The notes below the pieces were generated by a model. That model ran no database searches. It had not been told where the DNA came from and saw only the letters and a list, made by a program, of their open reading frames with translations. A DNA stretch of 44,137 bases from Deltaproteobacteria bacterium. Its GTDB lineage: Bacteria > Desulfobacterota > UBA8473. The stretch spans positions 1 to 44,137 of the forward strand of contig QZJR01000098.1 of the NCBI GenBank assembly GCA_003599365.1, read 5' to 3'. The position numbers were made by a program, and so were the translations under genes. Of this stretch, positions 1 to 44,137 are shown piece by piece (positions within the stretch are counted from its first letter, which is position 1; each line of letters opens with the position of its first letter).

Positions 1-2
1 CA

Positions 3-1553
3 GTCGTATTCATCTTTCTCATTGCTCTTTCCTACGTGTCCTATACCGGACTTTCAAATCAGAAAATGGCAATAGAGGACATCGTTAACAACCGATTTAA
101 GGCATACCAGAGAAGCTCTGAGATTGCCAAAAGCATTGCCAATGTACATGCAAATCTTTACAAGATCATCAGTTGGACAGGTGCAAATCGTGATGCGGAT
201 ATAATCCAGGCTCTCTCCGATGAACAGAAAGCCCAGATTAAAGGGAATATTGAGCCGATACAAAATATCTTAAAATTTAAGATGTCCACAGGGAAGGAAA
301 AGAAGCTTCTTCAAGCCTCTCTGGAACAGTTGATAGAGTATCAGAAACAGGCATTAGCGGTATGTGATGTGGTAAAGACCGATGTCAGCATGGCAACTAT
401 GTTTATGGGCACTGCCGACGAAAAATACAACATCCTCAACCAAACCCTGAGGGAACTCCTCGTATTCGAAGAGATGGTCAGTGAAGAGAGGTACAATTTT
501 TCTCTCAAAAGCTTCAACTCTGTATTAACCGTCTTTGTAATATTGCTGGTAATCGCCGTTGTAATATCGGTATTGAGCAGCCTCTTTATGTCCAGGCTTA
601 TCACCCAACCGGTTAAACAAACAATGGATGTCATCAAAAATGTTGCCGATGGTGATTTAACTCAGGATATTGAAGTGGACTCCCGAGATGAGATCGGTGA
701 ACTTGCAGAGGCTATCAACACGATGCGCGTGAAAATGGGAGAGGCAGTCGGTCAATCGGTAGCAATTTCCCACACCTTATCCGAATCAGCATCCGAGCAG
801 GCTGCTTCGCTGGAGGAGACATCTGCCTCTCTGGATGAAACAGCCTCTATGACCAGGCAAAACGCCGGCAATACAACCGAGGCCAATAACCTGATGGCGT
901 TGGCCATGGAGACCACGGAAAAGGCCAATATTTCCATGGCTGATTTAACCAGATCAATGAAGGAAATTGCCGGTGCCAGCGAACAGGCACAGAAAATCGT
1001 TAAGAGTATTGATGAAATTGCCTTTCAAACCAATCTTCTTGCTCTGAATGCGGCAGTCGAGGCAGCCCGTGCGGGTGAAGCAGGCGCGGGTTTTGCCGTA
1101 GTTGCCGACGAGGTGAGGAATCTGGCGCTACGGGCAACGGAGGCCGCCAAAGGCACATCCGGTTTAATAGAAGATATCGTCAAAAAGGTCAGGAACGGGG
1201 AAGGTCTGGTTTCCCTCACCAACGATGCCTTCAGTCAGGTAACGACCAACTCCACAAAGGTTGTGGAATTAATGGGCGAGGTTGCAGCAGCCTCTCAGGA
1301 ACAAGCCCAGGGAATAGATCAGATCAATAAGGCCGTGGCTCAGATGAGTACGGTGACACAGAAGAATGCTGCCAGTTCAGAAGAATTAGCCTCAATCATG
1401 TCTATGTTTAAAACAGAGAATCATAGAGGGAAGATTACCCCAGAGAAGCTACACCCCCAAAAGAGCAGCAGAAAAAAAATGATCTTTTCGTCCCCCGGTG
1501 GAGAAGTAATCCCCGGGAATTTTATGCCCTTAAAAGAACCGGAGTTCGTTTAA
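3..1553 (+). CDS. methyl-accepting chemotaxis protein, 5'-partial
   Basis: The frame of the 36..1553 ORF stays open back to nt 3 and encodes a hydrophobic stretch (VVFIFLIALSYV), so the true start is probably off-window. Second TM at VLTVFVILLVIAVVISVLSSLF. HAMP-like DEIGELAEAINTMRVKM. Conserved MCP signalling hairpin IAFQTNLLALNAAVEAARAGEAGAGFAVVADEVRNLA. Confidence 0.92.
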   Translation, partial: VVFIFLIALSYVSYTGLSNQKMAIEDIVNNRFKAYQRSSEIAKSIANVHANLYKIISWTGANRDADIIQALSDEQKAQIKGNIEPIQNILKFKMSTGKEKKLLQASLEQLIEYQKQALAVCDVVKTDVSMATMFMGTADEKYNILNQTLRELLVFEEMVSEERYNFSLKSFNSVLTVFVILLVIAVVISVLSSLFMSRLITQPVKQTMDVIKNVADGDLTQDIEVDSRDEIGELAEAINTMRVKMGEAVGQSVAISHTLSESASEQAASLEETSASLDETASMTRQNAGNTTEANNLMALAMETTEKANISMADLTRSMKEIAGASEQAQKIVKSIDEIAFQTNLLALNAAVEAARAGEAGAGFAVVADEVRNLALRATEAAKGTSGLIEDIVKKVRNGEGLVSLTNDAFSQVTTNSTKVVELMGEVAAASQEQAQGIDQINKAVAQMSTVTQKNAASSEELASIMSMFKTENHRGKITPEKLHPQKSSRKKMIFSSPGGEVIPGNFMPLKEPEFV

Positions 1554-1616
1554 GCTTTATATAACAGCGGGCTTAAGCCTGCTGTTGTAATTACTGTGAA
1601 CCGTGAACTGTTACGG
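1554..1616. repeat. type C intergenic repeat, partial copy in reverse orientation, containing the 24-bp palindrome AACAGCGGGCTTAAGCCTGCTGTT (1563-1586)
   Basis: The reverse complement of 1554-1594 is identical to 25593-25633 (gtaattacaacagcaggcttaagcccgctgttatataaagc). It is followed by the heptamer pair gtgaacc/gtgaact. Confidence 0.9.
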
Positions 1617-1632
1617 CAACTCTTAGAGTAAT

Positions 1633-2460
1633 ATGATGTCTCCCGAACTTAAGGATAATGATTTTAAAAAAATAGTCCGCTTGGTATACGAGCAGTGTGG
1701 AATCAATCTCCATGACGGCAAAAGAGAACTGGTGAAGGCACGGCTTTCGAAAAGGCTGAGAGAGGCAGGCTTCACCTCCTTTGCAGATTATTATCACTAT
1801 GTAGTCTCAGAGAAGGGGAGTTACGAATTGACCTCCATGATTGATTCGATCTCCACGAATATGACATATTTTTTCAGAGAGGATGGTCACTTCCAAAAAC
1901 TGCGCACCATCATACCTGCCATGACAGAGGAGAAAGGGCATAATGGCCATACCCCGAAATTGCAGATCTGGACCGCAGGGTGTTCTACAGGGGAAGAACC
2001 TTACTCACTGGCAATCACCTTAAAAGAACACAGTAACAAAATTGAAGCAACTATACTGGCTACAGATATATCTTCGAAGGTTCTTAAAACAGCGACAAAC
2101 GGTATCTACTTAAACGAGAAACTCAAGAATATATTGCCTGAAATTTTGAAGAAATATTTCCAGTACGGTTGTGGTGAATGGGCAGGATATTATCGCGTCA
2201 AAGATGAGATCAGGAGGATGATACAATTTACAAAGTTTAACCTGATGGACCCGCCGCCCCCTGGTTTTCTTTTTGATATCATATTTTGCAGGAATGTCAT
2301 GATCTATTTTGACAAAACAACCCAGGGGCTACTGGTGAACAGGTTCTACAATTGCCTAAAAGATGGCGGATATTTTTTTGTGGGTCATGCGGAAAGCCTG
2401 TCAGGGATCTCGCATCCCTTCAAATATATAGAACCGAGCATTTACAGGAAACATGGTTAA
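1633..2460 (+). CDS. cheR: chemotaxis protein methyltransferase CheR
   Basis: 275 aa. N-terminal helical CheR domain (FKKIVRLVYEQCGINL) and SAM-binding core (IWTAGCSTGEEPYSLAI ... IFCRNVMIYFD). Confidence 0.93.
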   Translation: MMSPELKDNDFKKIVRLVYEQCGINLHDGKRELVKARLSKRLREAGFTSFADYYHYVVSEKGSYELTSMIDSISTNMTYFFREDGHFQKLRTIIPAMTEEKGHNGHTPKLQIWTAGCSTGEEPYSLAITLKEHSNKIEATILATDISSKVLKTATNGIYLNEKLKNILPEILKKYFQYGCGEWAGYYRVKDEIRRMIQFTKFNLMDPPPPGFLFDIIFCRNVMIYFDKTTQGLLVNRFYNCLKDGGYFFVGHAESLSGISHPFKYIEPSIYRKHG

Positions 2461-2942
2461 TGGGTGATATTATCGTTGGTATCTCGGATATGAATGTGAG
2501 CAATAATTACGAAGATGTCCTGATTACCTATGCCCTTGGTTCATGTATTGCAGTAGCTGTTTATGATCCTAAAGTAAAAGTGGGTGGTCTTTTGCACTTC
2601 ATGCTTCCCGAATCATCAATAGACATAAATAAAGCCGGCGATAAGCCGGCAATGTTTGCCGATACCGGCATTCCTCTTTTATTTAAGTCCTGCTACAGAC
2701 TGGGGGCAGTAAAAACGCGTATGCTTGTAAAGATAATCGGAGGAGCAAACATCCTCGATGATTCAAACTACTTTCGGATCGGTCAAAGAAATCTCACAGC
2801 AGTCCGGAAGATCTTCTGGAAGAACAATGTAATGATACATGCAGAAGATACCGGTGAAAACCATAACCGAACCGTTCGTCTCCGTATTTCCGATGGCAGG
2901 TGTTACGTTAAAAATTCCACGGAGGAGATGAAGGAACTCTAA
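2460..2942 (+). CDS. cheD: chemoreceptor glutamine deamidase CheD
   Basis: The ORF track starts at 2352, inside cheR. The ATG at 2460 overlaps the cheR stop (TAATG) and gives MGDIIVGISDM...LGSCIAVAVYD, the typical CheD N-terminus and catalytic Cys motif. Confidence 0.9.
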   Translation: MGDIIVGISDMNVSNNYEDVLITYALGSCIAVAVYDPKVKVGGLLHFMLPESSIDINKAGDKPAMFADTGIPLLFKSCYRLGAVKTRMLVKIIGGANILDDSNYFRIGQRNLTAVRKIFWKNNVMIHAEDTGENHNRTVRLRISDGRCYVKNSTEEMKEL

Positions 2943-2952
2943 GGGGGTTGTT

Positions 2953-3384
2953 ATGTCGTTCAATATACTTGTTGTAGATGATTCAAATTCAATGCGGGCG
3001 GTAATTAAGAAGGTTATATCCTTGTCAGGATTTAAGGTGGACTGTTGTTTTGAAGCAGGCAATGGCAGAGAAGCGCTGGCGGTGTTGGCAAACGATTGGG
3101 TGGATGTAATTATATCGGATATTAACATGCCCGAGGTAAATGGTTTGGAATTATTAAACAAGTTACGGCAAGACATTCTTTATAAGGAGATCCCCGTGGT
3201 TATCGTAACCACGGAAGGCAGTAACGAACGTATGGAAGAGGTTTTTAACCTTGGGGCAAAGGGATTTATAAAAAAGCCTTTTTTGCCGGAAGAACTGAGA
3301 AGGGTTCTTTACCAGGTTATAGGGGTGGGAAATGACGGTGAATACGGAGAAGATAGAAAAGATCTTGATGGATTCGACTTTTGA
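2953..3384 (+). CDS. cheY: CheY-like single-domain response regulator
   Basis: 143 aa receiver: ILVVDDSNSMR, DVIISDINMPEVNG, VVIVTTEG, IKKPF. Confidence 0.9.
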   Translation: MSFNILVVDDSNSMRAVIKKVISLSGFKVDCCFEAGNGREALAVLANDWVDVIISDINMPEVNGLELLNKLRQDILYKEIPVVIVTTEGSNERMEEVFNLGAKGFIKKPFLPEELRRVLYQVIGVGNDGEYGEDRKDLDGFDF

Positions 3385-3844
3385 GGTCTTTGAAAAGATG
3401 TTTTACATCTCTCTTGAAGCTCTCAATGCGGATCATAAAGTATGCGATATAGCGGCAATCATAGGCCTTGATGGATCTGCAAGGGGAGAAGGCGACATAG
3501 CGGTAACCATAAACTTTGACGGATCTGTAAGGGGAGAAGGGCAGATATCTCTTTCGGGAGGGATGACAGAGATGATGGCGCAAAACATGCTGAGTCTTGA
3601 CGCCTGTGAAATCACGGAAAAAGACATAGAAGATTGCTCTAAAGAGGCGGCAAACATGATCTGGGGGAATTTCCTCCGGAAGTTCAATGCTGACGAAGCA
3701 TTTAACCTGTCCATCCCCATATTTGGGAGAAACCCAGGAACCATTAGATACCAGGGGCCGGATTTACAGGTGTTTAGATTGAACTTTGTATCAAGCGGTG
3801 AGGTACTCAAGGTAATCATGACCATGGCCTACACCCCGCTTTAG
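3332..3844 (+). CDS. cheX: CheX/CheC-family CheY-P phosphatase
   Basis: 170 aa, overlaps the end of cheY. The motif DCSKEAANMIWGNF...SIP fits the CheC/CheX/FliY active-site pattern D/S-x3-E-x2-N-x(about 22)-P. GGTGGG Shine-Dalgarno sequence before the ATG. Confidence 0.75.
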   Translation: MTVNTEKIEKILMDSTFEVFEKMFYISLEALNADHKVCDIAAIIGLDGSARGEGDIAVTINFDGSVRGEGQISLSGGMTEMMAQNMLSLDACEITEKDIEDCSKEAANMIWGNFLRKFNADEAFNLSIPIFGRNPGTIRYQGPDLQVFRLNFVSSGEVLKVIMTMAYTPL

Positions 3845-3863
3845 TTCTTTAACTCTAAAATTC

Positions 3864-5083
<1,220 letters not shown>

Positions 5084-5086
5084 AAT

Positions 5087-7300
5087 ATGGAATATGCTCT
5101 ATTAATCAATTTGCTGAACGGAATTGCTTCTGAATTCATGATCCTTGGCAAGGACGATATCGATGTCCCATCTGCCGGTAAATTTTTCAATCAGCTCGAC
5201 AACGTGATAAAGGAGGCAGAAACCCTCAAAATTGGTCAGATTACGGAAGTGGCCAGGGCATCGATTCATATTCTGGAGAAGATCATACTTGATGCCATGG
5301 ATGATAAAGAGGCAGGATTATCTCTATTCGAAAAGGGCATCTCCCTGATGCAGGAAATTACCGAGAGATATGAGAACACAGGCACGTATCAGGGGAACGT
5401 AAGGGAGTTTATTGAGACAGTTTTTTCCCCTACGGGGGAGGAGATAGCCAAAGGTACGGAGGAAACGGTTCCCCCTTGTCCACAAGAAGAGGGGGCAGCG
5501 GAAGAAAAATTTCAGATTGAGGATGAGTCACTGCTGAAAGATTTCATTACCGAGGCACTGGAATATATAGAACAGATCGAAATAAATATCCTCAATCTGG
5601 AGCAAAATTCAGAGGATAAAAACTATATAAATGCCGTCTTCAGACCCTTTCACTCAATAAAAGGGGTAGCCGGTTTCCTTAATCTCGAAGGAATCCGTGA
5701 TCTATCCCATAATCTGGAGGACCTTCTGGACAAGGTGAGAAGCGACGAATTGCCTGTTACACCCCAACTTATAGATATTGTTCTGGATGGAGCCGATGCC
5801 TTAAAAACGATGATCGGTCAGTTGAAGGACAATCTGGAAGGCAAGGGAGGAGAGCCGTTTGAAGTGGATACTACCGGCATAGAAAGCCGGATAAAACAAA
5901 TTGAAGAGCACCGCTTTGTTGAGGAGGTTCCCAAGGTAAAAAAGGTGGGAGAAATCCTTATGGATGATGGCATCATTACAGAGGATGTCCTTGAAGAGAG
6001 TTTGAAGATAGCACAGGTATCCCCCGGGAAAAAGATCGGAGAGGCACTGATAAGCGAGGGTAAGATTACCCCCAAACAGTTGTCCCAGGCATTGAGAAAA
6101 CAGGCGGATCGGATCACCGATACAGCAACAATCAGGGTGGATATCGGAAAATTAGATGACCTGATTGACATGGTTGGTGAACTGGTTATCACCCAGTCCA
6201 TGATTCAGGAGGCTCTTAAAAACCAATTAAATACAGACAGAAACCTCATGAGAAACATTTCTCAGTTCTTCCGGATTACATCGGAGCTACAGAGGGTATC
6301 CACAGGTCTGAGGATGATACCGATCAAACAGACATTTCAGAGGATATCACGCCTGGTGAGAGATCTTGCCAAAGACGCCGGAAAGTTGGTTGCCGTCGAG
6401 ATGCAGGGCGAAGAAACGGAGATTGATCGTAACATGGTGGATGAAATCTATAACCCCATTGTCCATATGATACGGAACTCTGTTGATCACGGCATAGAGA
6501 TGCCGGGAGAAAGGGTAAAACTCGGCAAACCGGAACAGGGTTTGATCCGCTTGAAAGCCTACCACAGAGGGGGAAACATCATCATCGAAATATCCGATGA
6601 CGGAAGGGGATTGGGCAAAGAAAAAATCCTGGAAAAGGCCATTAAGAACGGCATCATCAACAGCGCCGACAGTCTCACAGATCAGGATATTTTCCGACTC
6701 ATCTTCCTGCCCGGTCTTTCGACAGCAAAGGCGGTGACAGATGTCTCAGGACGTGGGGTCGGCATGGACGTGGTTAAACAAGCGGTAGAAAAACTGCGGG
6801 GGAAAATAGAGATTGAAAGTCTTTATGGGAATGGCACCACCTTCATGGTAAGTTTCCCTCTTACCATGGCCATCATTGATGGGATAATTTTAAAGGTGGG
6901 CACTGAATATTATATCCTTCCGACAATGGCGATTCGTCAGATGTTACGTCCCTCTCGGGATATATACAACAACATTATCGGCAAAGGAGAGACAATTAAC
7001 GTGATGGGTCAATTGCTGCCCCTTGTAAAATTATATGATTTATTCCATATAAAACCTGAATGCAGAGACCCCTGGGAAGGTATCGTGGCGGTTGTTGACG
7101 GAGATGGCCGATCCAAATGTCTGCTTGTGGACAAGATCATAGGTAAAGCAGAGGTAGTAATCAAGAGCCTCGGTGATGGGTTAAAAAACATTAAGGGGGT
7201 TTCTGCCGGGGCCATCCTGGGAGATGGCAATGTTGGGTTGATCTTGGATCCCGAGGGGTTATTTGAATTGAGTGAAGAGAGATCAACGATTCCAATGTAA
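5087..7300 (+). CDS. cheA: chemotaxis histidine kinase CheA with N-terminal extension and atypical linker domain
   Basis: 737 aa. HPt His box FRPFHSIKGVAGFL, dimerisation segment (IRVDIGKLDDLIDMVGELVI), HATPase (HMIRNSVDHGIE, DDGRGL, GRGVGMDVV) and C-terminal CheW-like P5 domain. About 140 aa precede the HPt domain. Confidence 0.95.
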   Translation: MEYALLINLLNGIASEFMILGKDDIDVPSAGKFFNQLDNVIKEAETLKIGQITEVARASIHILEKIILDAMDDKEAGLSLFEKGISLMQEITERYENTGTYQGNVREFIETVFSPTGEEIAKGTEETVPPCPQEEGAAEEKFQIEDESLLKDFITEALEYIEQIEINILNLEQNSEDKNYINAVFRPFHSIKGVAGFLNLEGIRDLSHNLEDLLDKVRSDELPVTPQLIDIVLDGADALKTMIGQLKDNLEGKGGEPFEVDTTGIESRIKQIEEHRFVEEVPKVKKVGEILMDDGIITEDVLEESLKIAQVSPGKKIGEALISEGKITPKQLSQALRKQADRITDTATIRVDIGKLDDLIDMVGELVITQSMIQEALKNQLNTDRNLMRNISQFFRITSELQRVSTGLRMIPIKQTFQRISRLVRDLAKDAGKLVAVEMQGEETEIDRNMVDEIYNPIVHMIRNSVDHGIEMPGERVKLGKPEQGLIRLKAYHRGGNIIIEISDDGRGLGKEKILEKAIKNGIINSADSLTDQDIFRLIFLPGLSTAKAVTDVSGRGVGMDVVKQAVEKLRGKIEIESLYGNGTTFMVSFPLTMAIIDGIILKVGTEYYILPTMAIRQMLRPSRDIYNNIIGKGETINVMGQLLPLVKLYDLFHIKPECRDPWEGIVAVVDGDGRSKCLLVDKIIGKAEVVIKSLGDGLKNIKGVSAGAILGDGNVGLILDPEGLFELSEERSTIPM

Positions 7301-7307
7301 CTTGTTC

Positions 7308-7736
7308 CTAAGCACCTGAGCAGTTGTCATTAAAAAATCTCTCTAGATAAAGATTCAGAATGAGTTCTACCTCGCCCACAGGGACGTCAAGGATATTTAC
7401 TATCTCGTCAATTTTCAGACCTCTTTGCTTAAGGGCAATAATCTTATGTTGTCGGTACGACTCGACTTCGAGGCCGTTTATGCTTTTCGAATAGTGTCCT
7501 ACAGACATCTCGGTTTTATTAAGTTTCTCGAAGGTTGCTATCTTTTCGTCCACAGAGGCTTCTATTGCCTTTAATGCCTCAATCTTTTTCCCCAGTCTTT
7601 CAAATATGATGTCTGCAATCTCTTTAACCTCCACAAGCTCACGAGTTAGAAGGCCATTGTCCTTCCCTATTCTTCTAAAAATTTCAACTAAAAACTTGAC
7701 GGCCTCGAAAATTTTCTTAAACATTTTAAACTTCAA
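7308..7736 (-). CDS. hypothetical protein with C-terminal helix-turn-helix-like segment
   Basis: 142 aa. TTG start at 7736 lies 7 nt after a GGAGG. The C-terminus IIALKQRGLKIDEIVNILDVPVGEVELILNL looks like a small HTH, resembling the DUF2802-type proteins seen in fla/che clusters. That resemblance is from memory only. Confidence 0.5.
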   Translation of the reverse strand: MKFKMFKKIFEAVKFLVEIFRRIGKDNGLLTRELVEVKEIADIIFERLGKKIEALKAIEASVDEKIATFEKLNKTEMSVGHYSKSINGLEVESYRQHKIIALKQRGLKIDEIVNILDVPVGEVELILNLYLERFFNDNCSGA

Positions 7737-7901
7737 TATCTATCCTCCCCTTTTCTTCCTTTTTTTTCTTTTCTTCCTTTTTGGAAGATTTTGGTATTTT
7801 CCGCTGTGATAGTCCCTTATCCCCTTCTCTTTTCATCGGGGCCTCGTAAATCTTTTTTGTTGGTCCTACAGACATTTGTCTCTCCATATCAGTAATGTCC
7901 G

Positions 7902-8005
7902 GTAACTACTTAGGTAGGCACAAAGTAGGAAAAAACAACGAAACGACCCTGTTCCGCTCTGCTTTGTGTCTATGTGCCTTTGCTACTTTGTGCCTGAGTA
8001 GTTAC
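7902..8005. repeat. type B hairpin element bounded by GTAACTACTTAGG / CCTGAGTAGTTAC
   Basis: Inner arms ggcacaaagtagg ... gctactttgtgcc pair with each other. The ctttgtg(t/c)c...tgtgcctttgc(t/c)actttgtgcct core recurs at 26631-26666 and 29513-29558. The element ends 3 nt from the cheZ stop. Confidence 0.9.
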
Positions 8006-8007
8006 CA

Positions 8008-8745
8008 TTAGAACCAAAATTCCTTCAAAAGGTCATCCACACCCGACTGGGAAATCAATTCGCTTTCTGTCCTTTCTATCTTTGTACCTTGTTCTATCTT
8101 CAGACCAAATGTTGTTATCAACCTTACAAGTTCTTCCTCTATGTCTCCCACAAGTTTAATGACTTTTTTTATTGTCTGACCTGTAAGATCCTGAAAGGAT
8201 TGCGTCATGAGTATCCCGGTCAAATCGTTTTCAAGCTTATTCTTAAACTCCTTCAGATAATCCACTGAACTTTCCGGCCCTTCTATATTTCTTATATGTG
8301 AGGCAAGGTCATCCATGTTTAATATATATTTTTCCACCGTCTCCATCGTCTTATTGGCAGCTTCTTCTGTCTCATCAATAACAAGTTGGAGCTTGTCAAT
8401 GACATTGGGCATCTCAACCGTGGCTATCTCTTTGAATCTCGGGTCAATTGCCTCTTTAAATCCATTAATAGCGTTATGTAATTTTCTTGTAATCTTGCCG
8501 ACCTCCTTAAAGAGGTCATCCTGTCCTTTTTTCATCATGCTATGTACAGCACTATTCGCTTTTTCATAATCCTGACTTACAAGGGCATCCATGAAGCTGA
8601 TTATCTCCTCCAATATCCCATGCCTCTGGTCCTGAGAATCTATCCCCATCTCTTCGAAAAATCCCTTGAGGTTATACAGATCATCCACCCTTTCCTCTCC
8701 TACTATAGTGTTAACGGCACTGATAAGTCCTGAGTTGTCTTTCAT
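8008..8745 (-). CDS. cheZ: CheY-P phosphatase CheZ
   Basis: 245 aa. The catalytic-region motif SFQDLTGQTIKKVIKLV matches the CheZ DFQDLTGQVIKR signature. The C-terminal peptide SGVDDLLKEFWF resembles the CheY-binding tail QVDDLLDSLGF. Confidence 0.85.
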   Translation of the reverse strand: MKDNSGLISAVNTIVGEERVDDLYNLKGFFEEMGIDSQDQRHGILEEIISFMDALVSQDYEKANSAVHSMMKKGQDDLFKEVGKITRKLHNAINGFKEAIDPRFKEIATVEMPNVIDKLQLVIDETEEAANKTMETVEKYILNMDDLASHIRNIEGPESSVDYLKEFKNKLENDLTGILMTQSFQDLTGQTIKKVIKLVGDIEEELVRLITTFGLKIEQGTKIERTESELISQSGVDDLLKEFWF

Positions 8746-8779
8746 CTTATCTTATCCTTTCCAGTATATCCCCGGCGTA

Positions 8780-9172
8780 TCACTTCCCAAGGTTTTCAAA
8801 TATTTTCTCCATCTTCTCCTTCAATAACTCTGCTGTAAACGGTTTTACGATATAATTATTGACGCCTGCCTTTATAGCCTCTACAACCTTATGTTTTTCT
8901 GCCTCGGCTGTAACCATAAGGAATGGCGTATCTTTTAATTCAGGGTCGTTTCTAATTTTCTCCAGGAGTTGCATGCCATCCATATTGGGCATATTCCAAT
9001 CAGACACAACGAAGCCGAACCCTCCATTTTTTAATTTTGCATATGCATTAACGCCGTCTTCTGCCTCTTCGATATCCTCATAACCCAGTTGTTTGAGTAT
9101 GTTTTTTACAATCCGCCTCATTGTTGAAAAATCATCAACAACCAGGAACTTCATTTTATAATCAGGCATCAC
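8780..9172 (-). CDS. cheY: chemotaxis response regulator CheY
   Basis: 130 aa, E. coli-like: [39 protein letters not shown]. Confidence 0.93.
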
Positions 9173-9197
9173 GGATACCCCCTTTCATAAATATATA

Positions 9198-9274
9198 GTA
9201 ACTGCACAGGTGTTTAGGCTGTAGGCTGTAGTAAGCTAATAGTCTATAGCCTAAACTATAGTCTATCTACCTGT
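9198..9274. repeat. type D repeat (taggctg heptamer pair plus gtctatctacctgt end)
   Basis: gtttaggctgtaggctgtag ... gtctatctacctgt. The same ends occur at 17711-17758. The element overlaps the last codons and the stop of fliA. Confidence 0.85.
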
Positions 9275-10002
9275 TTTTCCTTACTGCTCAGTTTTGCCTT
9301 AAGCTTTATCAAGGCCTGGCTGTGGATCTGACATATCCTACCCTCTGTCAGGTTCAACACATTGCCTATCTCTTTCATTGTCATTTCATCCCAGTAATAA
9401 AGGGAAAAAATAAGCTTTTCTTTTTCCGGAAGTTCATCAATAAGGAGCGCGAGCAACTCTGTTCTGGTTTTTTCTTCTAATACCTCAAAAGGGTCACTGG
9501 CATTTGGGTCAGGAATACATTCGGTAAGGCTTACCCCATCTTCTCCACTATTATCATTGAAATCCTCAAACCTCAGCGACGTTGTGATATTTGTATTCTG
9601 GAGTATACTGTAGTACTCATCCAAACTTATTTTAAGACTCTCCACGACCTCCTCATCTTCTGGTTGGCGCCCGAGTTCTCTCTCAAGCTTAAGATGTGCC
9701 TTTTTAATTGAACCAATCTTCTTTTTTATGGATATAGGTATCCATTCCATTGCCCGCAGTTCATCAAGCATTGCTCCTTTTATCCTGAACTTCACAAATG
9801 TATTAAGCTTTACCCTTCCTTGTTCAAACCTCTGAAGGGCATCTAAAAGGCCCACTATCCCGACGCTTATGAGATCATCTACAGTAAGCTGTGGAGTCAA
9901 TCTCCAGGTTAATCTGTAGGCAGTATATTTTATGAATGGGAGAGATTCCTTGATTATTTTTTCTTTTTCTTCCTCGGTTAATCCCATTTTATATCCAGAC
10001 AT
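9256..10002 (-). CDS. fliA: flagellar sigma factor FliA (sigma-28)
   Basis: The ORF track start at 10095 overlaps flhG. The internal ATG at 10002 (MSGYKMGLTEEE...) gives a 248-aa product. Sigma-70 region 2 (DDLISVGIVGLLDALQRF), region 3, and region 4 HTH (MTMKEIGNVLNLTEGRICQIHSQAL). Confidence 0.88.
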   Translation of the reverse strand: MSGYKMGLTEEEKEKIIKESLPFIKYTAYRLTWRLTPQLTVDDLISVGIVGLLDALQRFEQGRVKLNTFVKFRIKGAMLDELRAMEWIPISIKKKIGSIKKAHLKLERELGRQPEDEEVVESLKISLDEYYSILQNTNITTSLRFEDFNDNSGEDGVSLTECIPDPNASDPFEVLEEKTRTELLALLIDELPEKEKLIFSLYYWDEMTMKEIGNVLNLTEGRICQIHSQALIKLKAKLSSKEKQVDRL

Positions 10003-10027
10003 AGCTTTTTCCCCAAAACACCTGTAA

Positions 10028-10876
10028 CTACTCAGGTGTTTTGTCTGAAGCAGACAGCAAATTTCCGATAAAAAACTGTAATGTCCCCTTGACATTGCAG
10101 TTTGAGTCTAAAATTCTAGATGCGATCTCAAAAATCTGTTTTGAGGCAAGACTCTTTGGATATATATCCACAAATGCCTTCTGTAAACTTACCGCCTTCT
10201 GCACAGAATCATCAAAAGGGATATGTCCGAGATAATCAAGGGATATATTCAGGAATCTTTCGGTTACCATGGAGAGCTTTTTGAAGACTTCAAAGCCTTC
10301 TTTAGGACTCTTTACTGAATTAACAATAACGTGGAATTCCTTTTCCTGATACCTGGTAAAAAGAACCTTAATAAGGGCATAGGCATCTGTAATGGCTGTA
10401 GGTTCCGGTGACGTTACTATCACAATTTCCTGTGCTGCGATACAAAAAAAGGCTACATTTCCTGATATGCCGGCAGCGGTATCTATGAGGAGGACATCCG
10501 CAAGAGCAGTAGCATTATCATAAGCGTCAAATTCCTCCAGGAGCTTCAACCTCTGGAATTCGTCAAGCGCCGTTAACTCCTGCACACCGGAACTGGCGGG
10601 TATTATCTTTATCCCATGGGGACCATCAACCACAATATCCTTGAGTGTCTTTTCACTATTCACTACATGTTGTATGTTATAGCGCGGGGACAGATTAAGG
10701 AGGATATCTATATTGCTGAGTCCAAGGTCAGCATCTAAAATCATCACATCTTTGTCCTGTTTTTTCATCGCTATGGCGAGATTTGCCACAACATTGGTCT
10801 TGCCGACACCCCCCTTACCACTGGCCACAGCTATTGTCTTCACACGTTTTCTCTCCTTTTGTCTTTCCTTCAGCAT
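10028..10876 (-). CDS. flhG: MinD/ParA-type flagellar number regulator FlhG (FleN/YlxH)
   Basis: 282 aa. Deviant Walker A SGKGGVGKTN and MinD-like fold. Positioned between flhF and fliA. The stop codon TAG lies inside a CCTGAGTAGTTAC repeat motif. Confidence 0.88.
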   Translation of the reverse strand: MLKERQKERKRVKTIAVASGKGGVGKTNVVANLAIAMKKQDKDVMILDADLGLSNIDILLNLSPRYNIQHVVNSEKTLKDIVVDGPHGIKIIPASSGVQELTALDEFQRLKLLEEFDAYDNATALADVLLIDTAAGISGNVAFFCIAAQEIVIVTSPEPTAITDAYALIKVLFTRYQEKEFHVIVNSVKSPKEGFEVFKKLSMVTERFLNISLDYLGHIPFDDSVQKAVSLQKAFVDIYPKSLASKQIFEIASRILDSNCNVKGTLQFFIGNLLSASDKTPE

Positions 10877-12033
10877 TTATAAGCCCCCTTCTCTAATATG
10901 AGATTTACGAGCTTATCCACCGTAACAGATTCGATGTCTCCGGGCACATTCTGTCCTGTTGTTATATATGCGACAGGCTTGCGGTATGTGAGCAGAAAAT
11001 TGTATAAGGAACCAAATCTCACGGCCTCATCAACCTTTGTGAGGGCTACATAATCAATCGGCAATTTAGTGTAAAATTCATAAGCTTTCATCATGAACTC
11101 ATTATCGCAGTTTGCACTCATGAGGAGATGAAGCTCCAGAGGTATCTCTGTTTTACATATCTCGATGATGTAATTGATATATGCCTCATCATTTGGATTC
11201 CTCCCTGTGGTATCTATAAAAATAATATCCCTGTTCTCCGCAAACTTCGAGAAACTATTCTTTAATTCATTGGCATTCGAGACAATAGATAACGGTATGC
11301 CCATGATCCTGGCATATATTCTCGTCTGTTCAAGCGCCCCTATTCTATAGCTGTCAAGATTAATAATCCCAACTCTCTTGCTATTCTTTATTGCAAGGGC
11401 TGAAAGTTTAGCTATAGTTGTAGTCTTTCCTACACCTGTTGGCCCAATGAGCATAACAGCCTTTTTACACCCCTCGTTTGAGATGCCGGATTCCTTTACC
11501 TTTATATCAGCCGATATTAACGGCGGGATGTCATTCAAATCATTGGCTTTTCCACAGAGACTTAAGGCAAACTCCTCCCGTACCGACCTTTCTCTGAGAA
11601 AAGAGAATATCATCCTCTTCTTTGGCGGCAATGATATTTCATAGCCGTTATTCCTCATGTTTTCTACGGTCTCGCGTAGGATTTCGATCTCACTTTTAAT
11701 CCCTTCAATGGACGAGTTGTGAGTTGTGAGCCGTGAGTCTTGAGTCTCGAATATCTTATTTTCTATTTCTGACCTCTGACCTCTGACCTCTGGCCTCTCG
11801 ATTTCGTTAACAGTCAAGGCGACTGTCGTATTTTCTGAATTTCTAACTTTGAGCTTTGAGCTTTGAGCTTTGAACTTTTCATTGTCATAGTCTACCGCCG
11901 CGGTCACCTCAACAAAAGGCCGGACACCTTTTTTTTCCTCTGTAGACAGTATTATTGCGTCTTCGCTAAGTTCTTTCTTCACCAATTCGAGAGCCTCGGC
12001 AAAATTCCTTGCTTTAAATTTTTTAATCTTCAT
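10870..12033 (-). CDS. flhF: SRP-type GTPase FlhF
   Basis: 387 aa. N-terminus MKIKKFKARNFAEALELVKKELSEDAIIL. G-domain GPTGVGKTTTIAKL, DTTGR, TKVDE. Confidence 0.9.
   Translation of the reverse strand: MKIKKFKARNFAEALELVKKELSEDAIILSTEEKKGVRPFVEVTAAVDYDNEKFKAQSSKLKVRNSENTTVALTVNEIERPEVRGQRSEIENKIFETQDSRLTTHNSSIEGIKSEIEILRETVENMRNNGYEISLPPKKRMIFSFLRERSVREEFALSLCGKANDLNDIPPLISADIKVKESGISNEGCKKAVMLIGPTGVGKTTTIAKLSALAIKNSKRVGIINLDSYRIGALEQTRIYARIMGIPLSIVSNANELKNSFSKFAENRDIIFIDTTGRNPNDEAYINYIIEICKTEIPLELHLLMSANCDNEFMMKAYEFYTKLPIDYVALTKVDEAVRFGSLYNFLLTYRKPVAYITTGQNVPGDIESVTVDKLVNLILEKGAYKC
11714..11874. repeat. three blocks of tandem heptanucleotides inside the flhF coding sequence
   Basis: GAGTTGT GAGTTGT GAGCCGT GAGTCTT GAGTCTC (11714-11748). 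TCTGACC x3 + TCTGGCC (11768-11795). CTTTGAG x3 + CTTTGAA (11847-11874). Confidence 0.9.
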
Positions 12034-14056
12034 ATCTCAACACCCCCGTGGTAGATAGTTTTACTGATGGAGATATCTCTGCATTGGAAAGAATGACCAG
12101 CGACGGAATGAATCTCTCTATGATTTTTCTGAGAAATCTCCTCGCCTGCGTGGAGCAAAGAATAATTGGCTGGGAACCTTTAAACCTACCTTCTGTGATG
12201 GCGGTCTCTATTGCCCTCATCAACTTATTTACAACTTCAGGGCTTATTGCACCTCCGGCTTCCACGGCATGAGAAATCGCCCTTTCAAACTCCGGATCCA
12301 GGGTTATAGCATAGATATTCCCGTCAGGAGAGATATACTGTTTGGTTATATACCTCGAAAGGGACTGCCTCACATATTCTGTGAGCAACTCCGTATCCTT
12401 GGTGGAAGGTGCCCAATCAATAAGGGTCTCAAATATGGTAACAAGGTCATTTATCGGCACCTTTTCCCTCAAAAGATTCTGAAGTACCCTTTGAACACCG
12501 CCTAATGTTAAAAGAGACGGAATAAGCTCATCAACAATTTTTGGATAGTTTTTCAAGAGATTGTCCAATAAACTCTGGACTTCTGCCCTTGTGAGAAGCT
12601 CCCACGCATGAGTTTTTATTAGTTCAGTCAGATGTGTAGTAATCACTGTCGGAGGGTCAATAACCATATAGCCCTTTGTTTGAGCTTTATCCATATCTTT
12701 ATCACTGATCCAGAAGGCTGGAAGTCCAAATGCCGGTTCCTTTGTAGGTATCCCTTCTATCTCTTCTGCTTCTCCTGATGCGACAGCAAGGCAGTGACCG
12801 ATCATAACCTCACCCCTTGCAATCTCAATACCCCGTATGAGTAAACTATATTCATGCGGCCTGATCTGGAGGTTATCCTTTATATGTATTGAAGGCGCAA
12901 TAAAACCAAGCTCAGAGGCAAGTTGTCTCCTCATTGCCTTTATTTTGTTAAGAAGGTCTACCTTCCCGCCCTCTAGAAGAGGAATTAAGCCATAGCCTAT
13001 CTCGAAGGTAAGCGGTTCTATCTCTATGACAGTATCTATAGCGGGTTCTTGGGCCATTGGCTTGATTTCCTGTTCTTTTTCGACCTCAACTGCATTCTTT
13101 GAAAGGACATATGCCAGGGCTCCTGATATAGTCGCAAGAAGCAAGAAAGAAATGTGTGGAAGCCCAGGTACAAGGCCGAGAACAACCATTACCCCCGATG
13201 TAGTACCCAGTGCTTTCGGATTTATTAATAGCTGTCTGGTTATATCTTTCCCAATATCTGTATCTGTTCCGGCACGGCTAACAACAATGCCCGCAGCAGT
13301 AGAAATGAGCAGTGCAGGGATTTGTGAAACAAGGCCATCACCAATGGTCAATATAGTATAAGTCTTTGCAGCTTCTAAAAGGGGCATACCCTCCTGCAGC
13401 GTACCTATTATGAAACCGCCGATAATATTTATACCCGTTATTATTAACCCTGCGATGGCATCACCTCTGACAAATTTACTGGCCCCATCCATTGCCCCGT
13501 AGAAATCAGCCTCTTGAGAAACGACTTTCCTCCTTCTCCTTGCCTCTGATTCATCGAGGAGCCCGGCATTAAGGTCTGCATCTATAGCCATCTGCTTACC
13601 CGGCATTGCATCAAGAGTGAATCTTGCAGCAACTTCCGCTATCCTGCCTGATCCCTTTGTTATGACCACAAAATTTACAATCACCAGGATCAGAAAGACT
13701 ACAAAACCAACCGCATAGTTTCCACCTACAACGAAATTCCCGAATGACTTTATCACTTCCCCTGCAGCATCCATACCTTCATTCCCTCTGAGCAGTATCA
13801 ACCTGGTGGACGCAATATTCAATGCGAGCCTGTAGAGTGTTGTTATGAGAAGCATTGAAGGAAATACAGAGAAATCCAGAGGCTTTTTAATATATATGCC
13901 GGTTACGAGTATAATTATTGACAGGGATATAGAGAATGACAGAAGGATATCCAGTACAAAAGGTGGGACAGGCAGTATCATCACGCCCAAAATAGAGACT
14001 ACGCTTACGGCAACAAAGACACCCCCTCTTTTTTGTATCAGTTCGAGAAAGTTCAT
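12023..14056 (-). CDS. flhA: flagellar export apparatus protein FlhA
   Basis: 677 aa. Polytopic N-terminal domain with the conserved FHIPEP-type segment (EVAARFTLDAMPGKQMAIDADLNAG) and a large cytoplasmic C-terminal domain. Confidence 0.96.
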   Translation of the reverse strand: MNFLELIQKRGGVFVAVSVVSILGVMILPVPPFVLDILLSFSISLSIIILVTGIYIKKPLDFSVFPSMLLITTLYRLALNIASTRLILLRGNEGMDAAGEVIKSFGNFVVGGNYAVGFVVFLILVIVNFVVITKGSGRIAEVAARFTLDAMPGKQMAIDADLNAGLLDESEARRRRKVVSQEADFYGAMDGASKFVRGDAIAGLIITGINIIGGFIIGTLQEGMPLLEAAKTYTILTIGDGLVSQIPALLISTAAGIVVSRAGTDTDIGKDITRQLLINPKALGTTSGVMVVLGLVPGLPHISFLLLATISGALAYVLSKNAVEVEKEQEIKPMAQEPAIDTVIEIEPLTFEIGYGLIPLLEGGKVDLLNKIKAMRRQLASELGFIAPSIHIKDNLQIRPHEYSLLIRGIEIARGEVMIGHCLAVASGEAEEIEGIPTKEPAFGLPAFWISDKDMDKAQTKGYMVIDPPTVITTHLTELIKTHAWELLTRAEVQSLLDNLLKNYPKIVDELIPSLLTLGGVQRVLQNLLREKVPINDLVTIFETLIDWAPSTKDTELLTEYVRQSLSRYITKQYISPDGNIYAITLDPEFERAISHAVEAGGAISPEVVNKLMRAIETAITEGRFKGSQPIILCSTQARRFLRKIIERFIPSLVILSNAEISPSVKLSTTGVLRYED

Positions 14057-15129
14057 ACCTGTCCTCTGCTTATAAAGCTCAAAGGTGAAAGCTTTGAGCT
14101 TTCAGCTTTCAGCTTATATATATACGCCAGTATCCTGGCCACGGCCCTGTAAAGTTCCTCGGGTATATATGAGTTAATTTTAAGCTTGTAGAGAGCCCTG
14201 GCCAATAGTTTGTCCTCAACAACAGGAATATGGTGTTTTCTTGCAATCTCTTTGATCTTTTCAGCTATGAATCCTGAACCTTTTGCAATAACCTCAGGCG
14301 CTGACATCTCGTCTCTCTTATATCTCAGGGCAACAACAATATGTGTCGGGTTTGTTATGACCACCGTTGCCTTTGGAACTTCCTGCATCATTCGTTTCCT
14401 TGCCATCTCCCTCTGAAGGCTCTTTATCCTCGATTTGATTAACGGCTCACCCTCTGACTCCTTATACTCTTCCTTTATCTCCTGTTTGGTCATTCTTATG
14501 GAACGCTCAAATCTCCATCTTTCATAGAGATAATCCATAATTGCGATGATAAAGAAAATGACTAAAGCAGATAACACAGCTTTAGATATAAGCCTGCCTG
14601 ATATTTCCTGAAGACCCCTGATATCCATGCCAGCTGTGAAGGGAAGGATAGGTATAAGCTTCTTAATGATGTAGTAGAACATGAATCCGCCCACAACAAA
14701 CTTTAAAAAGCTCTTGAGGAAATTCACAAGACCAGATATGGAAAACAACTGCTTAAGTCCGTTTAGAGGGTTTAGCTTTTCAATCTCGAATTTCAAAGGT
14801 TTGAGAATGATCCCTCCCTGCAATACCCCTGCAATTATAGCGAATATTGCTGCAGTTCCTAAAAATGGCATTAATGTCCAGAGCATTTTGTATGAAGCTG
14901 CTTTCATAACAGTAATCGGGTTTTGCCCGTATTGGAGTCCCAGGAGTTTCCCTGTTTCTACCATCATATTTTTTAGGAAACTATCCCCTGCAAAATAAAA
15001 CATGAGCAGGATTCCTGCCGTACCGGCTATTGATGTGAGTTCACGGCTCCTGGCAGCCTGACCTTTTTCCCTGGCCTTCTGTCGCTTTCGCGGCGTTGCC
15101 TTCTCTATCTTTTCATGTCCTTCAGGCAT
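14053..15129 (-). CDS. flhB: flagellar export switch protein FlhB
   Basis: 358 aa. N-terminus EKATPRKRQKAREKGQ, four TM segments, and the NPTH autocleavage site (VVITNPTHIVVAL). The stop overlaps the flhA start (ATGA). Confidence 0.95.
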   Translation of the reverse strand: MPEGHEKIEKATPRKRQKAREKGQAARSRELTSIAGTAGILLMFYFAGDSFLKNMMVETGKLLGLQYGQNPITVMKAASYKMLWTLMPFLGTAAIFAIIAGVLQGGIILKPLKFEIEKLNPLNGLKQLFSISGLVNFLKSFLKFVVGGFMFYYIIKKLIPILPFTAGMDIRGLQEISGRLISKAVLSALVIFFIIAIMDYLYERWRFERSIRMTKQEIKEEYKESEGEPLIKSRIKSLQREMARKRMMQEVPKATVVITNPTHIVVALRYKRDEMSAPEVIAKGSGFIAEKIKEIARKHHIPVVEDKLLARALYKLKINSYIPEELYRAVARILAYIYKLKAESSKLSPLSFISRGQV

Positions 15130-15154
15130 CTCAATCCCTCAAACAGCACAAATC

Positions 15155-15907
15155 TTAACCCCTTGCTATAACAATAACCCTAACCATCTCATCTTTTATG
15201 ATATTGAAATACATGCCGATCACAGGCATAAACACAGAAATACTAAATAGCATCACAATAAAACCCACAAAAATGTACACAGGGTATCCTACAAAGAAGA
15301 TATTCATCTGCGGGGCCGCCTTAGATATAAATCCGAGCAATAGATTTGAGATGACCATGGCTATAACCACAGGGGCGCTTATTTTCAATGCAATGATAAA
15401 CATCTTTCCGCCTAACGAGATCATATAAACAGCAAGATTTTTTATATCTATATGTCCTCCCGGAAGCCATTCATAACTCTTTACAAAAACATATACAAGG
15501 TCGTGATGGATATCCATAGCAAGAAAAATAAGCATAGCGATAACACCATATATCTGTGCCACCTCTGTTGACTGCCCCAGTTCGGGGTTAAATACAGTAG
15601 CAATGGACAGACCCATTACATTGCTCATCATCTGGCCTGCCATATCCACAGCAAAAAAAATAGACCTGGCTGTAAAGGCGAAGGTAATGCCTAACATAAC
15701 CTCACGCAAAACTAAAATAGGCATCTCTGTCTGTGAGATCTTAAATTCCACAACAGGCGTGAGGATAAAGGCTATGGCAACAACAAAACCTATCTTGAAC
15801 CGTGCCGGGACATTCCTGCTGCCCAAAAATGGAAGCAGACTAACGACAACCCCTGCCCTCAGGAGGATTAATAGAAAGTTTGGGATATATTTTGCGAAGA
15901 TATCCAT
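15155..15907 (-). CDS. fliR: flagellar export apparatus protein FliR
   Basis: 250 aa polytopic membrane protein in the fliPQR-flhB position. Confidence 0.9.
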   Translation of the reverse strand: MDIFAKYIPNFLLILLRAGVVVSLLPFLGSRNVPARFKIGFVVAIAFILTPVVEFKISQTEMPILVLREVMLGITFAFTARSIFFAVDMAGQMMSNVMGLSIATVFNPELGQSTEVAQIYGVIAMLIFLAMDIHHDLVYVFVKSYEWLPGGHIDIKNLAVYMISLGGKMFIIALKISAPVVIAMVISNLLLGFISKAAPQMNIFFVGYPVYIFVGFIVMLFSISVFMPVIGMYFNIIKDEMVRVIVIARG

Positions 15908-15928
15908 TTTAACCTATGAAGAAAAATT

Positions 15929-16152
15929 CTAACTACTCAGGTTCAAAGTTCCAAGGTTCACGGTTCACGGTTGATGCATTCGTAAAAAGTCGAAAAAATC
16001 CCTCTCCCTAACCCTCCCCCGTCAAGGGGGAGGGGATTTCGGACTTTTTACGAGTTCATCAAGGTTAGAGAGCGATGAACACAGACCAGTATGAAGATAA
16101 GGCAACCAACTGTGAACCTTGAACCCTGAACCTGACAACCTAGCGTAGTTAC
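15929..16152. repeat. type A MITE-like element with a nested type E element (15973-16060)
   Basis: Outer ends are CTAACTACTCAGGTTCAAAGTTCCAAGGTTCACGG and CCTAGCGTAGTTAC. The inner element is bounded by gatgcattcgtaaaaagtcg and cggactttttacgagttcatc around a C-rich/G-rich hairpin (ccctctccctaaccctccccc gtcaa gggggaggggatt). The outer sequence on both sides of the insert aligns with the uninterrupted copy at 3864-3993. Confidence 0.9.
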
Positions 16153-16155
16153 GTT

Positions 16156-16425
16156 TCATCTTATATATACCGGTATCTTTTCTATGATGTTAATTGTAAA
16201 AGATATCAAGGTCTTGACCATCCATGGAAAGAATATAAAAAGAGATACAAACACAGCAACCATCTTTGGCACAAATGTTAAGGTAAACTCTTGTATCTGT
16301 GTTACTGCCTGGAAAAGACTCACACCCAGTCCTACAAGCAGACTTATAAGAAGTATAGGTCCTGACACAAGCAGTATTGTCTTGAATACCTCTCCTAAAA
16401 GTTCTTTGACTAAATCCACGCTCAT
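16156..16425 (-). CDS. fliQ: flagellar export apparatus protein FliQ
   Basis: The start is moved to the ATG at 16425 (MSVDLVKELL...), which overlaps the fliP stop as ATGA and follows a GGAG. The product is 89 aa with two TM segments. Confidence 0.9.
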   Translation of the reverse strand: MSVDLVKELLGEVFKTILLVSGPILLISLLVGLGVSLFQAVTQIQEFTLTFVPKMVAVFVSLFIFFPWMVKTLISFTINIIEKIPVYIR

Positions 16426-17054
16426 TGGAAACTCCTTACAATAGAACCCACAACAAGGTTCCACCCATCAATAAGGACAAAAAGCAGTAGTTTGAATGGA
16501 AGAGATATTAATACAGGTGGAAGCATCATCATGCCCATAGAGAGCAGTATACTGGACACAACCATGTCCAGCACCAAGAATGGAAGATATATGAGGAAGC
16601 CTATTTCAAAAGCGGTCTTAAGCTCGCTTATGGCAAATGCAGGAACAACAATCTTTAACGAAAGTTTTCCGGAATCAGAAGGCACCTTTTCCTTTGCTAT
16701 GTTCAAAAATAAAGCGATGTCCTTTTCTCTTGTCTGCTTTAACATAAAGGTCTTGATAGGCGACTCAGACCTTTTGAAAGCCTCTTGCATTGTTATCTGT
16801 TTATTCATATATGGACTTATTGCATCCCTGTTAATTACATCTATTGTCGGAGACATAATAAATAGTGTTAGGAATAGTGCGAGGCCTATTATCACAGGTG
16901 TTGGAGGTATCTGCTGACCGCCGATGGCCTGGCGCAAAAATGAAAGCACTACCACAATCCTTGTGAATGACGTAAACATTATGAGTATCGGCGGCAGAAT
17001 GGAGAAGAAGCTTATTAGCAGAAATACTTCGATGACTTTGTCATTTATATTCAC
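16422..17054 (-). CDS. fliP: flagellar export apparatus protein FliP
   Basis: 210 aa. Conserved FliP segments FTRIVVVLSFLRQA and VVPAFAISELKTAFEIGFLIYLPFLVLDMVVSSILLSMGMMMLPP. Confidence 0.93.
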   Translation of the reverse strand: MNINDKVIEVFLLISFFSILPPILIMFTSFTRIVVVLSFLRQAIGGQQIPPTPVIIGLALFLTLFIMSPTIDVINRDAISPYMNKQITMQEAFKRSESPIKTFMLKQTREKDIALFLNIAKEKVPSDSGKLSLKIVVPAFAISELKTAFEIGFLIYLPFLVLDMVVSSILLSMGMMMLPPVLISLPFKLLLFVLIDGWNLVVGSIVRSFQ

Positions 17055-17361
17055 TCAAATGCTCCTTGATATTTCTCAATCTACTCAGTCTATAGGTAAT
17101 ATCACTGCCTATTTCTGCATCTAATTCATCTTGAGCAAATGTCTTTAGCAACTTGAATTCTGTTGATGTGATGCCAAGGAGGAGTATCTCTTTCCCAATC
17201 TTAAGTGCCGCTACCCCTTTTCTTGGTCCAAATGACCGATAAGCAAGAATGCTCATTAAACCCGCCTTATCCTGCTTCTTTCTGACGAAAAAGCCCATGA
17301 GAAGTATTAGTCCAATTACCGCTGCAAGGGCTATTATCATCTGGATGTATGCCCCTGTCAT
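17041..17361 (-). CDS. fliO: flagellar biosynthesis protein FliO
   Basis: 106 aa with a single N-terminal TM (IIALAAVIGLILLMGFFV). Lies between fliN and fliP. Confidence 0.7.
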   Translation of the reverse strand: MTGAYIQMIIALAAVIGLILLMGFFVRKKQDKAGLMSILAYRSFGPRKGVAALKIGKEILLLGITSTEFKLLKTFAQDELDAEIGSDITYRLSRLRNIKEHLSEYK

Positions 17362-17696
17362 TTTAGCTGCTTTATCCTTTCTGTAGGACTTATAATATCT
17401 GTCAATCTCACACCGAACTTTTCATTGACCACCACCACCTCACCTCTTGCCACAAGCTTATTGTTAACAAGTATCTCCATCGGTTCCCCTGCAATCTTTT
17501 CCAACTCGACAACCGAGCCCTGACCGAGCTGTAACAGGTCGTTTATAAGCATCTTTGTCCTGCCCAGTTCCACCGTTACCTGAAGCGGTATGTCGAGGAG
17601 AAAATCTATATCCTTCGTACCCATAAGTTTCTTATCTTCAGTCTTCAACTCTTCAAAGTCTACCTCATCAGGCAGCTGTTCTATCTTCTCTTCCAT
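17358..17696 (-). CDS. fliN: flagellar motor switch protein FliN
   Basis: 112 aa. SpoA-type C-terminus (IPLQVTVELGRTKMLINDLLQLGQGSVVELEKIAGEPMEILVNNKLVARGEVVVVNEKFGVRL). Confidence 0.9.
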   Translation of the reverse strand: MEEKIEQLPDEVDFEELKTEDKKLMGTKDIDFLLDIPLQVTVELGRTKMLINDLLQLGQGSVVELEKIAGEPMEILVNNKLVARGEVVVVNEKFGVRLTDIISPTERIKQLK

Positions 17697-17710
17697 TGCG
17701 AACTCCTTTT

Positions 17711-17758
17711 GTTTAGGCTGTAGCCTAACAGCCTACAGCCTACGGTCTATCTACCTGT
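17711..17758. repeat. type D repeat between fliM and fliN
   Basis: gtttaggctgtagcctaacagcctacagcctacggtctatctacctgt. Hairpin aggctgtag/ctacagcct. Shares both ends with 9198-9274. Confidence 0.85.
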
Positions 17759-17766
17759 ATTTAAGA

Positions 17767-18738
17767 TTACACAAGCCCCCCTGTTATTTTTATAGCCTGA
17801 CTTCCCCTGCTATATCCAGGAACCCCGCTAAACTTCGGAATATCCTCTACTCTGATGACAAGCTCATCCGTTATGGATTTGCCGAGACTAATCACACTGC
17901 CTACCTCAAGACTCATCAAATCCCAAAAAGGAATTTCCACCCTGCCCACTTCTGCCACAACCTCAACATGAGAATCCATAAGCATTGTCCTCAACCTCTC
18001 AATCCATCTATGGTCAATCTCAAATTTATCGCTCTGGATGCCTGAATAGAGCTTTTCCTTAACAGGTTCTATCACAGAATAGGGGATACAGAAGAAAATC
18101 TTTCCTGTGAAGTCTTCAATCTCTAAATCAATTTCTACTTTTATTACTATCTCACTGGGAGTAACGATCGTCACGAATTGTGGGTTCATCTCAGAGCCAA
18201 TATACTTTGGAGCAATCGGTGCAACAGCATTCCATGCGAGTGACATATCATTTAAAGCAACTGTCGTAACCTTCTTGATAATCCTCTGTTCTATAGCTGT
18301 GAATGCCCTTCCTTCAGACTTAACATTCTGTGCGCTGGCACCACCAAAAAAAAACTCTACGAATGCAAAAACCAGGGGGGCCTCGATCACAAAAAGCGAG
18401 TAGCCTTTGAGCGGATCCATCTTAAATATATTAATACTTGATGGGAAAGGAATTCTCTTCATAAATTCCCCAAACTTTATAATTCCTATATTGCTTACAC
18501 TTACATCAACAAATCTCATGATGAGGTTTGAGACTGAGTTTCTGAAAAACCTTGAAAACCTCTCATTGACGATTTCGAATCCCGGCATTCGCCCACGAAC
18601 TATCCGCTCCTGATTAGTAAGGTCATAGGGCCTGACACCTGCAAGTATCTTATCCCTTGCCGTTTCTGTGTCTATTTCTCCTGACTGCACCCCCTTAAGG
18701 AGCGCATCCACTTCTTCCTGTGATAATATGTCGTTCAT
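17767..18738 (-). CDS. fliM: flagellar motor switch protein FliM
   Basis: 323 aa. N-terminal CheY-P binding peptide LSQEEVDALL, followed by the FliM middle and SpoA domains. Confidence 0.93.
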   Translation of the reverse strand: MNDILSQEEVDALLKGVQSGEIDTETARDKILAGVRPYDLTNQERIVRGRMPGFEIVNERFSRFFRNSVSNLIMRFVDVSVSNIGIIKFGEFMKRIPFPSSINIFKMDPLKGYSLFVIEAPLVFAFVEFFFGGASAQNVKSEGRAFTAIEQRIIKKVTTVALNDMSLAWNAVAPIAPKYIGSEMNPQFVTIVTPSEIVIKVEIDLEIEDFTGKIFFCIPYSVIEPVKEKLYSGIQSDKFEIDHRWIERLRTMLMDSHVEVVAEVGRVEIPFWDLMSLEVGSVISLGKSITDELVIRVEDIPKFSGVPGYSRGSQAIKITGGLV

Positions 18739-19232
18739 TGCATTATAAACTCCGTGAAATAGAGATTCTTGAAAACACCTTTCCCTATTATCTGATTAGC
18801 CCTGAGAAGAAGCTCATCCTTTAATTGAAACTTACCTTCAGGGCTTGATAAGGATTCGCTATCCTTGCTGCTTATAAGGATAATAATGGCATCCCTTAGC
18901 TTAGGGATTTTATCCAAGACTATTGGTTGATACGACTTATCAGTAAGTTCGAATTGCATGCTTAATTTCAAAAACCTCCCCTGTTCTGCAAGATTCATTA
19001 CAAAAGGGTCAAGGGAGACAAACATGTCCTTCCCCGAACTTTCTTCTTTCTTATGCGCTGCAGTGTCTGCCTTCTCCTTCTCACCATAGAGCATTATATA
19101 GGCAAGGAAACCACTTGCTAACAAAAGTAAAATTGCACCGGCGATTATTATCAGCTTCTTATTGCCCTTGACGGGTTGTTTCTGTTGAGACTGTTCGGCT
19201 TGGATATCAAGCGTTTCTTCTGTTATGTCCAT
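18735..19232 (-). CDS. fliL: flagellar basal-body-associated protein FliL
   Basis: 165 aa. Single TM (LIIIAGAILLLLASGFLAYIML) and FliL-type C-terminal domain (FVSLDPFVMNL...FLKLSMQFEL). Overlaps the fliM start. Confidence 0.85.
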   Translation of the reverse strand: MDITEETLDIQAEQSQQKQPVKGNKKLIIIAGAILLLLASGFLAYIMLYGEKEKADTAAHKKEESSGKDMFVSLDPFVMNLAEQGRFLKLSMQFELTDKSYQPIVLDKIPKLRDAIIILISSKDSESLSSPEGKFQLKDELLLRANQIIGKGVFKNLYFTEFIMQ

Positions 19233-19253
19233 TTATATTCTCCTAAATCATAT

Positions 19254-19386
19254 GGTTTTGGGTTTTGAGTTTTATCCATTTTGAGTTTATTTAGAGTTTA
19301 GGATTTAGTGTTTAGGATTTCCTCCCCCTCATTTTAAAACTCTACATCCTAAATAAATCCAAAGCTAAAAATACAAAACTCAAAAC
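19254..19386. repeat. imperfect long inverted repeat in the fliL leader
   Basis: ggttttg ggttttg heptamers and tttaggattt x2 on the left. gttttgagtttt (19262-19273) pairs with aaaactcaaaac (19375-19386). Confidence 0.8.
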
Positions 19387-19402
19387 ATAATTTATCTTAT
19401 GT

Positions 19403-19418
19403 ATCAAAAACTATGCCC
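19403..19418 (-). promoter_or_regulatory. candidate sigma-54 (-24/-12) promoter for the fliL operon
   Basis: The minus strand reads GGGCAT-AGTTT-TTGAT. This has the same architecture as the motifs at 39512-39527 and 32737-32752. The -12 element is TTGA instead of the consensus TTGC. Confidence 0.35.
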
Positions 19419-19518
19419 AATAGAAACATGTTGAAAATAGAGTGTTTTTTTAATAATCCCTGATTAAATATGTGTCAAAGAAATGACTAAGGGATAGATT
19501 TTTAACTGATATTCCGAC

Positions 19519-19545
19519 TAAAGTTTTTTAAACATATCCCGATAG
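19519..19545 (+). promoter_or_regulatory. sigma-28 (FliA) dependent promoter
   Basis: TAAAGTTT (19519-19526), an 11-nt spacer, then CCCGATAG (19538-19545). The enterobacterial consensus is TAAAGTTT-N11-GCCGATAA and the Bacillus sigma-D consensus is TAAA-N15-GCCGATAT. Confidence 0.7.
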
Positions 19546-19641
19546 ATGTAGTAAGGGACGATTCAGTAATCCAAATTGTAACTATTCAGCCATAACATGC
19601 CCAATGGCATTGACTGTTTTTGTGTCCCTAAGGTAGATAAC

Positions 19642-19839
19642 ATGACAATATTTCCCTTTCAGATTAATGAGGCAATGCATGCTTATAACAGGGTATCAAA
19701 ACTTAAACCCTCGGTCCTTCTTGAGAAAGAGCAGGGAGAGCCACATGATATTATAAATATATCGGCAGAGGCAAAAAAGAAGCAAATTATCGGACAGGCT
19801 AAAACCGAGGTGTTGGAAAGGATAAGAGAAACAAAATAA
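19642..19839 (+). CDS. small hypothetical protein, first gene after the sigma-28 promoter (weakly FlgM-like)
   Basis: The ORF track starts at 19597. The ATG at 19642 follows AAGGTAG. The 65-aa product contains DIINISAEAKKK, reminiscent of the D-x-V-x-L-S-x-E-A segment of FlgM, but the C-terminal sigma-28 binding helices are not recognisable. Confidence 0.4.
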   Translation: MTIFPFQINEAMHAYNRVSKLKPSVLLEKEQGEPHDIINISAEAKKKQIIGQAKTEVLERIRETK

Positions 19840-19840
19840 G

Positions 19841-20476
19841 ATGGATAAAAAATTTTTTAAGATATTAGTAGCAGATGATGATGAGATACCACGAGATATT
19901 GTCAGCAGTATTCTCTGCAAAGAGGGGTATTCTGTTGTGTCGGCAACAAATGGCATTGAGGCTATAAATATTCTCAGACTTGAGGATATAAACCTCGTTA
20001 TAACTGATCTCAGAATGCCCGGAGCTGATGGGCTTGATGTTCTTAAGCACGCTCTGATAATCAATCCTGAAGCCGCCGTTGTTATACTCACTGCTTATGG
20101 AACGCTGGATACCGCACTTGGGGCAATAAAAGGAGGAGCATATGATTACCTGACAAAACCGTTCAAGGTTCAGGAGATACTCATTCTTGCGGAAAGAGCA
20201 TATAAACGGGTGGAATTAATAAATGAAAACAGGGAATTAATCAAACATCTCAGGGATATTTATGGTGACATCGAGGTAATAAAGACAGTTTCGGGGAGTA
20301 ATAATCCCCTAATTATAACAGGTTGGATAGAGAGGATAGAAAGATTAAAGGAGATGAATATCCTTTCAGCACAGGAATCGGAAAAATTAAAGAAAAGGTT
20401 GATTAGGGGGAATGGAAATGGGAATGGAAAAGGGAAAGGGAAAGAGAAAAGGGGGGGGAAGAGTATTGATAGTTGA
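19841..20476 (+). CDS. response regulator receiver protein with helical C-terminal extension and G/N/K-rich tail
   Basis: 211 aa. ILVADDDEIPRD, NLVITDLRMPGADG, VVILTAYG, YLTKPF. The tail GNGNGNGKGKGKEKRGG is encoded by a hexamer-repeat purine tract. Confidence 0.85.
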   Translation: MDKKFFKILVADDDEIPRDIVSSILCKEGYSVVSATNGIEAINILRLEDINLVITDLRMPGADGLDVLKHALIINPEAAVVILTAYGTLDTALGAIKGGAYDYLTKPFKVQEILILAERAYKRVELINENRELIKHLRDIYGDIEVIKTVSGSNNPLIITGWIERIERLKEMNILSAQESEKLKKRLIRGNGNGNGKGKGKEKRGGKSIDS

Positions 20477-21950
20477 TGATGACCCTCTCGTGAGAGGTGT
20501 CCTCTCGGATATATTTTATAATGTTGGTGGCTATAAAACCGATGTTGCTGCAGATGGTTTTGACGGAATAGAAAAGATCAAAAATAACGAATACGATATT
20601 GTTTTTGCAGACATGGCAATGCCAAGATTGAATGGTATGGATTTTCTGAGAGAGATAAAAAAGATTAACCCCTCTATGCCTGTGGTTATAACTACAGGCA
20701 TTCCCTCTATAGACATGGCGGTAAATGCCATAAAAGAAGGTGCACAGGATTTCATAACAAAACCATTCAGGATTGATACGGTAATATCTATTGCAGACAG
20801 GATAACCGGTGAAAAAAAACTTTTAAACAAACTTGCGGTAAAAGATGATTACGAGGCATCCGTCGGGGAGCTGAAAGCAGAGCTTTTTAAGAAACTTCAG
20901 GAGATAGGCATCTTACAATCCATAAGCACTGAGCTTGATGGCCTGTGTGATAATAAAGAGATATTCGAAAGGATTGTAGCGATGGCATCAAAGCTCTTTA
21001 TGGTAAAAGAGGCATCCTTTGGCGCTATTGAAAATGGGCACCTGAAAATAAAGGGAAGCATAGGGACAATGGTAAAAGATATTTCCATTGCGAACAGTAT
21101 TTTTGAAAATGTGATAAAGAAAAAAACCTTTTGCCTTGCCTCATTGGGAGAGGTTAATCCCCACAATGGCACTCTTCTTACCTCCCCTTTTCTTTCGGTC
21201 CCCCTTACTATGAATAATGAGGTCTTTGGAATTCTGAACCTCTCAAACAAGGCAGACGGGACTGCATTCACAGACGATGAGATACGTTTTGCGCTTACCT
21301 TTGCAGAGAAAGCGGCCATGAGAATAGAGAACAACGCCCTTTATGAAGTCTTTTATACCAATCTCATGAATACATTGAAATCACTGGTCATCAGTATCGA
21401 GGCCAGAGATCCCTATACAAAGCATCATTCAGAAAGGGTTAGTTTATATTCCCTTCAGATTGCAGATGTCATAAATCTGGGTGCGGAAGATAAGGATGCT
21501 ATAAAGTTTGGCGGCTATCTCCATGACATAGGAAAGATAGGTGTCAGGGACACCGTTCTCGTGAAGCCAGGGATGCTTACACCCGAAGAAACGACAGAAA
21601 TCAGGCTGCATCCCGTTATAGGGTATAATATATTAGAACCTTTGAGGTTTTTTCCTAACGAGATGGATATTATTCGACATCATCATGAGAGATTCGATGG
21701 CAGTGGTTATCCAGATGGTCTTGCATGCGATAAGATTCCCCTTATCGCGCGAATCGCTGCCGTTGCCGATACTTATGACGCTATGACATCCTCGAGGCCG
21801 TATAGAAATGCAATGTGTCATGATGCTGCAATAAAAGAGCTAAAAAGATGTTCATCTTCTCAGCTTGAAGATGAGATTGTTCTTGCATTTTTGCAAACAC
21901 CGGCAGGGAAGGGGGGGGCAAGGTTATCACTAGAGAGGACAACACATTGA
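20412..21950 (+). CDS. REC-GAF-HD-GYP c-di-GMP phosphodiesterase-type response regulator
   Basis: 512 aa. Receiver (VLIVDDDPLVRG, DIVFADMAMPRLNG, ITKPF), a central GAF-like region, and HD-GYP motifs (HHSERV, GGYLHDIGKIGV, HHERFDGSGYPDGL). The start is uncertain (ATG at 20412, 20418 or 20424). Confidence 0.88.
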   Translation: MEMGMEKGKGKRKGGGRVLIVDDDPLVRGVLSDIFYNVGGYKTDVAADGFDGIEKIKNNEYDIVFADMAMPRLNGMDFLREIKKINPSMPVVITTGIPSIDMAVNAIKEGAQDFITKPFRIDTVISIADRITGEKKLLNKLAVKDDYEASVGELKAELFKKLQEIGILQSISTELDGLCDNKEIFERIVAMASKLFMVKEASFGAIENGHLKIKGSIGTMVKDISIANSIFENVIKKKTFCLASLGEVNPHNGTLLTSPFLSVPLTMNNEVFGILNLSNKADGTAFTDDEIRFALTFAEKAAMRIENNALYEVFYTNLMNTLKSLVISIEARDPYTKHHSERVSLYSLQIADVINLGAEDKDAIKFGGYLHDIGKIGVRDTVLVKPGMLTPEETTEIRLHPVIGYNILEPLRFFPNEMDIIRHHHERFDGSGYPDGLACDKIPLIARIAAVADTYDAMTSSRPYRNAMCHDAAIKELKRCSSSQLEDEIVLAFLQTPAGKGGARLSLERTTH

Positions 21951-22492
21951 GATTGGAACAAAATGAGCCGGAAGCACGTGGATATTTCCGGGTGGATGAT
22001 GTTTTTCCCGTGATCTCAAGGAAGGTGACGGAAGATTCTCCATATAGGAAATCGAAGGTCTTTCCAGGATATAGTATGGAAATTTCCTATATGGATGTGT
22101 CTGATGGGACAATAAATCCACAATTATGGAAGATGCTGGTTGATATTAACACAAAGCTTGGACTGATACTTGAGCACCTGCAACTGGAGAGCGAGGGACT
22201 TATAAAGGCTGAAGACATGCCGGTTAATATTAGCGCATCGGGCATAAGATTCAAAATGAAGGAAAAGGTTGATATAGGGGATGTAATTGAGATAAAAATG
22301 CTTCTGCCCACATATCCTCCCGTCGGAATCCTTACCTATGGAAATATAGTACAGGTGAAGGATCTTGGAAACGGCGAATATGAAGTCGCCTTACATTTTT
22401 CTGATATGGATGATGAGGTAAAGGACGAGATAATCCAATATGCTCTCAAGCGCCAGAGAGAGATTCTAAGGAAGCACAAACAACAACTTTGA
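21947..22492 (+). CDS. PilZ domain c-di-GMP receptor protein
   Basis: 181 aa. RGYFR (RxxxR) at residues 11-15 and NISASG (D/NxSxxG) at residues 94-99. The TTG start overlaps the HD-GYP stop (TTGA). Confidence 0.8.
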   Translation: MRLEQNEPEARGYFRVDDVFPVISRKVTEDSPYRKSKVFPGYSMEISYMDVSDGTINPQLWKMLVDINTKLGLILEHLQLESEGLIKAEDMPVNISASGIRFKMKEKVDIGDVIEIKMLLPTYPPVGILTYGNIVQVKDLGNGEYEVALHFSDMDDEVKDEIIQYALKRQREILRKHKQQL

Positions 22493-22493
22493 A

Positions 22494-22506
22494 CCTGAGT
22501 AGTTAC
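22494..22506. repeat. solo CCTGAGTAGTTAC terminal-repeat motif
   Basis: Exact copy of the type A/B terminal motif immediately after the PilZ stop. No partner arm is nearby. Confidence 0.8.
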
Positions 22507-22519
22507 AGGGAAATGATGT

Positions 22520-23287
22520 TTGATGGACCGTGCAAGCGTTATGGGAATTATTTTCGGGATAGCTGCAATTGTTGGCGGGAATCTGTTCGAGGGGGGAAGG
22601 CTTGATTCTATCATGCAGCTAACCGCTGCGGTGATTGTATTTGGTGGAACATTTGGCGCGGTACTGTTGAGTTTCCCACTACGGGATATCCTGAAAGCCA
22701 TTTCCTCTCTCAGAGATATTTTTATGGATGGAAAGACAAATCCTGAAACTTCTATAAATAGCATTATCCGGTATTCAAATATAGTGAGAAGAAAGGGTTT
22801 AATTGCCCTGGAACCGGAGATATCTAAAATCAAAGACTACTTTCTCAGAAAGGCACTGAAACTTGCAGTTGATGGTATGGGGCCAAAAATACTGAAAGAG
22901 GCAATGGAGCAGGAAAACCTTACCTATGAAGAAGAGAGAAGACGGATAGCAAGGGTTTTTGAGACTGCTGGGGGGTTTGCGCCTACCATAGGAATAATAG
23001 GAGCGGTTTTAGGACTTATACAGGTGATGGAGAATCTTTCCGATCCCTCAAGACTCGGTTCCGGCATTGCTGTAGCCTTTGTGGCGACCATATATGGCGT
23101 TGGTTCAGCGAATCTGATACTGCTGCCAATATCAAAAAAACTATTAAATAAACTTAACCATGAACTATCTGTAAGAGAGATAGTGCTGGAGGGGGTTGTG
23201 GGAATACAATCCGGAATAAATCCGTACTACCTTGAAGAGAGCCTCAGGGTTTTTATAGAGAGGGATAGAACAAGGATTTCCAGATGA
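22520..23287 (+). CDS. motA: flagellar stator protein MotA, set 1 (PomA/MotP-like length)
   Basis: 255 aa (TTG at 22520 or ATG at 22523). MotA/TolQ/ExbB channel family, with four TM segments and the C-terminal segment GIAVAFVATIYGVGSANLILLPI. Confidence 0.9.
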   Translation: MMDRASVMGIIFGIAAIVGGNLFEGGRLDSIMQLTAAVIVFGGTFGAVLLSFPLRDILKAISSLRDIFMDGKTNPETSINSIIRYSNIVRRKGLIALEPEISKIKDYFLRKALKLAVDGMGPKILKEAMEQENLTYEEERRRIARVFETAGGFAPTIGIIGAVLGLIQVMENLSDPSRLGSGIAVAFVATIYGVGSANLILLPISKKLLNKLNHELSVREIVLEGVVGIQSGINPYYLEESLRVFIERDRTRISR

Positions 23288-23976
23288 GAAAGAGACGAAA
23301 GGTGGAGGATCATGACAATGCAGATAGGTGGGTTATATCATATGCGGACTTCATTACCCTTCTTTTTGCATTTTTCACAACCCTGTATGCCATCAGTAAT
23401 GTGGATTCAGGCAAGCTCAAGATGTTTGCAGGATCGATGAAGTCTGCCTTTAAGACAACGGGGACGGATAATTCTGCCGGTACCACCATTATAGAAGGCA
23501 TCAAACCTATAAATTATGCAGATGTTAGGCTTGAAAAGGATATCAGGATAACATTTGAAAAATTTGGTAAGCTGGAGGGAATTAGTATCTCAAGAGATGA
23601 AAGAGGCGTCTCAATATCCTTTGGAGATTCTGTTCTTTTTGATACAGGTTCAGCAGTGATTAAGGATGAAGCAGAACCGTTGCTCTTATCAGTAATATCT
23701 GTTATAAAGAGGACACAAAACAATATAATAGTTGAGGGACACACAGATAATATACCTATAAAGTCTAAATACCTTTCAAACTGGGAATTATCCACAGCAA
23801 GGGCTGCCGGTGTCCTTATGTATATTCTGAAAGAAAATAATAACATGAGCCCGGAAAGATTTTCCACCTCAGGATATGCGGAATATCGTCCGGTTACATC
23901 CAATGTGACCCCTGAAGGAAGGGCAAAAAACAGGAGGGTAGATATAGTATTTGTCAGCAACAGATATGGTAGCTAA
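23284..23976 (+). CDS. motB: flagellar stator protein MotB, set 1 (OmpA-like C-terminus)
   Basis: 230 aa. RWVISYADFITLLFAFF contains the conserved channel Asp. The peptidoglycan-binding domain has GHTDN, NWELSTARA and NRRVDIV. Confidence 0.9.
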   Translation: MRKRRKVEDHDNADRWVISYADFITLLFAFFTTLYAISNVDSGKLKMFAGSMKSAFKTTGTDNSAGTTIIEGIKPINYADVRLEKDIRITFEKFGKLEGISISRDERGVSISFGDSVLFDTGSAVIKDEAEPLLLSVISVIKRTQNNIIVEGHTDNIPIKSKYLSNWELSTARAAGVLMYILKENNNMSPERFSTSGYAEYRPVTSNVTPEGRAKNRRVDIVFVSNRYGS

Positions 23977-25435
23977 AATACTCTTTATTGATGGCAGTCC
24001 TTTTGGCCATGATCTGATAAAGATGTCCTTCAGCAGGCATCCGACGGATTATCATCTGGAATTCGTATCTACAGCAAAGGAAGGGTTTGAAGTCATCAAA
24101 AGGGAACAGGTAAAGTGCATTTTTGTCAGTCAGGAACTCCCTGACATGGATGGATTTGAATTCCTAAAAGAAGTTAAGATGCTGAAGATTCAGGCGCCCG
24201 TGATTATGATGGCAATAGATGAAGCCAAAATGGTAGTTGCTGAGGCGCTGGAGAAAGGCGCAGAGGATTGTGTGACCAAGAGCCTAAAAACCTTCAGGGC
24301 ATTTCCTTCCATATCTGAGCGTTCCCTTTTCAGATATAGACATAAACTAAGCAGTGAGAGGACCAAGAGAGATAAGTTCATTATCCAACGTCAGAAACAG
24401 TGGAGGGCAATTATCGACGCCATAACAGACTTTATTTTTGTGATAGACGACGATTACAGGTTAAGGAGGGTAAATAGTGCACTCGCAAAAGTCTTAGGTA
24501 TGCATCCAAAGGAACTTGTAGGCAAGAGATGCAGCGACTTAGATAACATCATAGATGTACCTGATGAACGCTGCCTAAAAGATGTTATAAAGGATGGCAC
24601 TCCATATATTTATGAAAAAAACATAGGTAACGATACATATCAGATAAGTATATTCCCTCTGTATGACGATGATAGGCCCATGACAATTCATGTAATGAAA
24701 AATATCACCGAAATGAAGAGATTAAAGGAGCAATTATATCATTCCTATAAACTCGCATCCCTGGGTCTTCTGGTCTCAGGGGTTGCCCATGAGATTAACA
24801 ACCCGCTAACAGGAATAATCGCCTATACAGAGCTTCTCGGGATGAGTGTCGTGGATGAAGAGACCGGTAAGAAATTAAAAAAGATAATGTACAGCGCTGA
24901 GCGGTGTAAGAAGATTGTCGAAAACTTGCTTACATTCTCGAGGCAGAAAAACCCATCAAAGAGCCTTGAGTCAATGAATGATATTATTGATAGGATCGTA
25001 GATTTCAGGGGGTACTGGCTTGGAGTAAATAACATCGTGATCGAGAAGGATTATGATGTTATTTCTACTGTCCTTGTCGACTCACAGCAGATTCAGCAGG
25101 TAATCCTCAATATCCTTCTCAATGCCGAACATGCGATAGTTGACTCTAATGTAGATAATGGAAGAATTAAATTTACCACAAGGTATGATCGGGACAATCG
25201 TAAGATAATAATAAAGATTTCTGACAATGGTCCCGGAATCCCACAAAATATAATCTCGAGCATATTCGATCCATTCTTCACCACAAAGCCTGCCGGCACC
25301 GGAACAGGATTGGGCCTTTCCATATCCCACGGTATAATTGTTGAACATGAAGGCAACATAATGGTTGAAAGTTCTGAAGGAAAAGGCACTACCTTCTTTA
25401 TAGAGATTCCTTTAGCTAAGTGCTCTGGACCATAA
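23951..25435 (+). CDS. sensor histidine kinase with degenerate N-terminal receiver, PAS, HisKA and HATPase domains
   Basis: 494 aa (TTG at 23951 or ATG at 23966). PAS (WRAIIDAITDFIFVIDDDYRLRRVN), H-box HEINNPLTGI, G-boxes DNGPGI and GTGTGLGLS. Confidence 0.88.
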   Translation: MSATDMVAKILFIDGSPFGHDLIKMSFSRHPTDYHLEFVSTAKEGFEVIKREQVKCIFVSQELPDMDGFEFLKEVKMLKIQAPVIMMAIDEAKMVVAEALEKGAEDCVTKSLKTFRAFPSISERSLFRYRHKLSSERTKRDKFIIQRQKQWRAIIDAITDFIFVIDDDYRLRRVNSALAKVLGMHPKELVGKRCSDLDNIIDVPDERCLKDVIKDGTPYIYEKNIGNDTYQISIFPLYDDDRPMTIHVMKNITEMKRLKEQLYHSYKLASLGLLVSGVAHEINNPLTGIIAYTELLGMSVVDEETGKKLKKIMYSAERCKKIVENLLTFSRQKNPSKSLESMNDIIDRIVDFRGYWLGVNNIVIEKDYDVISTVLVDSQQIQQVILNILLNAEHAIVDSNVDNGRIKFTTRYDRDNRKIIIKISDNGPGIPQNIISSIFDPFFTTKPAGTGTGLGLSISHGIIVEHEGNIMVESSEGKGTTFFIEIPLAKCSGP

Positions 25436-25458
25436 ATTCGGTGACGTATTTTCGGCTT

Positions 25459-25509
25459 CACCCCCACCCAAACCCTCCCCCTTGAAGGGGGAGGGTTTGG
25501 GTGGGGGTG
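25459..25509. repeat. perfect 23-bp stem / 5-nt loop hairpin (type E core)
   Basis: cacccccacccaaaccctccccc ttgaa gggggagggtttgggtgggggtg. It is related to the C-rich/G-rich cores at 16001-16037 and 32271-32350. Confidence 0.9.
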
Positions 25510-25558
25510 GATTATCCTTATGCAACCGTATTTATGAAACAGACCACTAAGAAATAGC

Positions 25559-25682
25559 GTAACCGTTAACGGTTCTCAGTTTGCAGTTTACGGTAATTAC
25601 AACAGCAGGCTTAAGCCCGCTGTTATATAAAGCTTGAAGCATTTTTGCCAACTGTTAACTGCAAACCGTGAACTGTGAACGG
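25559..25682. repeat. type C intergenic repeat, full copy
   Basis: gtaaccgttaacgg...gtaattacAACAGCAGGCTTAAGCCCGCTGTTatataaagcttgaagcatttttgccaactgttaactgcaaaccgtgaactgtgaacgg. It is near-identical to 39537-39696 and to the reverse complement of 32807-32937. Confidence 0.92.
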
Positions 25683-25725
25683 ATAACAAATAGCCTGGAG
25701 GAGTAAATGTGGAGAGGTATTCATT

Positions 25726-26577
25726 ATGTTCGTCATTATAGGCATAGTTGTAGTTTTAGGTTCTATCATCGGTGGTTTCTTGATGGAGGGAGGCAACCTC
25801 CATGTACTTTTTCAGCCTGCTGAACTGGTTATTATATTTGGTGCATCTATCGGCGCTTTCTTCATAGCCTCTCCCTCGAGGGTTGTGAAGCTTGTTGTCA
25901 AACATATTACCTTGATAATAAGTTCTAAAGAGCAGAGCAAGGAAAAATACCTGGAAATTCTCTCTCTCCTGTATCAATTATTCTCAAAGATAAGAAAGGA
26001 GGGACTCATATCAATAGAATCCGACGTTGAGGCGCCTGATAAGAGTGCAATCTTCAACAAATACAAAAGTGTCATGACAAATCTCGATATCATTAACTTT
26101 CTATGCGATAATGTGAAGGTAATTATAACAACAAATGTCCCTCCACACGAGCTCGAAGACTTAATGGAACTCGAAATAGAAACCCATCACCACGAGGCTA
26201 TGGTTCCATCCCGCAGTCTTGCTAAGATAGCAGATGCTCTGCCTGGGCTTGGTATTGTTGCTGCGGTTTTGGGTGTTGTCCTCACTATGGGTAAAATTGA
26301 CCAGCCCCCTTCAGTGCTTGGGCATTGCGTAGGCGCTGCCCTGGTGGGAACATTTCTTGGGGTGTTAATGTGCTATGGCTTCGTCGGCCCAATGGCGACA
26401 AATCTTGAATATAAGGTAAAAGAAGACAGTGTATATTTTCAGATTATAAAAGTAGCGCTGGTAGCATTTGTTGGAGGTTCACCGCCACAGATGGCGGTAG
26501 AATTTGCCAGAAGGGCGATACCGGGCAAGGAGAGACCAACCTTTGATGAACTGGAAAAGGGGATACGGGATGGATAG
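25726..26577 (+). CDS. motA: flagellar stator protein MotA, set 2 (enterobacterial MotA-like)
   Basis: 283 aa. The N-terminus MFVIIGIVVVLGSIIGGFLMEGGNLHVLFQPAELVIIFGASIGAFF closely parallels E. coli MotA. Confidence 0.92.
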   Translation: MFVIIGIVVVLGSIIGGFLMEGGNLHVLFQPAELVIIFGASIGAFFIASPSRVVKLVVKHITLIISSKEQSKEKYLEILSLLYQLFSKIRKEGLISIESDVEAPDKSAIFNKYKSVMTNLDIINFLCDNVKVIITTNVPPHELEDLMELEIETHHHEAMVPSRSLAKIADALPGLGIVAAVLGVVLTMGKIDQPPSVLGHCVGAALVGTFLGVLMCYGFVGPMATNLEYKVKEDSVYFQIIKVALVAFVGGSPPQMAVEFARRAIPGKERPTFDELEKGIRDG

Positions 26578-26586
26578 ATAAAAAAA

Positions 26587-26666
26587 GGATTCAAGGGGTC
26601 AAGGGGTCAAGGATTCGAACGACACGATCCTGCTCTGCTTTGTGCCTTTGCCACTTTGTGCCTGAC
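26587..26666. repeat. type B-related repeat with tcaagggg octamer pair
   Basis: ggattcaaggggtcaaggggtcaaggattcg ... ctgctttgtgcctttgccactttgtgcct. Confidence 0.85.
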
Positions 26667-26684
26667 CGGAAGAGATCATTTCAA

Positions 26685-27482
26685 ATGAAGGATAAAAATA
26701 TAATTATCAAGAAGGTAAAGAAACAGGCGGAAGAAGGTGACCACGGTGGGGCATGGAAGGTTGCATACGCAGACTTTGTTACTGCCCTAATGGCATTCTT
26801 TCTGCTGATGTGGCTTTTAGCCATGATAGCCCCTGAAAAAAGGATGGGTCTTGCTTCATATTTTAAGGAATTCACGGTGTTCAATGAGAGCGGTCAATCC
26901 TTCATGGGAAAAGAGAGCGAGGTCTTTAATGAGGCTGGTAAAGCTCTCAGAAAGGTTCCACGTGAATTACAGGGGACATATAATATGAAACCCGAGGAAT
27001 TTAGGGAAGTAATAAAGAAAGCTATCGAAGAAAAACTCGGTGACATTAAAGACCAGATAATAGTAGATACATTTGAGGGTGGAGTTCGTGTTCAGTTAAT
27101 GGACAAAGAAGGGAGGCCAATGTTCGACCTCGGTTCAACAAAGCCTACGTCCCTTGCGGTAAGGATATTACGGGTAATCGGAGACAACATAAAATTACTG
27201 CCGAATTCTGTCGCTGTAGAGGGTCATACCGATTCATTGGTATATGGCTCTAAAGGTTACGGCAACTGGGATCTATCTACAGAACGTGCATTGGCGGCAA
27301 AAAAGGAACTGGAAAAAAATGGGCTTGAACCTAAGCGCCTTATCAGAGTCGCAGGCTATGCAGATACAGTGCCCCTTGTAAAAGAAAACCCGAAGGACCA
27401 GAGGAATAGAAGAATAAGCATAATGCTCATGTTCCCTGATAGATCAGAGAATCCAGAATCCAGGAGTCATAAGTCAGAATGA
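26685..27482 (+). CDS. motB: flagellar stator protein MotB, set 2 (OmpA-like C-terminus)
   Basis: The start is moved from 26640, which lies inside the repeat, to the ATG at 26685 (MKDKNIII...). AWKVAYADFVTALMAFFLLMWLL carries the channel Asp. GHTDS, NWDLSTERA, NRRISIM. Confidence 0.9.
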   Translation: MKDKNIIIKKVKKQAEEGDHGGAWKVAYADFVTALMAFFLLMWLLAMIAPEKRMGLASYFKEFTVFNESGQSFMGKESEVFNEAGKALRKVPRELQGTYNMKPEEFREVIKKAIEEKLGDIKDQIIVDTFEGGVRVQLMDKEGRPMFDLGSTKPTSLAVRILRVIGDNIKLLPNSVAVEGHTDSLVYGSKGYGNWDLSTERALAAKKELEKNGLEPKRLIRVAGYADTVPLVKENPKDQRNRRISIMLMFPDRSENPESRSHKSE

Positions 27483-29023
27483 AAAGATTATTGACATTAT
27501 CAGTAGTTCTTGCCTCACTCTTATTCTTGTCTGCACGATTGACTGCTGATGATGTTTCCCCTGACAAGCAGGAAGCTCAAAAAGTTCAGAGGACTTCGGA
27601 TAATAATTCGTCAGATCGTGAAGGGGCTGATATTATTATATTAATGGATAGTTCAGGAAGCATGAAAAAGACCGATCCCCAAGATTATAGACAGCCGGCG
27701 GCAAAGCTCTTTGTATCCCTCCTTGGGGAAAGTGATCGTATAGGAATTATAAGTTTTGGGGATTCAGCTAGGGTTTTGGCATCTCTTACAGAGGTCACCA
27801 AGAAAAATCGCGAGGTACTATTTAATACTATCAACAAAATATCTTCAAAGGAATCTTCTACAAATATCTATGATGCCGTAAAAAAAGGGTTTGATGAGCT
27901 TAAATCCTGTCAGAAGAAAAGCAGGATTATCATTCTGATGTCTGATGGCAAGCTTGCATTAGGTTCAAAGAAAAAAGACGATGCGGCCTTTACGGAACTA
28001 TCCGGAATTCTACCCGAGTTGACAAAGTCCAATATCAAGCTCTATACCGTAGCCTTTACAGAAATATCCGACGTGAAACTTCTCGAGGACATGGCAAAGG
28101 AAACAGGGGGATTTTTTAGATTTGCTAAAGATGATAAGGATATCCATCTAATATTTGCATCAATCTTTGAGAAGATTAAATCTCCGAATACCATTCCTTT
28201 AGAAGGTGAGACCTTCGAGACAGACAAGGATATAAAGGAGGCGATATTGCTCATTAGTAAGACACCCGGAACATCCACCGAACTCATAGATCCATCAAGA
28301 GTGAAACATACCTCCATGAAATATGGAAAGAACATAGAATGGTATAAGTCAAACATCTTTGATATGATTACCATTAAGGAACCTGCCGTGGGAAAATGGA
28401 AGGTGAAACTAAGCTCCAGAGAAGGGAATAAGATATATGTGATAACAAACCTTAATCTTAAAACTTCCTTTGACAAGAGCTTTGTTTATAAAGGAGATAA
28501 AATAAAGATTGACGTTTGGCTCGAAAGAGATGGCAAAATATTAACAGAAAAGGATGTTCTTAGACAGGTATCCTTCTCTTCTGAAATAGCTACTCCCGGT
28601 AGAGAAAGTGTGAAATTGGATCTCCTGGACAATGGAAAATATGGAGATGATAAGCCTGATGATGGGATATCCTCCCGTGAGTTTGTGGTTAACGAAGGAG
28701 GAGAATATGCCATTAAGGTAACCGCAAAAAGTATAACATTCAAGAGAGAAAAAGTTATTCAGTTTAAGGCTGTTTCAAAACCTGCACAGTTGGCAAAACA
28801 GATAACACTTTCTAAACCCCCATTGAAGAAAAAGACCCTGTCTGAGACAGATGTTTCATGGAAATCAGTTCTCGTTAAATTTGGCATGATAAACCTGTTA
28901 TTACTATTTATAGTTACAATTATATATCTATACAAGAAATACAAAAAGGATGGGTTTTTAAAAATAGGGTGGTTAAAAAAGTTATATACTTTATGGGATA
29001 CTGGCAATGATGATAAAGATTGA
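27479..29023 (+). CDS. exported von Willebrand factor A (vWA) domain protein with C-terminal membrane anchor
   Basis: 514 aa. Signal-like N-terminus (LLTLSVVLASLLFLSA), MIDAS DSSGS (27647-27661) plus downstream T and D positions (SSTNIYDAV, ILMSDG), a beta-rich middle region, and a C-terminal TM (MINLLLLFIVTIIYLY). The start overlaps the motB2 stop (ATGA). Confidence 0.85.
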   Translation: MKRLLTLSVVLASLLFLSARLTADDVSPDKQEAQKVQRTSDNNSSDREGADIIILMDSSGSMKKTDPQDYRQPAAKLFVSLLGESDRIGIISFGDSARVLASLTEVTKKNREVLFNTINKISSKESSTNIYDAVKKGFDELKSCQKKSRIIILMSDGKLALGSKKKDDAAFTELSGILPELTKSNIKLYTVAFTEISDVKLLEDMAKETGGFFRFAKDDKDIHLIFASIFEKIKSPNTIPLEGETFETDKDIKEAILLISKTPGTSTELIDPSRVKHTSMKYGKNIEWYKSNIFDMITIKEPAVGKWKVKLSSREGNKIYVITNLNLKTSFDKSFVYKGDKIKIDVWLERDGKILTEKDVLRQVSFSSEIATPGRESVKLDLLDNGKYGDDKPDDGISSREFVVNEGGEYAIKVTAKSITFKREKVIQFKAVSKPAQLAKQITLSKPPLKKKTLSETDVSWKSVLVKFGMINLLLLFIVTIIYLYKKYKKDGFLKIGWLKKLYTLWDTGNDDKD

Positions 29024-29483
29024 TGCCCTTTATTTTCTGCTGCTTATTCAGTTTTCAGTGATACTGCTGGTATCGGCAGTATACCTTTTTTTGAAGAATA
29101 GGATGTATAGAGCGCTAAATCTGAAAACGTTAAAAGAACTTGCAGAGGCAAAGAATACTATAAAGGAATCGGAAATGTTAAAAGCAGAGGAACATAAACA
29201 GAGACTGGAAGTAGAGGAAGTGCAGGAAGTAAAAGCCACTGAAGAGTTGCAGGTTCCTCAGGGGGGGGGTGAAGCTGTTGATGAAGACAGGTATATTGAA
29301 ATATTAAGGGATAGGGATGAATTAATAACAAAGGTGAAGGAATTTGAGGATAAATTACAGGAAAAAACCAAACTGTTGGATGAAATACAGAAAAAGTATG
29401 AGGGGAAAGAAGAGGAATATGCAAATCTGGAAAAAGAATATTTGATCTTGTACAGACGGCAGCAAGATCAAGGGCTGCCTTAA
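29007..29483 (+). CDS. membrane-anchored coiled-coil protein
   Basis: 158 aa. N-terminal TM (ALYFLLLIQFSVILLVSAVYLF) followed by E/K-rich heptad-like sequence. Overlaps the vWA gene by 17 nt. Contains a G9 tract. Confidence 0.6.
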   Translation: MMIKIDALYFLLLIQFSVILLVSAVYLFLKNRMYRALNLKTLKELAEAKNTIKESEMLKAEEHKQRLEVEEVQEVKATEELQVPQGGGEAVDEDRYIEILRDRDELITKVKEFEDKLQEKTKLLDEIQKKYEGKEEEYANLEKEYLILYRRQQDQGLP

Positions 29484-29485
29484 CC

Positions 29486-29558
29486 GGTAACCGTTCACTG
29501 TGAACGGTTACCTGCTTTGTGCCTATGTGCCTTTGCCACTTTGTGCCTAAGTAGTTAC
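29486..29558. repeat. 27-bp palindrome (29486-29512) plus type B repeat ending in CCTAAGTAGTTAC
   Basis: ggtaaccgttcac t gtgaacggttacc, followed by tgctttgtgcctatgtgcctttgccactttgtgcctaagtagttac. Lies between two convergent operon ends. Confidence 0.9.
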
Positions 29559-29569
29559 GTTTACTATAA

Positions 29570-30859
29570 TTATCTCTTCAGATTCACAAGTTCCTGCATC
29601 AGTTCATCAGTTGTAGTTATTACCCTCGAATTTGCCTGAAATCCCCTTTGTGCAGAAATCATCTTCACAAATTCTTCTGCGAGGTCAACATTGCTGAGCT
29701 CAAGGTTATTCGAAAGAATTCTGCCAAGACCTGATGTGCCTGCCTTACCAACAATTGGTATGCCTGAATCAAAGGACTCTGCATAAAGGTTTCTCCCGAG
29801 CTTTGTCAAGCTTGCCGGTGCAACAAATCTTGCCGGTGCAATCTGTCCTATTCCCCTTGTCTGGCCATTGGTGAAGGCCCCTGTTATTATCCCCTCCTCT
29901 GAAATAGCCATGTTCTTCAAAGACCCGGATGAATAACCATTCTGACTTATGTTCATAACGGTAAAATCCGATGCAAACTGCGTTGTGCCATCAAATCCAT
30001 CACCAACCGGAGTTTCACCCGTACCTGTTCCGTAGTTAAACTCTATAGTCTGCGGAGTGGTTACGGAAGCCCCAAAATTGAAATTTATTGCTGTTCCGCT
30101 GTTGTCGTTAATAAGCGCACCACCTGTATTGAATGTTAGGGATTGGGTGCCGGCATCAACAAGCAATGAAGAATCAGCAGGGTCCTGATGAACATAATGG
30201 ACATCCCATGCGTTATCGCCGGTCTTAATAAAATATAATGTTACCTGATGAGCTCCCCCCTGAGAGTCGTATACGGAAATAGTTGTAGAAGAATTATAAT
30301 TAGCAGGATCGTTATCGACGGTATCCCCATTTCCATCCAATGTAAAAGCAGCAGATGGAACAGCAGCAGATGCCTTTAAATTTACTGCGATGTCCGAACT
30401 GCTTGTTATATTGGCCGGGCTTTGCCTGCTTGTTATCTGCAAATTGCCTATGGTTCCGGTTATATTTCCAGATGCATCGGCGAGATACCCCTGAAGGGCC
30501 AAACCATCGGGATTTACAATATTTCCGTCTTTGTTAAGGGAAAACTGGCCGGCTCGAGTGTAATGTCTTGTACCGTCTTCGCTAACAATAAAGAACCCGT
30601 CTCCATCAATAGCAAGGTCAAGGGCACTTGCCGTAGTCTCAAATGATCCCTGTGTAAAGACAGGTGATGTCTCGCTTATAAACACTCCACGACCTACCTG
30701 TAATGAACCACCAACAATGCCGCTCAATACATCCCCAAAAGATATCCTGCTTCCCTTAAACCCTACGGTATTCATGTTCGCAATATTGTCTCCGATAACG
30801 GAAAGGGATGTACCATTTGCATTCATACCACTTATTGCCGCAAAAAGTGATGTTAACAT
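29570..30859 (-). CDS. flgE: flagellar hook protein FlgE
   Basis: 429 aa. N-terminus LFAAISGMNANGTSLSVIGDNIANMNTVGFK and C-terminus LELSNVDLAEEFVKMISAQRGFQANSRVITTTDELMQELVNL are typical of hook and rod family proteins. Confidence 0.93.
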   Translation of the reverse strand: MLTSLFAAISGMNANGTSLSVIGDNIANMNTVGFKGSRISFGDVLSGIVGGSLQVGRGVFISETSPVFTQGSFETTASALDLAIDGDGFFIVSEDGTRHYTRAGQFSLNKDGNIVNPDGLALQGYLADASGNITGTIGNLQITSRQSPANITSSSDIAVNLKASAAVPSAAFTLDGNGDTVDNDPANYNSSTTISVYDSQGGAHQVTLYFIKTGDNAWDVHYVHQDPADSSLLVDAGTQSLTFNTGGALINDNSGTAINFNFGASVTTPQTIEFNYGTGTGETPVGDGFDGTTQFASDFTVMNISQNGYSSGSLKNMAISEEGIITGAFTNGQTRGIGQIAPARFVAPASLTKLGRNLYAESFDSGIPIVGKAGTSGLGRILSNNLELSNVDLAEEFVKMISAQRGFQANSRVITTTDELMQELVNLKR

Positions 30860-30872
30860 CTACTGTCTCCTT

Positions 30873-31241
30873 TCAAATATTTCCGTATAGTTCTTTAATT
30901 TCCCCAAGGGGGAACTTCTTGCCATTGTCCAATACAAGATAGGTAATGCTATTTTCAAAATTAACCCCGGCAACCTTTCCTGTGCTGCCATCCTGTGTCG
31001 TAACGTTCCTTCCCATGAGATTTATGGCCATGCTGTTGTTAAGTGAGCTTTGATATGTAAGCAGCTCTTCAATCTTTTTATTCATGTTGAATAACTGCTC
31101 GAGAGAACTGAACTGTGCAAGTTGTGCTGTAAATTCCGCACCTTGCACAGGGTTAAGTGGATCCTGGTACCTTAGTTGAGAGGTAAAAAGCTTCAGAAAA
31201 TCATCCTTTCCTAATGTCTTTCCAACAGTTGAAATGTCCAT
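30873..31241 (-). CDS. flgD: flagellar hook assembly (cap) protein FlgD
   Basis: The start is moved to the ATG at 31241 (MDISTVGKTLGKDDFLKLFTSQLRYQDPLNP), preceded by GGAGG. The longer ORF-track start lies in a repeat. Confidence 0.88.
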   Translation of the reverse strand: MDISTVGKTLGKDDFLKLFTSQLRYQDPLNPVQGAEFTAQLAQFSSLEQLFNMNKKIEELLTYQSSLNNSMAINLMGRNVTTQDGSTGKVAGVNFENSITYLVLDNGKKFPLGEIKELYGNI

Positions 31242-31258
31242 ATCTTTCCTCCTTTTCC

Positions 31259-31370
31259 GACTTAGGTTCAAAGTTCCGGGGTTCACGGTTCAACGGTTTA
31301 AGATAATTATTAAGCATTTCACTCAAACCTCTGAACCCGTGAACCTTGAACCCTAAACCTGAATAGTTAC
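31259..31370. repeat. type A hairpin element (left end truncated), right end CCTGAATAGTTAC
   Basis: cttaggttcaaagttccggggttcacggttcaacgg ... cccgtgaaccttgaaccctaaacctgaatagttac. Confidence 0.88.
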
Positions 31371-31387
31371 GAATTTTCTCACGCGAT

Positions 31388-32722
31388 TTAGACAAAAATA
31401 CTTACTCCTTTCATATCCCAATAAGAAATCGGTAATTGTATTTCTTTCCTTGAGTGTGGTGCTTCTGAATCTTCTTCCCCGACATTATCCTCTGCTTCAT
31501 TTCTTTTATCTTTAAGGGACACTGAAAAACTTCCTACGTTGAGTCCTTCATTATTAAGTGTATTCAGGATATTATGGAGATTGTTGACAATCAATTCCTT
31601 CCCGATGGTATCTGATACATTTATATGTGCATTGATCATACCTTTGTCCAGGGTTAGCTCGATATGGAGCTTTCCCAGACTCTTGGTTCCGAGGAAAACA
31701 TCTATCGAGGCATCATCTTTTTTCGTTATAATGAACGCATTCCCAGGAATGTAGGTAGATTCCGGCGATTCTTTTATAGGTTGAGCAAATTTGACATTAT
31801 TCGAGTTAGCGGTGTTATCAAAATTTGGGAATATGTTCCCCGGTTTTATGTCGATCTCTGCTGTATGTGAACCGGCATCTTTCCCTTTGCCTGCTGCCGG
31901 CTGTTCAAGCGCTGTGAATTTGTCTAATTCAAATAAGACCTCGCTTACAGGTGATTTTAATGTCTGAAAATCTTTTATAATAGAAAAATTATTTGGAATA
32001 TCTATTTCACTGCCGAGTGTATACAGGGTGTTGTGGAGATTATTGACAATCGAATCTTTGCCCATGGCCTCCGGCGCTTTTATCTGTGCATTGATCATAC
32101 CTTTGTCCGGGGCTAGCTCGATATGGAGCTTTCCCAGACTCTTGGTTCCGAGGAAAACATCTATCGAGGCATTATCTTTTTTCGTTATAATGAACGCATT
32201 CTCAGGAATGTAGGTAGATTCCGGCGATTCTTTTATAGGTTGAACAAATTTGATAGACTCGTAAAAAGTCCAATCTCCCCTCCCCTTGTGGGAGGGGATG
32301 AAGGGGAGGGCACCCTCACCCCAACCCTCTCCCATCGAGGGAGAGGGATTTTTTCGACTTTTTACAACTTCATCAAATTTGACATCATTCGAATCAGCAG
32401 CGTTATCAAAATTTGGGAAAATGTTCCCCTGTTTTATGCCGATCTCTGCTGTACATGAACCGGCATCCTTCCCTTTGCCCGCTGTTGGCTGTCCTGCTGT
32501 TTCAGGCAGACTGCTGCCCTCCGCTGATATATCCTGATCTCCTGACTGGAACGTTGAAATGGATAAAATAGATGTATTGCCCTGTAATAAGTTTAATATG
32601 GCGGCCATCAGGCAATCAAAAGACTCGCTGTTGGATTGCGCCATATCCGGTTTGACACTTTGAACTGCCAATGACTTTATCCCACCGGTTATTTTAGACT
32701 CTATTGGCATTAAGATATCCAT
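31388..32722 (-). CDS. fliK: flagellar hook-length control protein FliK-like, with tandemly duplicated C-terminal domain
   Basis: 444 aa, in the fliK position (fliJ-ylxF-fliK-flgD-flgE). The C-terminal Flg_hook-like segment (LGKLHIELTLDKGMINAHINVSDTIGKELIVNNLHNILNTLNNEGLNVGSFSV) is present twice. Confidence 0.75.
   Translation of the reverse strand: MDILMPIESKITGGIKSLAVQSVKPDMAQSNSESFDCLMAAILNLLQGNTSILSISTFQSGDQDISAEGSSLPETAGQPTAGKGKDAGSCTAEIGIKQGNIFPNFDNAADSNDVKFDEVVKSRKNPSPSMGEGWGEGALPFIPSHKGRGDWTFYESIKFVQPIKESPESTYIPENAFIITKKDNASIDVFLGTKSLGKLHIELAPDKGMINAQIKAPEAMGKDSIVNNLHNTLYTLGSEIDIPNNFSIIKDFQTLKSPVSEVLFELDKFTALEQPAAGKGKDAGSHTAEIDIKPGNIFPNFDNTANSNNVKFAQPIKESPESTYIPGNAFIITKKDDASIDVFLGTKSLGKLHIELTLDKGMINAHINVSDTIGKELIVNNLHNILNTLNNEGLNVGSFSVSLKDKRNEAEDNVGEEDSEAPHSRKEIQLPISYWDMKGVSIFV
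32254..32374. repeat. type E MITE-like element inserted in frame in fliK
   Basis: Ends gatagactcgtaaaaagtcc and cgactttttacaacttcatc form an inverted repeat. The core is C-rich/G-rich hairpins. AAATTTGA flanks it on both sides (32246-32253 and 32375-32382). Confidence 0.88.
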
Positions 32723-32736
32723 ATTGTTAATTAACT

Positions 32737-32752
32737 ATCAATAAGTATGCCA
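32737..32752 (-). promoter_or_regulatory. candidate sigma-54 (-24/-12) promoter upstream of fliK
   Basis: The minus strand reads TGGCAT-ACTTA-TTGAT. The predicted start site lies only about 4 nt before the annotated ATG at 32722, which weakens either this call or the chosen start codon. Confidence 0.3.
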
Positions 32753-32806
32753 GGTAATCTACTAATAACCAAATTCCCAGCAACGATAATCAAGCAGTCT
32801 TCGTAT

Positions 32807-32937
32807 CCGTTCACAGTTCACGGTTTGCAGTTAACAGTTGGCAAAAATGCTTCAAGCTTATATAACAGCAAGCTTAAGCTTGCTGTTATAATGCCTGCTG
32901 TTGTAATTGCCGTAAACTGAGAACCGTTAACGGTTAC
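32807..32937. repeat. type C intergenic repeat, reverse orientation, with a perfect 24-bp palindrome (32864-32887)
   Basis: ccgttcacagttcacggtttgcagttaacagttggcaaaaatgcttcaagcttatatAACAGCAAGCTTAAGCTTGCTGTTata...gtaattgccgtaaactgagaaccgttaacggttac. Confidence 0.92.
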
Positions 32938-33037
32938 CGGTCTTCTTAATGAGCTATTATCGGGGGGACAAAGTTCCGAAAGGTTCTTGCATGTTTACAA
33001 GATGGGACGTTAAAAAGTATTTTGCAGTGAAAATATT

Positions 33038-33541
33038 TCATTTGGTAGGAAATTTTTTCTCAAAATTTATCATGCCCTCGGTTACAGATACGACCTTTTT
33101 TCTATCCATATATGCCATCACGGCGCCAACCTTTTTGGGCTTCATCTTGAGGATAATCTTTACTGCCGTAGGTTGATTAATAGCGGAGAGCGCTGCCGCC
33201 GCCTCTTCCGGCGGCATTGATTCATATGATTTAACCAAACGGTCAAGTTTTTCGTTACTAATTTGCTCTACCTTCCCGAGTACATCTTTGAACCGGTCTA
33301 AAAGCTTCGTATATTTCTGTATCCTCTCATCAACATCCTTTCTAATGGCATTAAGTCTTTCTTCCTCCTTTTTAAGGGTTGCCTCTTTCTCTTTAATCTC
33401 TTTGTGCCTCTTATTTATGAACTTTACCATGTCGTCCTGGGCATGAACAAAACCGGTGAAAAGTGAATAATGTACAGTGAGCAATAAAAAGACAATGAGA
33501 AACAAAAAAAATTTCTTATTAACCGTGAACCGTTTTTTCAT
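33038..33541 (-). CDS. MotE / YlxF-like flagellar protein (MgtE_N-like C-terminus)
   Basis: 167 aa. N-terminal TM or signal sequence, a coiled coil, then PPEEAAAALSAINQPTAVKIILKMKPKKVGAVMAYM. Occupies the ylxF position between fliJ and fliK, as in Bacillus-type fla operons. Confidence 0.65.
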   Translation of the reverse strand: MKKRFTVNKKFFLFLIVFLLLTVHYSLFTGFVHAQDDMVKFINKRHKEIKEKEATLKKEEERLNAIRKDVDERIQKYTKLLDRFKDVLGKVEQISNEKLDRLVKSYESMPPEEAAAALSAINQPTAVKIILKMKPKKVGAVMAYMDRKKVVSVTEGMINFEKKFPTK

Positions 33542-33978
33542 TTCCTCGATTTCCTCGAAAGAAAGTTAAAATCTATCTCTTTCTGCTCGCCAAGTAATGC
33601 CTCCTTTGCTTCCTTATTAAGAATCTTATCATTGAGGATTTCAAAGAGTCGGGTTTCTTTATACGCCTCCAACATAGCCTCTTGTTTCGCTTGAAGCTCT
33701 GAGAGCTGCCTAAGAACAACCTCTCTTTGCTCTTCTATCTGCTTGCCTATATACGAAAAATAGTCGTAAAAAAGCTCTATTTCTCGAATATTTGAGGATC
33801 CATTACCCTGCATGCTGTTAAATTCCACAACAGTATTTTTAAATACGCCTTCGAGAGAATCGAGCCTTGACTTCTCTACACCAAGTTTATCTTTGGTTTT
33901 CTTGACCTCAACCTCGATTTGTTCTTTTGTGAACCCCTTTAATTCCAATACCTTTGATACCATCATTTGTCGGGTCAT
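33538..33978 (-). CDS. fliJ: flagellar export chaperone FliJ
   Basis: 146 aa, all-helical coiled coil, immediately downstream of fliI. Start and stop overlap the neighbouring genes. Confidence 0.8.
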   Translation of the reverse strand: MTRQMMVSKVLELKGFTKEQIEVEVKKTKDKLGVEKSRLDSLEGVFKNTVVEFNSMQGNGSSNIREIELFYDYFSYIGKQIEEQREVVLRQLSELQAKQEAMLEAYKETRLFEILNDKILNKEAKEALLGEQKEIDFNFLSRKSRK

Positions 33979-35306
33979 TTCTCAGTTCCCATCTCATCAA
34001 ATATAAGATACAGTGCATGGAGACTATCCGCGATGTCCCGCCTTTCATTCATGTCCTGTCTAAGGTACATCTTAAGTCTGTCAATCATCCCGAGGGCATA
34101 ATCCACTTTTGGATTCGACCCCTCTTTGTAAGCACCTAGATTAATCATATCCTCAAATCTTTTATATATGGCTAGGGCCTCAATAAATTTAGATGAATAC
34201 TCTCTGTGTCTTGAATCCACTATATCCGGCATCACCCTGCTTATACTCCTTAAGAGATCTATCGAGGGGTAATGATTTTCCATTGCCAGTTCTCTGGACA
34301 AAACAATATGTCCATCAAGGACAGCAATCGCAGCATCTGCCACAGGGTCTGACAGGTCATCTCCGTCTACAAGGACTGTGTATATGCCTGTAATGCTCCC
34401 GCTGCCCTCCGATGTGCCAACCCGTTCGAGCAACTTTGGTAAGAGTGCAAAAACGGATGGTGTGTATCCTTTAGATGTTGGAGGCTCTCCTACAGCAAGC
34501 CCTATTTCACGCTGTGCTTGAGCAACACGGGTAAGGGAATCCATCAGGAGAAGTACATTCTCTCCTCTGTTCCTGAAATACTCTGCAATGGCTGTTGCAG
34601 CTAAGGCACCCCTCACCTTTGCGAGGGGCGGCTGGTCTGAGGTTGATACAACAACAATGGATTTTCCCATTCCCTCCTCTCCGAGGTCTTTTTCTATGAA
34701 TTCCCTGACCTCCCTTCCCCTTTCACCTATCAGTGCAATGACATTCACCGATGCCTCTGTGTATCTTGCCATCATCCCGAGCAGGACGCTCTTACCCACA
34801 CCAGCTCCGGACATAATACCTATCCTCTGTCCCTTCCCGCATGTGAGAAGTCCATTAATCGCCCTTATGCCAAGGTCTATGGGCTCTGATATCCTGTGTC
34901 TTCTCAAAGGATTAGGTGTCGAGGAAAACAGAGAATAGTTAACCCCTCTCAGAGGTCCCTTTCCATCTATAGGTTCACCCCTGTCATTAATGACCCTCCC
35001 CATCAGGGATGGCGAAACCTTCACAAAGATATTATTGCCAATAGGGATAACCCTGCTTCCCGGTCCTATGCCCGTGAGGTCGCCAACAGCCATAAGCAGT
35101 ACCTTCTCATCCCCGAAACCCACGACTTCTGCATCTATAGGACAATCAGTCCCTGACAATATCTTACATGATTCACCTATGCTCGTTTTAATACCTGTTG
35201 CCTTGATAATGATCCCCGTAATCTCCACCACTCTGCCGTATACTTTTAAGGGTTCTGTTTCCAGAGCTGCTTTTATATAAGGGGATAGATCAATCGCTGG
35301 AGTCAT
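33975..35306 (-). CDS. fliI: flagellum-specific ATPase FliI
   Basis: 443 aa. Walker A GAGVGKS, Walker B LLLMDSLTR, and F1/T3SS ATPase-like sequence throughout. Confidence 0.96.
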   Translation of the reverse strand: MTPAIDLSPYIKAALETEPLKVYGRVVEITGIIIKATGIKTSIGESCKILSGTDCPIDAEVVGFGDEKVLLMAVGDLTGIGPGSRVIPIGNNIFVKVSPSLMGRVINDRGEPIDGKGPLRGVNYSLFSSTPNPLRRHRISEPIDLGIRAINGLLTCGKGQRIGIMSGAGVGKSVLLGMMARYTEASVNVIALIGERGREVREFIEKDLGEEGMGKSIVVVSTSDQPPLAKVRGALAATAIAEYFRNRGENVLLLMDSLTRVAQAQREIGLAVGEPPTSKGYTPSVFALLPKLLERVGTSEGSGSITGIYTVLVDGDDLSDPVADAAIAVLDGHIVLSRELAMENHYPSIDLLRSISRVMPDIVDSRHREYSSKFIEALAIYKRFEDMINLGAYKEGSNPKVDYALGMIDRLKMYLRQDMNERRDIADSLHALYLIFDEMGTEK

Positions 35307-35926
35307 TGAACAAGCCTGTCCCCCATCTCCTTGATTAAATTTTTCAATTGCTCATCCACATCGGTCGGTACATCTTCCACAGGACCCCTTACCACAGATC
35401 CATAGAGAGAGGCGGCAGTATCTACATCAAAGACAATGTCAGGATGGAGACTGAGGATTTCAGGTTTATGCTTCATAAAAAGATCATAAAGAGAGGGATT
35501 TATCTTTATGGTAATCTGTCCTGTCCTTTCCATTCTCGTTATCGCCTCTTTTGTTATCTCCACAATCTCATCAGGATTCATTGTCAACTCTTTTAAGATA
35601 ATCTTCCTTGCCATGGTGACAGCAAGCTCCACGAATTGAGGCTCAAGCTCCTTTATCAAGGTTTCCCTGAGAGTTGTTAACTCTTTAATTATTGCTTCTA
35701 CCTTTTCTACTAAAACTATGGCCTTTTGTTCACCCATGGCAAATCCTGACTTCTCTCCTGCTTCAAACCCCTTCTCATATGCCTCCCTCTCTATGTTTTC
35801 AGTATTCTGAGCAATAGGCAGGTGTTCCTCCTCTGCCCTTCTGACAATCTTATTCAGTAAAGGCATCTCAAAGGGGATAATGTCCTTATCTTGCATAAAC
35901 CGATTCTTATGCCACAATTCCTTCAT
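35303..35926 (-). CDS. fliH: flagellar assembly protein FliH
   Basis: 207 aa. Helical N-terminus (EREAYEKGFEAGEKSGFAMGEQK) and FliH C-terminal domain. The start could instead be the ATG at 35896. Confidence 0.85.
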   Translation of the reverse strand: MKELWHKNRFMQDKDIIPFEMPLLNKIVRRAEEEHLPIAQNTENIEREAYEKGFEAGEKSGFAMGEQKAIVLVEKVEAIIKELTTLRETLIKELEPQFVELAVTMARKIILKELTMNPDEIVEITKEAITRMERTGQITIKINPSLYDLFMKHKPEILSLHPDIVFDVDTAASLYGSVVRGPVEDVPTDVDEQLKNLIKEMGDRLVQ

Positions 35927-36890
35927 CGCCTCTCCCTGTGAGAATAATCTTGCCTTCTGCCTCTAACTTTCTTGCAATTTTAACTATATCTTGCTGTGCC
36001 TTCTCTACTTCAGATACCCTGACCGGCCCCTTCACCTGAATCTCTTCTTTGAGTATCTGCGCTGCTCTTTGAGACATATTCTTGAATATCTTTTCCTTCA
36101 ATGATTCAGAGGCTGTCTTCAGTGCCAGGGAAAGTTTTTCTGTGTTTACCTCCTTCAGCATCATCTGAATTCCCCTGTCATCCACATTAGCAATATCATC
36201 AAATACAAACATGAATTGTCTGATGGAGTCTGCAAGTATCTCGTCTCTCTCTTCAATATCCCCAAGAACTTTATGTTCGGTTGTCCTGTCACAGTGATTC
36301 AGTATCTCAGCAATCATTCTTGTGCCGCCGAGTTTCTTACCCTTGCCCTTACCTATATCCAGCTGTCCCTTGAGGACCTCATTGAGCTCTTCGAGCGCGC
36401 TTTCAGTGACCCTTTCGCTTGTGGCTATCCTCATGGCTACGTCAGCCTTTAACTTCTCAGGAAGGGAAGATAGCACCTCGGCTGCATGTCCCGGTTCAAG
36501 CAGAGAGACAATAAGTGAAATGGTCTGGGGATGCTCTGATAAAAGAAAGTTCGATAGTGTCTTAGAATCGACCCACTTGAGTGAATCTAAAGGGCCCTCC
36601 TTTGATGCCATCTCCAGTATCTTTGTTGCCCCATCTTCTCCAAGTCCCATTGAAAGGATCTTCTTTACAAATTCCTCTCCGCCTATATGTAAGTCACCTC
36701 TGTCAATCATATCTGAAGCCTCTTTCATCACATTATCAATTGTGGTCGTGTTGACGGTCTTCAGTCTCGCCATGTGCATAGTGATCTTACCTATCTCTCT
36801 GATATTAAGGTCCTTCAACGCCTCTGCTGCGGCCTCCTCGCCTACGCAGCTAAGAAATATAGCTGCCTTTTCATATCCATTCAAAGGCAT
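35907..36890 (-). CDS. fliG: flagellar motor switch protein FliG
   Basis: 327 aa. N-terminus GYEKAAIFLSCVGEEAAAE, middle EHPQTISLIV, and C-terminal torque helix region (MSQRAAQILKEEI). Confidence 0.95.
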   Translation of the reverse strand: MPLNGYEKAAIFLSCVGEEAAAEALKDLNIREIGKITMHMARLKTVNTTTIDNVMKEASDMIDRGDLHIGGEEFVKKILSMGLGEDGATKILEMASKEGPLDSLKWVDSKTLSNFLLSEHPQTISLIVSLLEPGHAAEVLSSLPEKLKADVAMRIATSERVTESALEELNEVLKGQLDIGKGKGKKLGGTRMIAEILNHCDRTTEHKVLGDIEERDEILADSIRQFMFVFDDIANVDDRGIQMMLKEVNTEKLSLALKTASESLKEKIFKNMSQRAAQILKEEIQVKGPVRVSEVEKAQQDIVKIARKLEAEGKIILTGRGDEGIVA

Positions 36891-38423
36891 TTATTCCTCC
36901 TCTATCCAGTTTTTTATCAGATTAGTAGCATCTTTTGGATTTTTCTTTGCCCATTCAATTACCTGGATCTTTGCAGGCTTTGCCGGCACCTCCAATCTCT
37001 TCTCTATTTCTGCTGTTGTCTGGGGCAGTTGCAAGGAGGGTTGTTGAGCGAGAGGTACCCCGGTGAGTGCCTTTACCAGTGGTCTAACTACAAAGAGAAA
37101 CAACAAAACCACTGCTAAAAGTGGGACAATGTATTTTGTGACAGTAATAATAATAGGTATAATTTCAGTTTTAGGTTCAAGCAAGTCCTCCTGAGGGGCA
37201 ACCTCAAAGGGCATATTTACCACCCTTACCTCGTCACCTCTGTCTGGCAGAAAACCAATCGACTTCTTCACCATCTCCTCAAACTGTTTAATATCTTCTT
37301 CGGAACGAGAAGTATACTTCTTTTCCTTTGAGCCCTGTTGGGGAATATATGTGCCATCAATAAGAACGACTGCAGAAAGCCTTTTTACCTCTCCTGAAGA
37401 GTTTATGATACGGCTTGTTACCTTGCTTATCTCATAATTTATAGCCTCGTTTTTCTTCTCCATCTGTCCCTGTTGTGATCCCATTTGTGGTGCCGTCTTT
37501 CCCGGAAGGTTAGATGAAATACCGGGGACACCGCCGATAATCCCGGTTATTGACTTTTCAACGTTTTTCTGCTCGCTTCTTACAACCTGACTATCAGGAT
37601 CAAACTTCTCTTCTGTTTTCTCGATCTTTGTAAAGTCAATAACAGCAGTAACCTTTGCCTTTACGTGACCTTTGCCTACAACAGGTTGGAGGATGCCCGT
37701 GATCCTGTTTTCCATATCCTTTTCATAATTACGCTGGTAATCTAACTGATCATTTGTCATTCCGATGGTTTCACCTGTACCGGATGTAAGCATTTCGCCA
37801 TGGCTGTCAACTATTGCTACATCCTTTGGATTCAGACCATTAACACTGCTTGACACAAGATGCACCATCCCCTGGACCTGCCCCTGAGAGAGCCTCCTCC
37901 CCTGTCTCAACTTTACAAGAACGGATGCCTTTGGCCTTTCCTCCGACTGCGTAAATAAAGATTTTTCAGGAATAGCAAGATGCACTCTGCACTGTTCCAC
38001 CTCCGAAAGTGATCTTATGGTTCTTGAAAGCTCACCCTGGAGTGCCCTTTTGTAATTTAATTTTTGAACAAATTCCGTCATCGTCAAGTTTGTTTCATCA
38101 AAAACTTCAAAACCGACACCTCCCCCCTGAGGAAGTCCCTGACTCGCAAGTTGGATCCTTAGCTCATACACCCTATTGGATGGGACCATTATTCCACCCC
38201 CGGATGTTTTATAAGGGGTCTTTTGCTCCTTCAGCTTCTGGATAATCAGGCCTGCATCTTCCTCACCCAGATTAGAATAAAGAAGTTGATAATCCTCCTT
38301 CTGTATCCATGCAAACAGAAGGACGACAGAGGCTATAGCAATGGCAAGAACAGCCAGGATCATCACCTTATTTTTTGCAGGCATAGCCTTTATCTGCTCG
38401 GTTATGTTAGCAATGTTCACCAT
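36891..38423 (-). CDS. fliF: flagellar MS-ring protein FliF
   Basis: 510 aa. N-terminal TM, the YscJ/FliF family periplasmic region (LYSNLGEEDAGLIIQKLKEQKTPYK), and a C-terminal TM. Confidence 0.95.
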   Translation of the reverse strand: MVNIANITEQIKAMPAKNKVMILAVLAIAIASVVLLFAWIQKEDYQLLYSNLGEEDAGLIIQKLKEQKTPYKTSGGGIMVPSNRVYELRIQLASQGLPQGGGVGFEVFDETNLTMTEFVQKLNYKRALQGELSRTIRSLSEVEQCRVHLAIPEKSLFTQSEERPKASVLVKLRQGRRLSQGQVQGMVHLVSSSVNGLNPKDVAIVDSHGEMLTSGTGETIGMTNDQLDYQRNYEKDMENRITGILQPVVGKGHVKAKVTAVIDFTKIEKTEEKFDPDSQVVRSEQKNVEKSITGIIGGVPGISSNLPGKTAPQMGSQQGQMEKKNEAINYEISKVTSRIINSSGEVKRLSAVVLIDGTYIPQQGSKEKKYTSRSEEDIKQFEEMVKKSIGFLPDRGDEVRVVNMPFEVAPQEDLLEPKTEIIPIIITVTKYIVPLLAVVLLFLFVVRPLVKALTGVPLAQQPSLQLPQTTAEIEKRLEVPAKPAKIQVIEWAKKNPKDATNLIKNWIEEE

Positions 38424-38716
38424 TACACCTGCATCCTCATAATCTCTTCATAGGCACTCAGTAGTCTATTTCTTATCTCTACCATTAACTGAAAAGACAT
38501 CTCCGCCTTCTCCATGGTAATAATCGCCTGAGCGACATCGCCGCCGGAAGCGAGCTCTTTCACCGCGTTATCGGCATCATTTTGTATTTGAGAAATCTTT
38601 CCGATAGCATCTTGCATTACCTCGTCAAAACCTTTGCCGGAATCCTTACTGTTAGCCGTAACCCTTGAAAACTCCTGACCTGTCTTCAGTCCTGTAATCG
38701 TAATATCAGACATCAT
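38423..38716 (-). CDS. fliE: flagellar hook-basal body protein FliE
   Basis: 97 aa. The C-terminus AIITMEKAEMSFQLMVEIRNRLLSAYEEIMRMQV is typical of FliE. Confidence 0.88.
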   Translation of the reverse strand: MMSDITITGLKTGQEFSRVTANSKDSGKGFDEVMQDAIGKISQIQNDADNAVKELASGGDVAQAIITMEKAEMSFQLMVEIRNRLLSAYEEIMRMQV

Positions 38717-39126
38717 AACCTCCCCAGTTCAAGCGTCTTCATAAACATTGCCTTTGACATATTAAAGGTTGACACCGATGCCTCATATGCCCTGGATGCC
38801 ATCATCATATTTACCATCTCTTCTATAATATTTATATTCGGCATTGCCACATGTCCATCCTTATCCGCATCAGGATGCCCCGGATCATAGACTGTTTTGA
38901 AAGGTGTGTTGTCTGTAGCTATATCAACAACCGTAACACCTTTAAATTCTCCAGGGCAGGAGTCCAATACCACCGAAGAAAAAACCACATCCTTTCTCCT
39001 ATATGGGCCACCTTCTTGCGTCCTTGTAGAATGGGCATTTGCCATATTGGATGCGATTACATTCATCCTTTGCCCCTGTGCACCAAGGGCTGACGCACTA
39101 ATCTCAAACACAATGAAAGAATTCAT
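38713..39126 (-). CDS. flgC: flagellar basal-body rod protein FlgC
   Basis: 137 aa. N-terminus ISASALGAQGQRMNVIASNMANAHST and C-terminus VNMMMASRAYEASVSTFNMSKAMFMKTLEL. Confidence 0.93.
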   Translation of the reverse strand: MNSFIVFEISASALGAQGQRMNVIASNMANAHSTRTQEGGPYRRKDVVFSSVVLDSCPGEFKGVTVVDIATDNTPFKTVYDPGHPDADKDGHVAMPNINIIEEMVNMMMASRAYEASVSTFNMSKAMFMKTLELGRL

Positions 39127-39127
39127 C

Positions 39128-39487
39128 TTACCTCCTCAATGCATTCTTAAACATTCTTATCTTTATGGAAAGCATAGAAATCCCTGCCTGGTATAGCATT
39201 GCATTCTCTGTCATCTTTGCTACCTCTGTATCAAGATTTACATTATTTTTATCAGCCCCCTCCTGTGTTGTCTTTGTTACTATTTCTCCTGATAAGTCTT
39301 GATAGCTGTTTTTTAAATGTTTCGGGTTTGTCGCTTTAAGTTCCATTCCTTCAAAAATCTGTCCAAACTTTACATCTCTGGCTTTATAGTTAGGTGTATC
39401 AACATTCGCGATATTAGAGGCTATAACACCATGCCTCATATTGGTTAAACGTATCAGATGTTCTAATATCTTAAATCCATCACTCAT
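39128..39487 (-). CDS. flgB: flagellar basal-body rod protein FlgB
   Basis: The ATG at 39487 (MSDGFKILE...) follows GGGAGAG and is preferred over 39505. Rod-family motif RHGVIASNIANVDTPNYK. Confidence 0.9.
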   Translation of the reverse strand: MSDGFKILEHLIRLTNMRHGVIASNIANVDTPNYKARDVKFGQIFEGMELKATNPKHLKNSYQDLSGEIVTKTTQEGADKNNVNLDTEVAKMTENAMLYQAGISMLSIKIRMFKNALRR

Positions 39488-39511
39488 AAACACTCTCCCT
39501 GTCAATTACCA

Positions 39512-39527
39512 TTCAATTACCATGCCA
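39512..39527 (-). promoter_or_regulatory. candidate sigma-54 (-24/-12) promoter for the flgB operon
   Basis: The minus strand reads TGGCAT-GGTAA-TTGAA. The predicted start site near 39500 leaves a short leader containing GGGAGAG before the ATG at 39487. A sigma-54 activator gene lies immediately upstream. Confidence 0.45.
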
Positions 39528-39536
39528 GAACATTTT

Positions 39537-39696
39537 GTAACCGTTCACGGTTCTCAGCCTGCCCTGGCGCGAGCGCTGCGGTCTGGGCCAGGGTTTACAG
39601 TTCACGGTAATTACAACAGCAGGCTTAAGCCCGCTGTTATATAAAGCTTGAAGCATTTTTGCCAACTGTTAACTGCAAACCGTAAACTGTGAACGG
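39537..39696. repeat. type C intergenic repeat with a 36-nt GC-rich insertion (39558-39593) and a 24-bp palindrome (39615-39638)
   Basis: Aligns with 25559-25682 except for the inserted cctgccctggcgcgagcgctgcggtctgggccaggg. Confidence 0.92.
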
Positions 39697-39726
39697 ATAC
39701 GTTATTTGTTATCACCCTGCATTTTT

Positions 39727-41025
39727 TCACCTCACAGGAAAATTTTGCCCATATTCGTTCAGCTTGTTCCTTATGGTTCTCACGCTTACACCCAGTATCT
39801 TTGCAGCCTTCGTCTTATTGCCATTTACCTCCTTTAAAGTCTTTAATATTGCCTCTTTTTCCATATCTTTTATCCTGCCATTAAAGATATGCGTATCATT
39901 ATCATCAAACATAAGGTCATTTATAGATACAACCTCACCACTAGAGAGGAACACCGCTCTTTGTGCCACATTTTCCAGCTCCCTGACATTACCGCGCCAC
40001 TGCCTCTTTTTAAGCAAATCCATTGCATTTTCTGTAAATCCTTTAGTATTCTTTCCGAACATAGCTGAAAACTTCTCCACAAAATGCCTGGCAAGCAAAG
40101 GTATATCTTCATGCCTCTCTCTCAGGGGCGGCACCTTTATAGGAAATACGTTGAGTCTGTAGTAAAGGTCTTCCCTGAAACGCCCCTCGATACACTCCTT
40201 ATTCAAATCCTTGTTGGTAGTGGCTATTACCCTTACATCCACTTGTACAGGTTCCTTTCCACCAACTCTATCTACCTCCCTTTCCTGTAAAACCCTGAGT
40301 AGTTTTGTCTGCAGGGTCATAGGCATTTCCCCTATCTCGTCAAGGAGTATAGTCCCACCACTGGCGAGTTCAAATTTCCCCTTTCTTCTTTCTGTCGCGC
40401 CTGTGAATGCCCCCTTTTCATGACCGAACAACTCGGATTCGAGGAGATTATCCGGTATTGCAGCACAATTCACAGCAACAAAAGGCCCTTTCCCCCTTCT
40501 GCTTGCCCTGTGTATGAATCTTGCGAGGAGCTCTTTCCCTGTTCCGCTTTCTCCGTATATAAGTACAGTTATGTCATTCGCAGCTAGATTACCGGCAAGG
40601 TTTATAATCTTCTGCATCTCGGGGGTTTCGGTCAGGATTTCCTTCTTGAGCGTAACACATGCCATAATGGAATCAATGGCCTTTTTAAGGGTATCAAAAG
40701 AAAAGGGCTTTATAAGATAATCCATAGCGCCTTCTTTCATGGTCTCCACTGCATTCTCAATAGTCCCAAAACCTGTGACTATAAGAACCGGCAGGTTGGC
40801 CATCCGATGTCTGACCTCCCTGAGAAACATAAGACCATCCATCCTTGGCATCTTCATATCCGTTACCACTAATGCATAGCTTGATTGGTGAAGTCTTCCC
40901 AGCGCTTCCTCACCACTCTCACATACAACTGCTTTGTGGCCAAGCCTCTGTATGGCCTCCTTAAGGGATGCCCTCATATGGGGGTCGTCATCAATAACAA
41001 GTATGGGTTTCTCTGCCAATTTCAT
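39727..41025 (-). CDS. sigma-54-dependent NtrC-family response regulator (FlrC/FleR/FlgR-like by context)
   Basis: 432 aa. Receiver (ILVIDDDPHMRA, ALVVTDMKMPRMDG), AAA+ domain (GESGTGKE, GAFTGA, LLDEIGE) and a C-terminal Fis-type HTH (AAKILGVSVRTIRNKL). Confidence 0.93.
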   Translation of the reverse strand: MKLAEKPILVIDDDPHMRASLKEAIQRLGHKAVVCESGEEALGRLHQSSYALVVTDMKMPRMDGLMFLREVRHRMANLPVLIVTGFGTIENAVETMKEGAMDYLIKPFSFDTLKKAIDSIMACVTLKKEILTETPEMQKIINLAGNLAANDITVLIYGESGTGKELLARFIHRASRRGKGPFVAVNCAAIPDNLLESELFGHEKGAFTGATERRKGKFELASGGTILLDEIGEMPMTLQTKLLRVLQEREVDRVGGKEPVQVDVRVIATTNKDLNKECIEGRFREDLYYRLNVFPIKVPPLRERHEDIPLLARHFVEKFSAMFGKNTKGFTENAMDLLKKRQWRGNVRELENVAQRAVFLSSGEVVSINDLMFDDNDTHIFNGRIKDMEKEAILKTLKEVNGNKTKAAKILGVSVRTIRNKLNEYGQNFPVR

Positions 41026-41034
41026 CCGACTCCT

Positions 41035-41092
41035 TACTCAAAACTCAAAGGCCTTCTCTTTCAGCTTTAACCTTTCAGCTTTCAACTTCCAA
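41035..41092. repeat. CTTTCAG/CTCAAA heptamer-type repeat between the kinase and regulator genes
   Basis: ctcaaaactcaaaggccttctctttcagctttaacctttcagctttcaacttcc. It belongs to the same CTTT(C/G)AG family as 14092-14114 and 11847-11874. Confidence 0.8.
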
Positions 41093-41102
41093 ACTGTTCA
41101 GG

Positions 41103-42248
41103 TTAATAGGGGCTTTTAGGGAAATAGAGGGTGAATGTACTTCCCTTTCGTTCCTCACTCCATACCTTGATATAACCACCATGGGTCTGTATTATCTTAG
41201 ACGCAATGGCAAGACCAATGCCTGTACCTGTATCCTTTGTGCTGAAGAAAGGGTCAAATATTTTTTCCACATACTCATGTTTTATACCTTTGCCATTATC
41301 CCTTACATCCACCATGACAAATCTGCCATTTTTCTTCATAGTTACATCTATATCTCCACCATCATGCATGGACTGAATCGCGTTAATGATTATATTCATA
41401 AAGAGCTGTTTGAGAAGTTCCGCATCACCCAAAATTTCACAGTCAAAAAACGACCCGTTCAACTTCACCTTCCTCGATTCCATCAACAGCATAAATATCT
41501 GTATGGTCTCCTCTATAACCCTATCCAGCCTTATGCTCTTTATTACAGGTTTATTGGGTTTTGCAAAGAACAACATGTTTGTTAGAATGTTATTGAGACC
41601 ACTTATACCTGTTGAAATCCCTCTGGCAAGCTCCTTATGTGCCAGGTCTTCAAGCTCCCTCTCAAGCATGCTGGAATACAACTCTATACTGCAAAGCGGA
41701 TTTCTTATTTCATGAACTATCTTTACCGCCATCTCCCCCATGGCTATCAGCCTTTGATTCCTTTCGTGCTGAGTCTCCAGTTCTCTGAGTCTTGTGATGT
41801 TATTGATGAGTATCACGCTTCCCCATAAACACCCTTCAGAGTCAACTACCGGCGAACGTGAGAGAATAACGTTGTGTTTTTCCCCTTTAACAAATAAGAG
41901 AGTTTCAGATCCCTCACTCGTTATTGAGAAATCAAGATTTGCAAATGTCTTTCCTTTAACATCGGATAAATAAATACCAAAAAGCTCCGCCGCCGACTTG
42001 TTGATCATCATTACCTTATCATCAGGGTCAACAACAATAATTGCCTCTTCAAGATTGTATAGGATTGCATTTAAATAGTCTTTGCTCCTTTCTGCATCAG
42101 CAAGTGCCATCTTAAGCTCTTTGTTCTTCTTCTCAAGCTCCGTAGTAAGATAAGCGACCCTTTCCTGAAGCAGCCCATAGTACGCCTCAAGGCTTTTGGA
42201 AGCCATTGTGAAATTATGAAATGCCTCATTTAAAAGTTCAACGCCCAT
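41103..42248 (-). CDS. cytoplasmic PAS sensor histidine kinase (FlrB/FleS-like by context)
   Basis: 381 aa with no TM segment. N-terminal coiled coil, PAS (LEEAIIVVDPDDKVMMINKSA), H-box HEIRNPL, and G-boxes DNGKGI and GTGIGLAI. Confidence 0.88.
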   Translation of the reverse strand: MGVELLNEAFHNFTMASKSLEAYYGLLQERVAYLTTELEKKNKELKMALADAERSKDYLNAILYNLEEAIIVVDPDDKVMMINKSAAELFGIYLSDVKGKTFANLDFSITSEGSETLLFVKGEKHNVILSRSPVVDSEGCLWGSVILINNITRLRELETQHERNQRLIAMGEMAVKIVHEIRNPLCSIELYSSMLERELEDLAHKELARGISTGISGLNNILTNMLFFAKPNKPVIKSIRLDRVIEETIQIFMLLMESRKVKLNGSFFDCEILGDAELLKQLFMNIIINAIQSMHDGGDIDVTMKKNGRFVMVDVRDNGKGIKHEYVEKIFDPFFSTKDTGTGIGLAIASKIIQTHGGYIKVWSEERKGSTFTLYFPKSPY

Positions 42249-44119
42249 TAAAATACCCTGCCCATTCTTTCCGACAGGTCGGATTCCTTCAACCGCACCG
42301 AAGAAAAACGACTGAGTATGTCATTACCCTTCTGAATCCTTTTTAGCGCATCCACGGATTCTTTACCCTGTGAAAGCATTGAAATTCTATAAAGTGCCCA
42401 CTTGATGTCATCATCTGCAATTCCCGGGGCTGTTGGCTGTATCGAAATAAGGGTTCGATAATATTTAAGGGCATCTGATTTTTTTCCCATATTGTAAAGG
42501 GTATCAGCCAACCTTATATATAGACTTGACGGTCCCCCTAACCTGTTCAATGCCTTTTCATAAAAATCCAATGCCTTTCGGGTATTATTTGTTAAACCCA
42601 ATAAATCTGAAAGCAAAACGATATCTTCCTGTTTTACATCTTTAATGGAAAGAATTGATTCGGCAGCTTTTTGATATTTGGCATCCACAAGATGTATCTT
42701 AGCTTTGATACGGAGGACATCGTCATTATTGCCCTTTATCCAGTGTCGGAGCGACTCGATTCCGAGAAGGTATCTTGCTGCACTTGCTGCATCTCCAATA
42801 TCTGCGTAAAACTCTGCAAGAGATAGCCGGCTCTGTGCCTTTGCATCATCTGAACCATATTTTGAAAGCCATATACAGACATCAAGAAATGGTTTTCCCG
42901 AATGCCTTAATCCCTTTGCTATCTTTAAAAGGGATTGAGACCGTGATGGTTCCAGCAGCCAGTATCCAACAGCCCCCCAGAGTTTCAAAAAACCTTCTGC
43001 ATCTCTGTCTTTTGTCTCCAGGATAATAGCCTCAAACTCATCAAGGGCACTTCTATCCGGAGAGCGTCTTAAGACTAATTCCTTCAATAATGAGATAGCC
43101 TGATCAACCTTACCTCCCTTTCTATAGAACTGGGATAGCATTAATATAGCTGCATCATAGTCTTTACCATAGGGATACTCATTCCTTATCTCTAAGAGCT
43201 TGGATTGTGCCAGATTCTGTCTTCCTGATTTCGCATATGCAGATGCGAGGTAAAGAAGCGCCCTGCGCCGTAATTGCCTATCAGATGACTGTAATGCTAA
43301 ATTAAAGTATTTAATGGCAACATCAAATTTTGCCTCTTCCATAACAATCAGACCAAGACTCATATCTGCCCTGTGTTTGAAGGAGGGGGTTTTTATGGAA
43401 TTAAGATAACCCTTTGCATCAGAGAATTTGCCTACCTGGCGGAGATTTTCACCGATATTATACAATGTATCCTCAGAAGACTTTAAATATCCGCTATCCC
43501 TTCCTATCATAGGCATATAGATATTGTATGCCTCCTTTATCCTTCCCATGGACTGGAGGGCATTTGCCTTTCTATACAATGCCTGAGATGAATTGCCTGC
43601 CTTCTCATAAGATACTATTGCCTCATTGAAGAAACCAAGTTTATAAAGAGAATCTCCAAGACCCAGATATGCCCTTGGGACATAATGAGAATCGGGAAAG
43701 ATTTTCAAAAACACCCTGAAACTCATTACTGCCTCAGAATAGCACCCCATTTTCAGATAAGCCTCTGCCCTCTCAAGCAAAATAAGCTCCTTCATTTCAC
43801 CCTGCTGAGAGTAAATATATGCCAGTCTGAAATGCTCTATGGAATCATGTTGCTTATCTGACAGTTCATTAGCCTTTGCATAAGCATAGTGGTAAAAAGA
43901 AAGCTCGCCGGTTGACGGTTTATACCCTGAAAGTATCTGTATAGCCTCTGCAGGTCTGTTTGAGCTTATAAATTCCATCGCCTTTTTGATATGCAATGAT
44001 TTGTCGGTATCGACTTGTACAGGGAAGATATTTTCAACGGGTTCTACATGGGTAGGAATAAGCAGTAAAATGGCAAACAGCAGCAATGTCTTTATCATCA
44101 TTCTATCTCGAATAGGCAA
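42248..44119 (-). CDS. secreted tetratricopeptide (TPR) repeat protein
   Basis: 623 aa. Signal-like N-terminus (MIKTLLLFAILLLIPTHV) and many TPR-like A/Y/L-rich 34-residue repeats. The stop overlaps the kinase start (TAATG). Confidence 0.8.
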   Translation of the reverse strand: MPIRDRMMIKTLLLFAILLLIPTHVEPVENIFPVQVDTDKSLHIKKAMEFISSNRPAEAIQILSGYKPSTGELSFYHYAYAKANELSDKQHDSIEHFRLAYIYSQQGEMKELILLERAEAYLKMGCYSEAVMSFRVFLKIFPDSHYVPRAYLGLGDSLYKLGFFNEAIVSYEKAGNSSQALYRKANALQSMGRIKEAYNIYMPMIGRDSGYLKSSEDTLYNIGENLRQVGKFSDAKGYLNSIKTPSFKHRADMSLGLIVMEEAKFDVAIKYFNLALQSSDRQLRRRALLYLASAYAKSGRQNLAQSKLLEIRNEYPYGKDYDAAILMLSQFYRKGGKVDQAISLLKELVLRRSPDRSALDEFEAIILETKDRDAEGFLKLWGAVGYWLLEPSRSQSLLKIAKGLRHSGKPFLDVCIWLSKYGSDDAKAQSRLSLAEFYADIGDAASAARYLLGIESLRHWIKGNNDDVLRIKAKIHLVDAKYQKAAESILSIKDVKQEDIVLLSDLLGLTNNTRKALDFYEKALNRLGGPSSLYIRLADTLYNMGKKSDALKYYRTLISIQPTAPGIADDDIKWALYRISMLSQGKESVDALKRIQKGNDILSRFSSVRLKESDLSERMGRVF

Positions 44120-44137
44120 AGGCTTGTGGTTTGAATT

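Follow-up and report, generated by a model that had tools for sequence, protein, structure and literature searches.

The window, that is, the whole analysed DNA stretch of 44 kb, covers a flagellar and chemotaxis region in which flhF is coded on the minus strand at 10870..12033 (387 aa, stop codon within the coordinates). The gene was recognized by its ORF, Pfam and PDB matches, homologues, and synteny. An SRP54-type GTPase domain (PF00448, E 7e-40) occupies aa 191-380 of the product, FlhF of B. subtilis (PDB 2px0, E 1e-33) is the best solved relative, and more than 7000 FlhF homologues were found. The P-loop GPTGVGKT is invariant in an alignment of 20 Nitrospirota orthologues. The gene lies between flhA and flhG in the order flhA-flhF-flhG-fliA, with FHIPEP, ParA/MinD-like, and sigma-28-like genes as neighbours. 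With NG domain, B domain, linker, and synteny all recognizable in the sequence, the product is FlhF, the SRP-type GTPase that places the flagellum. The names on the homologues include Nitrospirae, Thermodesulfovibrionales, and Candidatus Magnetoovum; of the genomes, those of the MAGs WOUX01 and JACQWO01 come closest.

The N-terminal (B) domain of FlhF (codons 1-50; 11884..12033, minus strand) is folded and near-invariant in the 20 Nitrospirota orthologues. It is followed by a disordered and hypervariable linker (codons 51-106; 11716..11883, minus strand), which is rich in K, R, E, S, and Q. In an AlphaFold model built on the 20 orthologues, residues 1-50 have pLDDT of 82-91 and form a beta-alpha-beta-beta fold, residues 51-106 have pLDDT of 27-48, and the helices of the N domain begin at residue 106. 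The orthologue alignment is conserved at residues 1-50 and again from about residue 112 on, with zero conserved columns between these blocks. The linkers cannot be aligned with each other, and the orthologous proteins range from 345 to 470 aa. With no conserved columns and variable length, there is no conserved peptide for an insertion to interrupt, and the residues between the B and NG domains are, judging from the alignment, a natural variable spacer. The linker is also the only coding segment where nucleotide alignments to the related loci L003, L004, and L005 break.

The sequence-only reading had pointed out three blocks of tandem heptanucleotides in flhF, placed where the protein is variable between its N-terminal and GTPase (NG) domains. 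The blocks were recovered by Tandem Repeats Finder (TRF), run for period-7 arrays, and by a separate lag-7 scan with a stricter score; their location agrees with both the orthologue alignment and the AlphaFold model, in which the arrays fall wholly in the predicted disordered segment. Array A (11847..11878, minus strand) consists of 4.6 copies of CTTTGAG on the plus strand, read as CTCAAAG in the gene (TRF score 57, 96% matches), and codes for KFKAQSSKLK at codons 52-63. Array B (11768..11798, minus strand) has 4.4 copies of TCTGACC, or AGAGGTC in the gene (TRF score 55, 95% matches), and codes for RPEVRGQRSE at codons 79-89. Array C (11714..11747, minus strand) is more degenerate, with about five GAGNNNN units on the plus strand (ACTCACA/ACTCAAG in the gene) that code for ETQDSRLTTHNS at codons ~96-107. 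TRF delimited it at 11714-11738 with 3.6 copies of a GAGTTGT-like unit, and the lag-7 scan lengthened it to 11747, that is, to five units. The peptides quoted earlier for the three blocks match array codons 52-63, 79-89, and 99-107. The units of arrays A, B, and C are mutually unrelated, and flhF, with these three, is the sole gene in the window with internal period-7 arrays.

When the gain or loss of one or two units was simulated in any of the flhF arrays, the ORF ended at aa 58-127; a change of three units kept it open, with a product of 380 or 394 aa. The prediction that a single unit gained or lost would shift the frame is therefore right, and flhF carries, by this simulation, a non-triplet, frame-shifting repeat within its ORF. 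All three units have TGA on the opposite strand, and coding is therefore possible only in the observed orientation.

Arrays of this period are found across the whole window. Seventeen period-7 arrays were detected, compared with 0.57 expected from dinucleotide-preserving shuffles, and no other period is comparably enriched. The stricter lag-7 score retained six segments in the window and none in the shuffles; the top four of the six are the three flhF arrays and an array in the tail of flhB. Intergenic sequence makes up 6.8% of the window and holds about 12-13 of the 17 arrays. Period-7 enrichment recurs in the related loci L001-L005 and in L007, and in almost no other Nitrospirota locus among about 40. 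Being above chance, mostly intergenic, and lineage-specific, the arrays of the window constitute a genome-wide type of heptanucleotide repeat. In purity and score, the flhF arrays rank above all others of the window, the reverse of what simple purifying selection against a tract prone to frameshifts predicts. Arrays fill roughly half of the 168-nt linker, a density above that of the intergenic spacers and another observation that runs counter to a slippage reading.

In many prokaryotes, no class of long SSR is commoner than the heptanucleotides, the 'long SSR' class reportedly being that of Mrazek and colleagues, and the cyanobacterial STRR heptamers are another genome-wide class of heptanucleotide repeats. 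TAACTGA repeats are present genome-wide in marine Beggiatoaceae and some cyanobacteria, and heptanucleotide repeats intrude into ORFs mainly at permissive positions (PMC4679880). The arrays of the window resemble the Beggiatoaceae and cyanobacterial heptamers in lineage-specific abundance, in being overwhelmingly intergenic and often beside start or stop codons, in entering ORFs only rarely and where the place is permissive, and in the constraint that stop codons of the unit put on orientation. They differ in having many unrelated units with no single favoured one, and in the frequent pairing of an array with its reverse complement, which gives hairpins. The host also differs: it belongs, by the names of the homologues, to the order Thermodesulfovibrionales of Nitrospirota.

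Outside flhF, the array at 14057..14115 (minus strand), directly upstream of the flhA start, has AAGCTGA twice, AAGCTCA, and then the inverted partners CTTTCAC and CTTTGAG. The heptamers are translated in the window as the final 14 aa of FlhB. In L001, a TGA stop comes from the third AAGCTGA, FlhB has 344 aa, and the flhB-flhA spacer is 14 nt (two units) longer; in the window, a G>C change at that stop gives an FlhB of 358 aa that overlaps the ATG of flhA. A second array, of CTTTCAG, is intergenic at 41058..41088 (TRF). Both belong to the unit family AAGCTSA/CTTTSAG, to which array A (AAGCTCA) also belongs. Of the two hairpins that had been attributed to the CTTTGAG/CTTTCAG family, that at 14074-14114 stood (-21.9 kcal/mol, z -2.7), and that at 41057-41090 proved weak (z -1.2). 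Inverted runs of GGTTCAN/NTGAACC at 3864..4048 represent the intergenic form of the arrays, bounded by the anchor GTAACTACTCAGG and with a local duplication inside. A change in heptamer copy number had been read at 3938-4051, and indeed the duplicate copies (3935-4052) differ by exactly one CCGTGAA, with spacings of 62 and 55. The TAGGCTG/CAGCCTA array at 17722..17743 (TRF), in the fliN-fliM spacer, served as a non-coding comparator. The anchor GTAACTACTCAGG has 14 matches in the window where 0.56 are expected. Many intergenic arrays have a reverse-complement partner and boundaries formed by this anchor, and fold into long hairpins; in addition, dispersed elements about 110 nt long occur at positions that vary among strains. 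No Rfam families were found in the window, and scans for promoters and terminators there gave only chance-level results.

One of these dispersed, heptamer-bearing intergenic elements might have been inserted into flhF and absorbed into its frame, as the sequence-only reading had suggested by speaking of an exonised element. Such elements, with heptamer runs and the over-represented anchor, do exist in the window; they differ from strain to strain at the same spacer; array A shares its unit family with the flhB tail and with 41058-41088; and in the flhB tail a heptamer hairpin was indeed absorbed into a coding sequence. In flhF, however, the anchor is missing even when two mismatches are allowed, and neither a target-site duplication nor an element boundary is visible in the linker. 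The linker has no inverted partner, and its RNA folds as unstructured (z +0.97); the idea that the coding arrays, as the intergenic ones do, act through a hairpin in the mRNA was therefore dropped as well. What array A shares with the dispersed copies is limited to its 7-nt unit, and at its site L001 has a single native TCAAAGT and L002 has alternative local amplifications, which favours local amplification over insertion. Furthermore, the three flhF arrays have three unrelated units, and the arrays of three unrelated lineages described below have unrelated units again. Taken with this evidence, exonisation is very unlikely.

The DNA of nine further alleles of the clade was recovered, which makes ten with the window and eight distinct sequences. 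The set is small, and this, too, counts as an observation counter to the slippage reading. Two alleles from other JGI samples, L055 and L056, are 100% nucleotide-identical to the window in flhF (387 aa), and L048 (387 aa) is 99.5% identical, with six differences in the gene. At the level of the locus, L001 (FlhF of 380 aa) is about 97% identical to the window in nucleotides, L004 (364 aa) about 93-98% depending on the segment, and L002 (370 aa) about 85%; across the flagellar genes, L005 (364 aa) is about 92-95% and L003 (355 aa) about 84-88% identical. A scan of metagenome contigs for close relatives returned nothing above 61% identity, so no alleles were gained from it.

The flhF ORF is intact in all ten alleles, and the indels of the linker are all multiples of 3 nt: arrays A and C each have one of 21 nt, and the linker has indels of 69 nt and 6 nt elsewhere. 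Array A has one unit (TCAAAGT) in L001 where the window has four, and the L001 sequence is exactly 21 nt shorter there; at the same site in L002, other local 7-mers, TTCAAGG and TTAGAAA, are amplified. A 69-nt segment that contains array A is missing in L003, L004, and L005. Array B is found in the window, L048, L001, L003, L004, and L005; its unit is AGAGGTC in the window and L001, and AGGAGTC in L003, L004, and L005. This shift of the whole unit between lineages is concerted evolution of a tandem array; in L048, three of the substitutions cluster in array B. Array C is present in L001, L004, and L005, absent in L002, and shorter by 21 nt (three units) in L003. The possibility of a compensated double frameshift between arrays was rejected, as the window, L001, L004, and L005 share one peptide sequence from array B to array C and beyond, and the reading frame is therefore unchanged.

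At orthologous intergenic arrays, the differences are of one or two units, as in L005, which has one extra CAGCCTA (+7 nt) at 17697-17766, and in the flhB-flhA spacer of L001 mentioned above; some intergenic arrays are replaced wholesale. From the 21-nt steps in flhF and the 7- and 14-nt steps in the spacers, it follows that copy number is mutable at the scale of strain divergence and that flhF displays frame-preserving outcomes only. That heptamer copy number changes in nature, even between L001 and the window, was thereby borne out. All alleles come from consensus assemblies or gene calls, which favour intact ORFs, and out-of-frame variants in a minority of cells would not show in them.

The changes of the linker in whole heptads might also reflect selection on the protein itself, with the heptads (LKAQSSK, QRSEVRG, and THNSQLT-like) serving as a tunable, charged, and flexible spacer whose length adjusts FlhF function. 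The composition and predicted disorder of the linker would suit such a role, and in NeuO there is a precedent in which graded activity follows the number of heptads (PMC3046976). However, with a 7-nt unit, preserving the frame imposes steps of whole heptads in any case. Relatives function with the array missing or replaced by unrelated sequence, no motif is conserved, and the length of the protein ranges widely, from 355 to 387 aa in the clade and from 345 to 470 aa in the order. Length tuning by selection on the heptads is therefore highly improbable.

Heptamer arrays with unrelated units occupy the same FlhF linker in three other Nitrospirota lineages: CAGAACA x7.6 in L007, AACTCCC x4.6 in L051, and GTTCAGG x3.9 with CGAAACC x8.1 in L053. 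In each of these loci, the linker arrays are the only substantial arrays internal to coding sequence. L053 has its two arrays in flhF and zero in the remaining 13 kb of the locus, so a genome-wide bias is no obvious explanation for L053. The 90%-identity cluster of L053 type has seven members, all of 380 aa, which differ mostly by substitutions in the linker and in which the array is degenerate, a pattern that fits a phase of array decay. Of about 30 loci that had not been selected, only L007, which is rich in heptamers, had such an array in flhF. The length of FlhF is uniform inside ten 90%-identity clusters, including one with an 8-unit array. Lag-7 periodicity of the peptide was flagged in 6 of 126 homologues, against one or two for each other lag; as a stand-in for arrays in the DNA, this measure is too insensitive when arrays are short.

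Independent recurrence at one site would also fit a contingency locus. One-unit slips would then toggle FlhF between an off state, with a product of 58-127 aa, and an on state, and the population would hedge its bets with motile and non-flagellated or mis-flagellated cells. The arrays are non-triplet repeats and lie in the 5' third of the gene, where a null results from any change of one or two units; their copy number differs between strains as close as the window and L001, which are 97% identical; they are the purest of the window; and at least four lineages acquired heptamer arrays in this linker independently of one another. There are known precedents for such a switch. [quoted passage not shown] Like neuO, flhF has a 7-nt unit in the coding sequence, in a disordered segment, with copy number that varies among strains and full length only at multiples of three; in both genes, successive 7-nt units pass through all three frames, and a heptad of 7 aa takes three of them. 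The two even share, by coincidence, the unit AAGACTC, which in array C codes for TQDSRL, a rotation of RLKTQDS. They differ in that flhF has three short arrays in an internal linker, of 3.6-4.6 units each, and only in-frame alleles.

Flagellar genes with SSR-driven phase variation include flhA of C. coli and fliP of H. pylori. In Campylobacter, the flagellar regulators flgR and flgS are SSR-variable and phase-variable (PMC8355987). The likeness of these Campylobacter-type cases to flhF is a frameshift-prone simple repeat inside a flagellar-assembly gene; they differ in being homopolymeric tracts of host-adapted pathogens in which motile and non-motile variants were seen experimentally. A literature search on flagellar SSR phase variation returned no FlhF case.

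The alleles themselves speak against a switch. Although flhF is a coding non-triplet SSR, the hallmark of contingency that these data could address, the coexistence of ON and OFF alleles, was not found: all ten clade alleles, a small sample of consensus assemblies, are ON, and their linker indels are all multiples of 3 nt. The flhF allele of the window is base-identical in the two further samples, and FlhF length is uniform within the ten 90% clusters, also where the array has eight units. When truncated OFF products were sought with the 55-aa N-terminus as query, six short ORFs came up, none of them supporting a switch. One is on a long-read-style contig where flhA is also split, into three ORFs, and is therefore a sequencing error; the other five are on contigs of 516-1380 nt and were most likely cut by contig ends. 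The short members of the ten FlhF clusters, considered as OFF alleles as well, are C-terminal or edge fragments. The arrays have 3.6-4.6 units in flhF of the window and up to 7.6-8.1 in L007 and L053, and verified heptanucleotide switches are usually much longer, with 2-93 and typically many units in neuO. A switch also has no need of three separate arrays, and the presence of arrays follows genome-wide richness in heptamers. The slipped-strand phase switch proposed from the sequence is thus possible mechanically, and unlikely as the biology of this locus. A broader form, in which the FlhF-linker arrays are a repeatedly evolved mutational switch, free-living Nitrospirota of sediment and groundwater toggle polar flagellation by slipped-strand mispairing, and the 21-nt polymorphisms are ON-to-ON footprints of frequent single-unit events, is quite unlikely.

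The flhF arrays are probably heptanucleotide microsatellites that arose by slippage in a disordered linker tolerant of indels, with selection removing frameshifts and those orientations that contain stop codons. Wherever sequence can vary, 7-nt arrays would be built in this genome, in those of close relatives, and in a few further Nitrospirota, and in the window the places free to vary may be almost every intergenic spacer and this one indel-tolerant coding segment. Replication slippage on local 7-mers would then build the arrays in place, in the spacer that joins the N-terminal domain to the NG module. Within flhF, two filters would act on the products: the unit, in its coding orientation, has to be free of stops whichever frame it is read in, and only net changes of three units (21 nt, one 7-aa heptad) or of other multiples of 3 nt survive. 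Arrays would expand, homogenise, decay, and be deleted, and their turnover could account for much of the variation of the linker in length and sequence between strains. Slippage is suggested here as the generating process by the patterns described, and the arrays more probably have no function beyond that of a flexible spacer.

The slippage reading agrees with what is known of repeats in disordered protein segments. The density of SSRs tracks structural tolerance (PMC3315296), and flhF resembles other cases of repeat expansion in disordered linkers in that repeats and indels gather where the structure tolerates them, the low-pLDDT segment being exactly where the arrays are. Coding repeats usually have a period divisible by three, and the flhF arrays differ from them in having a period of 7, with which two out of three slippage events destroy the gene.

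In a literature search, neither Nitrospirota genomes rich in heptamers nor repeats in the linker of FlhF were found to be reported. The loci described here point to an unreported lineage within Nitrospirota that is rich in heptamer repeats, which is relevant to the assembly and annotation of MAGs. If the slippage reading is true, a genome-wide bias to 7-nt slippage writes protein sequence where the structure allows it, frame preservation quantises the outcome into steps of seven residues, and slippage supplies a large share of the diversity of the FlhF linker in one clade. If flhF were a switch after all, contingency loci would extend to environmental bacteria and to a core gene for flagellar number and position in a non-pathogen.

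The junction of flhB and flhA (window 14053-14115; 3600-3700 in L001, a locus of a close relative) carries a heptamer array at the end of the flhB coding sequence. According to sequence comparison, the TGA stop codon of FlhB in L001 comes from (AAGCTGA)x3, giving a protein of 344 aa and a spacer of 53 nt before flhA. The window differs by a G>C change in an array unit (to AAGCTCA), which abolishes this stop and is followed downstream by a deletion of 14 nt (two units) relative to L001. Because of these two changes, FlhB of the window is 358 aa long, with 14 extra residues translated through the hairpin, and its end overlaps the flhA start codon as ATGA. The position of the FlhB C-terminus is determined by the heptamer array.

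Spacers orthologous to window 14057-14130 were compared in four further close relatives (L002, L003, L004, and L005). L004 has a TAGGCTG/CAGCCTA hairpin of -36.8 kcal/mol (z -3.3), and L005 has a GGATTCGAGGGGTCAAGG stem of 20 bp with -47.7 kcal/mol (z -6.6). The window hairpin has a z of -2.7, and in L001, L002, and L003 the structure is weak or absent. The heptamer families that build these hairpins vary from strain to strain, and such use of different families in one spacer points to a structure that would have been either rebuilt again and again or inserted there again and again.

Heptamer arrays occupy the same variable FlhF linker as those of the window in loci from other Nitrospirota lineages, namely L007 (9740-9792), L051 (10229-10260), and L053 (4222-4248 and 4265-4321). 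Their units are unrelated to those of the window, and their FlhF proteins are 52–57% identical to the window FlhF. A short FlhF fragment, P0128, has an additional heptad, MRNAEFG/MRNAELG. In the close relative L048, flhF is 99.5% identical to that of the window, and three of the six nucleotide differences fall inside 8 nt of array B (L048 1981-1988, orthologous to about 11786-11793 of the window); this clustering is a hint that point mutation in the array is templated or has an elevated rate. Array C (window 11720-11747) includes AAGACTC, the same unit as in the phase-variable VNTR of Escherichia coli K1 neuO, and its peptide TQDSRL is a rotation of the neuO heptad RLKTQDS. As the hosts are distant, this match is almost certainly a coincidence.

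Longer repeats were found inside two other genes. ORF 31388-32722 contains direct repeats (window 31557-32492) of 238 nt (90% identity) and 133 nt (86% identity) with a spacing of about 460–590 nt, and ORF 3332-3844 contains a 48-nt tandem duplication (3439-3534). They have no relation to the heptamers and probably represent domains or segments duplicated within each gene.

The 13-nt anchor GTAACTACTCAGG occurs 14 times in the window at no more than two mismatches, against 0.56 expected (3864, 3981, 4036, 7902, 7993, 10024, 15929, 22494, 29546, and 31358, among others). With few exceptions the copies are intergenic. Inverted anchor pairs often flank heptamer runs of GGTTCAN or GCACAAAG type, and the bracketed runs form hairpins of 100–220 nt. 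The set resembles a REP/BIME-like family.

A G/C-rich palindromic element, CCCTCCCCC...GGGGGAGGG between TTGATGAACTCGTAAAAAGTC-type arms, lies in the loop of a heptamer hairpin in the fliR-fliQ spacer (window 15971-16140), and also at 32250-32376 and 25473-25507. L001, 97–98% identical to the window, lacks this element in the spacer, which is 248 nt long in the window, 79 nt in L001, and only 14 nt in L003. A dispersed element of about 110–140 nt is present at window 1549-1610, 25562-25685, 32802-32941, and 39593-39701, with 97% identity between two copies and GTGAACN heptamer runs on both sides of a palindromic core AACAGCRGGCTTAAGCCYGCTGTT. A further copy lies at 6118-6239 of L004. It occupies the fliQ-fliR spacer, which in the window holds another insert; this difference suggests that the dispersed element is mobile and MITE-like.

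Follow-up and report, generated by a model that had tools for sequence, protein, structure and literature searches.

In a window of 44,137 nucleotides, we found a flagellar gene cluster that is a real and evolutionarily conserved operon of Thermodesulfovibrio-type Nitrospirota. The cluster is probably a late, FliA-dependent operon that unites both stators with a phosphorylation-controlled c-di-GMP brake or selector and is conserved in Thermodesulfovibrionia. As a first-pass annotation had proposed, an HD-GYP response regulator, a PilZ protein, a kinase and two different stator pairs are joined in one compact same-strand cluster headed by a FliA motif.

Eleven open reading frames (o1 to o11), all on the plus strand, span positions 19597 to 29483. 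The first-pass annotation was right about the shared strand and miscounted the genes as ten, its own gene list having eleven items. The junctions that it quoted were all reproduced, namely 19839/19841, the overlaps at 20412-20476, 23951-23976 and 29007-29023, TTGA at 21947, and ATGA at 23284 and 27479; the same was true of its domain calls, using Pfam and motifs read from the translations. The predicted promoter at the head of the cluster was also found. A sigma-28 (FliA) motif, TAAAGTTT-N11-CCCGATAG, lies at 19519-19545 on the plus strand and agrees with the consensus at 14 of 16 positions. When the 44 kb window was scanned for TAAAG-N15-CCGATA, this site was the single exact match. The window also contains fliA (9256-10095, minus strand), whose product has the Pfam sigma-70 regions r2, r3 and r4 and scored 239.6 bits against TIGR02479 FliA/WhiG (cut-off 189.6). 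This sigma factor, encoded in the surrounding flagellar cluster, is expected to act in trans on the promoter. The unit ends at a terminator-like hairpin with a 12-bp stem and a weak T tract (29486-29512, plus strand), convergent with flgE. A single transcript is plausible in this genome.

The first gene, o1 (19597-19839), which is also the first in relatives, encodes a small protein of the DVU0524 "FlgM-associated" family. NF041863 matched 18 of the 19 members of the o1 family, all under its curated cut-off of 40 bits (best E 3.5e-8), and no Pfam match was found for o1. Since homologues align only from residue 10-16 of the window ORF onwards, the true start is probably ATG 19642, giving a protein of about 65 aa. 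The next gene, o2 (19841-20476), encodes a stand-alone receiver (REC) of 211 aa (Pfam Response_reg, 1.2e-25), in which the acidic pocket, the acceptor Asp, Thr and Lys were all seen by eye, followed by a C-terminal extension of about 90 aa whose fold is not known. The product of o3 (20412-21950) is a REC-GAF-HD-GYP response regulator (Pfam REC, GAF and HD_5/HD) and a putative c-di-GMP phosphodiesterase; it carries HD and HHE..DGSGYP motifs and has a partial NCBIfam match to the NosR-family response regulator c-di-GMP phosphodiesterase. The 5' end of o3, where it overlaps o2, falls within a (GGGAAA)7 repeat. The unit has no gene for a diguanylate cyclase. Between the two stator pairs, a position kept in most relatives, o7 (23951-25435; begun at ATG 23966 in the source annotation) encodes a cytoplasmic histidine kinase with Pfam REC, PAS, HisKA and HATPase domains. 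Its H-box, VAHEINNP, is present; its receiver has no acceptor Asp (FVSQELPDMDG) and is therefore a pseudo-REC.

The first stator pair consists of MotA1 (o5, 22520-23287) and MotB1 (o6, 23284-23976), and the second of MotA2 (o8, 25726-26577) and MotB2 (o9, 26640-27482, with ATG 26685 probably the start). MotA1 is a MotC-type A subunit (PRK09109, 293 bits, cut-off 237), and its closest solved structure is MotA1 of Paenibacillus TCA20 (E 3e-62). MotA2 is of the E. coli MotA type (TIGR03818, 393 bits, cut-off 304), sharing 43% identity with E. coli MotA and conserving its key residues. Both B subunits have Pfam MotB_plug and OmpA domains. The best NCBIfam model for the MotD-like MotB1 was MotD PRK09038 at 215 bits (cut-off 283), and that for the E. 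coli-type MotB2 was MotB PRK09041 at 234 bits (cut-off 277); thus, the equivalog cut-offs were passed by MotA1, as MotC, and MotA2, as MotA, and failed by MotB1 and MotB2. Equivalents of R90, E98, P173 and P222 of MotA and Asp32 of MotB are kept in both pairs.

Relatives were checked for scattering of these genes. The genes are not scattered; a nine-gene core (o1-o9) in the order small protein, REC, REC-GAF-HD-GYP, PilZ, MotA1B1, PAS kinase and MotA2B2 is syntenic across Thermodesulfovibrionia. The complete order was present in 15 species-level genomes, mostly labelled Nitrospirota/Thermodesulfovibrionia MAGs, and about 10 further genomes, truncated or one detected gene short, agreed with it. 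At about 50-70% protein identity, the gene order was found again in dozens of species-level genomes. Junctions in the syntenic loci are tight, and in 28 of 33 related loci the o1 homologue is preceded by a sigma-28 motif matching 13-16 of 16 positions. No conserved internal FliA motif was found, the matches upstream of PilZ, the kinase and MotA2 being at background (mode 10, maximum 11-13). Some phyletic variants lack MotA1B1, others the kinase or o2. The parts can thus be separated, and PilZ could have MotA2 or the rotor as its target. The kinase was never seen without the o2 receiver among the relatives.

The first-pass annotation described the larger gaps as filled with repeats, and indeed both of them hold repeats. 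The 290-nt spacer between the kinase gene and motA2 (25436-25725) contains a perfect 25-nt GC-rich palindrome (25459-25509) directly 3' of the kinase stop, followed by a 35-nt inverted repeat that is accompanied by heptamer repeats (25560-25685), and its RNA folds at -127 kcal/mol (z -9.4). The spacer between motA2 and motB2 (26578-26684) carries 2.8 copies of TCAAGGGG and the 26-nt unit CTTTGTGCCTTTGCCACTTTGTGCCT, which was found again past the operon end at 29515-29548; in most relatives, motA2 and motB2 are 3-19 nt apart. We regard the large spacers as recent, lineage-specific insertions of repeats and palindromes. Being very stably folded, the 290-nt spacer could cause attenuation or processing of the transcript, or harbour a promoter of a type outside those scanned for. 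In the last case there might be at least two transcription units here (19.5-25.4 kb and 25.7-29.5 kb), an unrecognised spacer promoter driving motA2B2, the vWA gene and o11. The perfect 25-bp hairpin after the kinase stop, together with the second long stem-loop, would fit such a division, and sigma-70-like hexamers are common in the local AT-rich DNA. However, we consider it unlikely, because the spacer hairpins have no U tract, the terminator scan found no plus-strand terminator-like site in the gap, no sigma-54 site was found there, and the top sigma-28 match in the gap, 11/16, equals background. Furthermore, the palindrome is missing in relatives of 97% and about 90% identity, as expected of a recent insertion, and the spacing of roughly 40 nt between the kinase gene and motA2 in relatives is too short for a promoter and leader. 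The last two genes were also examined as possible members of the module, as the first-pass annotation had listed them. The o10 gene (27479-29023; Pfam VWA), whose start overlaps the motB2 stop in an ATGA, encodes a secreted protein with a signal peptide, a MIDAS motif (DSSGS) and a C-terminal TM anchor. Its partner o11 (29007-29483) encodes a coiled-coil protein with an N-terminal TM segment, for which no family match was found in Pfam or NCBIfam; in relatives L062 and L063, the gene of about 285 aa next after VWA is homologous to it. The start of o10 overlaps motB2 and o11 overlaps o10, an arrangement that recurs in two independent close MAGs, and this would suit a role as true motor accessories newly recruited in the lineage, for example as a periplasmic scaffold of MotB2. 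That role is nevertheless very unlikely. Homologues of o10 (43-75% identity) are common in Nitrospirota in non-flagellar contexts; in other Thermodesulfovibrionales, the two genes form their own cassette among housekeeping genes such as those for HypA, dCMP deaminase, ffh and rpsP, beside receivers and a kinase that are unrelated. The cassette follows motB2 in no relatives but the two closest, and about 23 further modules, complete or nearly so, do not have it. The pair therefore lies outside the conserved module, contrary to its earlier listing, and is a relocated cassette whose move to a place after motB2 is confined to this lineage.

The PilZ protein, o4 (21947-22492, 181 aa; Pfam PilZ, 9.3e-9), belongs to a family of the YcgR/MotI/FlgZ type. 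It carries the motifs RGYFR (RxxxR) and NISASG (NxSxxG), and R11, R15, N94, S96 and G99 did not vary among 60 homologues. Most family members are two-domain proteins with MotI, YcgR, PlzD and FlgZ as their nearest structures, and the full-length relative P0014 gave MotI, PlzD, YcgR and PP4397 as its best structural matches. The window copy has lost the N-terminal PilZN domain and has kept the c-di-GMP-binding motifs intact. YcgR, FlgZ and MotI have PilZN, whereas o4 does not; its mode of action may therefore differ from theirs. In the AF2 model of o4 (pLDDT 84), a helix of 25 residues interrupts the barrel and another long helix lies at the C-terminus, and the first Foldseek match was the tetrameric PilZ protein XCC6012 (E 2e-6, TM 0.56-0.62), followed by MotI. 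A PilZ gene adjoins a stator gene in every variant of the locus: the order is PilZ-MotA2B2 in the Magnetobacterium clade and MotA-MotB-PilZ, 3' of a sigma-28-like motif, in Sedimenticola and Thiodiazotropha.

From this arrangement we infer a stator-selection or brake function, in which the operon would supply the torque generators along with a second-messenger circuit dedicated to controlling them. The PAS kinase would sense an intracellular cue and phosphorylate the REC protein, the REC-GAF-HD-GYP enzyme or both, and phosphorylation would set c-di-GMP hydrolysis near the motor. At high c-di-GMP, PilZ would bind the cytoplasmic face of a MotA pentamer, most likely that of the MotC-type MotA1 encoded next to it, and would brake or displace the stator, with an effect on speed or on the proportions of the two stators in the motor; activation of the phosphodiesterase would release the brake. 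Indeed, c-di-GMP-loaded FlgZ, a PilZ protein of P. aeruginosa, binds MotC, YcgR acts as a brake and MotI as a clutch (PMC9303241, PMC11725899). Alternatively, PilZ might be mainly a structural scaffold or chaperone required for stator assembly and not a brake, sitting under the MotA pentamers, with c-di-GMP at most tuning this positive role. The tetrameric PilZ proteins share with o4 the extra long helix and the absence of PilZN, and one of them, FlgX, is located beneath MotA pentamers and is in contact with every stator unit (PMC11725899); the constant neighbourhood of PilZ and stator genes would also agree with a scaffold. We think it improbable, since FlgX is without the c-di-GMP motifs that are invariant in the o4 family, the full-length members of which are nearest to MotI, YcgR, PlzD and FlgZ; the co-encoded dedicated phosphodiesterase likewise indicates a ligand-controlled, reversible action. 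It is quite improbable, too, that PilZ acts without any stator selection, on chemotaxis or on the rotor (FliG/FliM) as a YcgR "backstop brake", its place beside the stator genes being merely a grouping of late flagellar genes. Binding of YcgR to FliG and FliM has been reported in references cited in PMC4331095, and o1 and the REC gene are examples of further late genes in the operon that do not encode stators. Yet PilZ and stator genes remain adjacent in all reduced variants and also in gammaproteobacteria that are distant relatives, whereas the other genes vary in their presence, and in the FlgZ-MotC and MotI-MotA precedents the partners are stators.

A published description of the unit as one was not found in the literature, in agreement with the remark of the first-pass annotation that it had not been characterised as such. 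Its novelty is lower than was implied there, given the MotAB plus MotCD-type stators and the FlgZ-MotC precedent: every part is of a known kind, and the single-operon arrangement is what is undescribed. The stator pairing here is the same MotAB plus MotCD-type pairing as in Pseudomonas aeruginosa. In E. coli, motAB, ycgR and the phosphodiesterase gene pdeH are all under FliA and are located in separate operons.

Flagellar and chemotaxis genes form a single large region that takes up the whole window. The plus strand from 36 to 7300 encodes an MCP, CheR, CheD, a CheY-like REC protein, CheX, CheB, and CheA-W, and the minus strand from 7308 to 19232 encodes DUF6115, CheZ, CheY, FliA, FlhG, FlhF, FlhA, FlhB, FliR, FliQ, FliP, FliO, FliN, FliM, and FliL. 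FlgE, FlgD, FliK, an FlbB-like protein, FliJ, FliI, FliH, FliG, FliF, and rod proteins were found on the minus strand from 29570 to 44119, together with a sigma-54 activator, a PAS kinase, and a TPR protein. The gene block o1-o11 (19597-29483) lies on the plus strand and is flanked by fliL and flgE, a slot that holds motAB in many bacteria. We also observed that CheX, CheZ, and CheD were all present together in the che region, that the protein encoded at 7308-7736 was weakly similar to DUF6115/SpiroCoCo_C, and that the flagellar-cluster protein encoded at 33038-33541 was weakly similar to the spirochaetal collar protein FlbB (MgtE_N-like).

The first-pass annotation had described the block as an operon of ten genes with overlapping or tiny junctions, and had assigned domains to the products. 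Eleven ORFs were counted instead, whereas every quoted junction was reproduced and Pfam confirmed all of the domain calls. In order, the products are a small protein (o1), a REC protein (o2), a REC-GAF-HD-GYP protein (o3), a PilZ protein (o4), MotA1 and MotB1 (o5 and o6), a pseudo-REC-PAS kinase (o7), MotA2 and MotB2 (o8 and o9), a vWA protein (o10), and a TM coiled-coil protein (o11). The two larger gaps, described as filled with repeats, both contained repeats. In the translations, o2 and o3 had true receiver domains, and the receiver of the kinase lacked the acceptor Asp. The vWA protein had a signal peptide, a MIDAS motif, and a C-terminal TM, and o11 had an N-terminal TM followed by a coiled coil. 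A 12-bp hairpin was found 3' of the last stop codon.

The FliA promoter claimed at the head of the operon was recovered as the sigma-28 motif TAAAGTTT-N11-CCCGATAG at 19519-19545. This motif matched 14 of the 16 positions of the consensus TAAAGTTT-N11-GCCGATAA and nowhere else in the 44 kb was the sigma-28 core pattern matched exactly; fliA itself is present in the window (9256-10095; TIGR02479, 239.6 bits against a cut-off of 189.6). When the related loci in other genomes were scanned and scored, 28 of 33 had a match to 13-16 of the 16 consensus positions directly before the o1 homologue, and the deltaproteobacterial-type loci carried the head motif TTAAGxTT-N11-TCCGATAA. In contrast, the same scan of all loci gave only background scores upstream of PilZ, motA1, the kinase, and motA2 (for PilZ, the kinase, and motA2, mode 10 and maximum 11-13). 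The head FliA promoter has therefore been kept by selection, and no internal FliA promoter has. One candidate in the window, TAAAGCTT-N11-GCCAACTG in the gap between the kinase and motA2 genes, was rejected because its 11 matches out of 16 are at background.

The question of a single transcript was also considered. No sigma-54 promoter was found in the 290-nt kinase-motA2 gap (25436-25725), and no plus-strand terminator-like site was found in either this gap or the motA2-motB2 gap (26578-26684). A search of 19000-30000 for riboswitches and known RNA families returned only spurious hairpin matches to miRNA models. In relatives, the corresponding junctions were tight, with around 40 nt between the kinase and motA2 genes and 3-19 nt between motA2 and motB2. 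The overlapping or tiny junctions, the absence of terminators from the gaps, the absence of sigma-28 and sigma-54 sites from the 290-nt gap, and the ancestrally short spacers all support a single predicted transcript. As an alternative to transcription from the head alone, sigma-70-type promoters may be present in this AT-rich DNA. The other point that may count against a single transcript is the predicted fold of the RNA of the 290-nt gap (-127 kcal/mol, z -9.4): it forms a pair of highly stable stem-loops that might lead to attenuation, processing, or stabilisation of the mRNA.

The first-pass annotation had proposed looking for this gene order in related genomes. A profile scan using one genome per species gave 58 loci, onto which all 11 window proteins were mapped by tblastn. 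The complete order o1-o9, hereafter the core module, was found in 15 species-level genomes, and about 10 more showed a consistent order that was cut by a contig end or in which one gene was undetected. The proteins of complete modules were about 50-70% identical to those of the window. Reduced forms lacked MotA1B1 (3 species-level genomes), the kinase (2), or both o2 and the kinase (5, MAGs labelled Deltaproteobacteria or Deferrimicrobium), and no locus among those mapped had the kinase without o2. PilZ-MotA2-MotB2 alone occurred in 8 genomes (the Magnetobacterium clade and others), and motA-motB-PilZ with a MotA1-like stator occurred in 6 (Sedimenticola, Thiodiazotropha, and Chromatiaceae). 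Thus, in each of these forms, PilZ adjoins a stator gene. The phyletic pattern also suggests that PilZ was first paired with MotA2B2 and that MotA1B1 and the kinase were inserted between them later.

The neighbourhoods of the module varied. It was flanked by flagellin/FlaF/FlbT and fliJ-fliI in one related locus (L060), and by a TPR gene and TauE/IleS in another (L061); the module therefore moves as one unit. The window PilZ protein had 323 homologues, among which Nitrospirota and Thermodesulfovibrionales names occurred, and a contig of the MAG GCA_020062895.1 encodes a PilZ protein identical to that of the window. In L060 the module was complete, and its phosphodiesterase (9414-9983) was a separate HD protein of 189 aa that had neither REC nor GAF. 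Since this locus keeps o2 as well as the kinase, it hints that the main partner of the kinase is o2 rather than the phosphodiesterase. In sulfur-oxidising Gammaproteobacteria (loci L049, L051-L053, L056, and L057), distant PilZ homologues of 26-29% identity were encoded directly 3' of motA-motB, and a sigma-28-like TAAAGTT[TC]-N11-xCCGCTA[AT] was observed upstream of motA in 4 of the 6 gammaproteobacterial loci.

The vWA protein and o11, which the first-pass annotation had counted among the operon members, fell outside the conserved module. They followed motB2 only in the 97% and the about 90% identical relatives. The vWA protein had many Nitrospirota homologues, and in three relatives with long contigs its gene was located among housekeeping genes and followed by genes for 79-aa and roughly 285-aa proteins, or was fused to them; o11 was homologous to the roughly 285-aa partner. 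On the contexts of these three homologues, the vWA protein was rejected as a conserved part of the motor. Because the pair is found elsewhere with housekeeping genes and after motB2 only in the two close relatives, vWA-o11 is regarded as a relocated cassette.

Several repeats were also observed in the spacers. Directly after the kinase stop codon lies a perfect 25+25-nt GC-rich palindrome, CACCCCCACCCAAACCCTCCCCCTT/AAGGGGGAGGGTTTGGGTGGGGGTG (25459-25509). It was absent from both the 97% and the about 90% identical relatives, which suggests a recent, possibly mobile insertion; the other spacer repeats were common to this lineage only. The 26-nt unit CTTTGTGCCTTTGCCACTTTGTGCCT occurred in the motA2-motB2 spacer (26638-26663) and again at 29515-29548, just past the terminal hairpin. 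The tract (GGGAAA)x7 at 20408-20453 spans the o2/o3 overlap and encodes, in different frames, the Gly/Asn/Lys-rich tail of o2 and the Gly/Lys-rich N-terminus of o3. In relatives, tblastn homology to o2 stopped near residue 190-200 of 211, suggesting that their o2 is shorter. Heptanucleotide tandem repeats (GGTTCAC, AACCGTG, TGAACCT, AACTGTG, CTTTCAG, and similar), reminiscent of cyanobacterial STRR repeats, were found in most intergenic spacers of the genome; in the window they occupied 3874-3974, 15955-15972, 16113-16133, 17722-17743, 19254-19385, 25650-25680, 31280-31360, 32809-32839, and 41058-41088. Three heptamer arrays, GAGTTGT x3.6, TCTGACC x4.4, and CTTTGAG x4.6, were located in the N-terminal coding part of flhF (minus strand, 11714-11878), where the reading frame was still open.

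The two stators were assigned to different families. MotA1 matched the MotC equivalog PRK09109 (293 bits, cut-off 237), and MotA2 matched the MotA model TIGR03818 (393 bits, cut-off 304). For MotB1 the best model was MotD PRK09038 (215 bits against a cut-off of 283), and for MotB2 it was MotB PRK09041, slightly under the cut-off (234 bits against 277). In an alignment with the E. coli proteins, the catalytic and rotor-contact residues (MotA R90, E98, P173, and P222 and MotB D32) were kept in both stator pairs. An origin of the two stators by tandem duplication was rejected, since the two MotA proteins fall into different equivalog families and differ in identity to E. coli MotA (24% for MotA1, 43% for MotA2). 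The solved structure nearest to MotA1 was Paenibacillus TCA20 MotA1/B1; because its own coupling ion is disputed, the ion use of MotA1B1 cannot be read from it.

The o3 protein had the canonical HD-GYP motifs LHDIGK and HHHERFDGSGYPDG (Pfam HD_5, 3e-31) and is thus a putative c-di-GMP phosphodiesterase. The first gene, o1, probably encodes a small protein of the DVU0524 "FlgM-associated" family: 18 of 19 o1 homologues gave consistent, although sub-threshold, matches to the DVU0524 model NF041863 (best E 3.5e-8), with 21.8 bits for the window protein against a cut-off of 40. Alignments of o1 with its homologues began at residue 10-16 of the ORF, and MT(I/V)FPFQ opens the consensus of the family; hence, the start codon is probably the ATG at 19642.

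The window PilZ protein matched Pfam PilZ and contained the motifs RGYFR and NISASG. The residues R11, R15, N94, S96, and G99 of the RxxxR and NxSxxG motifs were invariant in 60 PilZ homologues. The window protein has 181 aa, begins just before RxxxR, and lacks the N-terminal PilZN (YcgR-N) domain, whereas most homologues are longer, at about 255 aa, and start with an additional beta-domain of about 75 aa; PilZN was also absent from the two closest relatives of the window copy and from a few others. AF2 modelled the window protein (pLDDT 84) as a PilZ barrel with a 25-residue inserted helix (58-82) and a long C-terminal helix (156-180), and the best Foldseek match of this model in the PDB was the tetrameric PilZ (tPilZ) XCC6012 (3rqa, 3ph1), followed by MotI. 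For a full-length relative (pLDDT 83), the best matches were the two-domain proteins MotI/DgrA (E 5.5e-9), PlzD, YcgR, and PP4397/FlgZ. When the family profile was compared with PDB sequences, the sole match was MotI (5VX6, E 0.005). These models suggest that the o4 family is a PilZ subfamily combining features of the YcgR brake and of stator-binding tetrameric PilZ proteins.

Based on the precedents of FlgZ, YcgR, MotI, and FlgX and on the FliA logic of E. coli, we propose that the PAS kinase would phosphorylate o2 and/or the REC-GAF-HD-GYP enzyme, that this phosphorylation would set c-di-GMP hydrolysis, and that c-di-GMP-bound PilZ would bind the cytoplasmic domain of a MotA and brake or displace that stator. 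The foremost candidate for the PilZ target is MotA1, given its adjacency and the FlgZ-MotC precedent; PilZ could equally act on MotA2, since PilZ-MotA2B2 looks like the oldest pairing. The far-reaching version, which we regard as rather doubtful, is a self-contained, phosphorelay-controlled stator-exchange operon that moves as a whole, in which PilZ, as a previously unrecognised YcgR/tPilZ hybrid, would dock under MotA pentamers, c-di-GMP would decide between the co-expressed MotCD-like and MotAB-like stators, and the kinase-REC-HD-GYP relay would set the local level. In model organisms, the genes that connect c-di-GMP to stator use lie apart from one another and act within large networks that contain dozens of cyclases and phosphodiesterases. 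In the conserved cluster, one promoter precedes the genes for both stators, the c-di-GMP receptor, the phosphodiesterase, and the kinase, an arrangement that nominates a minimal dedicated circuit with defined partner pairs, namely the kinase with REC or HD-GYP and PilZ with MotA1 or MotA2. PilZ diversity would gain a subfamily of mixed character. The significance is limited by the host organisms being mostly uncultured anaerobes.

We did not find a published description of this operon in the literature on Thermodesulfovibrio/Nitrospirae motility and on c-di-GMP-stator operons. In Pseudomonas the genes are dispersed: motCD belongs to the che cluster, flgZ follows flgMN, and motAB is found at another site. 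P. aeruginosa uses both MotAB and MotCD stators, and FlgZ loaded with c-di-GMP binds MotC and affects which stator is at work (PMC9303241, PMC11725899). The window likewise has two stator families, a MotC-type MotA1 and an E. coli-type MotA2, and its PilZ protein is of the YcgR family and has the c-di-GMP motifs. It differs in having a single predicted operon with the phosphodiesterase and kinase built in, in a PilZ protein without PilZN and with an extra long helix, and in lineage (Nitrospirota versus Gammaproteobacteria). In the FliA class 3 of E. coli and Salmonella, sigma-28 co-expresses a stator, a PilZ brake, and a brake-releasing phosphodiesterase (motAB-cheAW, ycgR, and pdeH/yhjH). The FliA logic is the same here, but in E. 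coli the genes are divided among three transcription units, the phosphodiesterase is of the EAL type and has no receiver, and there is one stator type and no dedicated kinase. According to work cited within PMC11725899, YcgR brakes the E. coli motor.

In B. subtilis, MotI declutches MotA (PMC9303241, PMC11725899). MotI (DgrA/YpfA) is only about 15% identical to the o4 family, lacks the inserted helix, and has an N-terminal domain that is absent from the window copy. Furthermore, motI is not known to lie in a stator operon. In C. jejuni, the tPilZ protein FlgX is positioned under every MotA pentamer (PMC11725899). It neither carries the c-di-GMP motifs nor binds the ligand, whereas in the o4 family these motifs are invariant. 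Another tPilZ protein, PA2989, is able to bind c-di-GMP. The window PilZ resembles the tPilZ XCC6012 in its barrel and long helices, but most members of the o4 family carry PilZN, which tPilZ proteins lack. As in RpfC/RpfG, REC is fused to HD-GYP and the gene for a histidine kinase lies close by; unlike that pair, GAF lies between REC and HD-GYP, a stand-alone REC protein is added, and the kinase is soluble with PAS and a pseudo-receiver and is encoded between stator genes. Taken together, every component family is known, and the logic is that of E. coli and Pseudomonas. What appears to be new is the joining of all functions in one conserved, putative FliA operon, the embedded candidate relay of kinase, REC protein, and HD-GYP, the predicted YcgR/tPilZ-like hybrid receptor, and a conserved first gene of the probable DVU0524 family.

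Follow-up and report, generated by a model that had tools for sequence, protein, structure and literature searches.

The question raised by this locus is whether two reading frames that overlap at a run of eight guanines (G8) are two genes, a single gene broken by one base, or a pair that is fused and separated by slippage. The window, by which we mean the whole 44,137-nt stretch of DNA that was analysed (Deltaproteobacteria bacterium, GCA_003599365.1, QZJR01000098.1:1-44137), had been read in a preliminary description that left three explanations standing: a homopolymer sequencing or assembly error, genuinely overlapping genes, and a slipped-strand on/off or fusion switch. It did not choose among them, though its title inclined towards a fusion or switch. 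We believe that this is an ordinary overlapping, probably translationally coupled gene pair with a length-variable low-complexity junction, and we give this reading a probability of roughly 85%. The features at the junction are as follows.

19841-20476, plus strand: ORF1, a stand-alone receiver (REC) of 211 aa (ORF list; Pfam Response_reg, residues 8-114; RJP55232.1)
20474-20476, plus strand: ORF1 stop codon TGA; within LIVDDD of ORF2, its T is the third base of the Val codon and its GA opens the first Asp codon
20412-21950, plus strand: ORF2, a REC-GAF-HD-GYP response regulator of 512 aa (Pfam; HHERFDGSGYP; RJP55233.1)
20406-20410, plus strand: GGGGG, a Shine-Dalgarno-like purine block just 5' of the ORF2 ATGs (from the sequence)
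20408-20449, plus strand: imperfect purine hexamer/dodecamer repeat, GGGAAA / GGGAATGGAAAA (Tandem Repeats Finder)
20451-20458, plus strand: G8 homopolymer inside the ORF1/ORF2 overlap, with AAAA before it and AAGAG after it

Both the G8 and the purine hexamer repeat lie exactly where the preliminary description had put them, as judged from the sequence and from Tandem Repeats Finder, and its 65-nt overlap and ORF1 ending (...KEKRGGKSIDS*) reappear in our ORF list. The 65 nt are counted from the first ATG of ORF2 (20412), and across the choices of start the overlap is 53-65 nt. Tandem Repeats Finder reports the repeat at period 6 (7.0 copies, 83% matches, consensus GGGAAA) and at period 12 (3.4 copies, 86% matches). 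It translates as GNGNGNGKGKGKEK in the ORF1 frame and as MEMGMEKGKGKRK in the ORF2 frame. The G8 is within the coding sequence of both ORFs and codes for RGG in the first and GGG in the second. The GenBank record of this 44,137-nt contig already annotates two overlapping genes here, RJP55232.1 (211 aa) and RJP55233.1 (512 aa).

ORF1 has a C-terminal extension of ~90 aa that ends in ...GNGNGNGKGKGKEKRGGKSIDS*, and its final ~22 codons are inside ORF2. The extension has no match in PDB or NCBIfam, and ORF1 matches only generic receiver-domain entries. In a full HMMER scan of 1.84 billion representatives, the proteins that match ORF1 over residues 1 to ~195 are 184-218 aa long, and longer matches hit the receiver domain only.

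ORF2 is a putative RpfG-type c-di-GMP phosphodiesterase. Its Pfam matches are Response_reg (6e-28), GAF, HD (3e-19) and HD_5 (3e-31), and it carries the features by which an RpfG-type HD-GYP protein is recognised in sequence, an HHExxDGxGYP signature after a receiver domain with a phospho-acceptor Asp. In the product that starts at ATG 20424 the signature (HHERFDGSGYP) is at residue 420, and the DDD and FADMAMP motifs are also present. NCBIfam matches in the comparison with the RpfG type were sub-threshold only (NosR-family, 188 bits against a cutoff of 400). ORF1 and ORF2 each have full-length stand-alone homologues, as is expected of a separately translated pair.

There are three in-frame ATGs at the beginning of ORF2, at 20412, 20418 and 20424, and its N-terminus reads MEMGMEKGKGKRKGGGRVLIVDDD. 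We take ATG 20412 to be the positional orthologue of the start in relatives because it has the conserved context AAAGG(C/T)TGrTyAGGGGnATG; the other two are in-frame alternatives. The context at 20394-20414, AAAGGTTGATTAGGGGGA-ATG, agrees with that of relatives, such as L051 (aaaggttgattaggggtaATG) and L036 (aaaggttgatcaggggggATG), and in 51 of 60 relatives a purine-rich motif can be seen in the sequence no more than 18 nt upstream of the ORF2 start. The ORF2 homologues (the best 120 of the 297 matches described below) begin with MEKG[KR]ILIVDDD and are typically ~494 aa. Since their N-termini align at this motif, the repeat has inserted 8-12 aa into ORF2 of the window. We also considered TTG 20466 as the start of ORF2, with the G8 as its Shine-Dalgarno sequence, which is possible and unnecessary, as ATG 20412 matches the start position of the relatives.

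The preliminary description had claimed that loss of one G would fuse the two frames, and as an in silico edit this holds. Shortening the tract to G7 gives a REC-linker-REC-GAF-HD-GYP protein of 702 aa, and G7 or G10 (702/703 aa) reads ...KEKRGGRVLIVDDD. With G7, ORF2 from ATG 20424 ends after 14 aa; with G9, ORF1 has 209 aa and ORF2 from the same ATG ends after 17 aa. The hypothetical fused protein would be ~78-kDa, its junction peptide would span ...EKRGGRVLIVDDDPLVR, and at the junction RGGRVLIVDDDPLVR would be joined to ORF1 sequence.

We searched 5.8 billion proteins with the 702-aa hypothetical protein and obtained 297 matches at E ≤ 1e-20. The best 120 of the 297 are 437-510 aa long with 57-99% identity, and they align with the ORF2 part alone, 62-73% of the query. 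No fused orthologue was among these best 120 of 297 matches from the 5.8 billion proteins, and because a fused orthologue would outscore proteins with only ORF2, its absence there counts against a fusion. One locus with a 723-aa ORF (L023) looked like a fused orthologue and was rejected. Its 'linker' consists of Ns between duplicated flanks, and with the gap closed it reads MEKGKLLIIDDD, with ORF1 ending in ...QAINN*.

If the true gene were a single REC-REC-GAF-HD-GYP ORF, the G8 would reflect an error in homopolymer sequencing or in assembly, or else a recent frameshift on the way to a pseudogene. The sole point in favor of this is that altering a single base brings back a long ORF whose Gly/Lys-rich linker is plausible. 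However, the exact ORF1 protein is encoded on four more contigs (L001, L002, L003 and L004, from JGI samples 3300037880, 3300007354 and 3300038436 and from NCBI GCA_020062895.1, at least three samples in all), and the junction in each of them is base-for-base the same as in the window, G8 included. L002 (sample 3300007354) has 8 differing positions and one gap relative to the window over 6,720 nt, so we are looking at an independent population and not at copies of one assembly. The G8 is real, and its recurrence in independent assemblies refutes a sequencing or assembly error. In addition, relatives without the homopolymer keep both frames, relatives with a substitution-interrupted or shifted tract keep the total length and both frames, and the orthologues are the size of separate genes (~494 aa from the MEKG... 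position for ORF2, ~200 aa for ORF1). We consider a mistaken or broken single gene to be practically untenable.

Three further lineages have the junction: L147 (ENA ERZ27247824), L049 (WOUX01000057) and L005 (JACQWO010000048). In blastn segments, L049 is 95-98% and L005 92-95% identical to the window at the nucleotide level. Between fixed anchors, the junctions are:

Window: 90 nt, tract A4G8A2
L147: 96 nt (+6 nt), tract A5G8A1
L049: 102 nt (+12 nt), tract A4G9A1
L005: 72 nt (-18 nt), without a homopolymer, GGAGAGGGGGAGGG

All of the length differences are in the hexamer repeat, and the indels (6, 12 and 18 nt) are all multiples of six. The tract itself originated by substitution: the 14-nt A/G block has a constant length in the window, L147 and L049, and single substitutions are the sole differences. 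In all four lineages, whether or not there is a homopolymer, ORF2 reads ...GRVLIVDDD and the same TGA closes ORF1, which has ...(K/E)SI(D/N)S* or ...GINS* as its end. Two substitutions 3' of the tract (GGA/GGG and TTG/TTA) are synonymous for ORF2 and non-synonymous in the tail of ORF1 (K/E and D/N). No tract-length variant that breaks the frame was found in the seven consensus assemblies from four lineages, in which minority variants would not show. Searching metagenome contigs for length variants with an exact-flank DNA pattern and a variable gap gave 0 matches, the collection evidently being without samples that carry the strain, and a protein-based scan of metagenome contigs gave one close relative, L090, which spans only the second tract described below.

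L049 has a peculiarity of its own. Relative to the window it is missing ~43 nt of ORF1 and ~68 nt of ORF2 (at ~4230-4240 and ~4955-4961, corresponding to window 20059-20102 and 20820-20889), and both frames are broken. Only a 355-aa remnant is annotated in GenBank (KAF0122585.1). Either both receivers have become pseudogenes in that lineage or the contig is mis-assembled.

The overlap extends well beyond these close lineages. A scan of genome contigs yielded 80 loci, mostly MAGs labelled Nitrospirota or Thermodesulfovibrionales, and in ~65 of the 80 the ORF1 orthologue is immediately 5' of the HD-GYP gene, usually with the PilZ gene next. The two ORFs overlap in every analysable junction (60/60), by 4, 8, 11, 14, 23, 26, 29, 32 or 35 nt in 52 of the 60. 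In 59 of 60 the two frames stand in the +1 relation that they have in the window, with overlap lengths congruent to 2 mod 3; the sole exception is L062, with a 4-nt overlap. In relatives the ORF1 stop is typically a TGA from the xxT GAT of ORF2 (I/V)DDD, or a TAA 8 nt past the ATG. We believe the overlap has been stable across Nitrospirota-type genomes because LIVDDD, when written as xxT GAT GAT, supplies the stop of the upstream gene. At the ~60 related junctions no G/C run exceeds 6, and the longest is usually 2-4.

Conservation of both the overlap and the frame relation, with indels in multiples of 3, is the pattern of a separately translated pair. Genuinely overlapping genes, one of the three original options, are thus supported by the conserved overlap, the separate homologues and the kept frames. 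The preliminary description had also proposed comparing the architecture of orthologues, and had said that its idea would be refuted by reads uniformly supporting G8 together with relatives that always have two separate genes and no homopolymer at the junction. For the relatives, the sequences look essentially like this: two separate genes, no fused form and, at the ~60 more distant junctions, no G/C run longer than 6.

For the overlapping pair we propose the following history. ORF1 (a REC with a helical tail) and ORF2 are separate genes at the head of an operon-like string of REC, REC-GAF-HD-GYP, PilZ, MotA, MotB and hybrid kinase, and their overlap predates the divergence of the lineages. 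ORF2 would initiate at an ATG behind the Shine-Dalgarno-like purine block within the 3' end of ORF1, and its translation is probably coupled to that of ORF1. The ORF1 frame, one base upstream of that of ORF2, runs on to the TGA made by the Val-Asp codons of LIVDDD. In this lineage the junction would have been lengthened by slippage or duplication of the purine hexamer/dodecamer, and there would be three in-frame ATGs because the duplicated unit contains the ATG-GAA start region. The G8 arose as a by-product when Lys/Gly/Arg codons (AAA GGG GGG GGA) underwent point substitutions. With both frames under selection, the surviving indels would be only multiples of three, here six, so the repeat would merely alter the length of the ORF1 C-terminal tail and the ORF2 N-terminal leader.

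There are two counterpoints. In some bacteria, tracts of G8-G9 are able to slip at measurable rates. There is also a curious coincidence: two G8 tracts flank ORF2, each one frameshift away from a fusion.

21911-21918, plus strand: second G8, 30 nt before the ORF2 stop, AAG GGG GGG GCA = KGGA

Adding one G to the second tract gives, in silico, an ORF2-PilZ fusion of 693 aa. A slipped-strand contingency switch would therefore have something to work with. At the first tract it would produce separate genes with G8, a fused protein without stand-alone phosphodiesterase with G7, and phosphodiesterase OFF with G9, which would add population heterogeneity to c-di-GMP motility control, and the second G8 could gate an HD-GYP-PilZ fusion. 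It is consistent with this that the first G8 is in coding sequence, that the ±1 outcomes can be interpreted in silico and that the second G8 has a similar geometry.

The tracts do not behave as a switch would lead one to expect. The second tract is G8 in the window and L147, G7 in L090, GGAGGGG in L049 and L148, and GGGGAGGAG in L005, the block length is identical, and no frame-breaking length variant of it was found among these six. Going from L049 to the window, AAA GGA GGG becomes AAG GGG GGG by two changes that are synonymous in ORF2, and the ORF2 C-terminus PAGKGGARLSLERTTH* is common to the lineages with an interrupted second tract. By this comparison the second G8 is one that arose by synonymous substitutions, and at both ends of ORF2 it is conserved Lys/Gly codons (AAR GGN GGN) that underlie the junction tracts. 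Across the seven assemblies and four lineages, then, neither tract has a frame-breaking length variant and all tract differences are length-constant substitutions, and the first tract is missing from ~60 orthologous junctions.

We also counted G/C runs. Runs of 7 or more number 4 in the window, and runs of 8 or more number 3; Markov models of order 1-4 predict 2.5-4.5 and 0.6-1.3, respectively, and related loci (689 kb) have 3.3 and 0.64 in every 44 kb. Runs of at least 7 are not in excess in the 44-kb window, and for runs of at least 8 the excess over expectation is at most mild; the former speaks against a switch, and the latter slightly for it. A poly-G excess as the signature of contingency loci was unsupported in the 44 kb examined once the Markov and related-locus controls were applied. 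The four runs of at least 7 all consist of G and belong to plus-strand genes, whose coding strand carries them; no C run is longer than 6. The two runs away from the junctions are a G9 at 29261-29269, in frame (QGGGE) in a 158-aa coiled-coil-like ORF (29007-29483) with no Pfam match, and a G7 at 4315-4321, in frame (KGGK) within a CheB gene (4052-5083). An exact-protein look-up found no other assemblies of the G9 ORF (29007-29483).

Campylobacter had been offered as the precedent, on the grounds that homopolymer phase variation of flagellar regulators is established there. The analogy is loose. Poly-G switching exists in C. jejuni, where G8 tracts change at 1e-4 to 1.6e-3 per division, and such rates would favor a switch; in flgR/flgS, however, the tracts consist of A/T and have fewer than 7 units (PMC8355987). 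Moreover, the high poly-G switching of C. jejuni is tied to its lack of mismatch repair (PMC8355987), and the Campylobacter rates depend on that absence. There is also no fused orthologue to suggest that the fusion works. With no frame-breaking variants, an unconserved tract and no fused orthologue, the slipped-strand option has no positive support, and we judge a contingency switch at the G8 unlikely. It is quite improbable, too, that the two tracts bracketing the HD-GYP gene are low-frequency DNA or RNA slippage sites that give fused or truncated forms of the REC, REC-GAF-HD-GYP and PilZ proteins. If it were true, it would mean stochastic rewiring of c-di-GMP stator control in an environmental, non-pathogenic bacterium, and phase variation of motility regulators by simple sequence repeats (SSR) would reach free-living environmental bacteria.

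The remaining alternative acts on the RNA. Transcriptional slippage on long homopolymers happens in bacteria, although it is best documented for A/T runs. Polymerase stuttering on A4G8 or a +1 ribosomal frameshift could yield a minor fused product, or an RNA G-quadruplex could tune ORF2 initiation. There is a homopolymer within the overlap, and ViennaRNA predicts a three-tetrad G-quadruplex on GGG/GGG/G8 at 20406-20458 (GGG-aaa-GGG-aaagagaaaa-GGG-g-GGG), with -18.8 kcal/mol against -11.9 kcal/mol without it. However, this quadruplex requires a 10-nt loop, and as it is not conserved in L005 we take it to be incidental. The slippery, G-rich element is missing in L005 and ~60 other orthologous junctions, which argues against a programmed function, and we identified no stimulatory element for recoding at the junction. 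Programmed recoding should leave a conserved shift motif and a conserved trans-frame product; among the orthologues the motif is not conserved, and no fused homologue was found. We regard RNA-level recoding or tuning as very unlikely.

The overlapping pair is embedded in flagellar genes. The minus strand upstream carries fliL, fliM, fliN, fliOPQR and flhB, and downstream of ORF2 the gene string continues as follows.

21953-22492, plus strand: PilZ-domain protein with RxxxR at its N-terminus (Pfam PilZ; a 179-aa JGI product in L001)
22520-23287, plus strand: motA (Pfam MotA_N/MotA_ExbB)
23284-23976, plus strand: motB (Pfam MotB_plug/OmpA)
23951-25435, plus strand: hybrid REC-PAS-HisKA-HATPase histidine kinase, the last of the gene string (Pfam)

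PilZ receptors with RpfG-type REC-HD-GYP phosphodiesterases act on the flagellar motor (YcgR/MotA-type control). From the domain content of this module we infer c-di-GMP control of the flagellar motor: it would be a c-di-GMP circuit on the stator in which phosphorylation controls an HD-GYP phosphodiesterase, with a single-domain receiver as auxiliary and a PilZ protein as receptor. The receivers may have the hybrid kinase as their phosphodonor.

In the window and in L147 the PilZ gene lacks an ATG start. It probably begins with TTG 21953 (or 21947), which overlaps or directly adjoins the TGA that ends ORF2 (21948-21950, TTGA). L049 (5958-6072) and L148 (1107-1221) have 15 extra nt here; they come from a tandem duplication (TTGGAACAGAAAGAG/ATGGAACAGAAAGAG) and provide an ATG (MEQKELEARGYF).

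Several other elements of the window were noted in passing. Beyond the kinase gene there is a second motA-motB pair (25726-27479), and after it comes a VWA-domain protein of 514 aa that is secreted or in the membrane (27479-29023). Perfect G/C-rich inverted repeats form long hairpins at 25461-25507 (CCCCCACCCAAACCCTCCCCC ... GGGGGAGGGTTTGGGTGGGGG), just past the kinase gene, and at 32290-32333 (a similar pair, 32290/32313), in another intergenic region. Both could be terminators, and they matched G-quadruplex patterns too. Dispersed intergenic repeats of ~50-110 nt, with 76-100% identity between copies and in both orientations, are found at 1549-1610, 3857-3907, 15922-15972, 25538-25685, 31247-31377, 32802-32958 and 39593-39701. 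They consist of periodic GGTTCA/CAGTTxAC-like units flanking a palindromic core (ACAGCAGGCTTAAGCCTGCTGT), are also in L049 and L005, and look like a REP/MITE-like family. Finally, a minus-strand ORF of 444 aa (31388-32722) has internal direct repeats within 31557-32492, one of 238 nt (90% identical, 459 nt apart) and one of 133 nt (86%, 588 nt apart), a pattern that suggests a recently duplicated domain.

The importance of this gene pair goes little beyond annotation hygiene. It does illustrate that Lys/Gly codons can leave a fixed and harmless homopolymer at a gene junction even where a change of one base would give a long fused ORF, and that comparative data alone can tell such a by-product from a sequencing error or a contingency switch. 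It is also instructive that a receiver's LIVDDD, written as xxT GAT GAT, automatically stops an upstream gene that is read one base ahead.

Four kinds of known systems bear comparison with this locus. Like RpfG-type systems, ORF2 has a REC, an HD and HHExxDGxGYP, and a PilZ gene and motAB directly follow; unlike them, it has a GAF between REC and HD-GYP, and there is a dedicated second stand-alone REC gene upstream. The C. jejuni poly-G contingency loci share a G8 in the coding sequence of a motility-associated response-regulator locus, where ±1 nt alters the products. In contrast to those loci, no length polymorphism between strains or lineages was observed here, the tract was made and shifted by substitution and is not conserved, the 44-kb window gives no clear sign of a genome-wide excess, and the host is an uncultured environmental bacterium.

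Programmed slippage and frameshifting systems such as dnaX, IS element transposases and prfB likewise have two overlapping frames that become one when reading slips by 1 nt at a homopolymer, whereas the shift site in our locus is unconserved and has no evident stimulator, and its orthologues point to separate proteins. With overlapping, translationally coupled operon genes it shares two conserved ORFs in different frames and a downstream start and ribosome-binding-like block inside the upstream gene. The difference from such pairs in the relatives is one of length, since the overlap is 53-65 nt here and mostly 4-35 nt there, and we believe that it is longer because the purine hexamer repeat expanded.

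Follow-up and report, generated by a model that had tools for sequence, protein, structure and literature searches.

The vWA gene and the coiled-coil (CC) gene that follow motB2 in the contig analyzed here belong to a widespread family of membrane proteins, whose usual site is a non-flagellar housekeeping locus. Because that is the usual site, and the pair lies behind motB2 only in one genus-level clade, it is not a conserved stator scaffold, and any stator role would be lineage-specific. We consider it probable that the pair is a generic transmembrane tether, similar to integrin or McaA/McaB, which was relocated into a stator operon in one lineage. The sequence analyzed is contig QZJR01000098.1 (44,137 nt; assembly GCA_003599365.1) of a Deltaproteobacteria bacterium, hereafter called the window.

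Organization of the motA2-motB2-vWA-CC locus

The pair is located in a motor-control cluster that comprises genes for an RR, an RR-GAF-HD-GYP protein, a PilZ protein, two stator sets and a hybrid kinase (features of the operon are listed in Table 1). The motA2 product matched NCBIfam TIGR03818 MotA1 (393 bits; cut-off 303.8) and Pfam MotA_N and MotA_ExbB, and that of motB2 matched Pfam MotB_plug and OmpA as well as NCBIfam PRK09041 MotB (234 bits). Judged from the sequence, the likely start of motB2 is ATG 26685 rather than the mechanically assigned TTG 26640, because the latter falls within an intergenic repeat that spans 26639-26650. The motB2 orthologs are 257-265 aa long.

The ATG of the vWA gene (27479) overlaps the TGA of motB2 (27480-27482) as ATGA, with AGGAG 13 nt 5' of this ATG, and the CC ORF overlaps the vWA ORF by 17 nt. 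Both overlaps had been reported in a preliminary description of this DNA and were found as described. They are ordinary operon features and do not represent a statistical anomaly. The pair is predicted to be co-transcribed with motA2B2. The 17-nt overlap is specific to this strain and is due to one extra T, which displaces the ancestral TAG from the reading frame and so gives the vWA protein a non-conserved tail of approximately 20 aa. In relatives, the two genes are separated by a spacer of 70-130 nt or are fused.

Table 1. Positions of the genes and features of the operon and its 3' flank in the window
Feature	Position (nt)	Strand	Description
motA2	25726..26577	+	Flagellar stator MotA of the E. 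coli type; opens the operon, which ends with the vWA/CC pair
motB2	26685..27482	+	MotB plug and OmpA-like peptidoglycan-binding domain
vWA ORF	27479..29023	+	514 aa; predicted to be secreted and membrane-anchored
Predicted Sec signal peptide	27479..27547	+	aa 1-23, MKRLLTLSVVLASLLFLSARLTA; sequence reading and AF2 helix 2-20
vWA domain	27629..28177	+	aa 51-224, Pfam PF00092; complete MIDAS (D57-x-S59-x-S61, T128, D156)
Two beta-sandwich stalk domains	28211..28774	+	aa 245-432, family-specific; AF2 strands
C-terminal TM helix	28859..28951	+	aa 461-491; AF2 helix and TM alignment
Non-conserved C-terminal tail	28958..29020	+	Result of the 1-nt insertion; relatives stop at ...DGFKK
CC ORF	29007..29483	+	158 aa; coiled-coil partner
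CC C-terminal motif	29427..29465	+	L-E-K-E-Y-x-x-L-Y-(R/K)-x-Q-Q; alignment A2
12-bp hairpin, terminator-like	29486..29512	+	Closes the operon; lies 3' of the pair, before the convergent flgE
Dispersed intergenic repeat copy	29508..29560	.	GCTTTGTGCCTATGTGCCTTTGCCACTTTGTGCCT...

Architecture of the two proteins

The export signal, intact MIDAS and C-terminal membrane anchor that had been ascribed to the vWA protein were all borne out, the first of them as a prediction. The N-terminus reads as MKR followed by a hydrophobic core and an A-x-A-like site, and in the AF2 model (mean pLDDT 73) a hydrophobic helix at residues 2-20 is followed by disorder at 20-47. The vWA fold occupies aa 51-233 of the model. 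Pfam PF00092 matched with E=3.4e-20 (73.4 bits against a gathering score of 23.8), and the five MIDAS residues were invariant in the 23 homologs aligned. When the model was compared with the PDB using Foldseek, the best matches were vWA domains; these were generic vWA matches only, with no motor scaffold and no whole-chain match (query-normalized TM-score of approximately 0.3).

The segment that follows the vWA fold had been described as about 250 aa of beta-rich sequence. Its beta-rich nature was upheld, as it forms two beta-sandwiches, and its length was corrected to approximately 190 aa. This stalk showed a weak match to Pfam GBD_Hemicentin (aa 244-320) and a match to NCBIfam choice-of-anchor X (aa 380-416), and a linker that is disordered in the AF2 model (aa 437-458) connects it to the TM helix. 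The helix carries the conserved sequence W..VL.KFG(I/M)IN, the motif of unfused family members; in the TM alignment, FGIIN was present in split forms and missing from long fused forms.

The CC protein is predicted to begin with a short outward-facing N-terminus, to cross the membrane with a TM helix at aa 7-29 (nt 29025-29093) and to continue as a cytoplasmic coiled coil. Its AF2 model, built from a single sequence, is all-helical (residues 4-79 including the TM helix, 93-131 and 135-154). In its C-terminal motif, E142, E144, L148 and Y149 are invariant and the remaining specified positions near-invariant, and the motif recurs at the C-terminus of fused vWA proteins. Within the TM helix, a Glu is near-invariant in homologs and is a Gln in the clade of the window. 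Compared with homologs of 266-290 aa, which have a conserved central module, the protein is a short form from which this module is missing; it shows 79% identity to the C-terminal portion of the fused protein P0002. It matched no family in Pfam, NCBIfam, PADLOC or the PDB, and the searches of Pfam at E<=0.1 and of the PDB by profile returned coiled-coil noise only. A defense-system reading of the pair was rejected because PADLOC gave no matches for either protein.

The pair as one unit of a large family

The vWA domain, TM helix and coiled coil are fused in one chain in six relatives (P0002, P0012, P0068, P0085, P0093 and P0099), all of which carry the C-terminal motif of the CC protein, and the nearest relative, with 75% identity, is such a fused single chain. 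Because of these fusions and the conservation of the pair, we regard the vWA and CC proteins as one unit. The natural fusions also strengthen the topology proposed in the preliminary description, namely a periplasmic MIDAS-vWA head, a beta-sandwich stalk, an inner-membrane anchor and a TM coiled-coil partner.

Conservation of the pair extends across Nitrospirota and to a large clade of Gammaproteobacteria. The partner gene lies directly 3' of the vWA gene in approximately 20 Nitrospirota loci and also in the single gammaproteobacterial locus inspected. A homolog is carried by the cultured Thiogranum longum. In the profile search, the vWA family comprised, at E<=1e-30, 1053 clusters defined at 50% identity. 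In a neighbor-joining (NJ) tree, the clade of the window had a bootstrap value of 100% and was sister to relatives located at the core locus described below (joint clade 79%).

Short-form partners also occur away from the core locus. One such copy (L016) lies by a divergent MCP gene with a PilZ gene downstream, and another (L065) is 1.5 kb past MCP-CheW-MCP. The short-partner forms were considered as one paralogous subfamily linked to motility. This was rejected because these forms were polyphyletic in the NJ tree, with weak support, and the idea is kept as a lead.

Genomic context and the question of a stator role

The usual site of homologs is a core locus with the order hypA-cdd, vWA-CC, trx-ffh-rpsP-rimM-trmD, which consists of housekeeping, non-flagellar genes. 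Among the matches listed, none of approximately 30 loci of full-length vWA homologs from other species (L001-L036) had motA or motB within up to 10 kb, and no vWA gene was found downstream of MotB2 relatives with 72% and 50% identity (L058-L060). The order motA2-motB2-vWA-CC was detected, among the matches listed, in six contigs of one genus-level clade (the window, L050, L061 and L066-L068); the assemblies GCA_016209225.1 and GCA_009773075.1 belong to this clade. The co-occurrence with MotAB that the preliminary description had named as a check is thus confined to the clade of the window, and its proposal of a new periplasmic stator accessory failed outside that clade. The description had also raised non-flagellar contexts such as Bat operons; the usual context proved to be non-flagellar, but it is not a Bat operon.

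Inside the clade, MotB2 is 79-98% identical, and five of the six contigs (the window, L050 and L066-L068) retain the ATGA overlap. Gene order and overlap are thus maintained even where MotB2 identity has fallen to 79%, which suggests that joint expression with the stator is under selection; inside the clade, the accessory proposal may still apply. In the remaining contig, from a 97%-identical strain (L061), a repeat element of approximately 170 nt is inserted and ATGA is lost. Repeat insertions in this strain break both junctions and change the N-terminus of the signal peptide, with no sign of counter-selection. Because both junctions are broken there, translational coupling is weakened as a functional argument. 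The other possibility named earlier, a passenger module unrelated to motility, fits these data better than a stator accessory, although the stable order and the retained overlap inside the clade speak against it.

Alternative explanations

A lineage-specific stator accessory would result if the pair had been recruited to MotA2B2 after the move into the operon and the loss of the central module of the partner. The vWA head could then bind MotB2 or a ring component, with the coiled coil retaining or regulating stator units from within the cytoplasm. The conserved order and ATGA coupling, the remodeling of the partner in the clade (short form; TM Glu replaced by Gln), the surrounding motor-control cluster and the MCP, CheW or PilZ genes that adjoin other short-form copies all point in this direction; further, coupling of vWA proteins to other 5:2 motors has been put forward in the literature (PMC12204202). 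Against it, the sole evidence is adjacency in one genus-level clade, and the homolog loci of other species, the MotB2 relatives elsewhere, the broken junctions of the 97%-identical strain and the polyphyly of the short-form partners are as described above. We therefore regard recruitment to the stator as rather unlikely. A broader version, which we consider speculative and doubtful, is that the pair, an ancient tether, became a stator-specific accessory once the motA2B2 operon had captured it and it had been trimmed. It would then, for example, anchor, position or gate MotA2B2 through a periplasmic MIDAS contact and the cytoplasmic coiled coil. In this version, the short-partner variants by MotAB, MCP-CheW and MCP plus PilZ genes would make up a class of membrane landmarks for motility and chemotaxis.

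Two further readings are much less credible. In one, the vWA protein would be a force transducer of a 5:2 motor, the TM helix of which docks on MotA2B2 so that force is passed to the outer layers. A role of this kind has been suggested for inner-membrane vWA proteins associated with TolQR, and the window protein shares with them a periplasmic vWA domain, a tether in the inner membrane and, in the clade of the window only, an adjacent 5:2 motor, here MotAB (PMC12204202). In the tolQ/tolR-linked transducers, an N-terminal TM helix (SHLS/His or Asp pore helix) leads through a disordered linker to a vWA domain at the C-terminus (PMC12204202). The order in the window protein is the reverse (a predicted cleavable N-terminal signal, vWA and a C-terminal TM helix), and neither His nor Asp occurs in its hydrophobic segments, MKRLLTLSVVLASLLFLSARLTA and VLVKFGMINLLLLFIVTIIYLY, which thus have no SHLS/His motif and no pore-lining Asp. 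Further, it has a coiled-coil partner, MotB2 already provides the plug, TM helix and peptidoglycan-binding partner, and the family is normally not adjacent to motA, tolQ or exbB. This makes a force transducer very improbable. Membership in the Bat/aerotolerance or MoxR-associated vWA membrane proteins is still harder to believe and was rejected. The vWA domain is weakly similar to BatA/BatB (NCBIfam; PDB 3ibs, 4jdu and 4rck), but the scores were far below the cut-offs (BatA, 44.6 bits against 380; BatB, 21.5 against 350), no MoxR AAA+, DUF58 or TPR-Bat neighbors were present in the window or the homolog loci inspected, and the topology differs in its signal peptide, C-terminal anchor and beta-sandwich stalk.

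Proposed mechanism and significance

In the reading that we prefer, the two ORFs encode one bitopic membrane unit of a large uncharacterized family. The vWA protein, predicted to be exported, holds its periplasmic MIDAS head on two beta-sandwiches and a flexible linker, and its TM helix anchors it in the inner membrane. Pairing of the two proteins may involve packing of their TM helices through conserved polar residues, namely the FGIIN Asn on the vWA side and the Glu (Gln in the clade of the window) on the partner side. The head may bind a periplasmic or cell-wall ligand, in a manner similar to integrin, the anthrax-toxin receptor or McaA/McaB, and the cytoplasmic coiled coil may position or recruit a cytoplasmic partner, so that the unit would serve as a tether or landmark. 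In most Nitrospirota (class Thermodesulfovibrionia and Dissulfurispiraceae), the pair is a two-gene operon at the housekeeping locus and would be vertically inherited. We infer that it moved from such a locus to the position behind motB2 in the genus-level clade of the window, where the partner is the short form without the central module.

If this tether reading is right, it defines a two-component or fused membrane family of more than 1000 clusters (50% identity) that is annotated only as 'VWA domain-containing protein', with a coiled-coil partner that falls in no Pfam family and with McaA/McaB as the only characterized example of a matching architecture. Were the pair homologous to McaAB, the published view of mcaAB-type genes as specific to magnetotactic bacteria would have to be revised, since many Nitrospirota carry the pair among their core genes. 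If instead the lineage-specific reading is true, a flagellar stator would here have its first periplasmic partner of the vWA type, and the pair would be a natural case of motor-accessory recruitment; the evidence for this reading is adjacency only.

Comparison with known systems

To our knowledge, none of the stator scaffolds MotX/MotY, FlgT, FlgP and PflA/PflB is a vWA protein. If the stator reading were right, the pair would share with them a periplasmic site beside MotB. However, these scaffolds co-occur with motors across species, unlike the vWA-CC pair, and the pair showed no Pfam or NCBIfam match to any of them.

The stalk of the vWA protein (aa 237-437) matched the first 213 of the 374 model positions of NCBIfam TIGR03503 with 78.7 bits. 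Because this score is far below the cut-off of 305.6, the match indicates a shared domain and not membership.

Integrin beta, ANTXR1/TEM8 and ANTXR2/CMG2 likewise have a MIDAS vWA head that stands on a beta-sandwich (Ig-like) stalk, and they cross the membrane by a single TM helix that leads into a cytoplasmic tail. The cytoplasmic tails of integrins and anthrax-toxin receptors bind intracellular partners. The headpieces of ANTXR2, TEM8 and integrin beta were among the Foldseek matches to the vWA model, but the likeness to these eukaryotic proteins is one of the vWA fold only (query-normalized TM-score of approximately 0.3; identity 12-18%), and the Foldseek comparison gave no evidence of common descent beyond the vWA domain.

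The closest known architecture, as likened from published descriptions, appears to be that of McaA/McaB, the magnetosome-positioning pair of Magnetospirillum magneticum AMB-1; 'Mca-like' pairs have also been described, and homologs of McaA and McaB have been reported in Nitrospirae (PMC9512821, PMC13170167). The AMB-1 locus tags are amb_RS23835 for McaA, amb_RS24750 for McaB, amb_RS04660 for McaA-like and amb_RS24855 for McaB-like. McaAB act on magnetosomes and MamK, whereas the window pair sits among flagellar and chemotaxis genes, and its family is widespread in genomes without evidence of magnetotaxis. No Magnetospirillum entries were among the profile-search matches listed; magnetosome genes were absent from the annotated parts of the 44-kb window, which contain chemotaxis and flagellar genes, and from the ten neighboring ORFs scanned around the Ca. 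Magnetomicrobium homolog. McaA also differs in its cytoplasmic tail of approximately 380 aa with the essential '530 region' (aa 530-665), compared with a tail of at most 25 aa in the window protein, and in the position of its TM helix (near residue 392 compared with 461-491); in the family of the pair, long cytoplasmic tails occur in fused relatives only. In both cases, nevertheless, a two-gene operon encodes a protein whose signal peptide is followed by a vWA domain located in the periplasm, with an intact MIDAS, and then by one TM helix and a cytoplasmic C-terminus, together with a small partner (219 aa in McaB and 158-290 aa here) in which few residues precede the TM helix and the coiled coil is cytoplasmic.

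Organization of the motA2B2-vWA locus

The limits of the vWA ORF and its coiled-coil (CC) partner ORF, the vWA start within the motB2 stop codon and the 17-nt overlap of the two ORFs, as given in the preliminary description, were all confirmed on the window ORFs. The last two bases of the vWA ATG are part of the motB2 TGA (ATGA), and AGGAG lies 13 nt upstream of this ATG. motB2 has a mechanical TTG start at 26640, which falls within an intergenic repeat; because the orthologues are 257-265 aa long, the true start is likely the ATG at 26685 (MKDKNIII...).

Coordinates of features in the window and in two related contigs
Feature	Position (nt)	Strand	Remarks
Motor-control cluster	19841-25435		upstream of pair; RR, RR-GAF-HD-GYP, PilZ, first stator set, RR-PAS-histidine kinase
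motA2	25726-26577	+	E. coli-type MotA; TIGR03818, 393 bits (cut-off 303.8)
motB2	26640/26685-27482	+	plug and OmpA-like domains
vWA ORF	27479-29023	+	514 aa
CC partner ORF	29007-29483	+	158 aa
Hairpin	29486-29512		12 bp; 3' of pair, convergent flgE next
Dispersed intergenic repeat	7947-8000, 26626-26665, 29508-29560; 49-133 (L050); 118-300 (L061)		
FliK-like hook-length protein	31388-32722	-	long internal duplication

The upstream stator set is of the MotCD/PomAB type and is accompanied by genes for PilZ, a hybrid PAS kinase and RR-GAF-HD-GYP, a putative c-di-GMP phosphodiesterase. This content suggests that two stator systems are under c-di-GMP-dependent control. In L059, a locus with a 50%-identical MotB2, the gene immediately before the MotA2B2-type stator is instead a PilZ gene.

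The repeat (consensus approximately GCTTTGTGCCTATGTGCCTTTGC[CT]ACTTTGTGCCT[GA]AGTAGTTAC) is short, and copies follow several operons of the window and of related contigs. Its 12-mer core is over-represented (14 matches vs 5.4 expected; none of 100 shuffles reached 14). The FliK-like protein contains two nearly identical blocks of ~130 aa (…GKGKDAGS.TAEI.IK.GNIFPNFDN…QPIKESPESTYIP.NAFIITKKD.ASIDVFLGTKSLGKLHIEL…), and the in-frame insert between them (…PSPSMGEGWGEGALPFIPSHKGRGD…) resembles a translated repeat element. Its orthologues are shorter (387 aa in L066 and 419 aa in L067 vs 444 in the window).

The vWA and CC ORFs form one functional unit

Pfam VWA matched residues 51-224 of the vWA protein (E=3e-20), and an alignment of 23 homologues showed no variation at any of the five MIDAS positions (D57, S59, S61, T128 and D156). 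In the AF2 model built from this alignment (mean pLDDT 73), a hydrophobic helix at the N-terminus (2-20) and a disordered stretch (20-47) precede the vWA fold (51-233); two beta-sandwiches come next (245-432), then a disordered linker (437-458) and finally a TM helix (461-491). For the beta region, the only matches were weak ones, to GBD_Hemicentin, choice-of-anchor X and TIGR03503 (78.7 bits vs a cut-off of 305.6). Foldseek against the PDB returned generic vWA proteins, among which 4fx5, ITIH1, ANTXR2/TEM8, ArnB and integrin beta have a vWA-plus-beta-sandwich layout; no motor scaffold was among the matches. Neither did the Pfam or NCBIfam matches show similarity to known stator scaffolds.

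The structure model of the partner is all-helical, with a TM segment at ~7-29 running on to 79 and helices at 93-131 and 135-154; no family was matched in Pfam, NCBIfam, PADLOC or PDB. Because the basic residues KNRMYR just follow the TM segment, the coiled coil is predicted by the positive-inside rule to be cytoplasmic. In the homologue alignment, a near-invariant Glu in the N-terminal TM helix (Gln in the window) is followed by an acidic linker, a conserved central module (…QKxxILxLMCYKDxFExA…EKFxxWEEEL…) and the C-terminal motif LEKEYxxLY(R/K)xQQ, in which E142, E144, L148 and Y149 never vary and the remaining defined positions are near-invariant. Partners in other Nitrospirota loci are usually 266-290 aa; that of the window is a short form without the central module.

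The periplasmic, membrane-tethered topology proposed earlier for the vWA protein was supported, and the picture was extended in that the two ORFs form a single unit. In P0002, the nearest relative from another species (75% identical), the vWA and coiled-coil proteins are joined in a 617-aa chain that has only one TM helix and whose C-terminal part shares 79% identity with the window CC ORF. Fusion is also seen, independently, in a clade whose members measure 700-750 aa (P0068, P0085, P0093 and P0099) and in another homologue, P0012 (595 aa); all end in the same C-terminal motif. The partner gene lies directly downstream of the vWA gene in ~20 other Nitrospirota loci. In unfused vWA proteins, the TM helix bears a conserved motif, W..VL.KFGIIN, that is missing from the long fused forms; we infer that the Asn of this helix and the Glu/Gln of the partner helix would pack the two together.

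The usual genomic home of the pair is a housekeeping locus

A word-indexed search yielded 230 vWA relatives (E<=1e-5), mostly Nitrospirota, Thermodesulfovibrionales and Dissulfurispiraceae, and a profile of distant members added >280, mostly gammaproteobacterial (e.g. Thiogranum). An exhaustive profile search gave 1053 clusters (50% identity) at E<=1e-30, and nearly all of the best 150 span the vWA domain, the stalk or both. In the only gammaproteobacterial locus inspected (L023), a TM/coiled-coil gene follows the vWA gene.

For synteny, all ORFs of a sample of at least 49 loci from species-representative genomes were searched with every window protein. No MotA, MotB or other window flagellar structural gene was found near the vWA gene in L001-L036. 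The gene tables of relatives 42% to 65% identical revealed a recurring core locus, in which HDOD, GAF-HD-GYP, DUF948, YtxH, hypA and cdd precede the vWA and CC genes and (RR-GGDEF or HK/RR) trx, ffh, rpsP, khpA, rimM, trmD, rplS and rnhB follow. The two genes are therefore inherited vertically as core genes of their class and, by position, lie outside any flagellar regulon. Homologues thus recur in a non-flagellar setting, which the preliminary description had named as evidence against a stator role, although this setting is not the Bat operon that it gave as an example.

Signalling genes flank the pair at the core locus and vary from one genome to another (RR-GGDEF, HAMP-PAS kinases and single-domain response regulators; L051/L052 11467-13244, L053, L055 and L064), with HDOD and GAF-HD-GYP genes upstream in the same loci. 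The association with c-di-GMP signalling is recurrent but unproven.

The pair has been placed behind motA2B2 in one genus-level clade

A single genus-level clade has the pair as the closing genes of its motA2B2 operon. The order RR, RR-GAF-HD-GYP, PilZ, motA1B1, RR-PAS-HK, motA2B2, vWA, CC and convergent flgE-flgD-fliK is complete in L066 (GCA_016209225.1), L067 and L068 (GCA_009773075.1) and partial in L050 and L061. With amino-acid identities to the window of 95-98% in L067 and L068, 85-94% in L066 and 75-83% in L050, the clade is of genus level. The ATGA overlap is kept in L050 and L066-L068. In L061, a 97%-identical strain, ~170 nt of an expanded TTTGTGCC-type repeat copy separates motB2 from the vWA gene; since this insertion replaces the beginning of the signal peptide, the vWA protein of this strain may be mis-targeted, or its expression may differ. 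A second insertion of ~130 nt, rich in CTGTAG/CTACAG, lies downstream of the vWA gene (1742-1872).

The vWA/CC junction is unstable within the clade: the spacer is 70-77 nt in L066-L068 and ~130 nt in L061, and L050 has a fusion. In the window, one extra T puts the ancestral TAG out of frame, which creates the overlap and adds a tail that is not conserved. The same length of 514 aa is found in a 99%-identical Logan protein; the extra T is therefore not an assembly error of the window alone.

In a neighbour-joining tree of the periplasmic region, the window clade (bootstrap 100%) and P0012 were the sister group of the core-locus clade (joint clade, 79%), a position that would fit relocation, or duplication then relocation, in the window lineage. 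L066 is labelled 'Desulfobacterales bacterium' at NCBI, and the other vWA relatives in its part of the tree are all labelled Nitrospirota; the label of this MAG or of the window organism may be unreliable.

Off-core copies with short partners tend to adjoin motility or signalling genes. Besides the window clade copy next to motAB2, that of L016 adjoins a divergent MCP gene and is followed immediately by a PilZ gene, and P0012 (L065) lies 1.5 kb after MCP-CheW-MCP in a mobile-element-rich region. In L026 (Ca. Magnetomicrobium), with an intermediate partner of 243 aa, a flagellin gene lies 2.5 kb upstream and GGDEF-EAL downstream. No such neighbours were found in L005, L011, L019 and L035, and short-partner forms were polyphyletic, at low support, in the neighbour-joining tree. 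In this small sample, the tendency is a lead towards the stator reading.

Comparison with known systems

We consider that the pair is probably a generic transmembrane tether, relocated in the window clade, from a widespread and uncharacterised module that couples a vWA/TM protein to a TM/coiled-coil protein and follows integrin- or McaAB-like logic. The candidate stator accessory of the preliminary description is unsupported as a conserved function: in the loci examined, the pair accompanies motAB only in one genus-level clade, and the MotB2 relatives have no downstream vWA gene either. After the closest (L058, 72% identical) come a small secreted ORF and sugar-nucleotide genes, and after those of L059 (cheB-cheA-cheY-cheX-PilZ-motA-motB) and L060, both 50% identical, a response regulator. 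An accessory specific to the window lineage, to which the operon position points, is unlikely but deserves some weight.

Inner-membrane vWA 'force transducers' by tolQR-like motors (PMC12204202) share the membrane location, but their domain order is opposite and their motor-binding motifs are absent from the window protein; a force transducer on a 5:2 motor is accordingly very improbable. A Bat/MoxR-type vWA protein, against which both score and genomic context argue, was rejected as scarcely credible.

The closest architecture, compared by published description only, is that of McaA/McaB of Magnetospirillum AMB-1. In McaA, a signal peptide precedes a periplasmic vWA domain, the MIDAS of which is essential to localisation, and a TM helix leads on to a cytoplasmic tail; McaB has four residues before its TM helix, and its coiled coil lies in the cytoplasm (PMC9512821, PMC13170167). 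The long McaA tail is absent from the window vWA protein. The Mca study searched only magnetotactic genomes and reported homologues in Nitrospirae; in AMB-1, mcaAB is a two-gene operon, and McaA is a membrane landmark that places magnetosomes via McaB and MamK (PMC9512821, PMC13170167).

What the first reader, a model, noticed from the sequence alone, without database searches (positions are those of the whole stretch)
31559..32491. Tandem in-frame duplication of the FliK C-terminal (substrate-switch) domain
Nucleotides 31559-31903 and 32018-32491 are near-identical copies offset by 459 nt (153 codons).

Each copy encodes AGKGKDAGS.TAEI.IK.GNIFPNFDN...QPIKESPESTYIP.NAFIITKKD.ASIDVFLGTKSLGKLHIEL..DKGMINA.I......GK..IVNNLHN.L.TL. 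This is the Flg_hook-like domain that in FliK triggers the FlhB specificity switch.

The high nucleotide identity implies a recent event. A FliK with two switch domains would be unusual. It could alter hook-length control, or it may be an assembly collapse or expansion artefact.
Basis: seen in the sequence. Interest (0 to 1): 0.65.

Follow-up and report, generated by a model that had tools for sequence, protein, structure and literature searches.

The report
Old FliK domain duplication, MITE-interrupted
The flagellar hook-length gene fliK of this uncultured Desulfobacterales-like bacterium really does carry a second, partial copy of its own C-terminal switch domain, but the copy is old and decaying, was recently patched by gene conversion, and is interrupted in frame by a small mobile element, so it is an evolutionary curiosity, not a protein with two working switches.

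Summary
The repeat is real. It appears in five assemblies from at least four samples, so it is not an assembly artefact. fliK (32722..31388, minus strand, 444 aa) holds copy A (aa 81-236) and copy B (aa 277-389).

1. Copy A carries a 125-nt MITE-like element (32251-32375). It has inverted termini and AATT flanks, and is read in frame as 43 extra residues. A second copy lies between fliR and fliQ, and relatives occur in MAGs of several phyla.
2. The duplication is old. Two related lineages have it without the element. The near-identity comes from a roughly 132-nt B-to-A gene-conversion tract (97.7% identical; 14 of 14 diagnostic sites are B-type) that starts at the element.
3. Copy A is not a second intact switch domain. 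It scores 15 bits against Pfam Flg_hook, below the 29.8 cut-off, while copy B scores 43. It lacks the last beta-strand and the C-terminal tail, evolves under relaxed constraint, and is half replaced in the closest relative.

Among the 150 best of 422 relatives (E <= 0.001) in 1.84 billion representative proteins, only this clade has the duplication.

Most likely copy A and the element-encoded peptide act as ruler or spacer, and copy B alone switches FlhB. It is a new variant of a known kind, of moderate interest.

The parts
31388..32722 (-). fliK coding sequence, 444 aa (an alternative start gives 440 aa). It lies between the fliJ/167-aa gene and flgD-flgE.
   Evidence: ORF list. Pfam Flg_hook 54.9 bits with 2 stretches; the neighbours are FlgD, FlgE and FliJ. 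L004 has the same gene order.
31556..31894 (-). Copy B of the repeat unit (aa 277-389, AGKGKDAGSH...NILNTL). Together with the next 19 residues it forms the bona fide Flg_hook domain (Pfam match aa 340-408 = window 31499-31705).
   Evidence: copy B alone scores 43 bits, matching profile positions 15-83 of 85. AlphaFold pLDDT is 77-93 for aa ~320-410. Orthologue dN/dS is 0.05-0.34.
32015..32482 (-). Copy A of the repeat unit (aa 81-236, including the 43-aa insert). It is a degenerate, truncated paralogue of the switch domain.
   Evidence: 15.4 bits, below the cut-off, matching profile positions 10-58 only; relaxed constraint; the core folds only when given homologue alignment depth, and has no final beta-strand; its tail is unrelated to the tail of copy B.
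32251..32375 (.). 125-nt MITE-like element inside copy A. Its termini are TGATAGACTCGTAAAAAGTC... and ...GACTTTTTACAACTTCATCA, with three GC-rich hairpins between them. It is read in frame as DEVVKSRKNPSPSMGEGWGEGALPFIPSHKGRGDWTFYESIKF (aa 117-159). It is flanked by AATT at 32247-32250 and 32376-32379, so the net insertion is 129 nt.
   Evidence: Alignment of the two copies. Inverted repeat I1. Absent from copy B and from L003 and L004. Second copy at 15972-16061. Family members in other MAGs. RNA fold of -76.9 kcal/mol, z = -7.8. Only 2 of 6 frames are open.
32114..32245 (-). Gene-conversion tract in copy A (aa 160-203, VQPIKESPE...GKLHIEL). It was overwritten with copy-B sequence (donor region 31655-31786) and starts at the element's insertion site.
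   Evidence: 97.7% identical to the window's own copy B and 92-94% to the B orthologues, but 77% to the A orthologues; 14 of 14 diagnostic sites are B-type; Fisher seg2 vs seg3 p = 3.6e-7, against p = 0.65 for the same comparison in L003.
31895..32014 (-). 40-aa linker between copies A and B (GSEIDIPNNFSIIKDFQTLKSPVSEVLFELDKFTALEQPA). It is not part of the repeat, and its NNFSIIKDFQTLK motif is shared with the central spacer of the single-domain outgroup P0007.
   Evidence: seg4 A-B identity is 44%; z = 4.2, 1 of 500 shuffles..
31388..31555 (-). The last beta-strand of the domain plus the C-terminal tail (aa 390-444, NNEGLNVGSFSVSLKD...PISYWDMKGVSIFV). It is present only after copy B and is nearly invariant among relatives.
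15972..16061 (.). Second, shorter (90-nt) copy of the same element, intergenic between fliR and fliQ.
   Evidence: (I6, I12).
14053..15129 (-). flhB, encoding the export-gate partner of the FliK switch domain, present in the same window.
   Evidence: Pfam Bac_export_2, 396.8 bits.

Best explanation
fliK here encodes a hook-length ruler and switch protein. Its central spacer was built, in an ancestor of at least three lineages, by copying about 113 codons of its own C-terminal region into the middle of the gene. That stretch covers the pre-domain stretch plus the first two thirds of the Flg_hook/T3S4 domain.

Only the downstream copy B kept the last beta-strand and the conserved C-terminal tail, and only B remains under purifying selection. 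It is inferred to be the part that contacts FlhB and flips export specificity.

The upstream copy A is drifting. It falls below the Pfam threshold, its second half has been replaced in the closest relative, and in the window's lineage a 125-nt MITE-like element inserted into it. The element sits in the one sense-strand frame that has no stop codon, with its terminator-like hairpin antisense to the gene, about 10 residues ahead of the first beta-strand.

On the same short branch, roughly 132 nt of copy A next to the element were overwritten by copy B through gene conversion.

[quoted passage not shown] They add 196 residues. Without the element, the region upstream of the terminal unit is as long (219-229 aa) as the unrelated spacers of the single-domain outgroups (225-263 aa).
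For: Anatomy.

Reality of the structure: five assemblies carry it.

Age of the duplication:
- Both relatives have it.
- Flanking genes place the window next to L004, with L003 outside. The A-type segment 2 shared by L003 and L004 is therefore ancestral.

Conversion: per-segment identities, 14 of 14 B-type diagnostic sites, and Fisher p = 3.6e-7.

Decay of copy A:
- Pfam scores of 15.4, 13.6 and no hit for the three A copies, against 43 bits for copy B.
- dN/dS.
- The tail of copy A is unrelated to the tail of copy B.
- AlphaFold models.

Element:
- Inverted termini, an empty site in copy B and in the orthologues, and a second copy in the window.
- Full-length (~155-nt) relatives in Thermodesulfovibrionia, Deltaproteobacteria, Pirellulales and Desulfobacteraceae MAGs, plus a 90-nt relative in a WOR-3 MAG.
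- The same frame is read at the N-termini of the unrelated proteins P0004 and P0005.
- Its terminator-like hairpin is antisense to fliK.

Spacer length is conserved across clade and outgroups.

Experimental precedent: all 14 motile pseudorevertants of a linker-deleted Salmonella FliK arose by an intragenic duplication that inserted 100 residues ahead of the FliK_C core and restored switching. In that system, linker and N-terminal insertions or deletions change hook length (PMC6972891).
Against: - No experiment or expression data bear on function.
- After the conversion, copy A carries an intact copy of the most conserved strands (FIITKKD.ASIDVFLGTKSLGKLHIEL). Given homologue alignment depth, AlphaFold folds its core at pLDDT 73-87, so some FlhB-binding capacity cannot be excluded.
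- The dN/dS estimates rest on few substitutions (2 synonymous, 17 nonsynonymous).
- The low AlphaFold confidence for copy A in the full-length model may only reflect shallow alignment depth.
- The 4-bp target-site duplication fits only 5 of the 8 element copies examined, and no parent insertion sequence was found.
- Only three lineages are available, so the order of the insertion and the conversion is unknown.
Confidence: 0.7

Rival explanations
1. FliK has two working switch domains. Both A and B can engage FlhB, and gene conversion is the mechanism that keeps A functional. This would give the secreted ruler two chances to flip the export gate, or two length set-points.
For: - The conversion restored the conserved beta-strand region of copy A.
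- The core of copy A is predicted to fold as five strands plus two helices when homologues are aligned to it.
- The insert lies outside that core and keeps the frame.
- L004 also shows a local A/B conversion in segment 1.
Against: - Copy A is below the Pfam threshold in all three lineages.
- It lacks the last beta-strand and the conserved C-terminal tail.
- Half of copy A is replaced in L004/P0003, which keeps an otherwise intact flagellar cluster.
- Its unconverted part accumulates nonsynonymous changes, 17 against 2 synonymous.
- The prediction is biased by the homologue alignment.
Confidence: 0.12
2. fliK is on its way to becoming a pseudogene. The element insertion and the scrambled middle of the protein have inactivated hook-length control in this population, and the open frame persists only by chance.
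For: - A mobile element sits inside the gene.
- FliK is by far the most divergent protein of the cluster: 63% identity to L004, against 87-97% for its neighbours.
- The window is full of small dispersed repeats.
Against: - The frame is open through 444 codons in all five assemblies.
- The insert is a multiple of three and sits in the only sense frame without stops. That has about a one-in-three chance given insertion in either orientation and any codon phase.
- Copy B and the tail are under strong purifying selection and almost invariant.
- All other flagellar genes in the window are intact.
- The divergence is confined to the ruler part, which is poorly conserved in FliK generally (stated from general knowledge).
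Confidence: 0.1
3. One reading: a recent tandem duplication, or an assembly artefact.
For: There is 97.7% identity over 132 nt. Repeats can mislead short-read assemblers.
Against: - Five assemblies from at least four samples agree, and three of them have slightly different SNP haplotypes.
- The copies differ at 10-14% of positions overall and by a 129-nt insert, so they would not be collapsed or expanded.
- Two diverged lineages share the architecture.
- Outside the conversion tract, synonymous divergence (dS) between A and B is about 1, against about 0.2 between B orthologues.
Confidence: 0.03

Closest known systems
Salmonella FliK (N-terminal ruler, flexible linker, C-terminal T3S4/Flg_hook switch domain; PDB 2RRL)
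   Same: - A Pfam Flg_hook domain near the C-terminus, followed by a conserved tail.
- The gene sits next to flgD-flgE, with flhB in the same cluster.
- The N-terminal and central part is poorly conserved, while the C-terminal domain is conserved.
- 2RRL is the only PDB hit of the family profile, although a marginal one (E = 0.07).
   Different: The central spacer is made of a partial copy of the protein's own switch domain plus a mobile-element-encoded peptide. Sequence similarity to Salmonella FliK is very low.
Laboratory FliK(delta2-99 + delta206-265SP) pseudorevertants of Salmonella (Kinoshita et al. 2020, PMC6972891)
   Same: A spontaneous intragenic duplication inserts about 100 residues of FliK's own sequence just ahead of the FliK_C core. 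It is tolerated, and it improves switching by restoring spacer length.
   Different: - The laboratory duplication copies ruler and linker residues (111-270), not the switch domain.
- It arose under selection in a crippled allele.
- The natural case here is old, fixed in a clade, partly decayed and homogenised by conversion.
Rickettsia palindromic elements (RPEs) and other intragenic MITEs such as ERIC, BOX and Coxiella QMITE1 (review PMC10969869; PMC5896051)
   Same: A palindromic mobile element of roughly 100-150 bp inserted inside a protein-coding gene, in frame, adding a peptide without destroying the host protein. The element family has an intrinsically open frame.
   Different: - No sequence relationship to RPEs was tested or is claimed.
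- The host is a Desulfobacterales-like bacterium.
- Among the 8 complete copies examined, the fliK insertion is the only mid-gene one.
- The insertion lies in a redundant paralogous domain copy.
Repeat-containing injectisome ruler YscP (Yersinia), whose internal duplications lengthen the ruler and the needle (own knowledge; Journet et al. 2003 is cited in PMC6972891)
   Same: A type III secretion ruler protein whose length is changed by internal sequence duplication upstream of a C-terminal T3S4 domain.
   Different: YscP repeats are short ruler-region repeats, not copies of the T3S4 domain itself. It belongs to a different secretion system. This comparison was not tested here.

Membership tests
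FliK / Flg_hook (PF02120) hook-length control protein | Flg_hook domain scoring above the Pfam gathering threshold | tested here: met
   The whole protein scores 54.9 bits and copy B alone 43 bits, against a cut-off of 29.8. Copy A alone scores 15.4 bits and does not meet it.
FliK / Flg_hook (PF02120) hook-length control protein | Flagellar gene context (fliJ ... fliK-flgD-flgE) with FlhB encoded in the genome | tested here: met
   FliI, FliJ, FlgD and FlgE flank the gene. FlhB, FlhA and FliPQR lie at 12-17 kb in the window. L004 has the same order.
FliK / Flg_hook (PF02120) hook-length control protein | Alpha/beta T3S4 fold of the C-terminal domain | tested here: inconclusive
   Copy B is modelled confidently as strands followed by two helices and a final strand (pLDDT 77-93). 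Foldseek with the full, mostly disordered model gave no significant PDB match. The profile hit to 2RRL is marginal, at E = 0.07.
FliK / Flg_hook (PF02120) hook-length control protein | Secreted during hook assembly, sets hook length, switches FlhB specificity | not testable with these tools
   Needs genetics, electron microscopy and secretion assays in a cultured relative or a heterologous host.
[quoted passage not shown] | Small size, no coding capacity for a transposase, terminal inverted repeats | tested here: met
   The element is 125 nt. Its arms are 29 nt and 83% complementary (I1). The same termini occur in the 90-nt copy at 15972-16061 and in the ~155-nt copies in other MAGs.
[quoted passage not shown] | Precise presence/absence polymorphism (filled vs empty site) | tested here: met
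   Copy B and all four copies in L003 and L004 have the uninterrupted GTCAAATTTG site. The window's copy A has the same site with 129 extra nt.
[quoted passage not shown] | Target-site duplication of fixed length | tested here: inconclusive
   AATT flanks the fliK copy. A direct repeat of 4-5 bp fits 5 of the 8 copies examined and fails in 3. The element termini resemble the target, which blurs the boundary.
[quoted passage not shown] | Multiple dispersed copies in the same genome and a related autonomous insertion sequence | tested here: inconclusive
   There are two copies plus one core-like palindrome in the 44 kb available, and five contigs with copies in one Deltaproteobacteria MAG. The rest of this genome could not be examined, and no parent insertion sequence was looked for or found.
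Rickettsia palindromic elements (RPE) | Sequence membership in one of the described RPE families | not tested
   Only the behaviour (in-frame residence in a gene) is compared; see PMC10969869. No Rfam family matched the window at the gathering threshold.

The most novel reading that the evidence does not exclude
Transposition of the element and the gene conversion are mechanistically linked. A break made by insertion (or attempted excision) of the MITE in copy A was repaired using the paralogous copy B 459 nt away as template. The mobile element would then have triggered re-homogenisation of a decaying domain copy and handed FliK a second, partly restored FlhB-contact surface. This would be a natural case of a MITE driving concerted evolution and possible re-functionalisation inside one gene.
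Probability: 0.15. Interest if true: 0.6.

Novelty: new variant of a known kind. Interest (0 to 1): 0.4.

Why it matters
FliK is the textbook molecular ruler. Its length sets hook length, and its C-terminal domain flips the export gate. Here is a natural FliK whose ruler is made from a decayed copy of its own switch domain, and which in one lineage is a further 43 residues longer because of a mobile element.

This amounts to a ready-made allelic series: the window, L003 and L004, plus single-domain outgroups. With it one could test whether folded or semi-folded inserts count toward ruler length, and whether a second FlhB-contact surface matters.

It also documents three general processes inside one 1.3-kb gene: domain duplication, gene conversion between intragenic paralogues, and in-frame MITE exaptation or tolerance outside Rickettsia-type genomes.

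On the practical side, high local identity between repeats is not evidence of a recent duplication, and length differences between repeat copies deserve a look for mobile elements.

Tried and rejected
- Assembly artefact: rejected.
- Recent duplication: rejected by the orthologues and per-segment identities.
- Accelerated divergence of copy-A segment 2 in the relatives, instead of conversion in the window: rejected. L004 is the window's sister and L003 the outgroup, so the A-type they share is ancestral. A-B divergence is uniform along the unit in L003 (p = 0.65) but not in the window (p = 3.6e-7).
- Other FliKs flagged with two matched stretches (P0017, P0023, P0136, P0138): not real duplications, with second stretches at iE of about 0.8 or absent.
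- Homology of the post-A linker to the post-B strand and tail: not supported (z = -0.2).
- A relic of copy A in the outgroups P0006 and P0007: no similarity to copy B (z = 0.4 and -0.3). Only the short motif DNFSVIKDFHTLK is shared with the A-B linker (z = 4.2). This remains unresolved.
- Known RNA family in the element: none at Rfam gathering thresholds.
- Sense-strand terminator in the element: none. The strong hairpin plus T-run is antisense to fliK.
- Searches that found nothing:
  - both metagenome-contig scans;
  - the protein search with the 46-aa element peptide;
  - phmmer of copy B against the PDB;
  - Foldseek of the full model, which returned only insignificant metallo-beta-lactamase sheet matches;
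  - the literature search for the assembly accessions.
Full report
OBSERVATION

The window carries a flagellar gene cluster on the minus strand: fliF-G-H-I-J, a 167-aa gene, fliK, flgD and flgE. Further along lie fliL-M-N-O-P-Q-R, flhB, flhA and flhF. fliK is the 444-aa ORF at 32722..31388.

The repeat finder reports two direct-repeat families inside it:
- 31557-31794 vs 32016-32253: 238 nt, 90% identical, offset 459.
- 31772-31904 vs 32360-32492: 133 nt, 86% identical, offset 588.

I call the upstream, N-terminal-proximal unit copy A (aa 81-236) and the downstream unit copy B (aa 277-389). A 40-residue linker that is not repeated lies between them.

THE 129-NT DIFFERENCE IS A MOBILE ELEMENT

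Aligning the two copies shows 129 extra nt in copy A, placed between two copies of TCAAATTTG.
- Inside are inverted termini (29-nt arms, 83% complementary, I1) and three GC-rich hairpins.
- As RNA the segment folds to -76.9 kcal/mol, with z = -7.8 against shuffles.
- With ends TGAT...ATCA, the element is 125 nt (32251-32375) and is flanked by AATT on both sides.
- The uninterrupted site GTCAAATTTG is present in copy B and in all four copies of the two related lineages. This is a precise filled-versus-empty contrast.
- A second, 90-nt copy with the same termini lies between fliR and fliQ at 15972-16061. A related perfect palindrome lies at 25459-25509.

A scan of 185,579 species genomes for one terminus found 12 contigs. 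Copies of about 155 nt, and one of 90 nt, occur in MAGs labelled Thermodesulfovibrionia, Deltaproteobacteria (five contigs of one MAG), WOR-3, Pirellulales and Desulfobacteraceae. These often sit at contig ends, as dispersed repeats do. The fliK copy is a derivative lacking the central ~30 nt.

A direct repeat of 4-5 bp fits 5 of the 8 complete copies, so the length of the target-site duplication is not settled.

Only two of the six frames of the insert lack stop codons. fliK reads the open sense frame, giving DEVVKSRKNPSPSMGEGWGEGALPFIPSHKGRGDWTFYESIKF. The same frame is read at the N-termini of two unrelated predicted proteins, P0004 and P0005. The element's only strong hairpin-plus-T-run is on the plus strand, antisense to fliK. 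No Rfam family matches at the gathering threshold.

NOT AN ARTEFACT

The identical 444-aa product, or a truncated or alternative-start call of it, is encoded on four other contigs:
- L001: identical over 3199 nt.
- L002: 9 SNPs in 2045 nt.
- L017: 3 SNPs. The contig starts with Illumina adapter sequence, which explains the 315-aa call.
- L018, from NCBI MAG GCA_020062895.1: 3 SNPs in 3229 nt.

NOT RECENT

The protein search found only two relatives beyond the window's own cluster:
- P0002 (397 aa, ENA contig L003) has both copies and no insert.
- P0003 (387 aa, 'Desulfobacterales bacterium' GCA_016209225.1, L004) has the first half of copy A, followed by unrelated sequence.

Flanking flagellar proteins are 87-97% identical between the window and L004, but 72-76% identical between the window and L003. 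Nucleotide profiles agree. L004 is therefore the sister lineage and L003 the outgroup.

I aligned the six units codon by codon and compared segments.

Segment 2 (VQPIKESPE...GKLHIEL, 132 nt, starting at the insertion site):
- The window's copy A is 97.7% identical to its own copy B.
- It is 92-94% identical to the B orthologues.
- It is only 77% identical to the A copies of L003 and L004. Those two share their own signature (ESPEVIQI.GNT.VITKKD) and differ from their own B copies by about 23%.

Segments 3 and 4 show the reverse:
- The window's copy A is 87-93% identical to L003's copy A.
- It is 76% and 44% identical to its own copy B.

Diagnostic sites, where the three B orthologues agree with each other, the other A copies agree with each other, and the two groups differ, give this pattern for the window's copy A:
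- Segment 2: B-type at 14 of 14 sites.
- Segment 4: A-type at 41 of 44 sites.

The heterogeneity of A-B divergence along the unit is significant in the window (Fisher p = 3.6e-7) and absent in L003 (p = 0.65).

The parsimonious reading is an old duplication followed by a B-to-A gene conversion in the window's lineage after its split from L004. The left edge of the tract coincides with the element to within about 10 nt. L004 shows a separate stretch of 100% A-B identity in segment 1, so conversion recurs in this gene.

COPY A IS NOT A SECOND INTACT SWITCH DOMAIN

Scanned alone against Pfam:
- Copy B plus tail scores 43 bits (cut-off 29.8) over profile positions 15-83 of 85.
- Copy A scores 15.4 bits over positions 10-58.
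- The A copy of P0002 scores 13.6 bits, and that of P0003 has no hit.

The sequence after copy A has no detectable similarity to the last strand and tail after copy B (z = -0.2).

B orthologues have dN/dS of 0.05-0.34. The unconverted part of copy A has 17 nonsynonymous and 2 synonymous differences between the window and L003. These are small numbers, but the direction is clear.

AlphaFold gives two views:
- With 54 sequences, the full-length model shows only copy B as a confident domain: strands, two helices and a final strand, at pLDDT 77-93. Everything from aa 53 to 257 is below 50.
- When the A segment is modelled alone, with single-domain homologues forced to align to it, its core (aa ~169-239) is predicted as five strands plus two helices at pLDDT 73-87. 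It has no final strand. The element peptide (aa 117-159) is low-confidence and lies upstream of the first strand. This second prediction is biased by the alignment and shows only compatibility with the fold.

HOW UNUSUAL IS IT

A phmmer search of 1.84 billion representative proteins with copy B found 422 relatives at E <= 0.001. Re-scoring the best 150 shows a genuine second copy only in this clade. The nearest outgroups, P0006 and P0007 (49% identical in the domain), are single-domain proteins of 391 and 428 aa.

The region upstream of the terminal unit is 219-229 aa in the clade (276 with the element) and 225-263 aa in the outgroups, although the sequences are unrelated. That is what would be expected if ruler length, not sequence, is under selection.

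P0007 shares the motif DNFSVIKDFHTLK with the A-B linker (z = 4.2). It could be an ancestral spacer motif or a relic of an even older copy. I could not decide between these.

MECHANISM

From established work on Salmonella FliK:
- The N-terminal part measures hook length.
- The linker contributes to the ruler and to efficient FliK_C-FlhB_C interaction.
- The C-terminal domain binds FlhB to switch export.
- Insertions and deletions change hook length.
- Motile suppressors of a linker deletion arose in 14 of 14 cases by an intragenic duplication that added 100 residues ahead of the FliK_C core.
(PMC6972891)

By analogy I infer that copy B plus the tail is the switch, and that copy A plus the element peptide serve as spacer or ruler.

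The following are shown: the anatomy, the age of the duplication, the conversion, the decay of copy A, and the mobility signature of the element. The following are inferred: the division of labour between the copies, and any effect on hook length.

In-frame residence of palindromic mobile elements in genes is known from Rickettsia RPEs and other MITEs (PMC10969869). That part is a new example of a known phenomenon.

VERDICT

Its 'recent, two switch domains, or artefact' reading is replaced by 'old partial domain duplication, relaxed copy, recent gene-conversion patch, in-frame MITE'. It is a new variant of a known kind, of moderate interest (0.4).

Noticed in passing
window 15972-16061: Second, 90-nt copy of the element found in fliK. 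It is intergenic between fliR and fliQ and has the same inverted termini.
   Followed up: yes
window 25459-25509: Perfect GC-rich palindrome with 25-nt arms (CACCCCCACCCAAACCCTCCCCCTT / AAGGGGGAGGGTTTGGGTGGGGGTG). It resembles the hairpin core of the element and lies just 3' of the ORF ending at 25435. It may be a terminator or an element remnant.
   Followed up: partly
window 1549-1610, 25559-25700, 32802-32946, 39593-39701: A family of intergenic repeats of about 60-150 nt, consisting of the palindrome TTATATAACAGC..GCTGTTATA plus AACCGTGAAC-type motifs. Copies are up to 100% identical and occur in both orientations. One sits immediately upstream of fliK.
   Followed up: no
window 3857-4052, 15922-15972, 31247-31297, 31332-31377: Another short dispersed repeat (GGTTCAAAGTTCCAAGGTTCACGGTTCA and its reverse complement). 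It includes an inverted pair in and around the short flgD-fliK spacer. Nearly every intergenic gap in the flagellar cluster holds some repeat.
   Followed up: no
window 7942-8027, 26618-26658, 29512-29580: A third repeat family (CTGCTTTGTGCCTATGTGCCTTTGCCACTTTGTGCC), found in the gaps next to gene ends, including just downstream of flgE.
   Followed up: no
L017 1-60 (JGI Ga0104761_1004532): The public contig begins with about 60 nt of Illumina adapter sequence. This truncates fliK and led to a 315-aa gene call that starts at a Met inside the element.
   Followed up: yes
L004 10001-11164 (Desulfobacterales MAG GCA_016209225.1): In the sister lineage the second half of copy A is replaced by unrelated Ser-rich sequence. 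A separate stretch of segment 1 is 100% identical between its A and B copies, which indicates an independent conversion event.
   Followed up: partly
window 29570-38423 vs L004: FliK is the outlier of the cluster. It is 63% identical between the window and L004, against 87-97% for FlgE, FlgD, FliJ, FliI, FliH, FliG and FliF. The divergence is confined to the N-terminal part and the copy-A part.
   Followed up: yes
P0007 residues ~180-195 vs window FliK aa 243-256: The single-domain outgroup FliK shares DNFSVIKDFHTLK with the A-B linker NNFSIIKDFQTLK (z = 4.2). It is either an ancestral spacer motif or a relic of an older duplicate.
   Followed up: partly
window 32123-32458 (+): A 111-aa antisense ORF runs through the element, because its second open frame lies on the opposite strand. 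It is almost certainly not a gene, but it could attract a spurious gene call.
   Followed up: no
window 3439-3534: Two tandem 48-nt units, 79% identical, lie inside overlapping predicted ORFs.
   Followed up: no

What the first reader, a model, noticed from the sequence alone, without database searches (positions are those of the whole stretch)
32246..32382. MITE-like element inserted in frame into one FliK repeat, flanked by an AAATTTGA duplication
The downstream repeat copy reads ...gagcAAATTTGAcatt... at 31787-31794 and is uninterrupted. The upstream copy has AAATTTGA (32246-32253), then a 121-nt element, then AAATTTGA again (32375-32382).

The element has inverted ends (gatagactcgtaaaaagtc / gactttttacaacttcatc) and a C-rich/G-rich hairpin core. 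A sister copy sits nested in another repeat at 15973-16060.

Element plus duplication total 129 nt, which adds exactly 43 codons (DEVVKSRKNPSPSMGEGWGEGALPFIPSHKGRGDWTFYESIKF) without a stop.

The empty and filled sites lie side by side in one gene. This is direct evidence of mobility and of exonisation of a repeat into a flagellar protein.
Basis: seen in the sequence. Interest (0 to 1): 0.7.

Follow-up and report, generated by a model that had tools for sequence, protein, structure and literature searches.

The report
Small transposon inserted in-frame in fliK
A 125-base non-coding mobile element, from a family spread through sulfate-reducing Desulfobacterota, has landed in frame in the poorly conserved "ruler" part of the flagellar hook-length gene fliK, adding 43 amino acids without breaking the gene; this is a clear but not unprecedented case of selfish DNA becoming protein sequence.

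Summary
fliK (31388-32722, minus strand, 444 aa) has an internal tandem repeat. Its N-terminal copy carries a 129-nt insertion that the second copy lacks, and the FliK orthologues of two related genomes lack it too.

The insert is a MITE-like element with 20-nt ends TGATAGACTCGTAAAAAGTC / GACTTTTTACAACTTCATCA and a core of two G/C-rich hairpins.

Scans found at least 113 distinct copies on 96 contigs, nearly all Desulfobacterota. The consensus end is TGATGnnnTCGTAAAAAGTC, and the cores are often unrelated. Of these copies, 66 have an exact 4-bp flanking duplication, against 3 expected by chance. In about 95% of those 66, the repeat extends to 6 bp (A-NNNN-T).

A 155-nt subfamily sits almost unchanged at 10 or more different sites, each with its own duplication. 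That indicates recent mobility.

The filled allele occurs in three assemblies, 100% and 99.6% identical to each other. It lies where FliK evolves almost neutrally (pN/pS about 0.9-1.0).

Only 1 of 114 copies is inside a gene.

No transposase was found, and translation of the insert is unproven.

Verdict: a new member of a known kind, of moderate interest.

The parts
31388..32722 (-). fliK, flagellar hook-length control gene (444 aa), host of the insertion. It lies in a flagellar cluster with flgE (29570-30859), flgD (30873-31286), fliJ (33538-33978) and a 33975-35306 ORF whose L003 counterpart hits ATP-synt_ab/T3SS_ATPase_C (FliI-type ATPase).
   Evidence: Pfam Flg_hook PF02120, E = 7.6e-15, at aa 340-408. 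The neighbouring ORFs hit FlgD, FlgE and FliJ families. The syntenic cluster in L003 is annotated the same way.
32251..32375 (.). The inserted element, end to end (125 nt; 123 nt at 32252-32374 if the outermost T and A belong to the duplication).
   Evidence: Gap in the alignment with the paralogous copy and with orthologues. The boundaries are set by 113 family members.
32251..32270 (+). Left terminal inverted repeat, TGATAGACTCGTAAAAAGTC.
   Evidence: Matches the family consensus TGATGnnnTCGTAAAAAGTC.
32356..32375 (-). Right terminal inverted repeat, GACTTTTTACAACTTCATCA (reverse complement TGATGAAGTTGTAAAAAGTC).
32247..32250 (.). Left copy of the target-site duplication: core AATT (6-bp reading AAATTT = 32246-32251; full 9-nt direct repeat = 32245-32253).
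32376..32379 (.). Right copy of the target-site duplication: core AATT (6-bp reading = 32375-32380; 9-nt repeat = 32374-32382).
32276..32298 (.). Core hairpin 1 (CCCCTCCCC / GGGAGGGG).
   Evidence: Minimum-free-energy structures.
32325..32347 (+). Core hairpin 2, CCCTCTCCC-ATCGA-GGGAGAGGG, followed by ATTTTTT. It is terminator-like on the plus strand only, which is antisense to fliK.
   Evidence: Terminator scan; exact pattern match with 0 expected by chance.
31786..31794 (.). Uninterrupted ('empty') paralogous site, CAAATTTGA, in the second FliK repeat.
32016..32492 (-). N-terminal copy of the intragenic tandem repeat (aa ~78-236). It holds the insertion and a degenerate partial Flg_hook domain.
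   Evidence: Weak Flg_hook match, E = 0.006, profile positions 10-58 of 85.
31557..31904 (-). C-terminal copy of the intragenic repeat (aa ~274-389). It overlaps most of the Flg_hook match (aa 340-408), which continues past the end of the repeat.
15972..16061 (.). Sister copy: short 90-nt form with one hairpin, intergenic, nested in another repeat family. Duplication CGGT/AGGT, with one mismatch.

Best explanation
A non-autonomous DNA transposon (a MITE) of a family found across Desulfobacterota inserted into the N-terminal copy of the fliK internal repeat. This happened after the lineage split from its closest sampled relatives.

The family is defined by a conserved 20-nt terminal inverted repeat, TGATGnnnTCGTAAAAAGTC. 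This repeat is most likely the binding site of a transposase supplied in trans. The core between the ends is interchangeable hairpin DNA.

Insertion follows a staggered cut at an A-NNNN-T target (here AAATTT). That leaves a 4-bp duplication, or 6 bp if the outer A and T are counted.

The fliK copy survived for three reasons:
- Element plus duplication is 129 nt, a multiple of three.
- The only reading frame that passes through the leading end repeat is the frame in use, and the core has no stop in it.
- The element landed in the part of FliK where length and frame matter but sequence hardly does. In FliK this is the secreted, flexible ruler or linker upstream of the conserved C-terminal switch domain.

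The expected product is a FliK that is 43 residues longer, with a Gly/Pro/Ser-rich segment.

Shown here: the insertion event, the family, the duplication, recent mobility of the subfamily, and relaxed constraint at the site. Inferred: the transposase type (cut-and-paste DDE), translation of the insert, and continued function of FliK.
For: Insertion event:
- There is a 129-nt gap against the paralogous copy.
- P0002 and P0003 lack exactly residues 115-157.
- Their DNA reads GTCAAATTTGCTC at the site.
- Synonymous divergence is 0.146 between window and L004 and 0.25 between window and L003. L003 is about 94% identical over the flagellar cluster.

Not an artefact:
- The exact 444-aa protein is on two JGI metagenome contigs. 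NCBI also holds a cluster representative (P0001, 440 aa) that is 100% identical over 99% of the query and carries the insert.
- L001 is 100% identical and L002 99.56% identical to the window, and both are filled.

Family:
- There are 113 distinct paired copies of 61-351 nt on 96 contigs.
- Cores are unrelated between subfamilies while the ends are conserved.
- TIR positions 1-5 and 9-20 are 78-100% conserved. Variable positions 6-8 show no left/right covariation, with observed identity of 0.40/0.32/0.37 against 0.44/0.31/0.37 expected. The ends are therefore kept as sequence, not as a stem.

Duplication:
- An exact 4-bp duplication occurs in 66 of 113 copies, against 3.0 expected.
- It extends one base each way in 63/66 and 64/66 copies, but not further (28/66 and 25/66).

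Recent mobility: the 155-nt subfamily is almost identical at 10 or more different sites, each with its own duplication.

Tolerance:
- pN/pS is 0.85-1.0 in the N-terminus and in repeat copy 1, against 0.10-0.40 in copy 2 and the C-terminus.
- Engineered Salmonella FliK of 363-785 residues stays secreted and functional, with 0.2 nm of hook per inserted residue (PMC6126814).

Orientation: the hairpin-plus-T-run terminator signal lies on the antisense strand.
Against: - No transposase gene and no long element bounded by the same ends was found in about 1.5 Mb of flanking DNA. The mobilising enzyme is therefore hypothetical.
- The duplication length is ambiguous (4 or 6 bp), so no IS family can be assigned.
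- There is no direct evidence that the insert is translated or that this FliK works. The two filled strains differ by one synonymous base in fliK, which is too little to show purifying selection since the insertion.
- A very stable RNA structure (-78.7 kcal/mol) now sits inside the coding region and could impair expression.
- The AlphaFold model was uninformative (mean pLDDT 30). Disorder at the site rests on sequence composition and on what is known of FliK.
Confidence: 0.85

Rival explanations
1. The 129 nt are ancestral to the repeat copy. They were lost precisely in the relatives, and in the second repeat copy, by recombination or slippage between the flanking 9-nt direct repeats.
For: A 9-nt perfect direct repeat is a plausible substrate for precise deletion.
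Against: - It needs at least three independent precise losses: L004 copy 1, L003 copy 1, and copy 2 in all three genomes.
- The segment is a member of a dispersed family that has its own duplications at over 100 unrelated sites.
- Its GC content is 52%, against 42% for the window.
Confidence: 0.04
2. The insertion is real but fliK is now crippled: a young, slightly deleterious or pseudogenising hit that has not yet been purged. The 43 codons are then not meaningfully 'exonised'.
For: - The insertion is very young. The duplication is perfect, and the element shows no differences between the two filled strains.
- An extremely stable hairpin sits in the mRNA.
- Only 1 of 114 family copies lies in a gene, so intragenic hits are normally removed.
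Against: - The frame is intact over 444 codons, with a conserved N-terminus and C-terminal domain.
- The allele is the only one seen, in three assemblies and at least two strain variants.
- FliK tolerates much larger insertions experimentally.
- The site is under relaxed sequence constraint.
Confidence: 0.15
3. The repeat is not a transposon but a structured RNA or regulatory palindrome of the REP/BIME or terminator type, spread by recombination or by a REP-associated tyrosine transposase.
For: - It has G/C-rich hairpins, one with a T-run.
- A bare hairpin with the same motif stands alone at 25459-25509.
- The core hairpin motif recurs in plasmids of unrelated bacteria.
- No DDE transposase was found.
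Against: - It has 20-nt terminal inverted repeats with target duplications at 58-72% of copies, which REPs lack.
- The ends show no compensatory change.
- There is no GTAG or CGTC head.
- No Rfam family reaches its threshold.
- Cores are interchangeable while the ends are fixed.
Confidence: 0.06
4. Assembly chimera: a repeat collapsed into fliK by the assembler.
For: The genome is full of short dispersed repeats, which are a classic cause of mis-joins.
Against: - The same junctions appear in independent assemblies of different samples, including a 99.56% variant.
- The insert is in frame, is bounded by a perfect duplication, and sits exactly at the family's preferred target.
Confidence: 0.02

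Closest known systems
Prokaryotic MITEs in general (e.g. Correia/NEMIS of Neisseria, Chunjie of Geobacter uraniireducens, Nezha of cyanobacteria, QMITE1/2 of Coxiella)
   Same: - Size of 60-350 nt, with terminal inverted repeats and a short target duplication.
- No coding capacity for a transposase.
- Many dispersed, mostly intergenic copies, with size variants and truncated forms.
- A strongly folding transcript.

The comparison uses, and the review PMC10969869.
   Different: - The end sequence TGATGnnnTCGTAAAAAGTC did not occur in any paper of the searchable library.
- The duplication is 4-6 bp at A-NNNN-T rather than TA.
- The ends are conserved across several orders of a phylum while the cores are swapped.
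- No parent IS is known.
Rickettsia palindromic elements (RPE; Ogata et al. 2000, 2002)
   Same: A palindromic repeat of ~100-150 nt is inserted in frame into a protein-coding gene, adding 30-50 residues without destroying it. The fliK copy has an open frame on both strands.
   Different: RPEs are frequently intragenic: nearly half of the 44 in R. conorii. Here only 1 of 114 copies is intragenic, and 66 of 114 copies have no open frame at all. Coding compatibility is therefore an accident of this copy, not a family trait. The sequence family and the host phylum are also unrelated.
IS3 / IS21 / IS481-type DDE insertion sequences (retroviral-integrase-like)
   Same: If the outer T and A belong to the element, the termini are 5'-TG...CA-3' with a short duplication. 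Some subfamilies carry a second subterminal copy of the end motif, as IS21-type ends do. New copies tend to insert next to existing ends (tandem copies sharing a duplication). These family properties come from my own knowledge and were not checked against ISfinder.
   Different: No such IS with these ends was found. If the duplication is 6 bp, the termini are GA...TC and this resemblance weakens.
Engineered FliK ruler insertions in Salmonella
   Same: Extra residues inserted upstream of the C-terminal switch domain of FliK; such variants remain secreted and functional, and they lengthen the hook by 0.2 nm per residue (PMC6126814).
   Different: This is a natural insertion of transposon-derived, probably unstructured sequence, in a FliK that already carries a natural partial domain duplication. 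Hook length has not been measured.

Membership tests
MITE (non-autonomous class II element) | Small size, no transposase ORF | tested here: met
   The fliK copy is 125 nt; family members are 61-351 nt. No ORF larger than the element itself.
MITE (non-autonomous class II element) | Terminal inverted repeats conserved among copies | tested here: met
   A 20-nt consensus, with 17 positions 78-100% conserved over 188 ends.
MITE (non-autonomous class II element) | Target-site duplication that differs from copy to copy | tested here: met
   An exact 4-bp duplication in 66/113 copies against 3.0 expected; it extends to 6 bp (A-NNNN-T) in about 95% of those.
MITE (non-autonomous class II element) | Multiple dispersed copies, with filled and empty sites between relatives | tested here: met
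   113 distinct copies on 96 contigs. A 155-nt subfamily sits at 10 or more sites. fliK is filled in the window and empty in L003 and L004.
MITE (non-autonomous class II element) | A related autonomous IS with the same ends that supplies the transposase | tested here: inconclusive
   None was found among long-range end pairs, next to solo ends, or in viral contigs. Whole genomes could not be searched.
Rickettsia palindromic elements (RPE) | Members are habitually inserted in frame in ORFs and encode a conserved peptide | tested here: not met
   Only 1 of 114 copies is spanned by a gene, and 66 of 114 have no open frame. The peptide matches no Pfam or NCBIfam family, and a database search found a single 63-aa hit.
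REP/BIME with RAYT | A 20-40-nt palindrome with a GTAG or CGTC head, no terminal inverted repeats, no target duplication | tested here: not met
   The element has long TIRs plus duplications and no GTAG or CGTC head in the consensus.
IS200/IS605-derived palindrome elements (PATE) | Subterminal hairpins, no TIR, no duplication, insertion 3' of a fixed tetra- or pentanucleotide | tested here: not met
   TIRs and duplications are present. An early resemblance of the flank to TTGAT dissolved once more copies were seen.
Correia / NEMIS | 26-nt TIR, TA duplication, IHF site | tested here: not met
   The end sequence is different and the duplication is 4-6 bp. I saw no consistent IHF consensus on reading the end and flank sequences; this was an inspection, not a dedicated scan.
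FliK (host gene) | C-terminal Flg_hook (T3S4) domain, position between fliJ and flgD/flgE in the flagellar cluster | tested here: met
   PF02120, E = 7.6e-15, at aa 340-408. Neighbours are FliJ, FlgD and FlgE.
Any Rfam RNA family | Score at or above the family gathering threshold | tested here: not met
   0 hits at gathering threshold over the whole window. The best sub-threshold hit is 25 bits against a threshold of 100.

The most novel reading that the evidence does not exclude
The 20-nt end sequence is conserved across several orders of Desulfobacterota while the cores are freely exchanged, and no IS carrying these ends turned up. The elements may therefore be mobilised by a so far unrecognised transposase, perhaps single-copy and host-maintained, rather than by an ordinary multicopy IS. 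That relationship would resemble REPs and their RAYT.

In addition, the fliK insertion may be a natural ruler extension that lengthens the hook by roughly 8-9 nm (43 residues at 0.2 nm each). If so, it would be a phenotype created by a MITE.
Probability: 0.15. Interest if true: 0.65.

Novelty: new member of a known kind. Interest (0 to 1): 0.42.

Why it matters
This is an unusually clean natural case of a bacterial MITE becoming part of a protein. Empty sites are available both in the same gene and in close relatives.

The host protein's length is thought to set a physical dimension of the flagellum. That gives a measurable prediction: a longer hook in the filled strain.

The work also defines an apparently undescribed MITE superfamily that is abundant in Desulfobacterota, up to about one end-repeat match per kilobase (roughly one element per 2-3 kb) on some contigs. 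Such repeats are likely to fragment assemblies and to create false N-terminal extensions in gene calls, as in P0004 and P0005. The transposase of this superfamily is still to be found.

In-frame MITE insertions as such are already known, for example from Rickettsia RPE, ERIC and Coxiella QMITE1.

Tried and rejected
- **Rfam.** No family reached its gathering threshold over the window. A permissive scan of the element gave only weak, generic hairpin matches.
- **IS200/IS605-like insertion 3' of TTGAT.** I suspected this from the first seven copies. It was rejected once 94-113 copies showed true TIRs and duplications.
- **Right flank always a stop-like TRR triplet.** This appeared in the first copies but not in the larger set: position +5 is T in 86%, and +6 is mixed.
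- **TIRs as a selected stem.** No left/right covariation was found at the variable positions.
- **Search for the parent IS.** Long-range end pairs of 0.4-4 kb enclosed only ordinary genes: PIN/antitoxin, recA, cobalamin adenosyltransferase, peptidyl-tRNA hydrolase and a gas-vesicle cluster. Clustering ORFs next to 97 solo ends gave only histidine kinases, sigma-54 activators and ABC proteins. The IstB-like gene at the edge of L005 has no matching end nearby. Viral contigs gave 10 hits and nothing useful.
- **Plasmid BLAST.** Only the core hairpin matched, in unrelated bacteria.
- **AlphaFold on FliK with a 4-sequence alignment.** Mean pLDDT was 30, so the model was unusable and no fold search was done.
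- **Peptide search with the 45-aa insert.** One 63-aa hit, uninformative.
- **Literature.** The end sequence is in no paper of the library. The Chunjie paper (PMC2516098) is not held, so its ends could not be compared.
- **Selection since the insertion.** The two filled strains differ by one synonymous site in fliK, so there is no statistical power.
Full report
**What is in the sequence**

The region lies in a flagellar gene cluster on the minus strand:
- flgE at 29570-30859
- flgD at 30873-31286
- a 444-codon ORF at 31388-32722
- fliJ at 33538-33978, followed by ORFs whose counterparts in a related genome are annotated as the export ATPase, FliH and FliG

The 444-aa ORF is FliK, with Pfam Flg_hook at E = 7.6e-15 over aa 340-408.

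The gene contains an internal tandem repeat: nt 31557-31904 against nt 32016-32492. The start-to-start spacing jumps from 459 to 588 nt within it. Aligning the two copies gives one clean 129-column gap.

The extra DNA is flanked by a perfect 9-nt direct repeat, CAAATTTGA, at 32245-32253 and 32374-32382. The uninterrupted copy has this sequence once, at 31786-31794.

The insert keeps the frame and adds 43 codons without a stop.

Its ends are inverted repeats. Its core holds two G/C-rich hairpins, and it folds far better than shuffled sequence:
- plus strand: -70.1 kcal/mol, z = -7.2
- mRNA strand: -78.7 kcal/mol, z = -8.3

A second, shorter copy of 90 nt with one hairpin lies at 15972-16061.

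**It is an insertion, not an artefact**

A protein search returned two FliK orthologues:
- P0002: 397 aa, from an ENA metagenome
- P0003: 387 aa, from the Desulfobacterales MAG GCA_016209225.1

Both align end to end with the window protein and lack exactly residues 115-157. Their DNA reads ...GATGTCAAATTTGCTC... at the site.

Both orthologues also carry the internal repeat, so the repeat is older than the insertion.

Synonymous divergence is as follows:

| Pair | pS |
|---|---|
| window vs L004 | 0.146 |
| window vs L003 | 0.25 |
| L004 vs L003 | 0.27 |

L003 is about 94% identical to the window across the flagellar cluster. A single gain on the window's branch is the parsimonious reading.

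The filled allele is on two further contigs from different JGI samples. One is 100% identical over 3199 nt. The other is 99.56% identical, with 9 mismatches in 2045 nt. NCBI also holds a cluster representative, P0001 (440 aa), which is 100% identical over 99% of the query and carries the insert. A chimeric assembly is therefore very unlikely.

**The element belongs to a large family defined by its ends**

The same protein search also returned two unrelated proteins: P0004, with SPOR/DPBB domains, and P0005, a metallo-beta-lactamase fold. Both begin with the same peptide. Their DNA showed full elements just upstream of the real genes.

More copies in these loci share the ends but have completely different cores.

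Almost all are Desulfobacterota, and a few are labelled only as 'bacterium' or as another phylum. The named taxa include Desulfobacteraceae, Desulfobulbia, Syntrophaceae, Desulfatiglans, Desulfosarcina cetonica and Desulfogranum marinum.

After removing duplicates there are 113 complete, distinct copies on 96 contigs. They are 61-351 nt long, with modes at 135 and 152-158 nt.

Over 188 ends, 17 of the 20 positions are 78-100% conserved. At the three variable positions the left and right ends of one element agree no more often than shuffled pairs do. The ends are therefore conserved as a sequence, as a protein-binding site would be, and not as a stem.

Other forms also exist:
- minimal forms with ends only, e.g. 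44 nt in L096 and 30-nt hairpins in L022, L037 and L089
- a subfamily with a second subterminal copy of the end motif

**Target duplication**

Taking the element as TGATG...CATCA gives these counts:
- 66 of 113 copies have an exact 4-bp duplication, against 3.0 expected from shuffling the right flanks.
- 81 of 113 have at most one mismatch, against 18 expected.

Among the 66 exact cases the direct repeat extends one base outward on each side in 63 and 64 cases (A on the left, T on the right). It extends no further: 28 and 25 of 66.

In four of five informative copies whose 'first base' is not T, that base covaries with the right flank. This favours a true 6-bp duplication at an A-NNNN-T target, with element ends GATG...CATC. 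Sequence alone cannot separate that from a 4-bp duplication with a strong flank preference.

For fliK the two readings are:

| Reading | Duplication | Element |
|---|---|---|
| 4 bp | AATT | 125 nt, 32251-32375 |
| 6 bp | AAATTT | 123 nt, 32252-32374 |

The rest of the 9-nt repeat (C...GA) consists of target bases that happen to equal the element's own terminal bases.

The sister copy at 15972 sits in another repeat family whose intact copy reads TTCA-AGGT-TAAC (3857-3907). The filled copy reads TTCA-CGGT-[element]-AGGT-TAG, so its duplication is AGGT with one later mismatch. A related metagenome contig, L164, has an element at the same point of the same outer repeat, followed by a second element that shares the duplication.

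**Recent mobility**

A metagenome scan for the fliK subfamily (GTAAAAAGTCRAAAAAATCCCTCTCCC) gave 43 contigs and 25 distinct sites.

A 155-nt form is almost identical at 10 or more different sites. Each has its own duplication: AAAA, TTCT, AATT, AAGT, ATTT, TTAT, ACCT and others.

Shorter 122-129-nt forms without the central spacer also occur elsewhere. The 125-nt fliK copy therefore need not have been trimmed after insertion.

Some contigs carry about one end-repeat match per kilobase, for example 9 hits in 9.7 kb of L146.

**Why fliK tolerates it**

The leading end repeat closes two of the three frames, through TGA at position 1 and TAA at position 12. Only the frame D-x-x-V-K-S passes, and this is the frame used in fliK (read directly from the sequence).

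Element plus duplication is a multiple of three in only 43 of 113 copies. In addition, 66 of 114 copies have no open frame at all, and the fliK copy is the only one of 114 spanned by a long ORF. Coding compatibility is therefore a property of this survivor, not of the family. This is unlike Rickettsia RPEs.

The site lies in the poorly constrained part of FliK:

| Region | pN/pS |
|---|---|
| N-terminus | 0.46-1.01 (1.01 and 0.74 for the two comparisons with the window) |
| Repeat copy 1, downstream of the insertion | 0.85-0.94 |
| Repeat copy 2 | 0.10-0.40 |
| C-terminus | 0.25 |

Copy 1 retains only a weak, partial Flg_hook match (E = 0.006).

In Salmonella, engineered FliK variants of 363-785 residues remain secreted and functional, and the hook grows 0.2 nm per inserted residue (PMC6126814). 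By analogy, 43 residues would predict a hook roughly 8-9 nm longer. This is an inference, not a result.

The element's hairpin-plus-T-run terminator signal (32325-32347, then ATTTTTT) lies on the plus strand, antisense to fliK. No terminator-like site was flagged inside the element in the sense direction.

**What remains open**

No transposase was found. The following searches all failed:
- Long-range pairs of ends enclose ordinary genes.
- ORFs next to 97 solo ends share only housekeeping or regulatory families.
- Viral contigs add nothing.

If the outer T and A are counted as part of the element, the termini are TG...CA with a short duplication. Together with the subterminal repeat in one subfamily and insertion next to existing ends, this points to a DDE enzyme of the IS3/IS21/IS481 kind. 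That is a resemblance drawn from general knowledge, not a tested membership.

Translation of the insert and function of the longer FliK are untested:
- The two filled strains differ by one synonymous base in fliK.
- The AlphaFold model was unusable, with mean pLDDT 30.
- The insert peptide matches no Pfam or NCBIfam family.

The core hairpin motif alone recurs in plasmids of Azospirillum, Klebsiella, Escherichia and others. It also stands bare at 25459-25509 in the window. Only the ends are specific to the family.

**Comparison with known systems and verdict**

The element meets every structural criterion of a MITE except a known autonomous partner.

It works like an RPE in this one gene, but it is not an RPE by sequence, by host or by habit. 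It is not a REP/RAYT element, not an IS200/IS605-type palindrome element, and not a Correia element.

In-frame MITE insertions in bacterial genes are documented for RPE, ERIC, BOX, QMITE1 and Anabaena MITEs. About 10% of prokaryotic MITEs are intragenic (PMC11602168).

The end sequence was not found in the searchable literature, so the family appears to be undescribed.

I rate this a new member of a known kind. Interest is moderate, owing to the clean filled-versus-empty evidence, the ruler protein as host, and the phylum-wide conservation of the ends without a known enzyme.

Noticed in passing
window 3857-3993 (plus partial duplicate to 4052), 15922-16155, 31247-31377: A second MITE-like family with ends GTAACTACTCAGGTTCAAAGTTCC...GGAACCTGA..AGTAGTTAC and GTGAACC-type internal repeats. 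One copy hosts the nested sister element. Another sits between flgD and fliK.
   Followed up: partly
window 1549-1610, 25577-25685, 32802-32946, 39593-39701: A third dispersed repeat of ~60-145 nt with a central palindrome, AACAGCrGGCTTAAGCCyGCTGTT. One copy lies just upstream of the fliK start, so fliK is flanked by two repeat families and interrupted by a third. The repeat is also present in L003.
   Followed up: no
window 25459-25509: A perfect palindrome with 25-nt arms (CACCCCCACCCAAACCCTCCCCCTT/AAGGGGGAGGGTTTGGGTGGGGGTG), 24 nt downstream of ORF 23951-25435. It has the same motif as the MITE core but no end repeats and no T-run. It looks like a free-standing hairpin module.
   Followed up: partly
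window 31557-31904 vs 32016-32492 (fliK aa ~78-236 and ~274-389): FliK itself carries a natural tandem duplication that includes part of the Flg_hook domain. It is shared with both orthologues. The N-terminal copy is decaying: pN/pS is about 0.9, and P0003 has a 25-residue gap plus a divergent stretch there in the alignment.
   Followed up: partly
L003 11677-11831 (GCA_016209225.1, between fliK and flgD): The relative that lacks the fliK insertion has a different-core member of the same end-repeat family 150 nt downstream of fliK, with duplication TATT.
   Followed up: no
L164 9113-9207 and 9212-9349; L086 2329-2487 and 2493-2627: Pairs of elements in tandem, separated only by the shared duplication (AGGT; ATTAT). 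This suggests preferential insertion next to an existing element end.
   Followed up: no
L096 545-588; L022 497-526; L037 ~4422-4451; L089 3-32; L046 ~2560-2587: Minimal forms: a 44-nt element made of ends only, and 25-30-nt hairpins such as TGATGAATTCGTAAAAAGTCGAATTCATCA. They may be internal-deletion products or excision remnants.
   Followed up: no
L037 2638/2664, L077 6961/6987, L043 5419/5444, L025, L068, L085, L110, L123: A subfamily with a second, direct copy of the end motif about 26 nt inside the left end (TGATG..TCGTAAAAAGTC CGAtTt AGACGGTTTCGTAAAAAGTT). It could provide two binding sites at one end.
   Followed up: no
P0004 (L005 10001-10807) and P0005 (L012 1456-2391): The gene callers started these proteins inside an upstream element. 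This gives SPOR/DPBB and metallo-beta-lactamase-fold proteins a spurious ~55-residue N-terminal extension. P0004 is recorded in 55 blocks of the collection.
   Followed up: partly
L166 1243 and 10161; L143 2669 and 11587: Two inward-facing end-repeat matches 8.9 kb apart enclose a gas-vesicle-like gene cluster (GvpN-like AAA protein, GvpL/F-like, ArsA-like). This could be chance or a composite unit.
   Followed up: no
Plasmid records H7/H8 (Azospirillum lipoferum 4B) and others: The core hairpin CCCTCTCCC..GGGAGAGGGTTGGGGTGAGGG matches intergenic DNA of Azospirillum, Klebsiella, Escherichia, Pantoea and Variovorax at 80-97% over ~40-50 nt. The motif is widespread or convergent and is not tied to the end repeats.
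   Followed up: no
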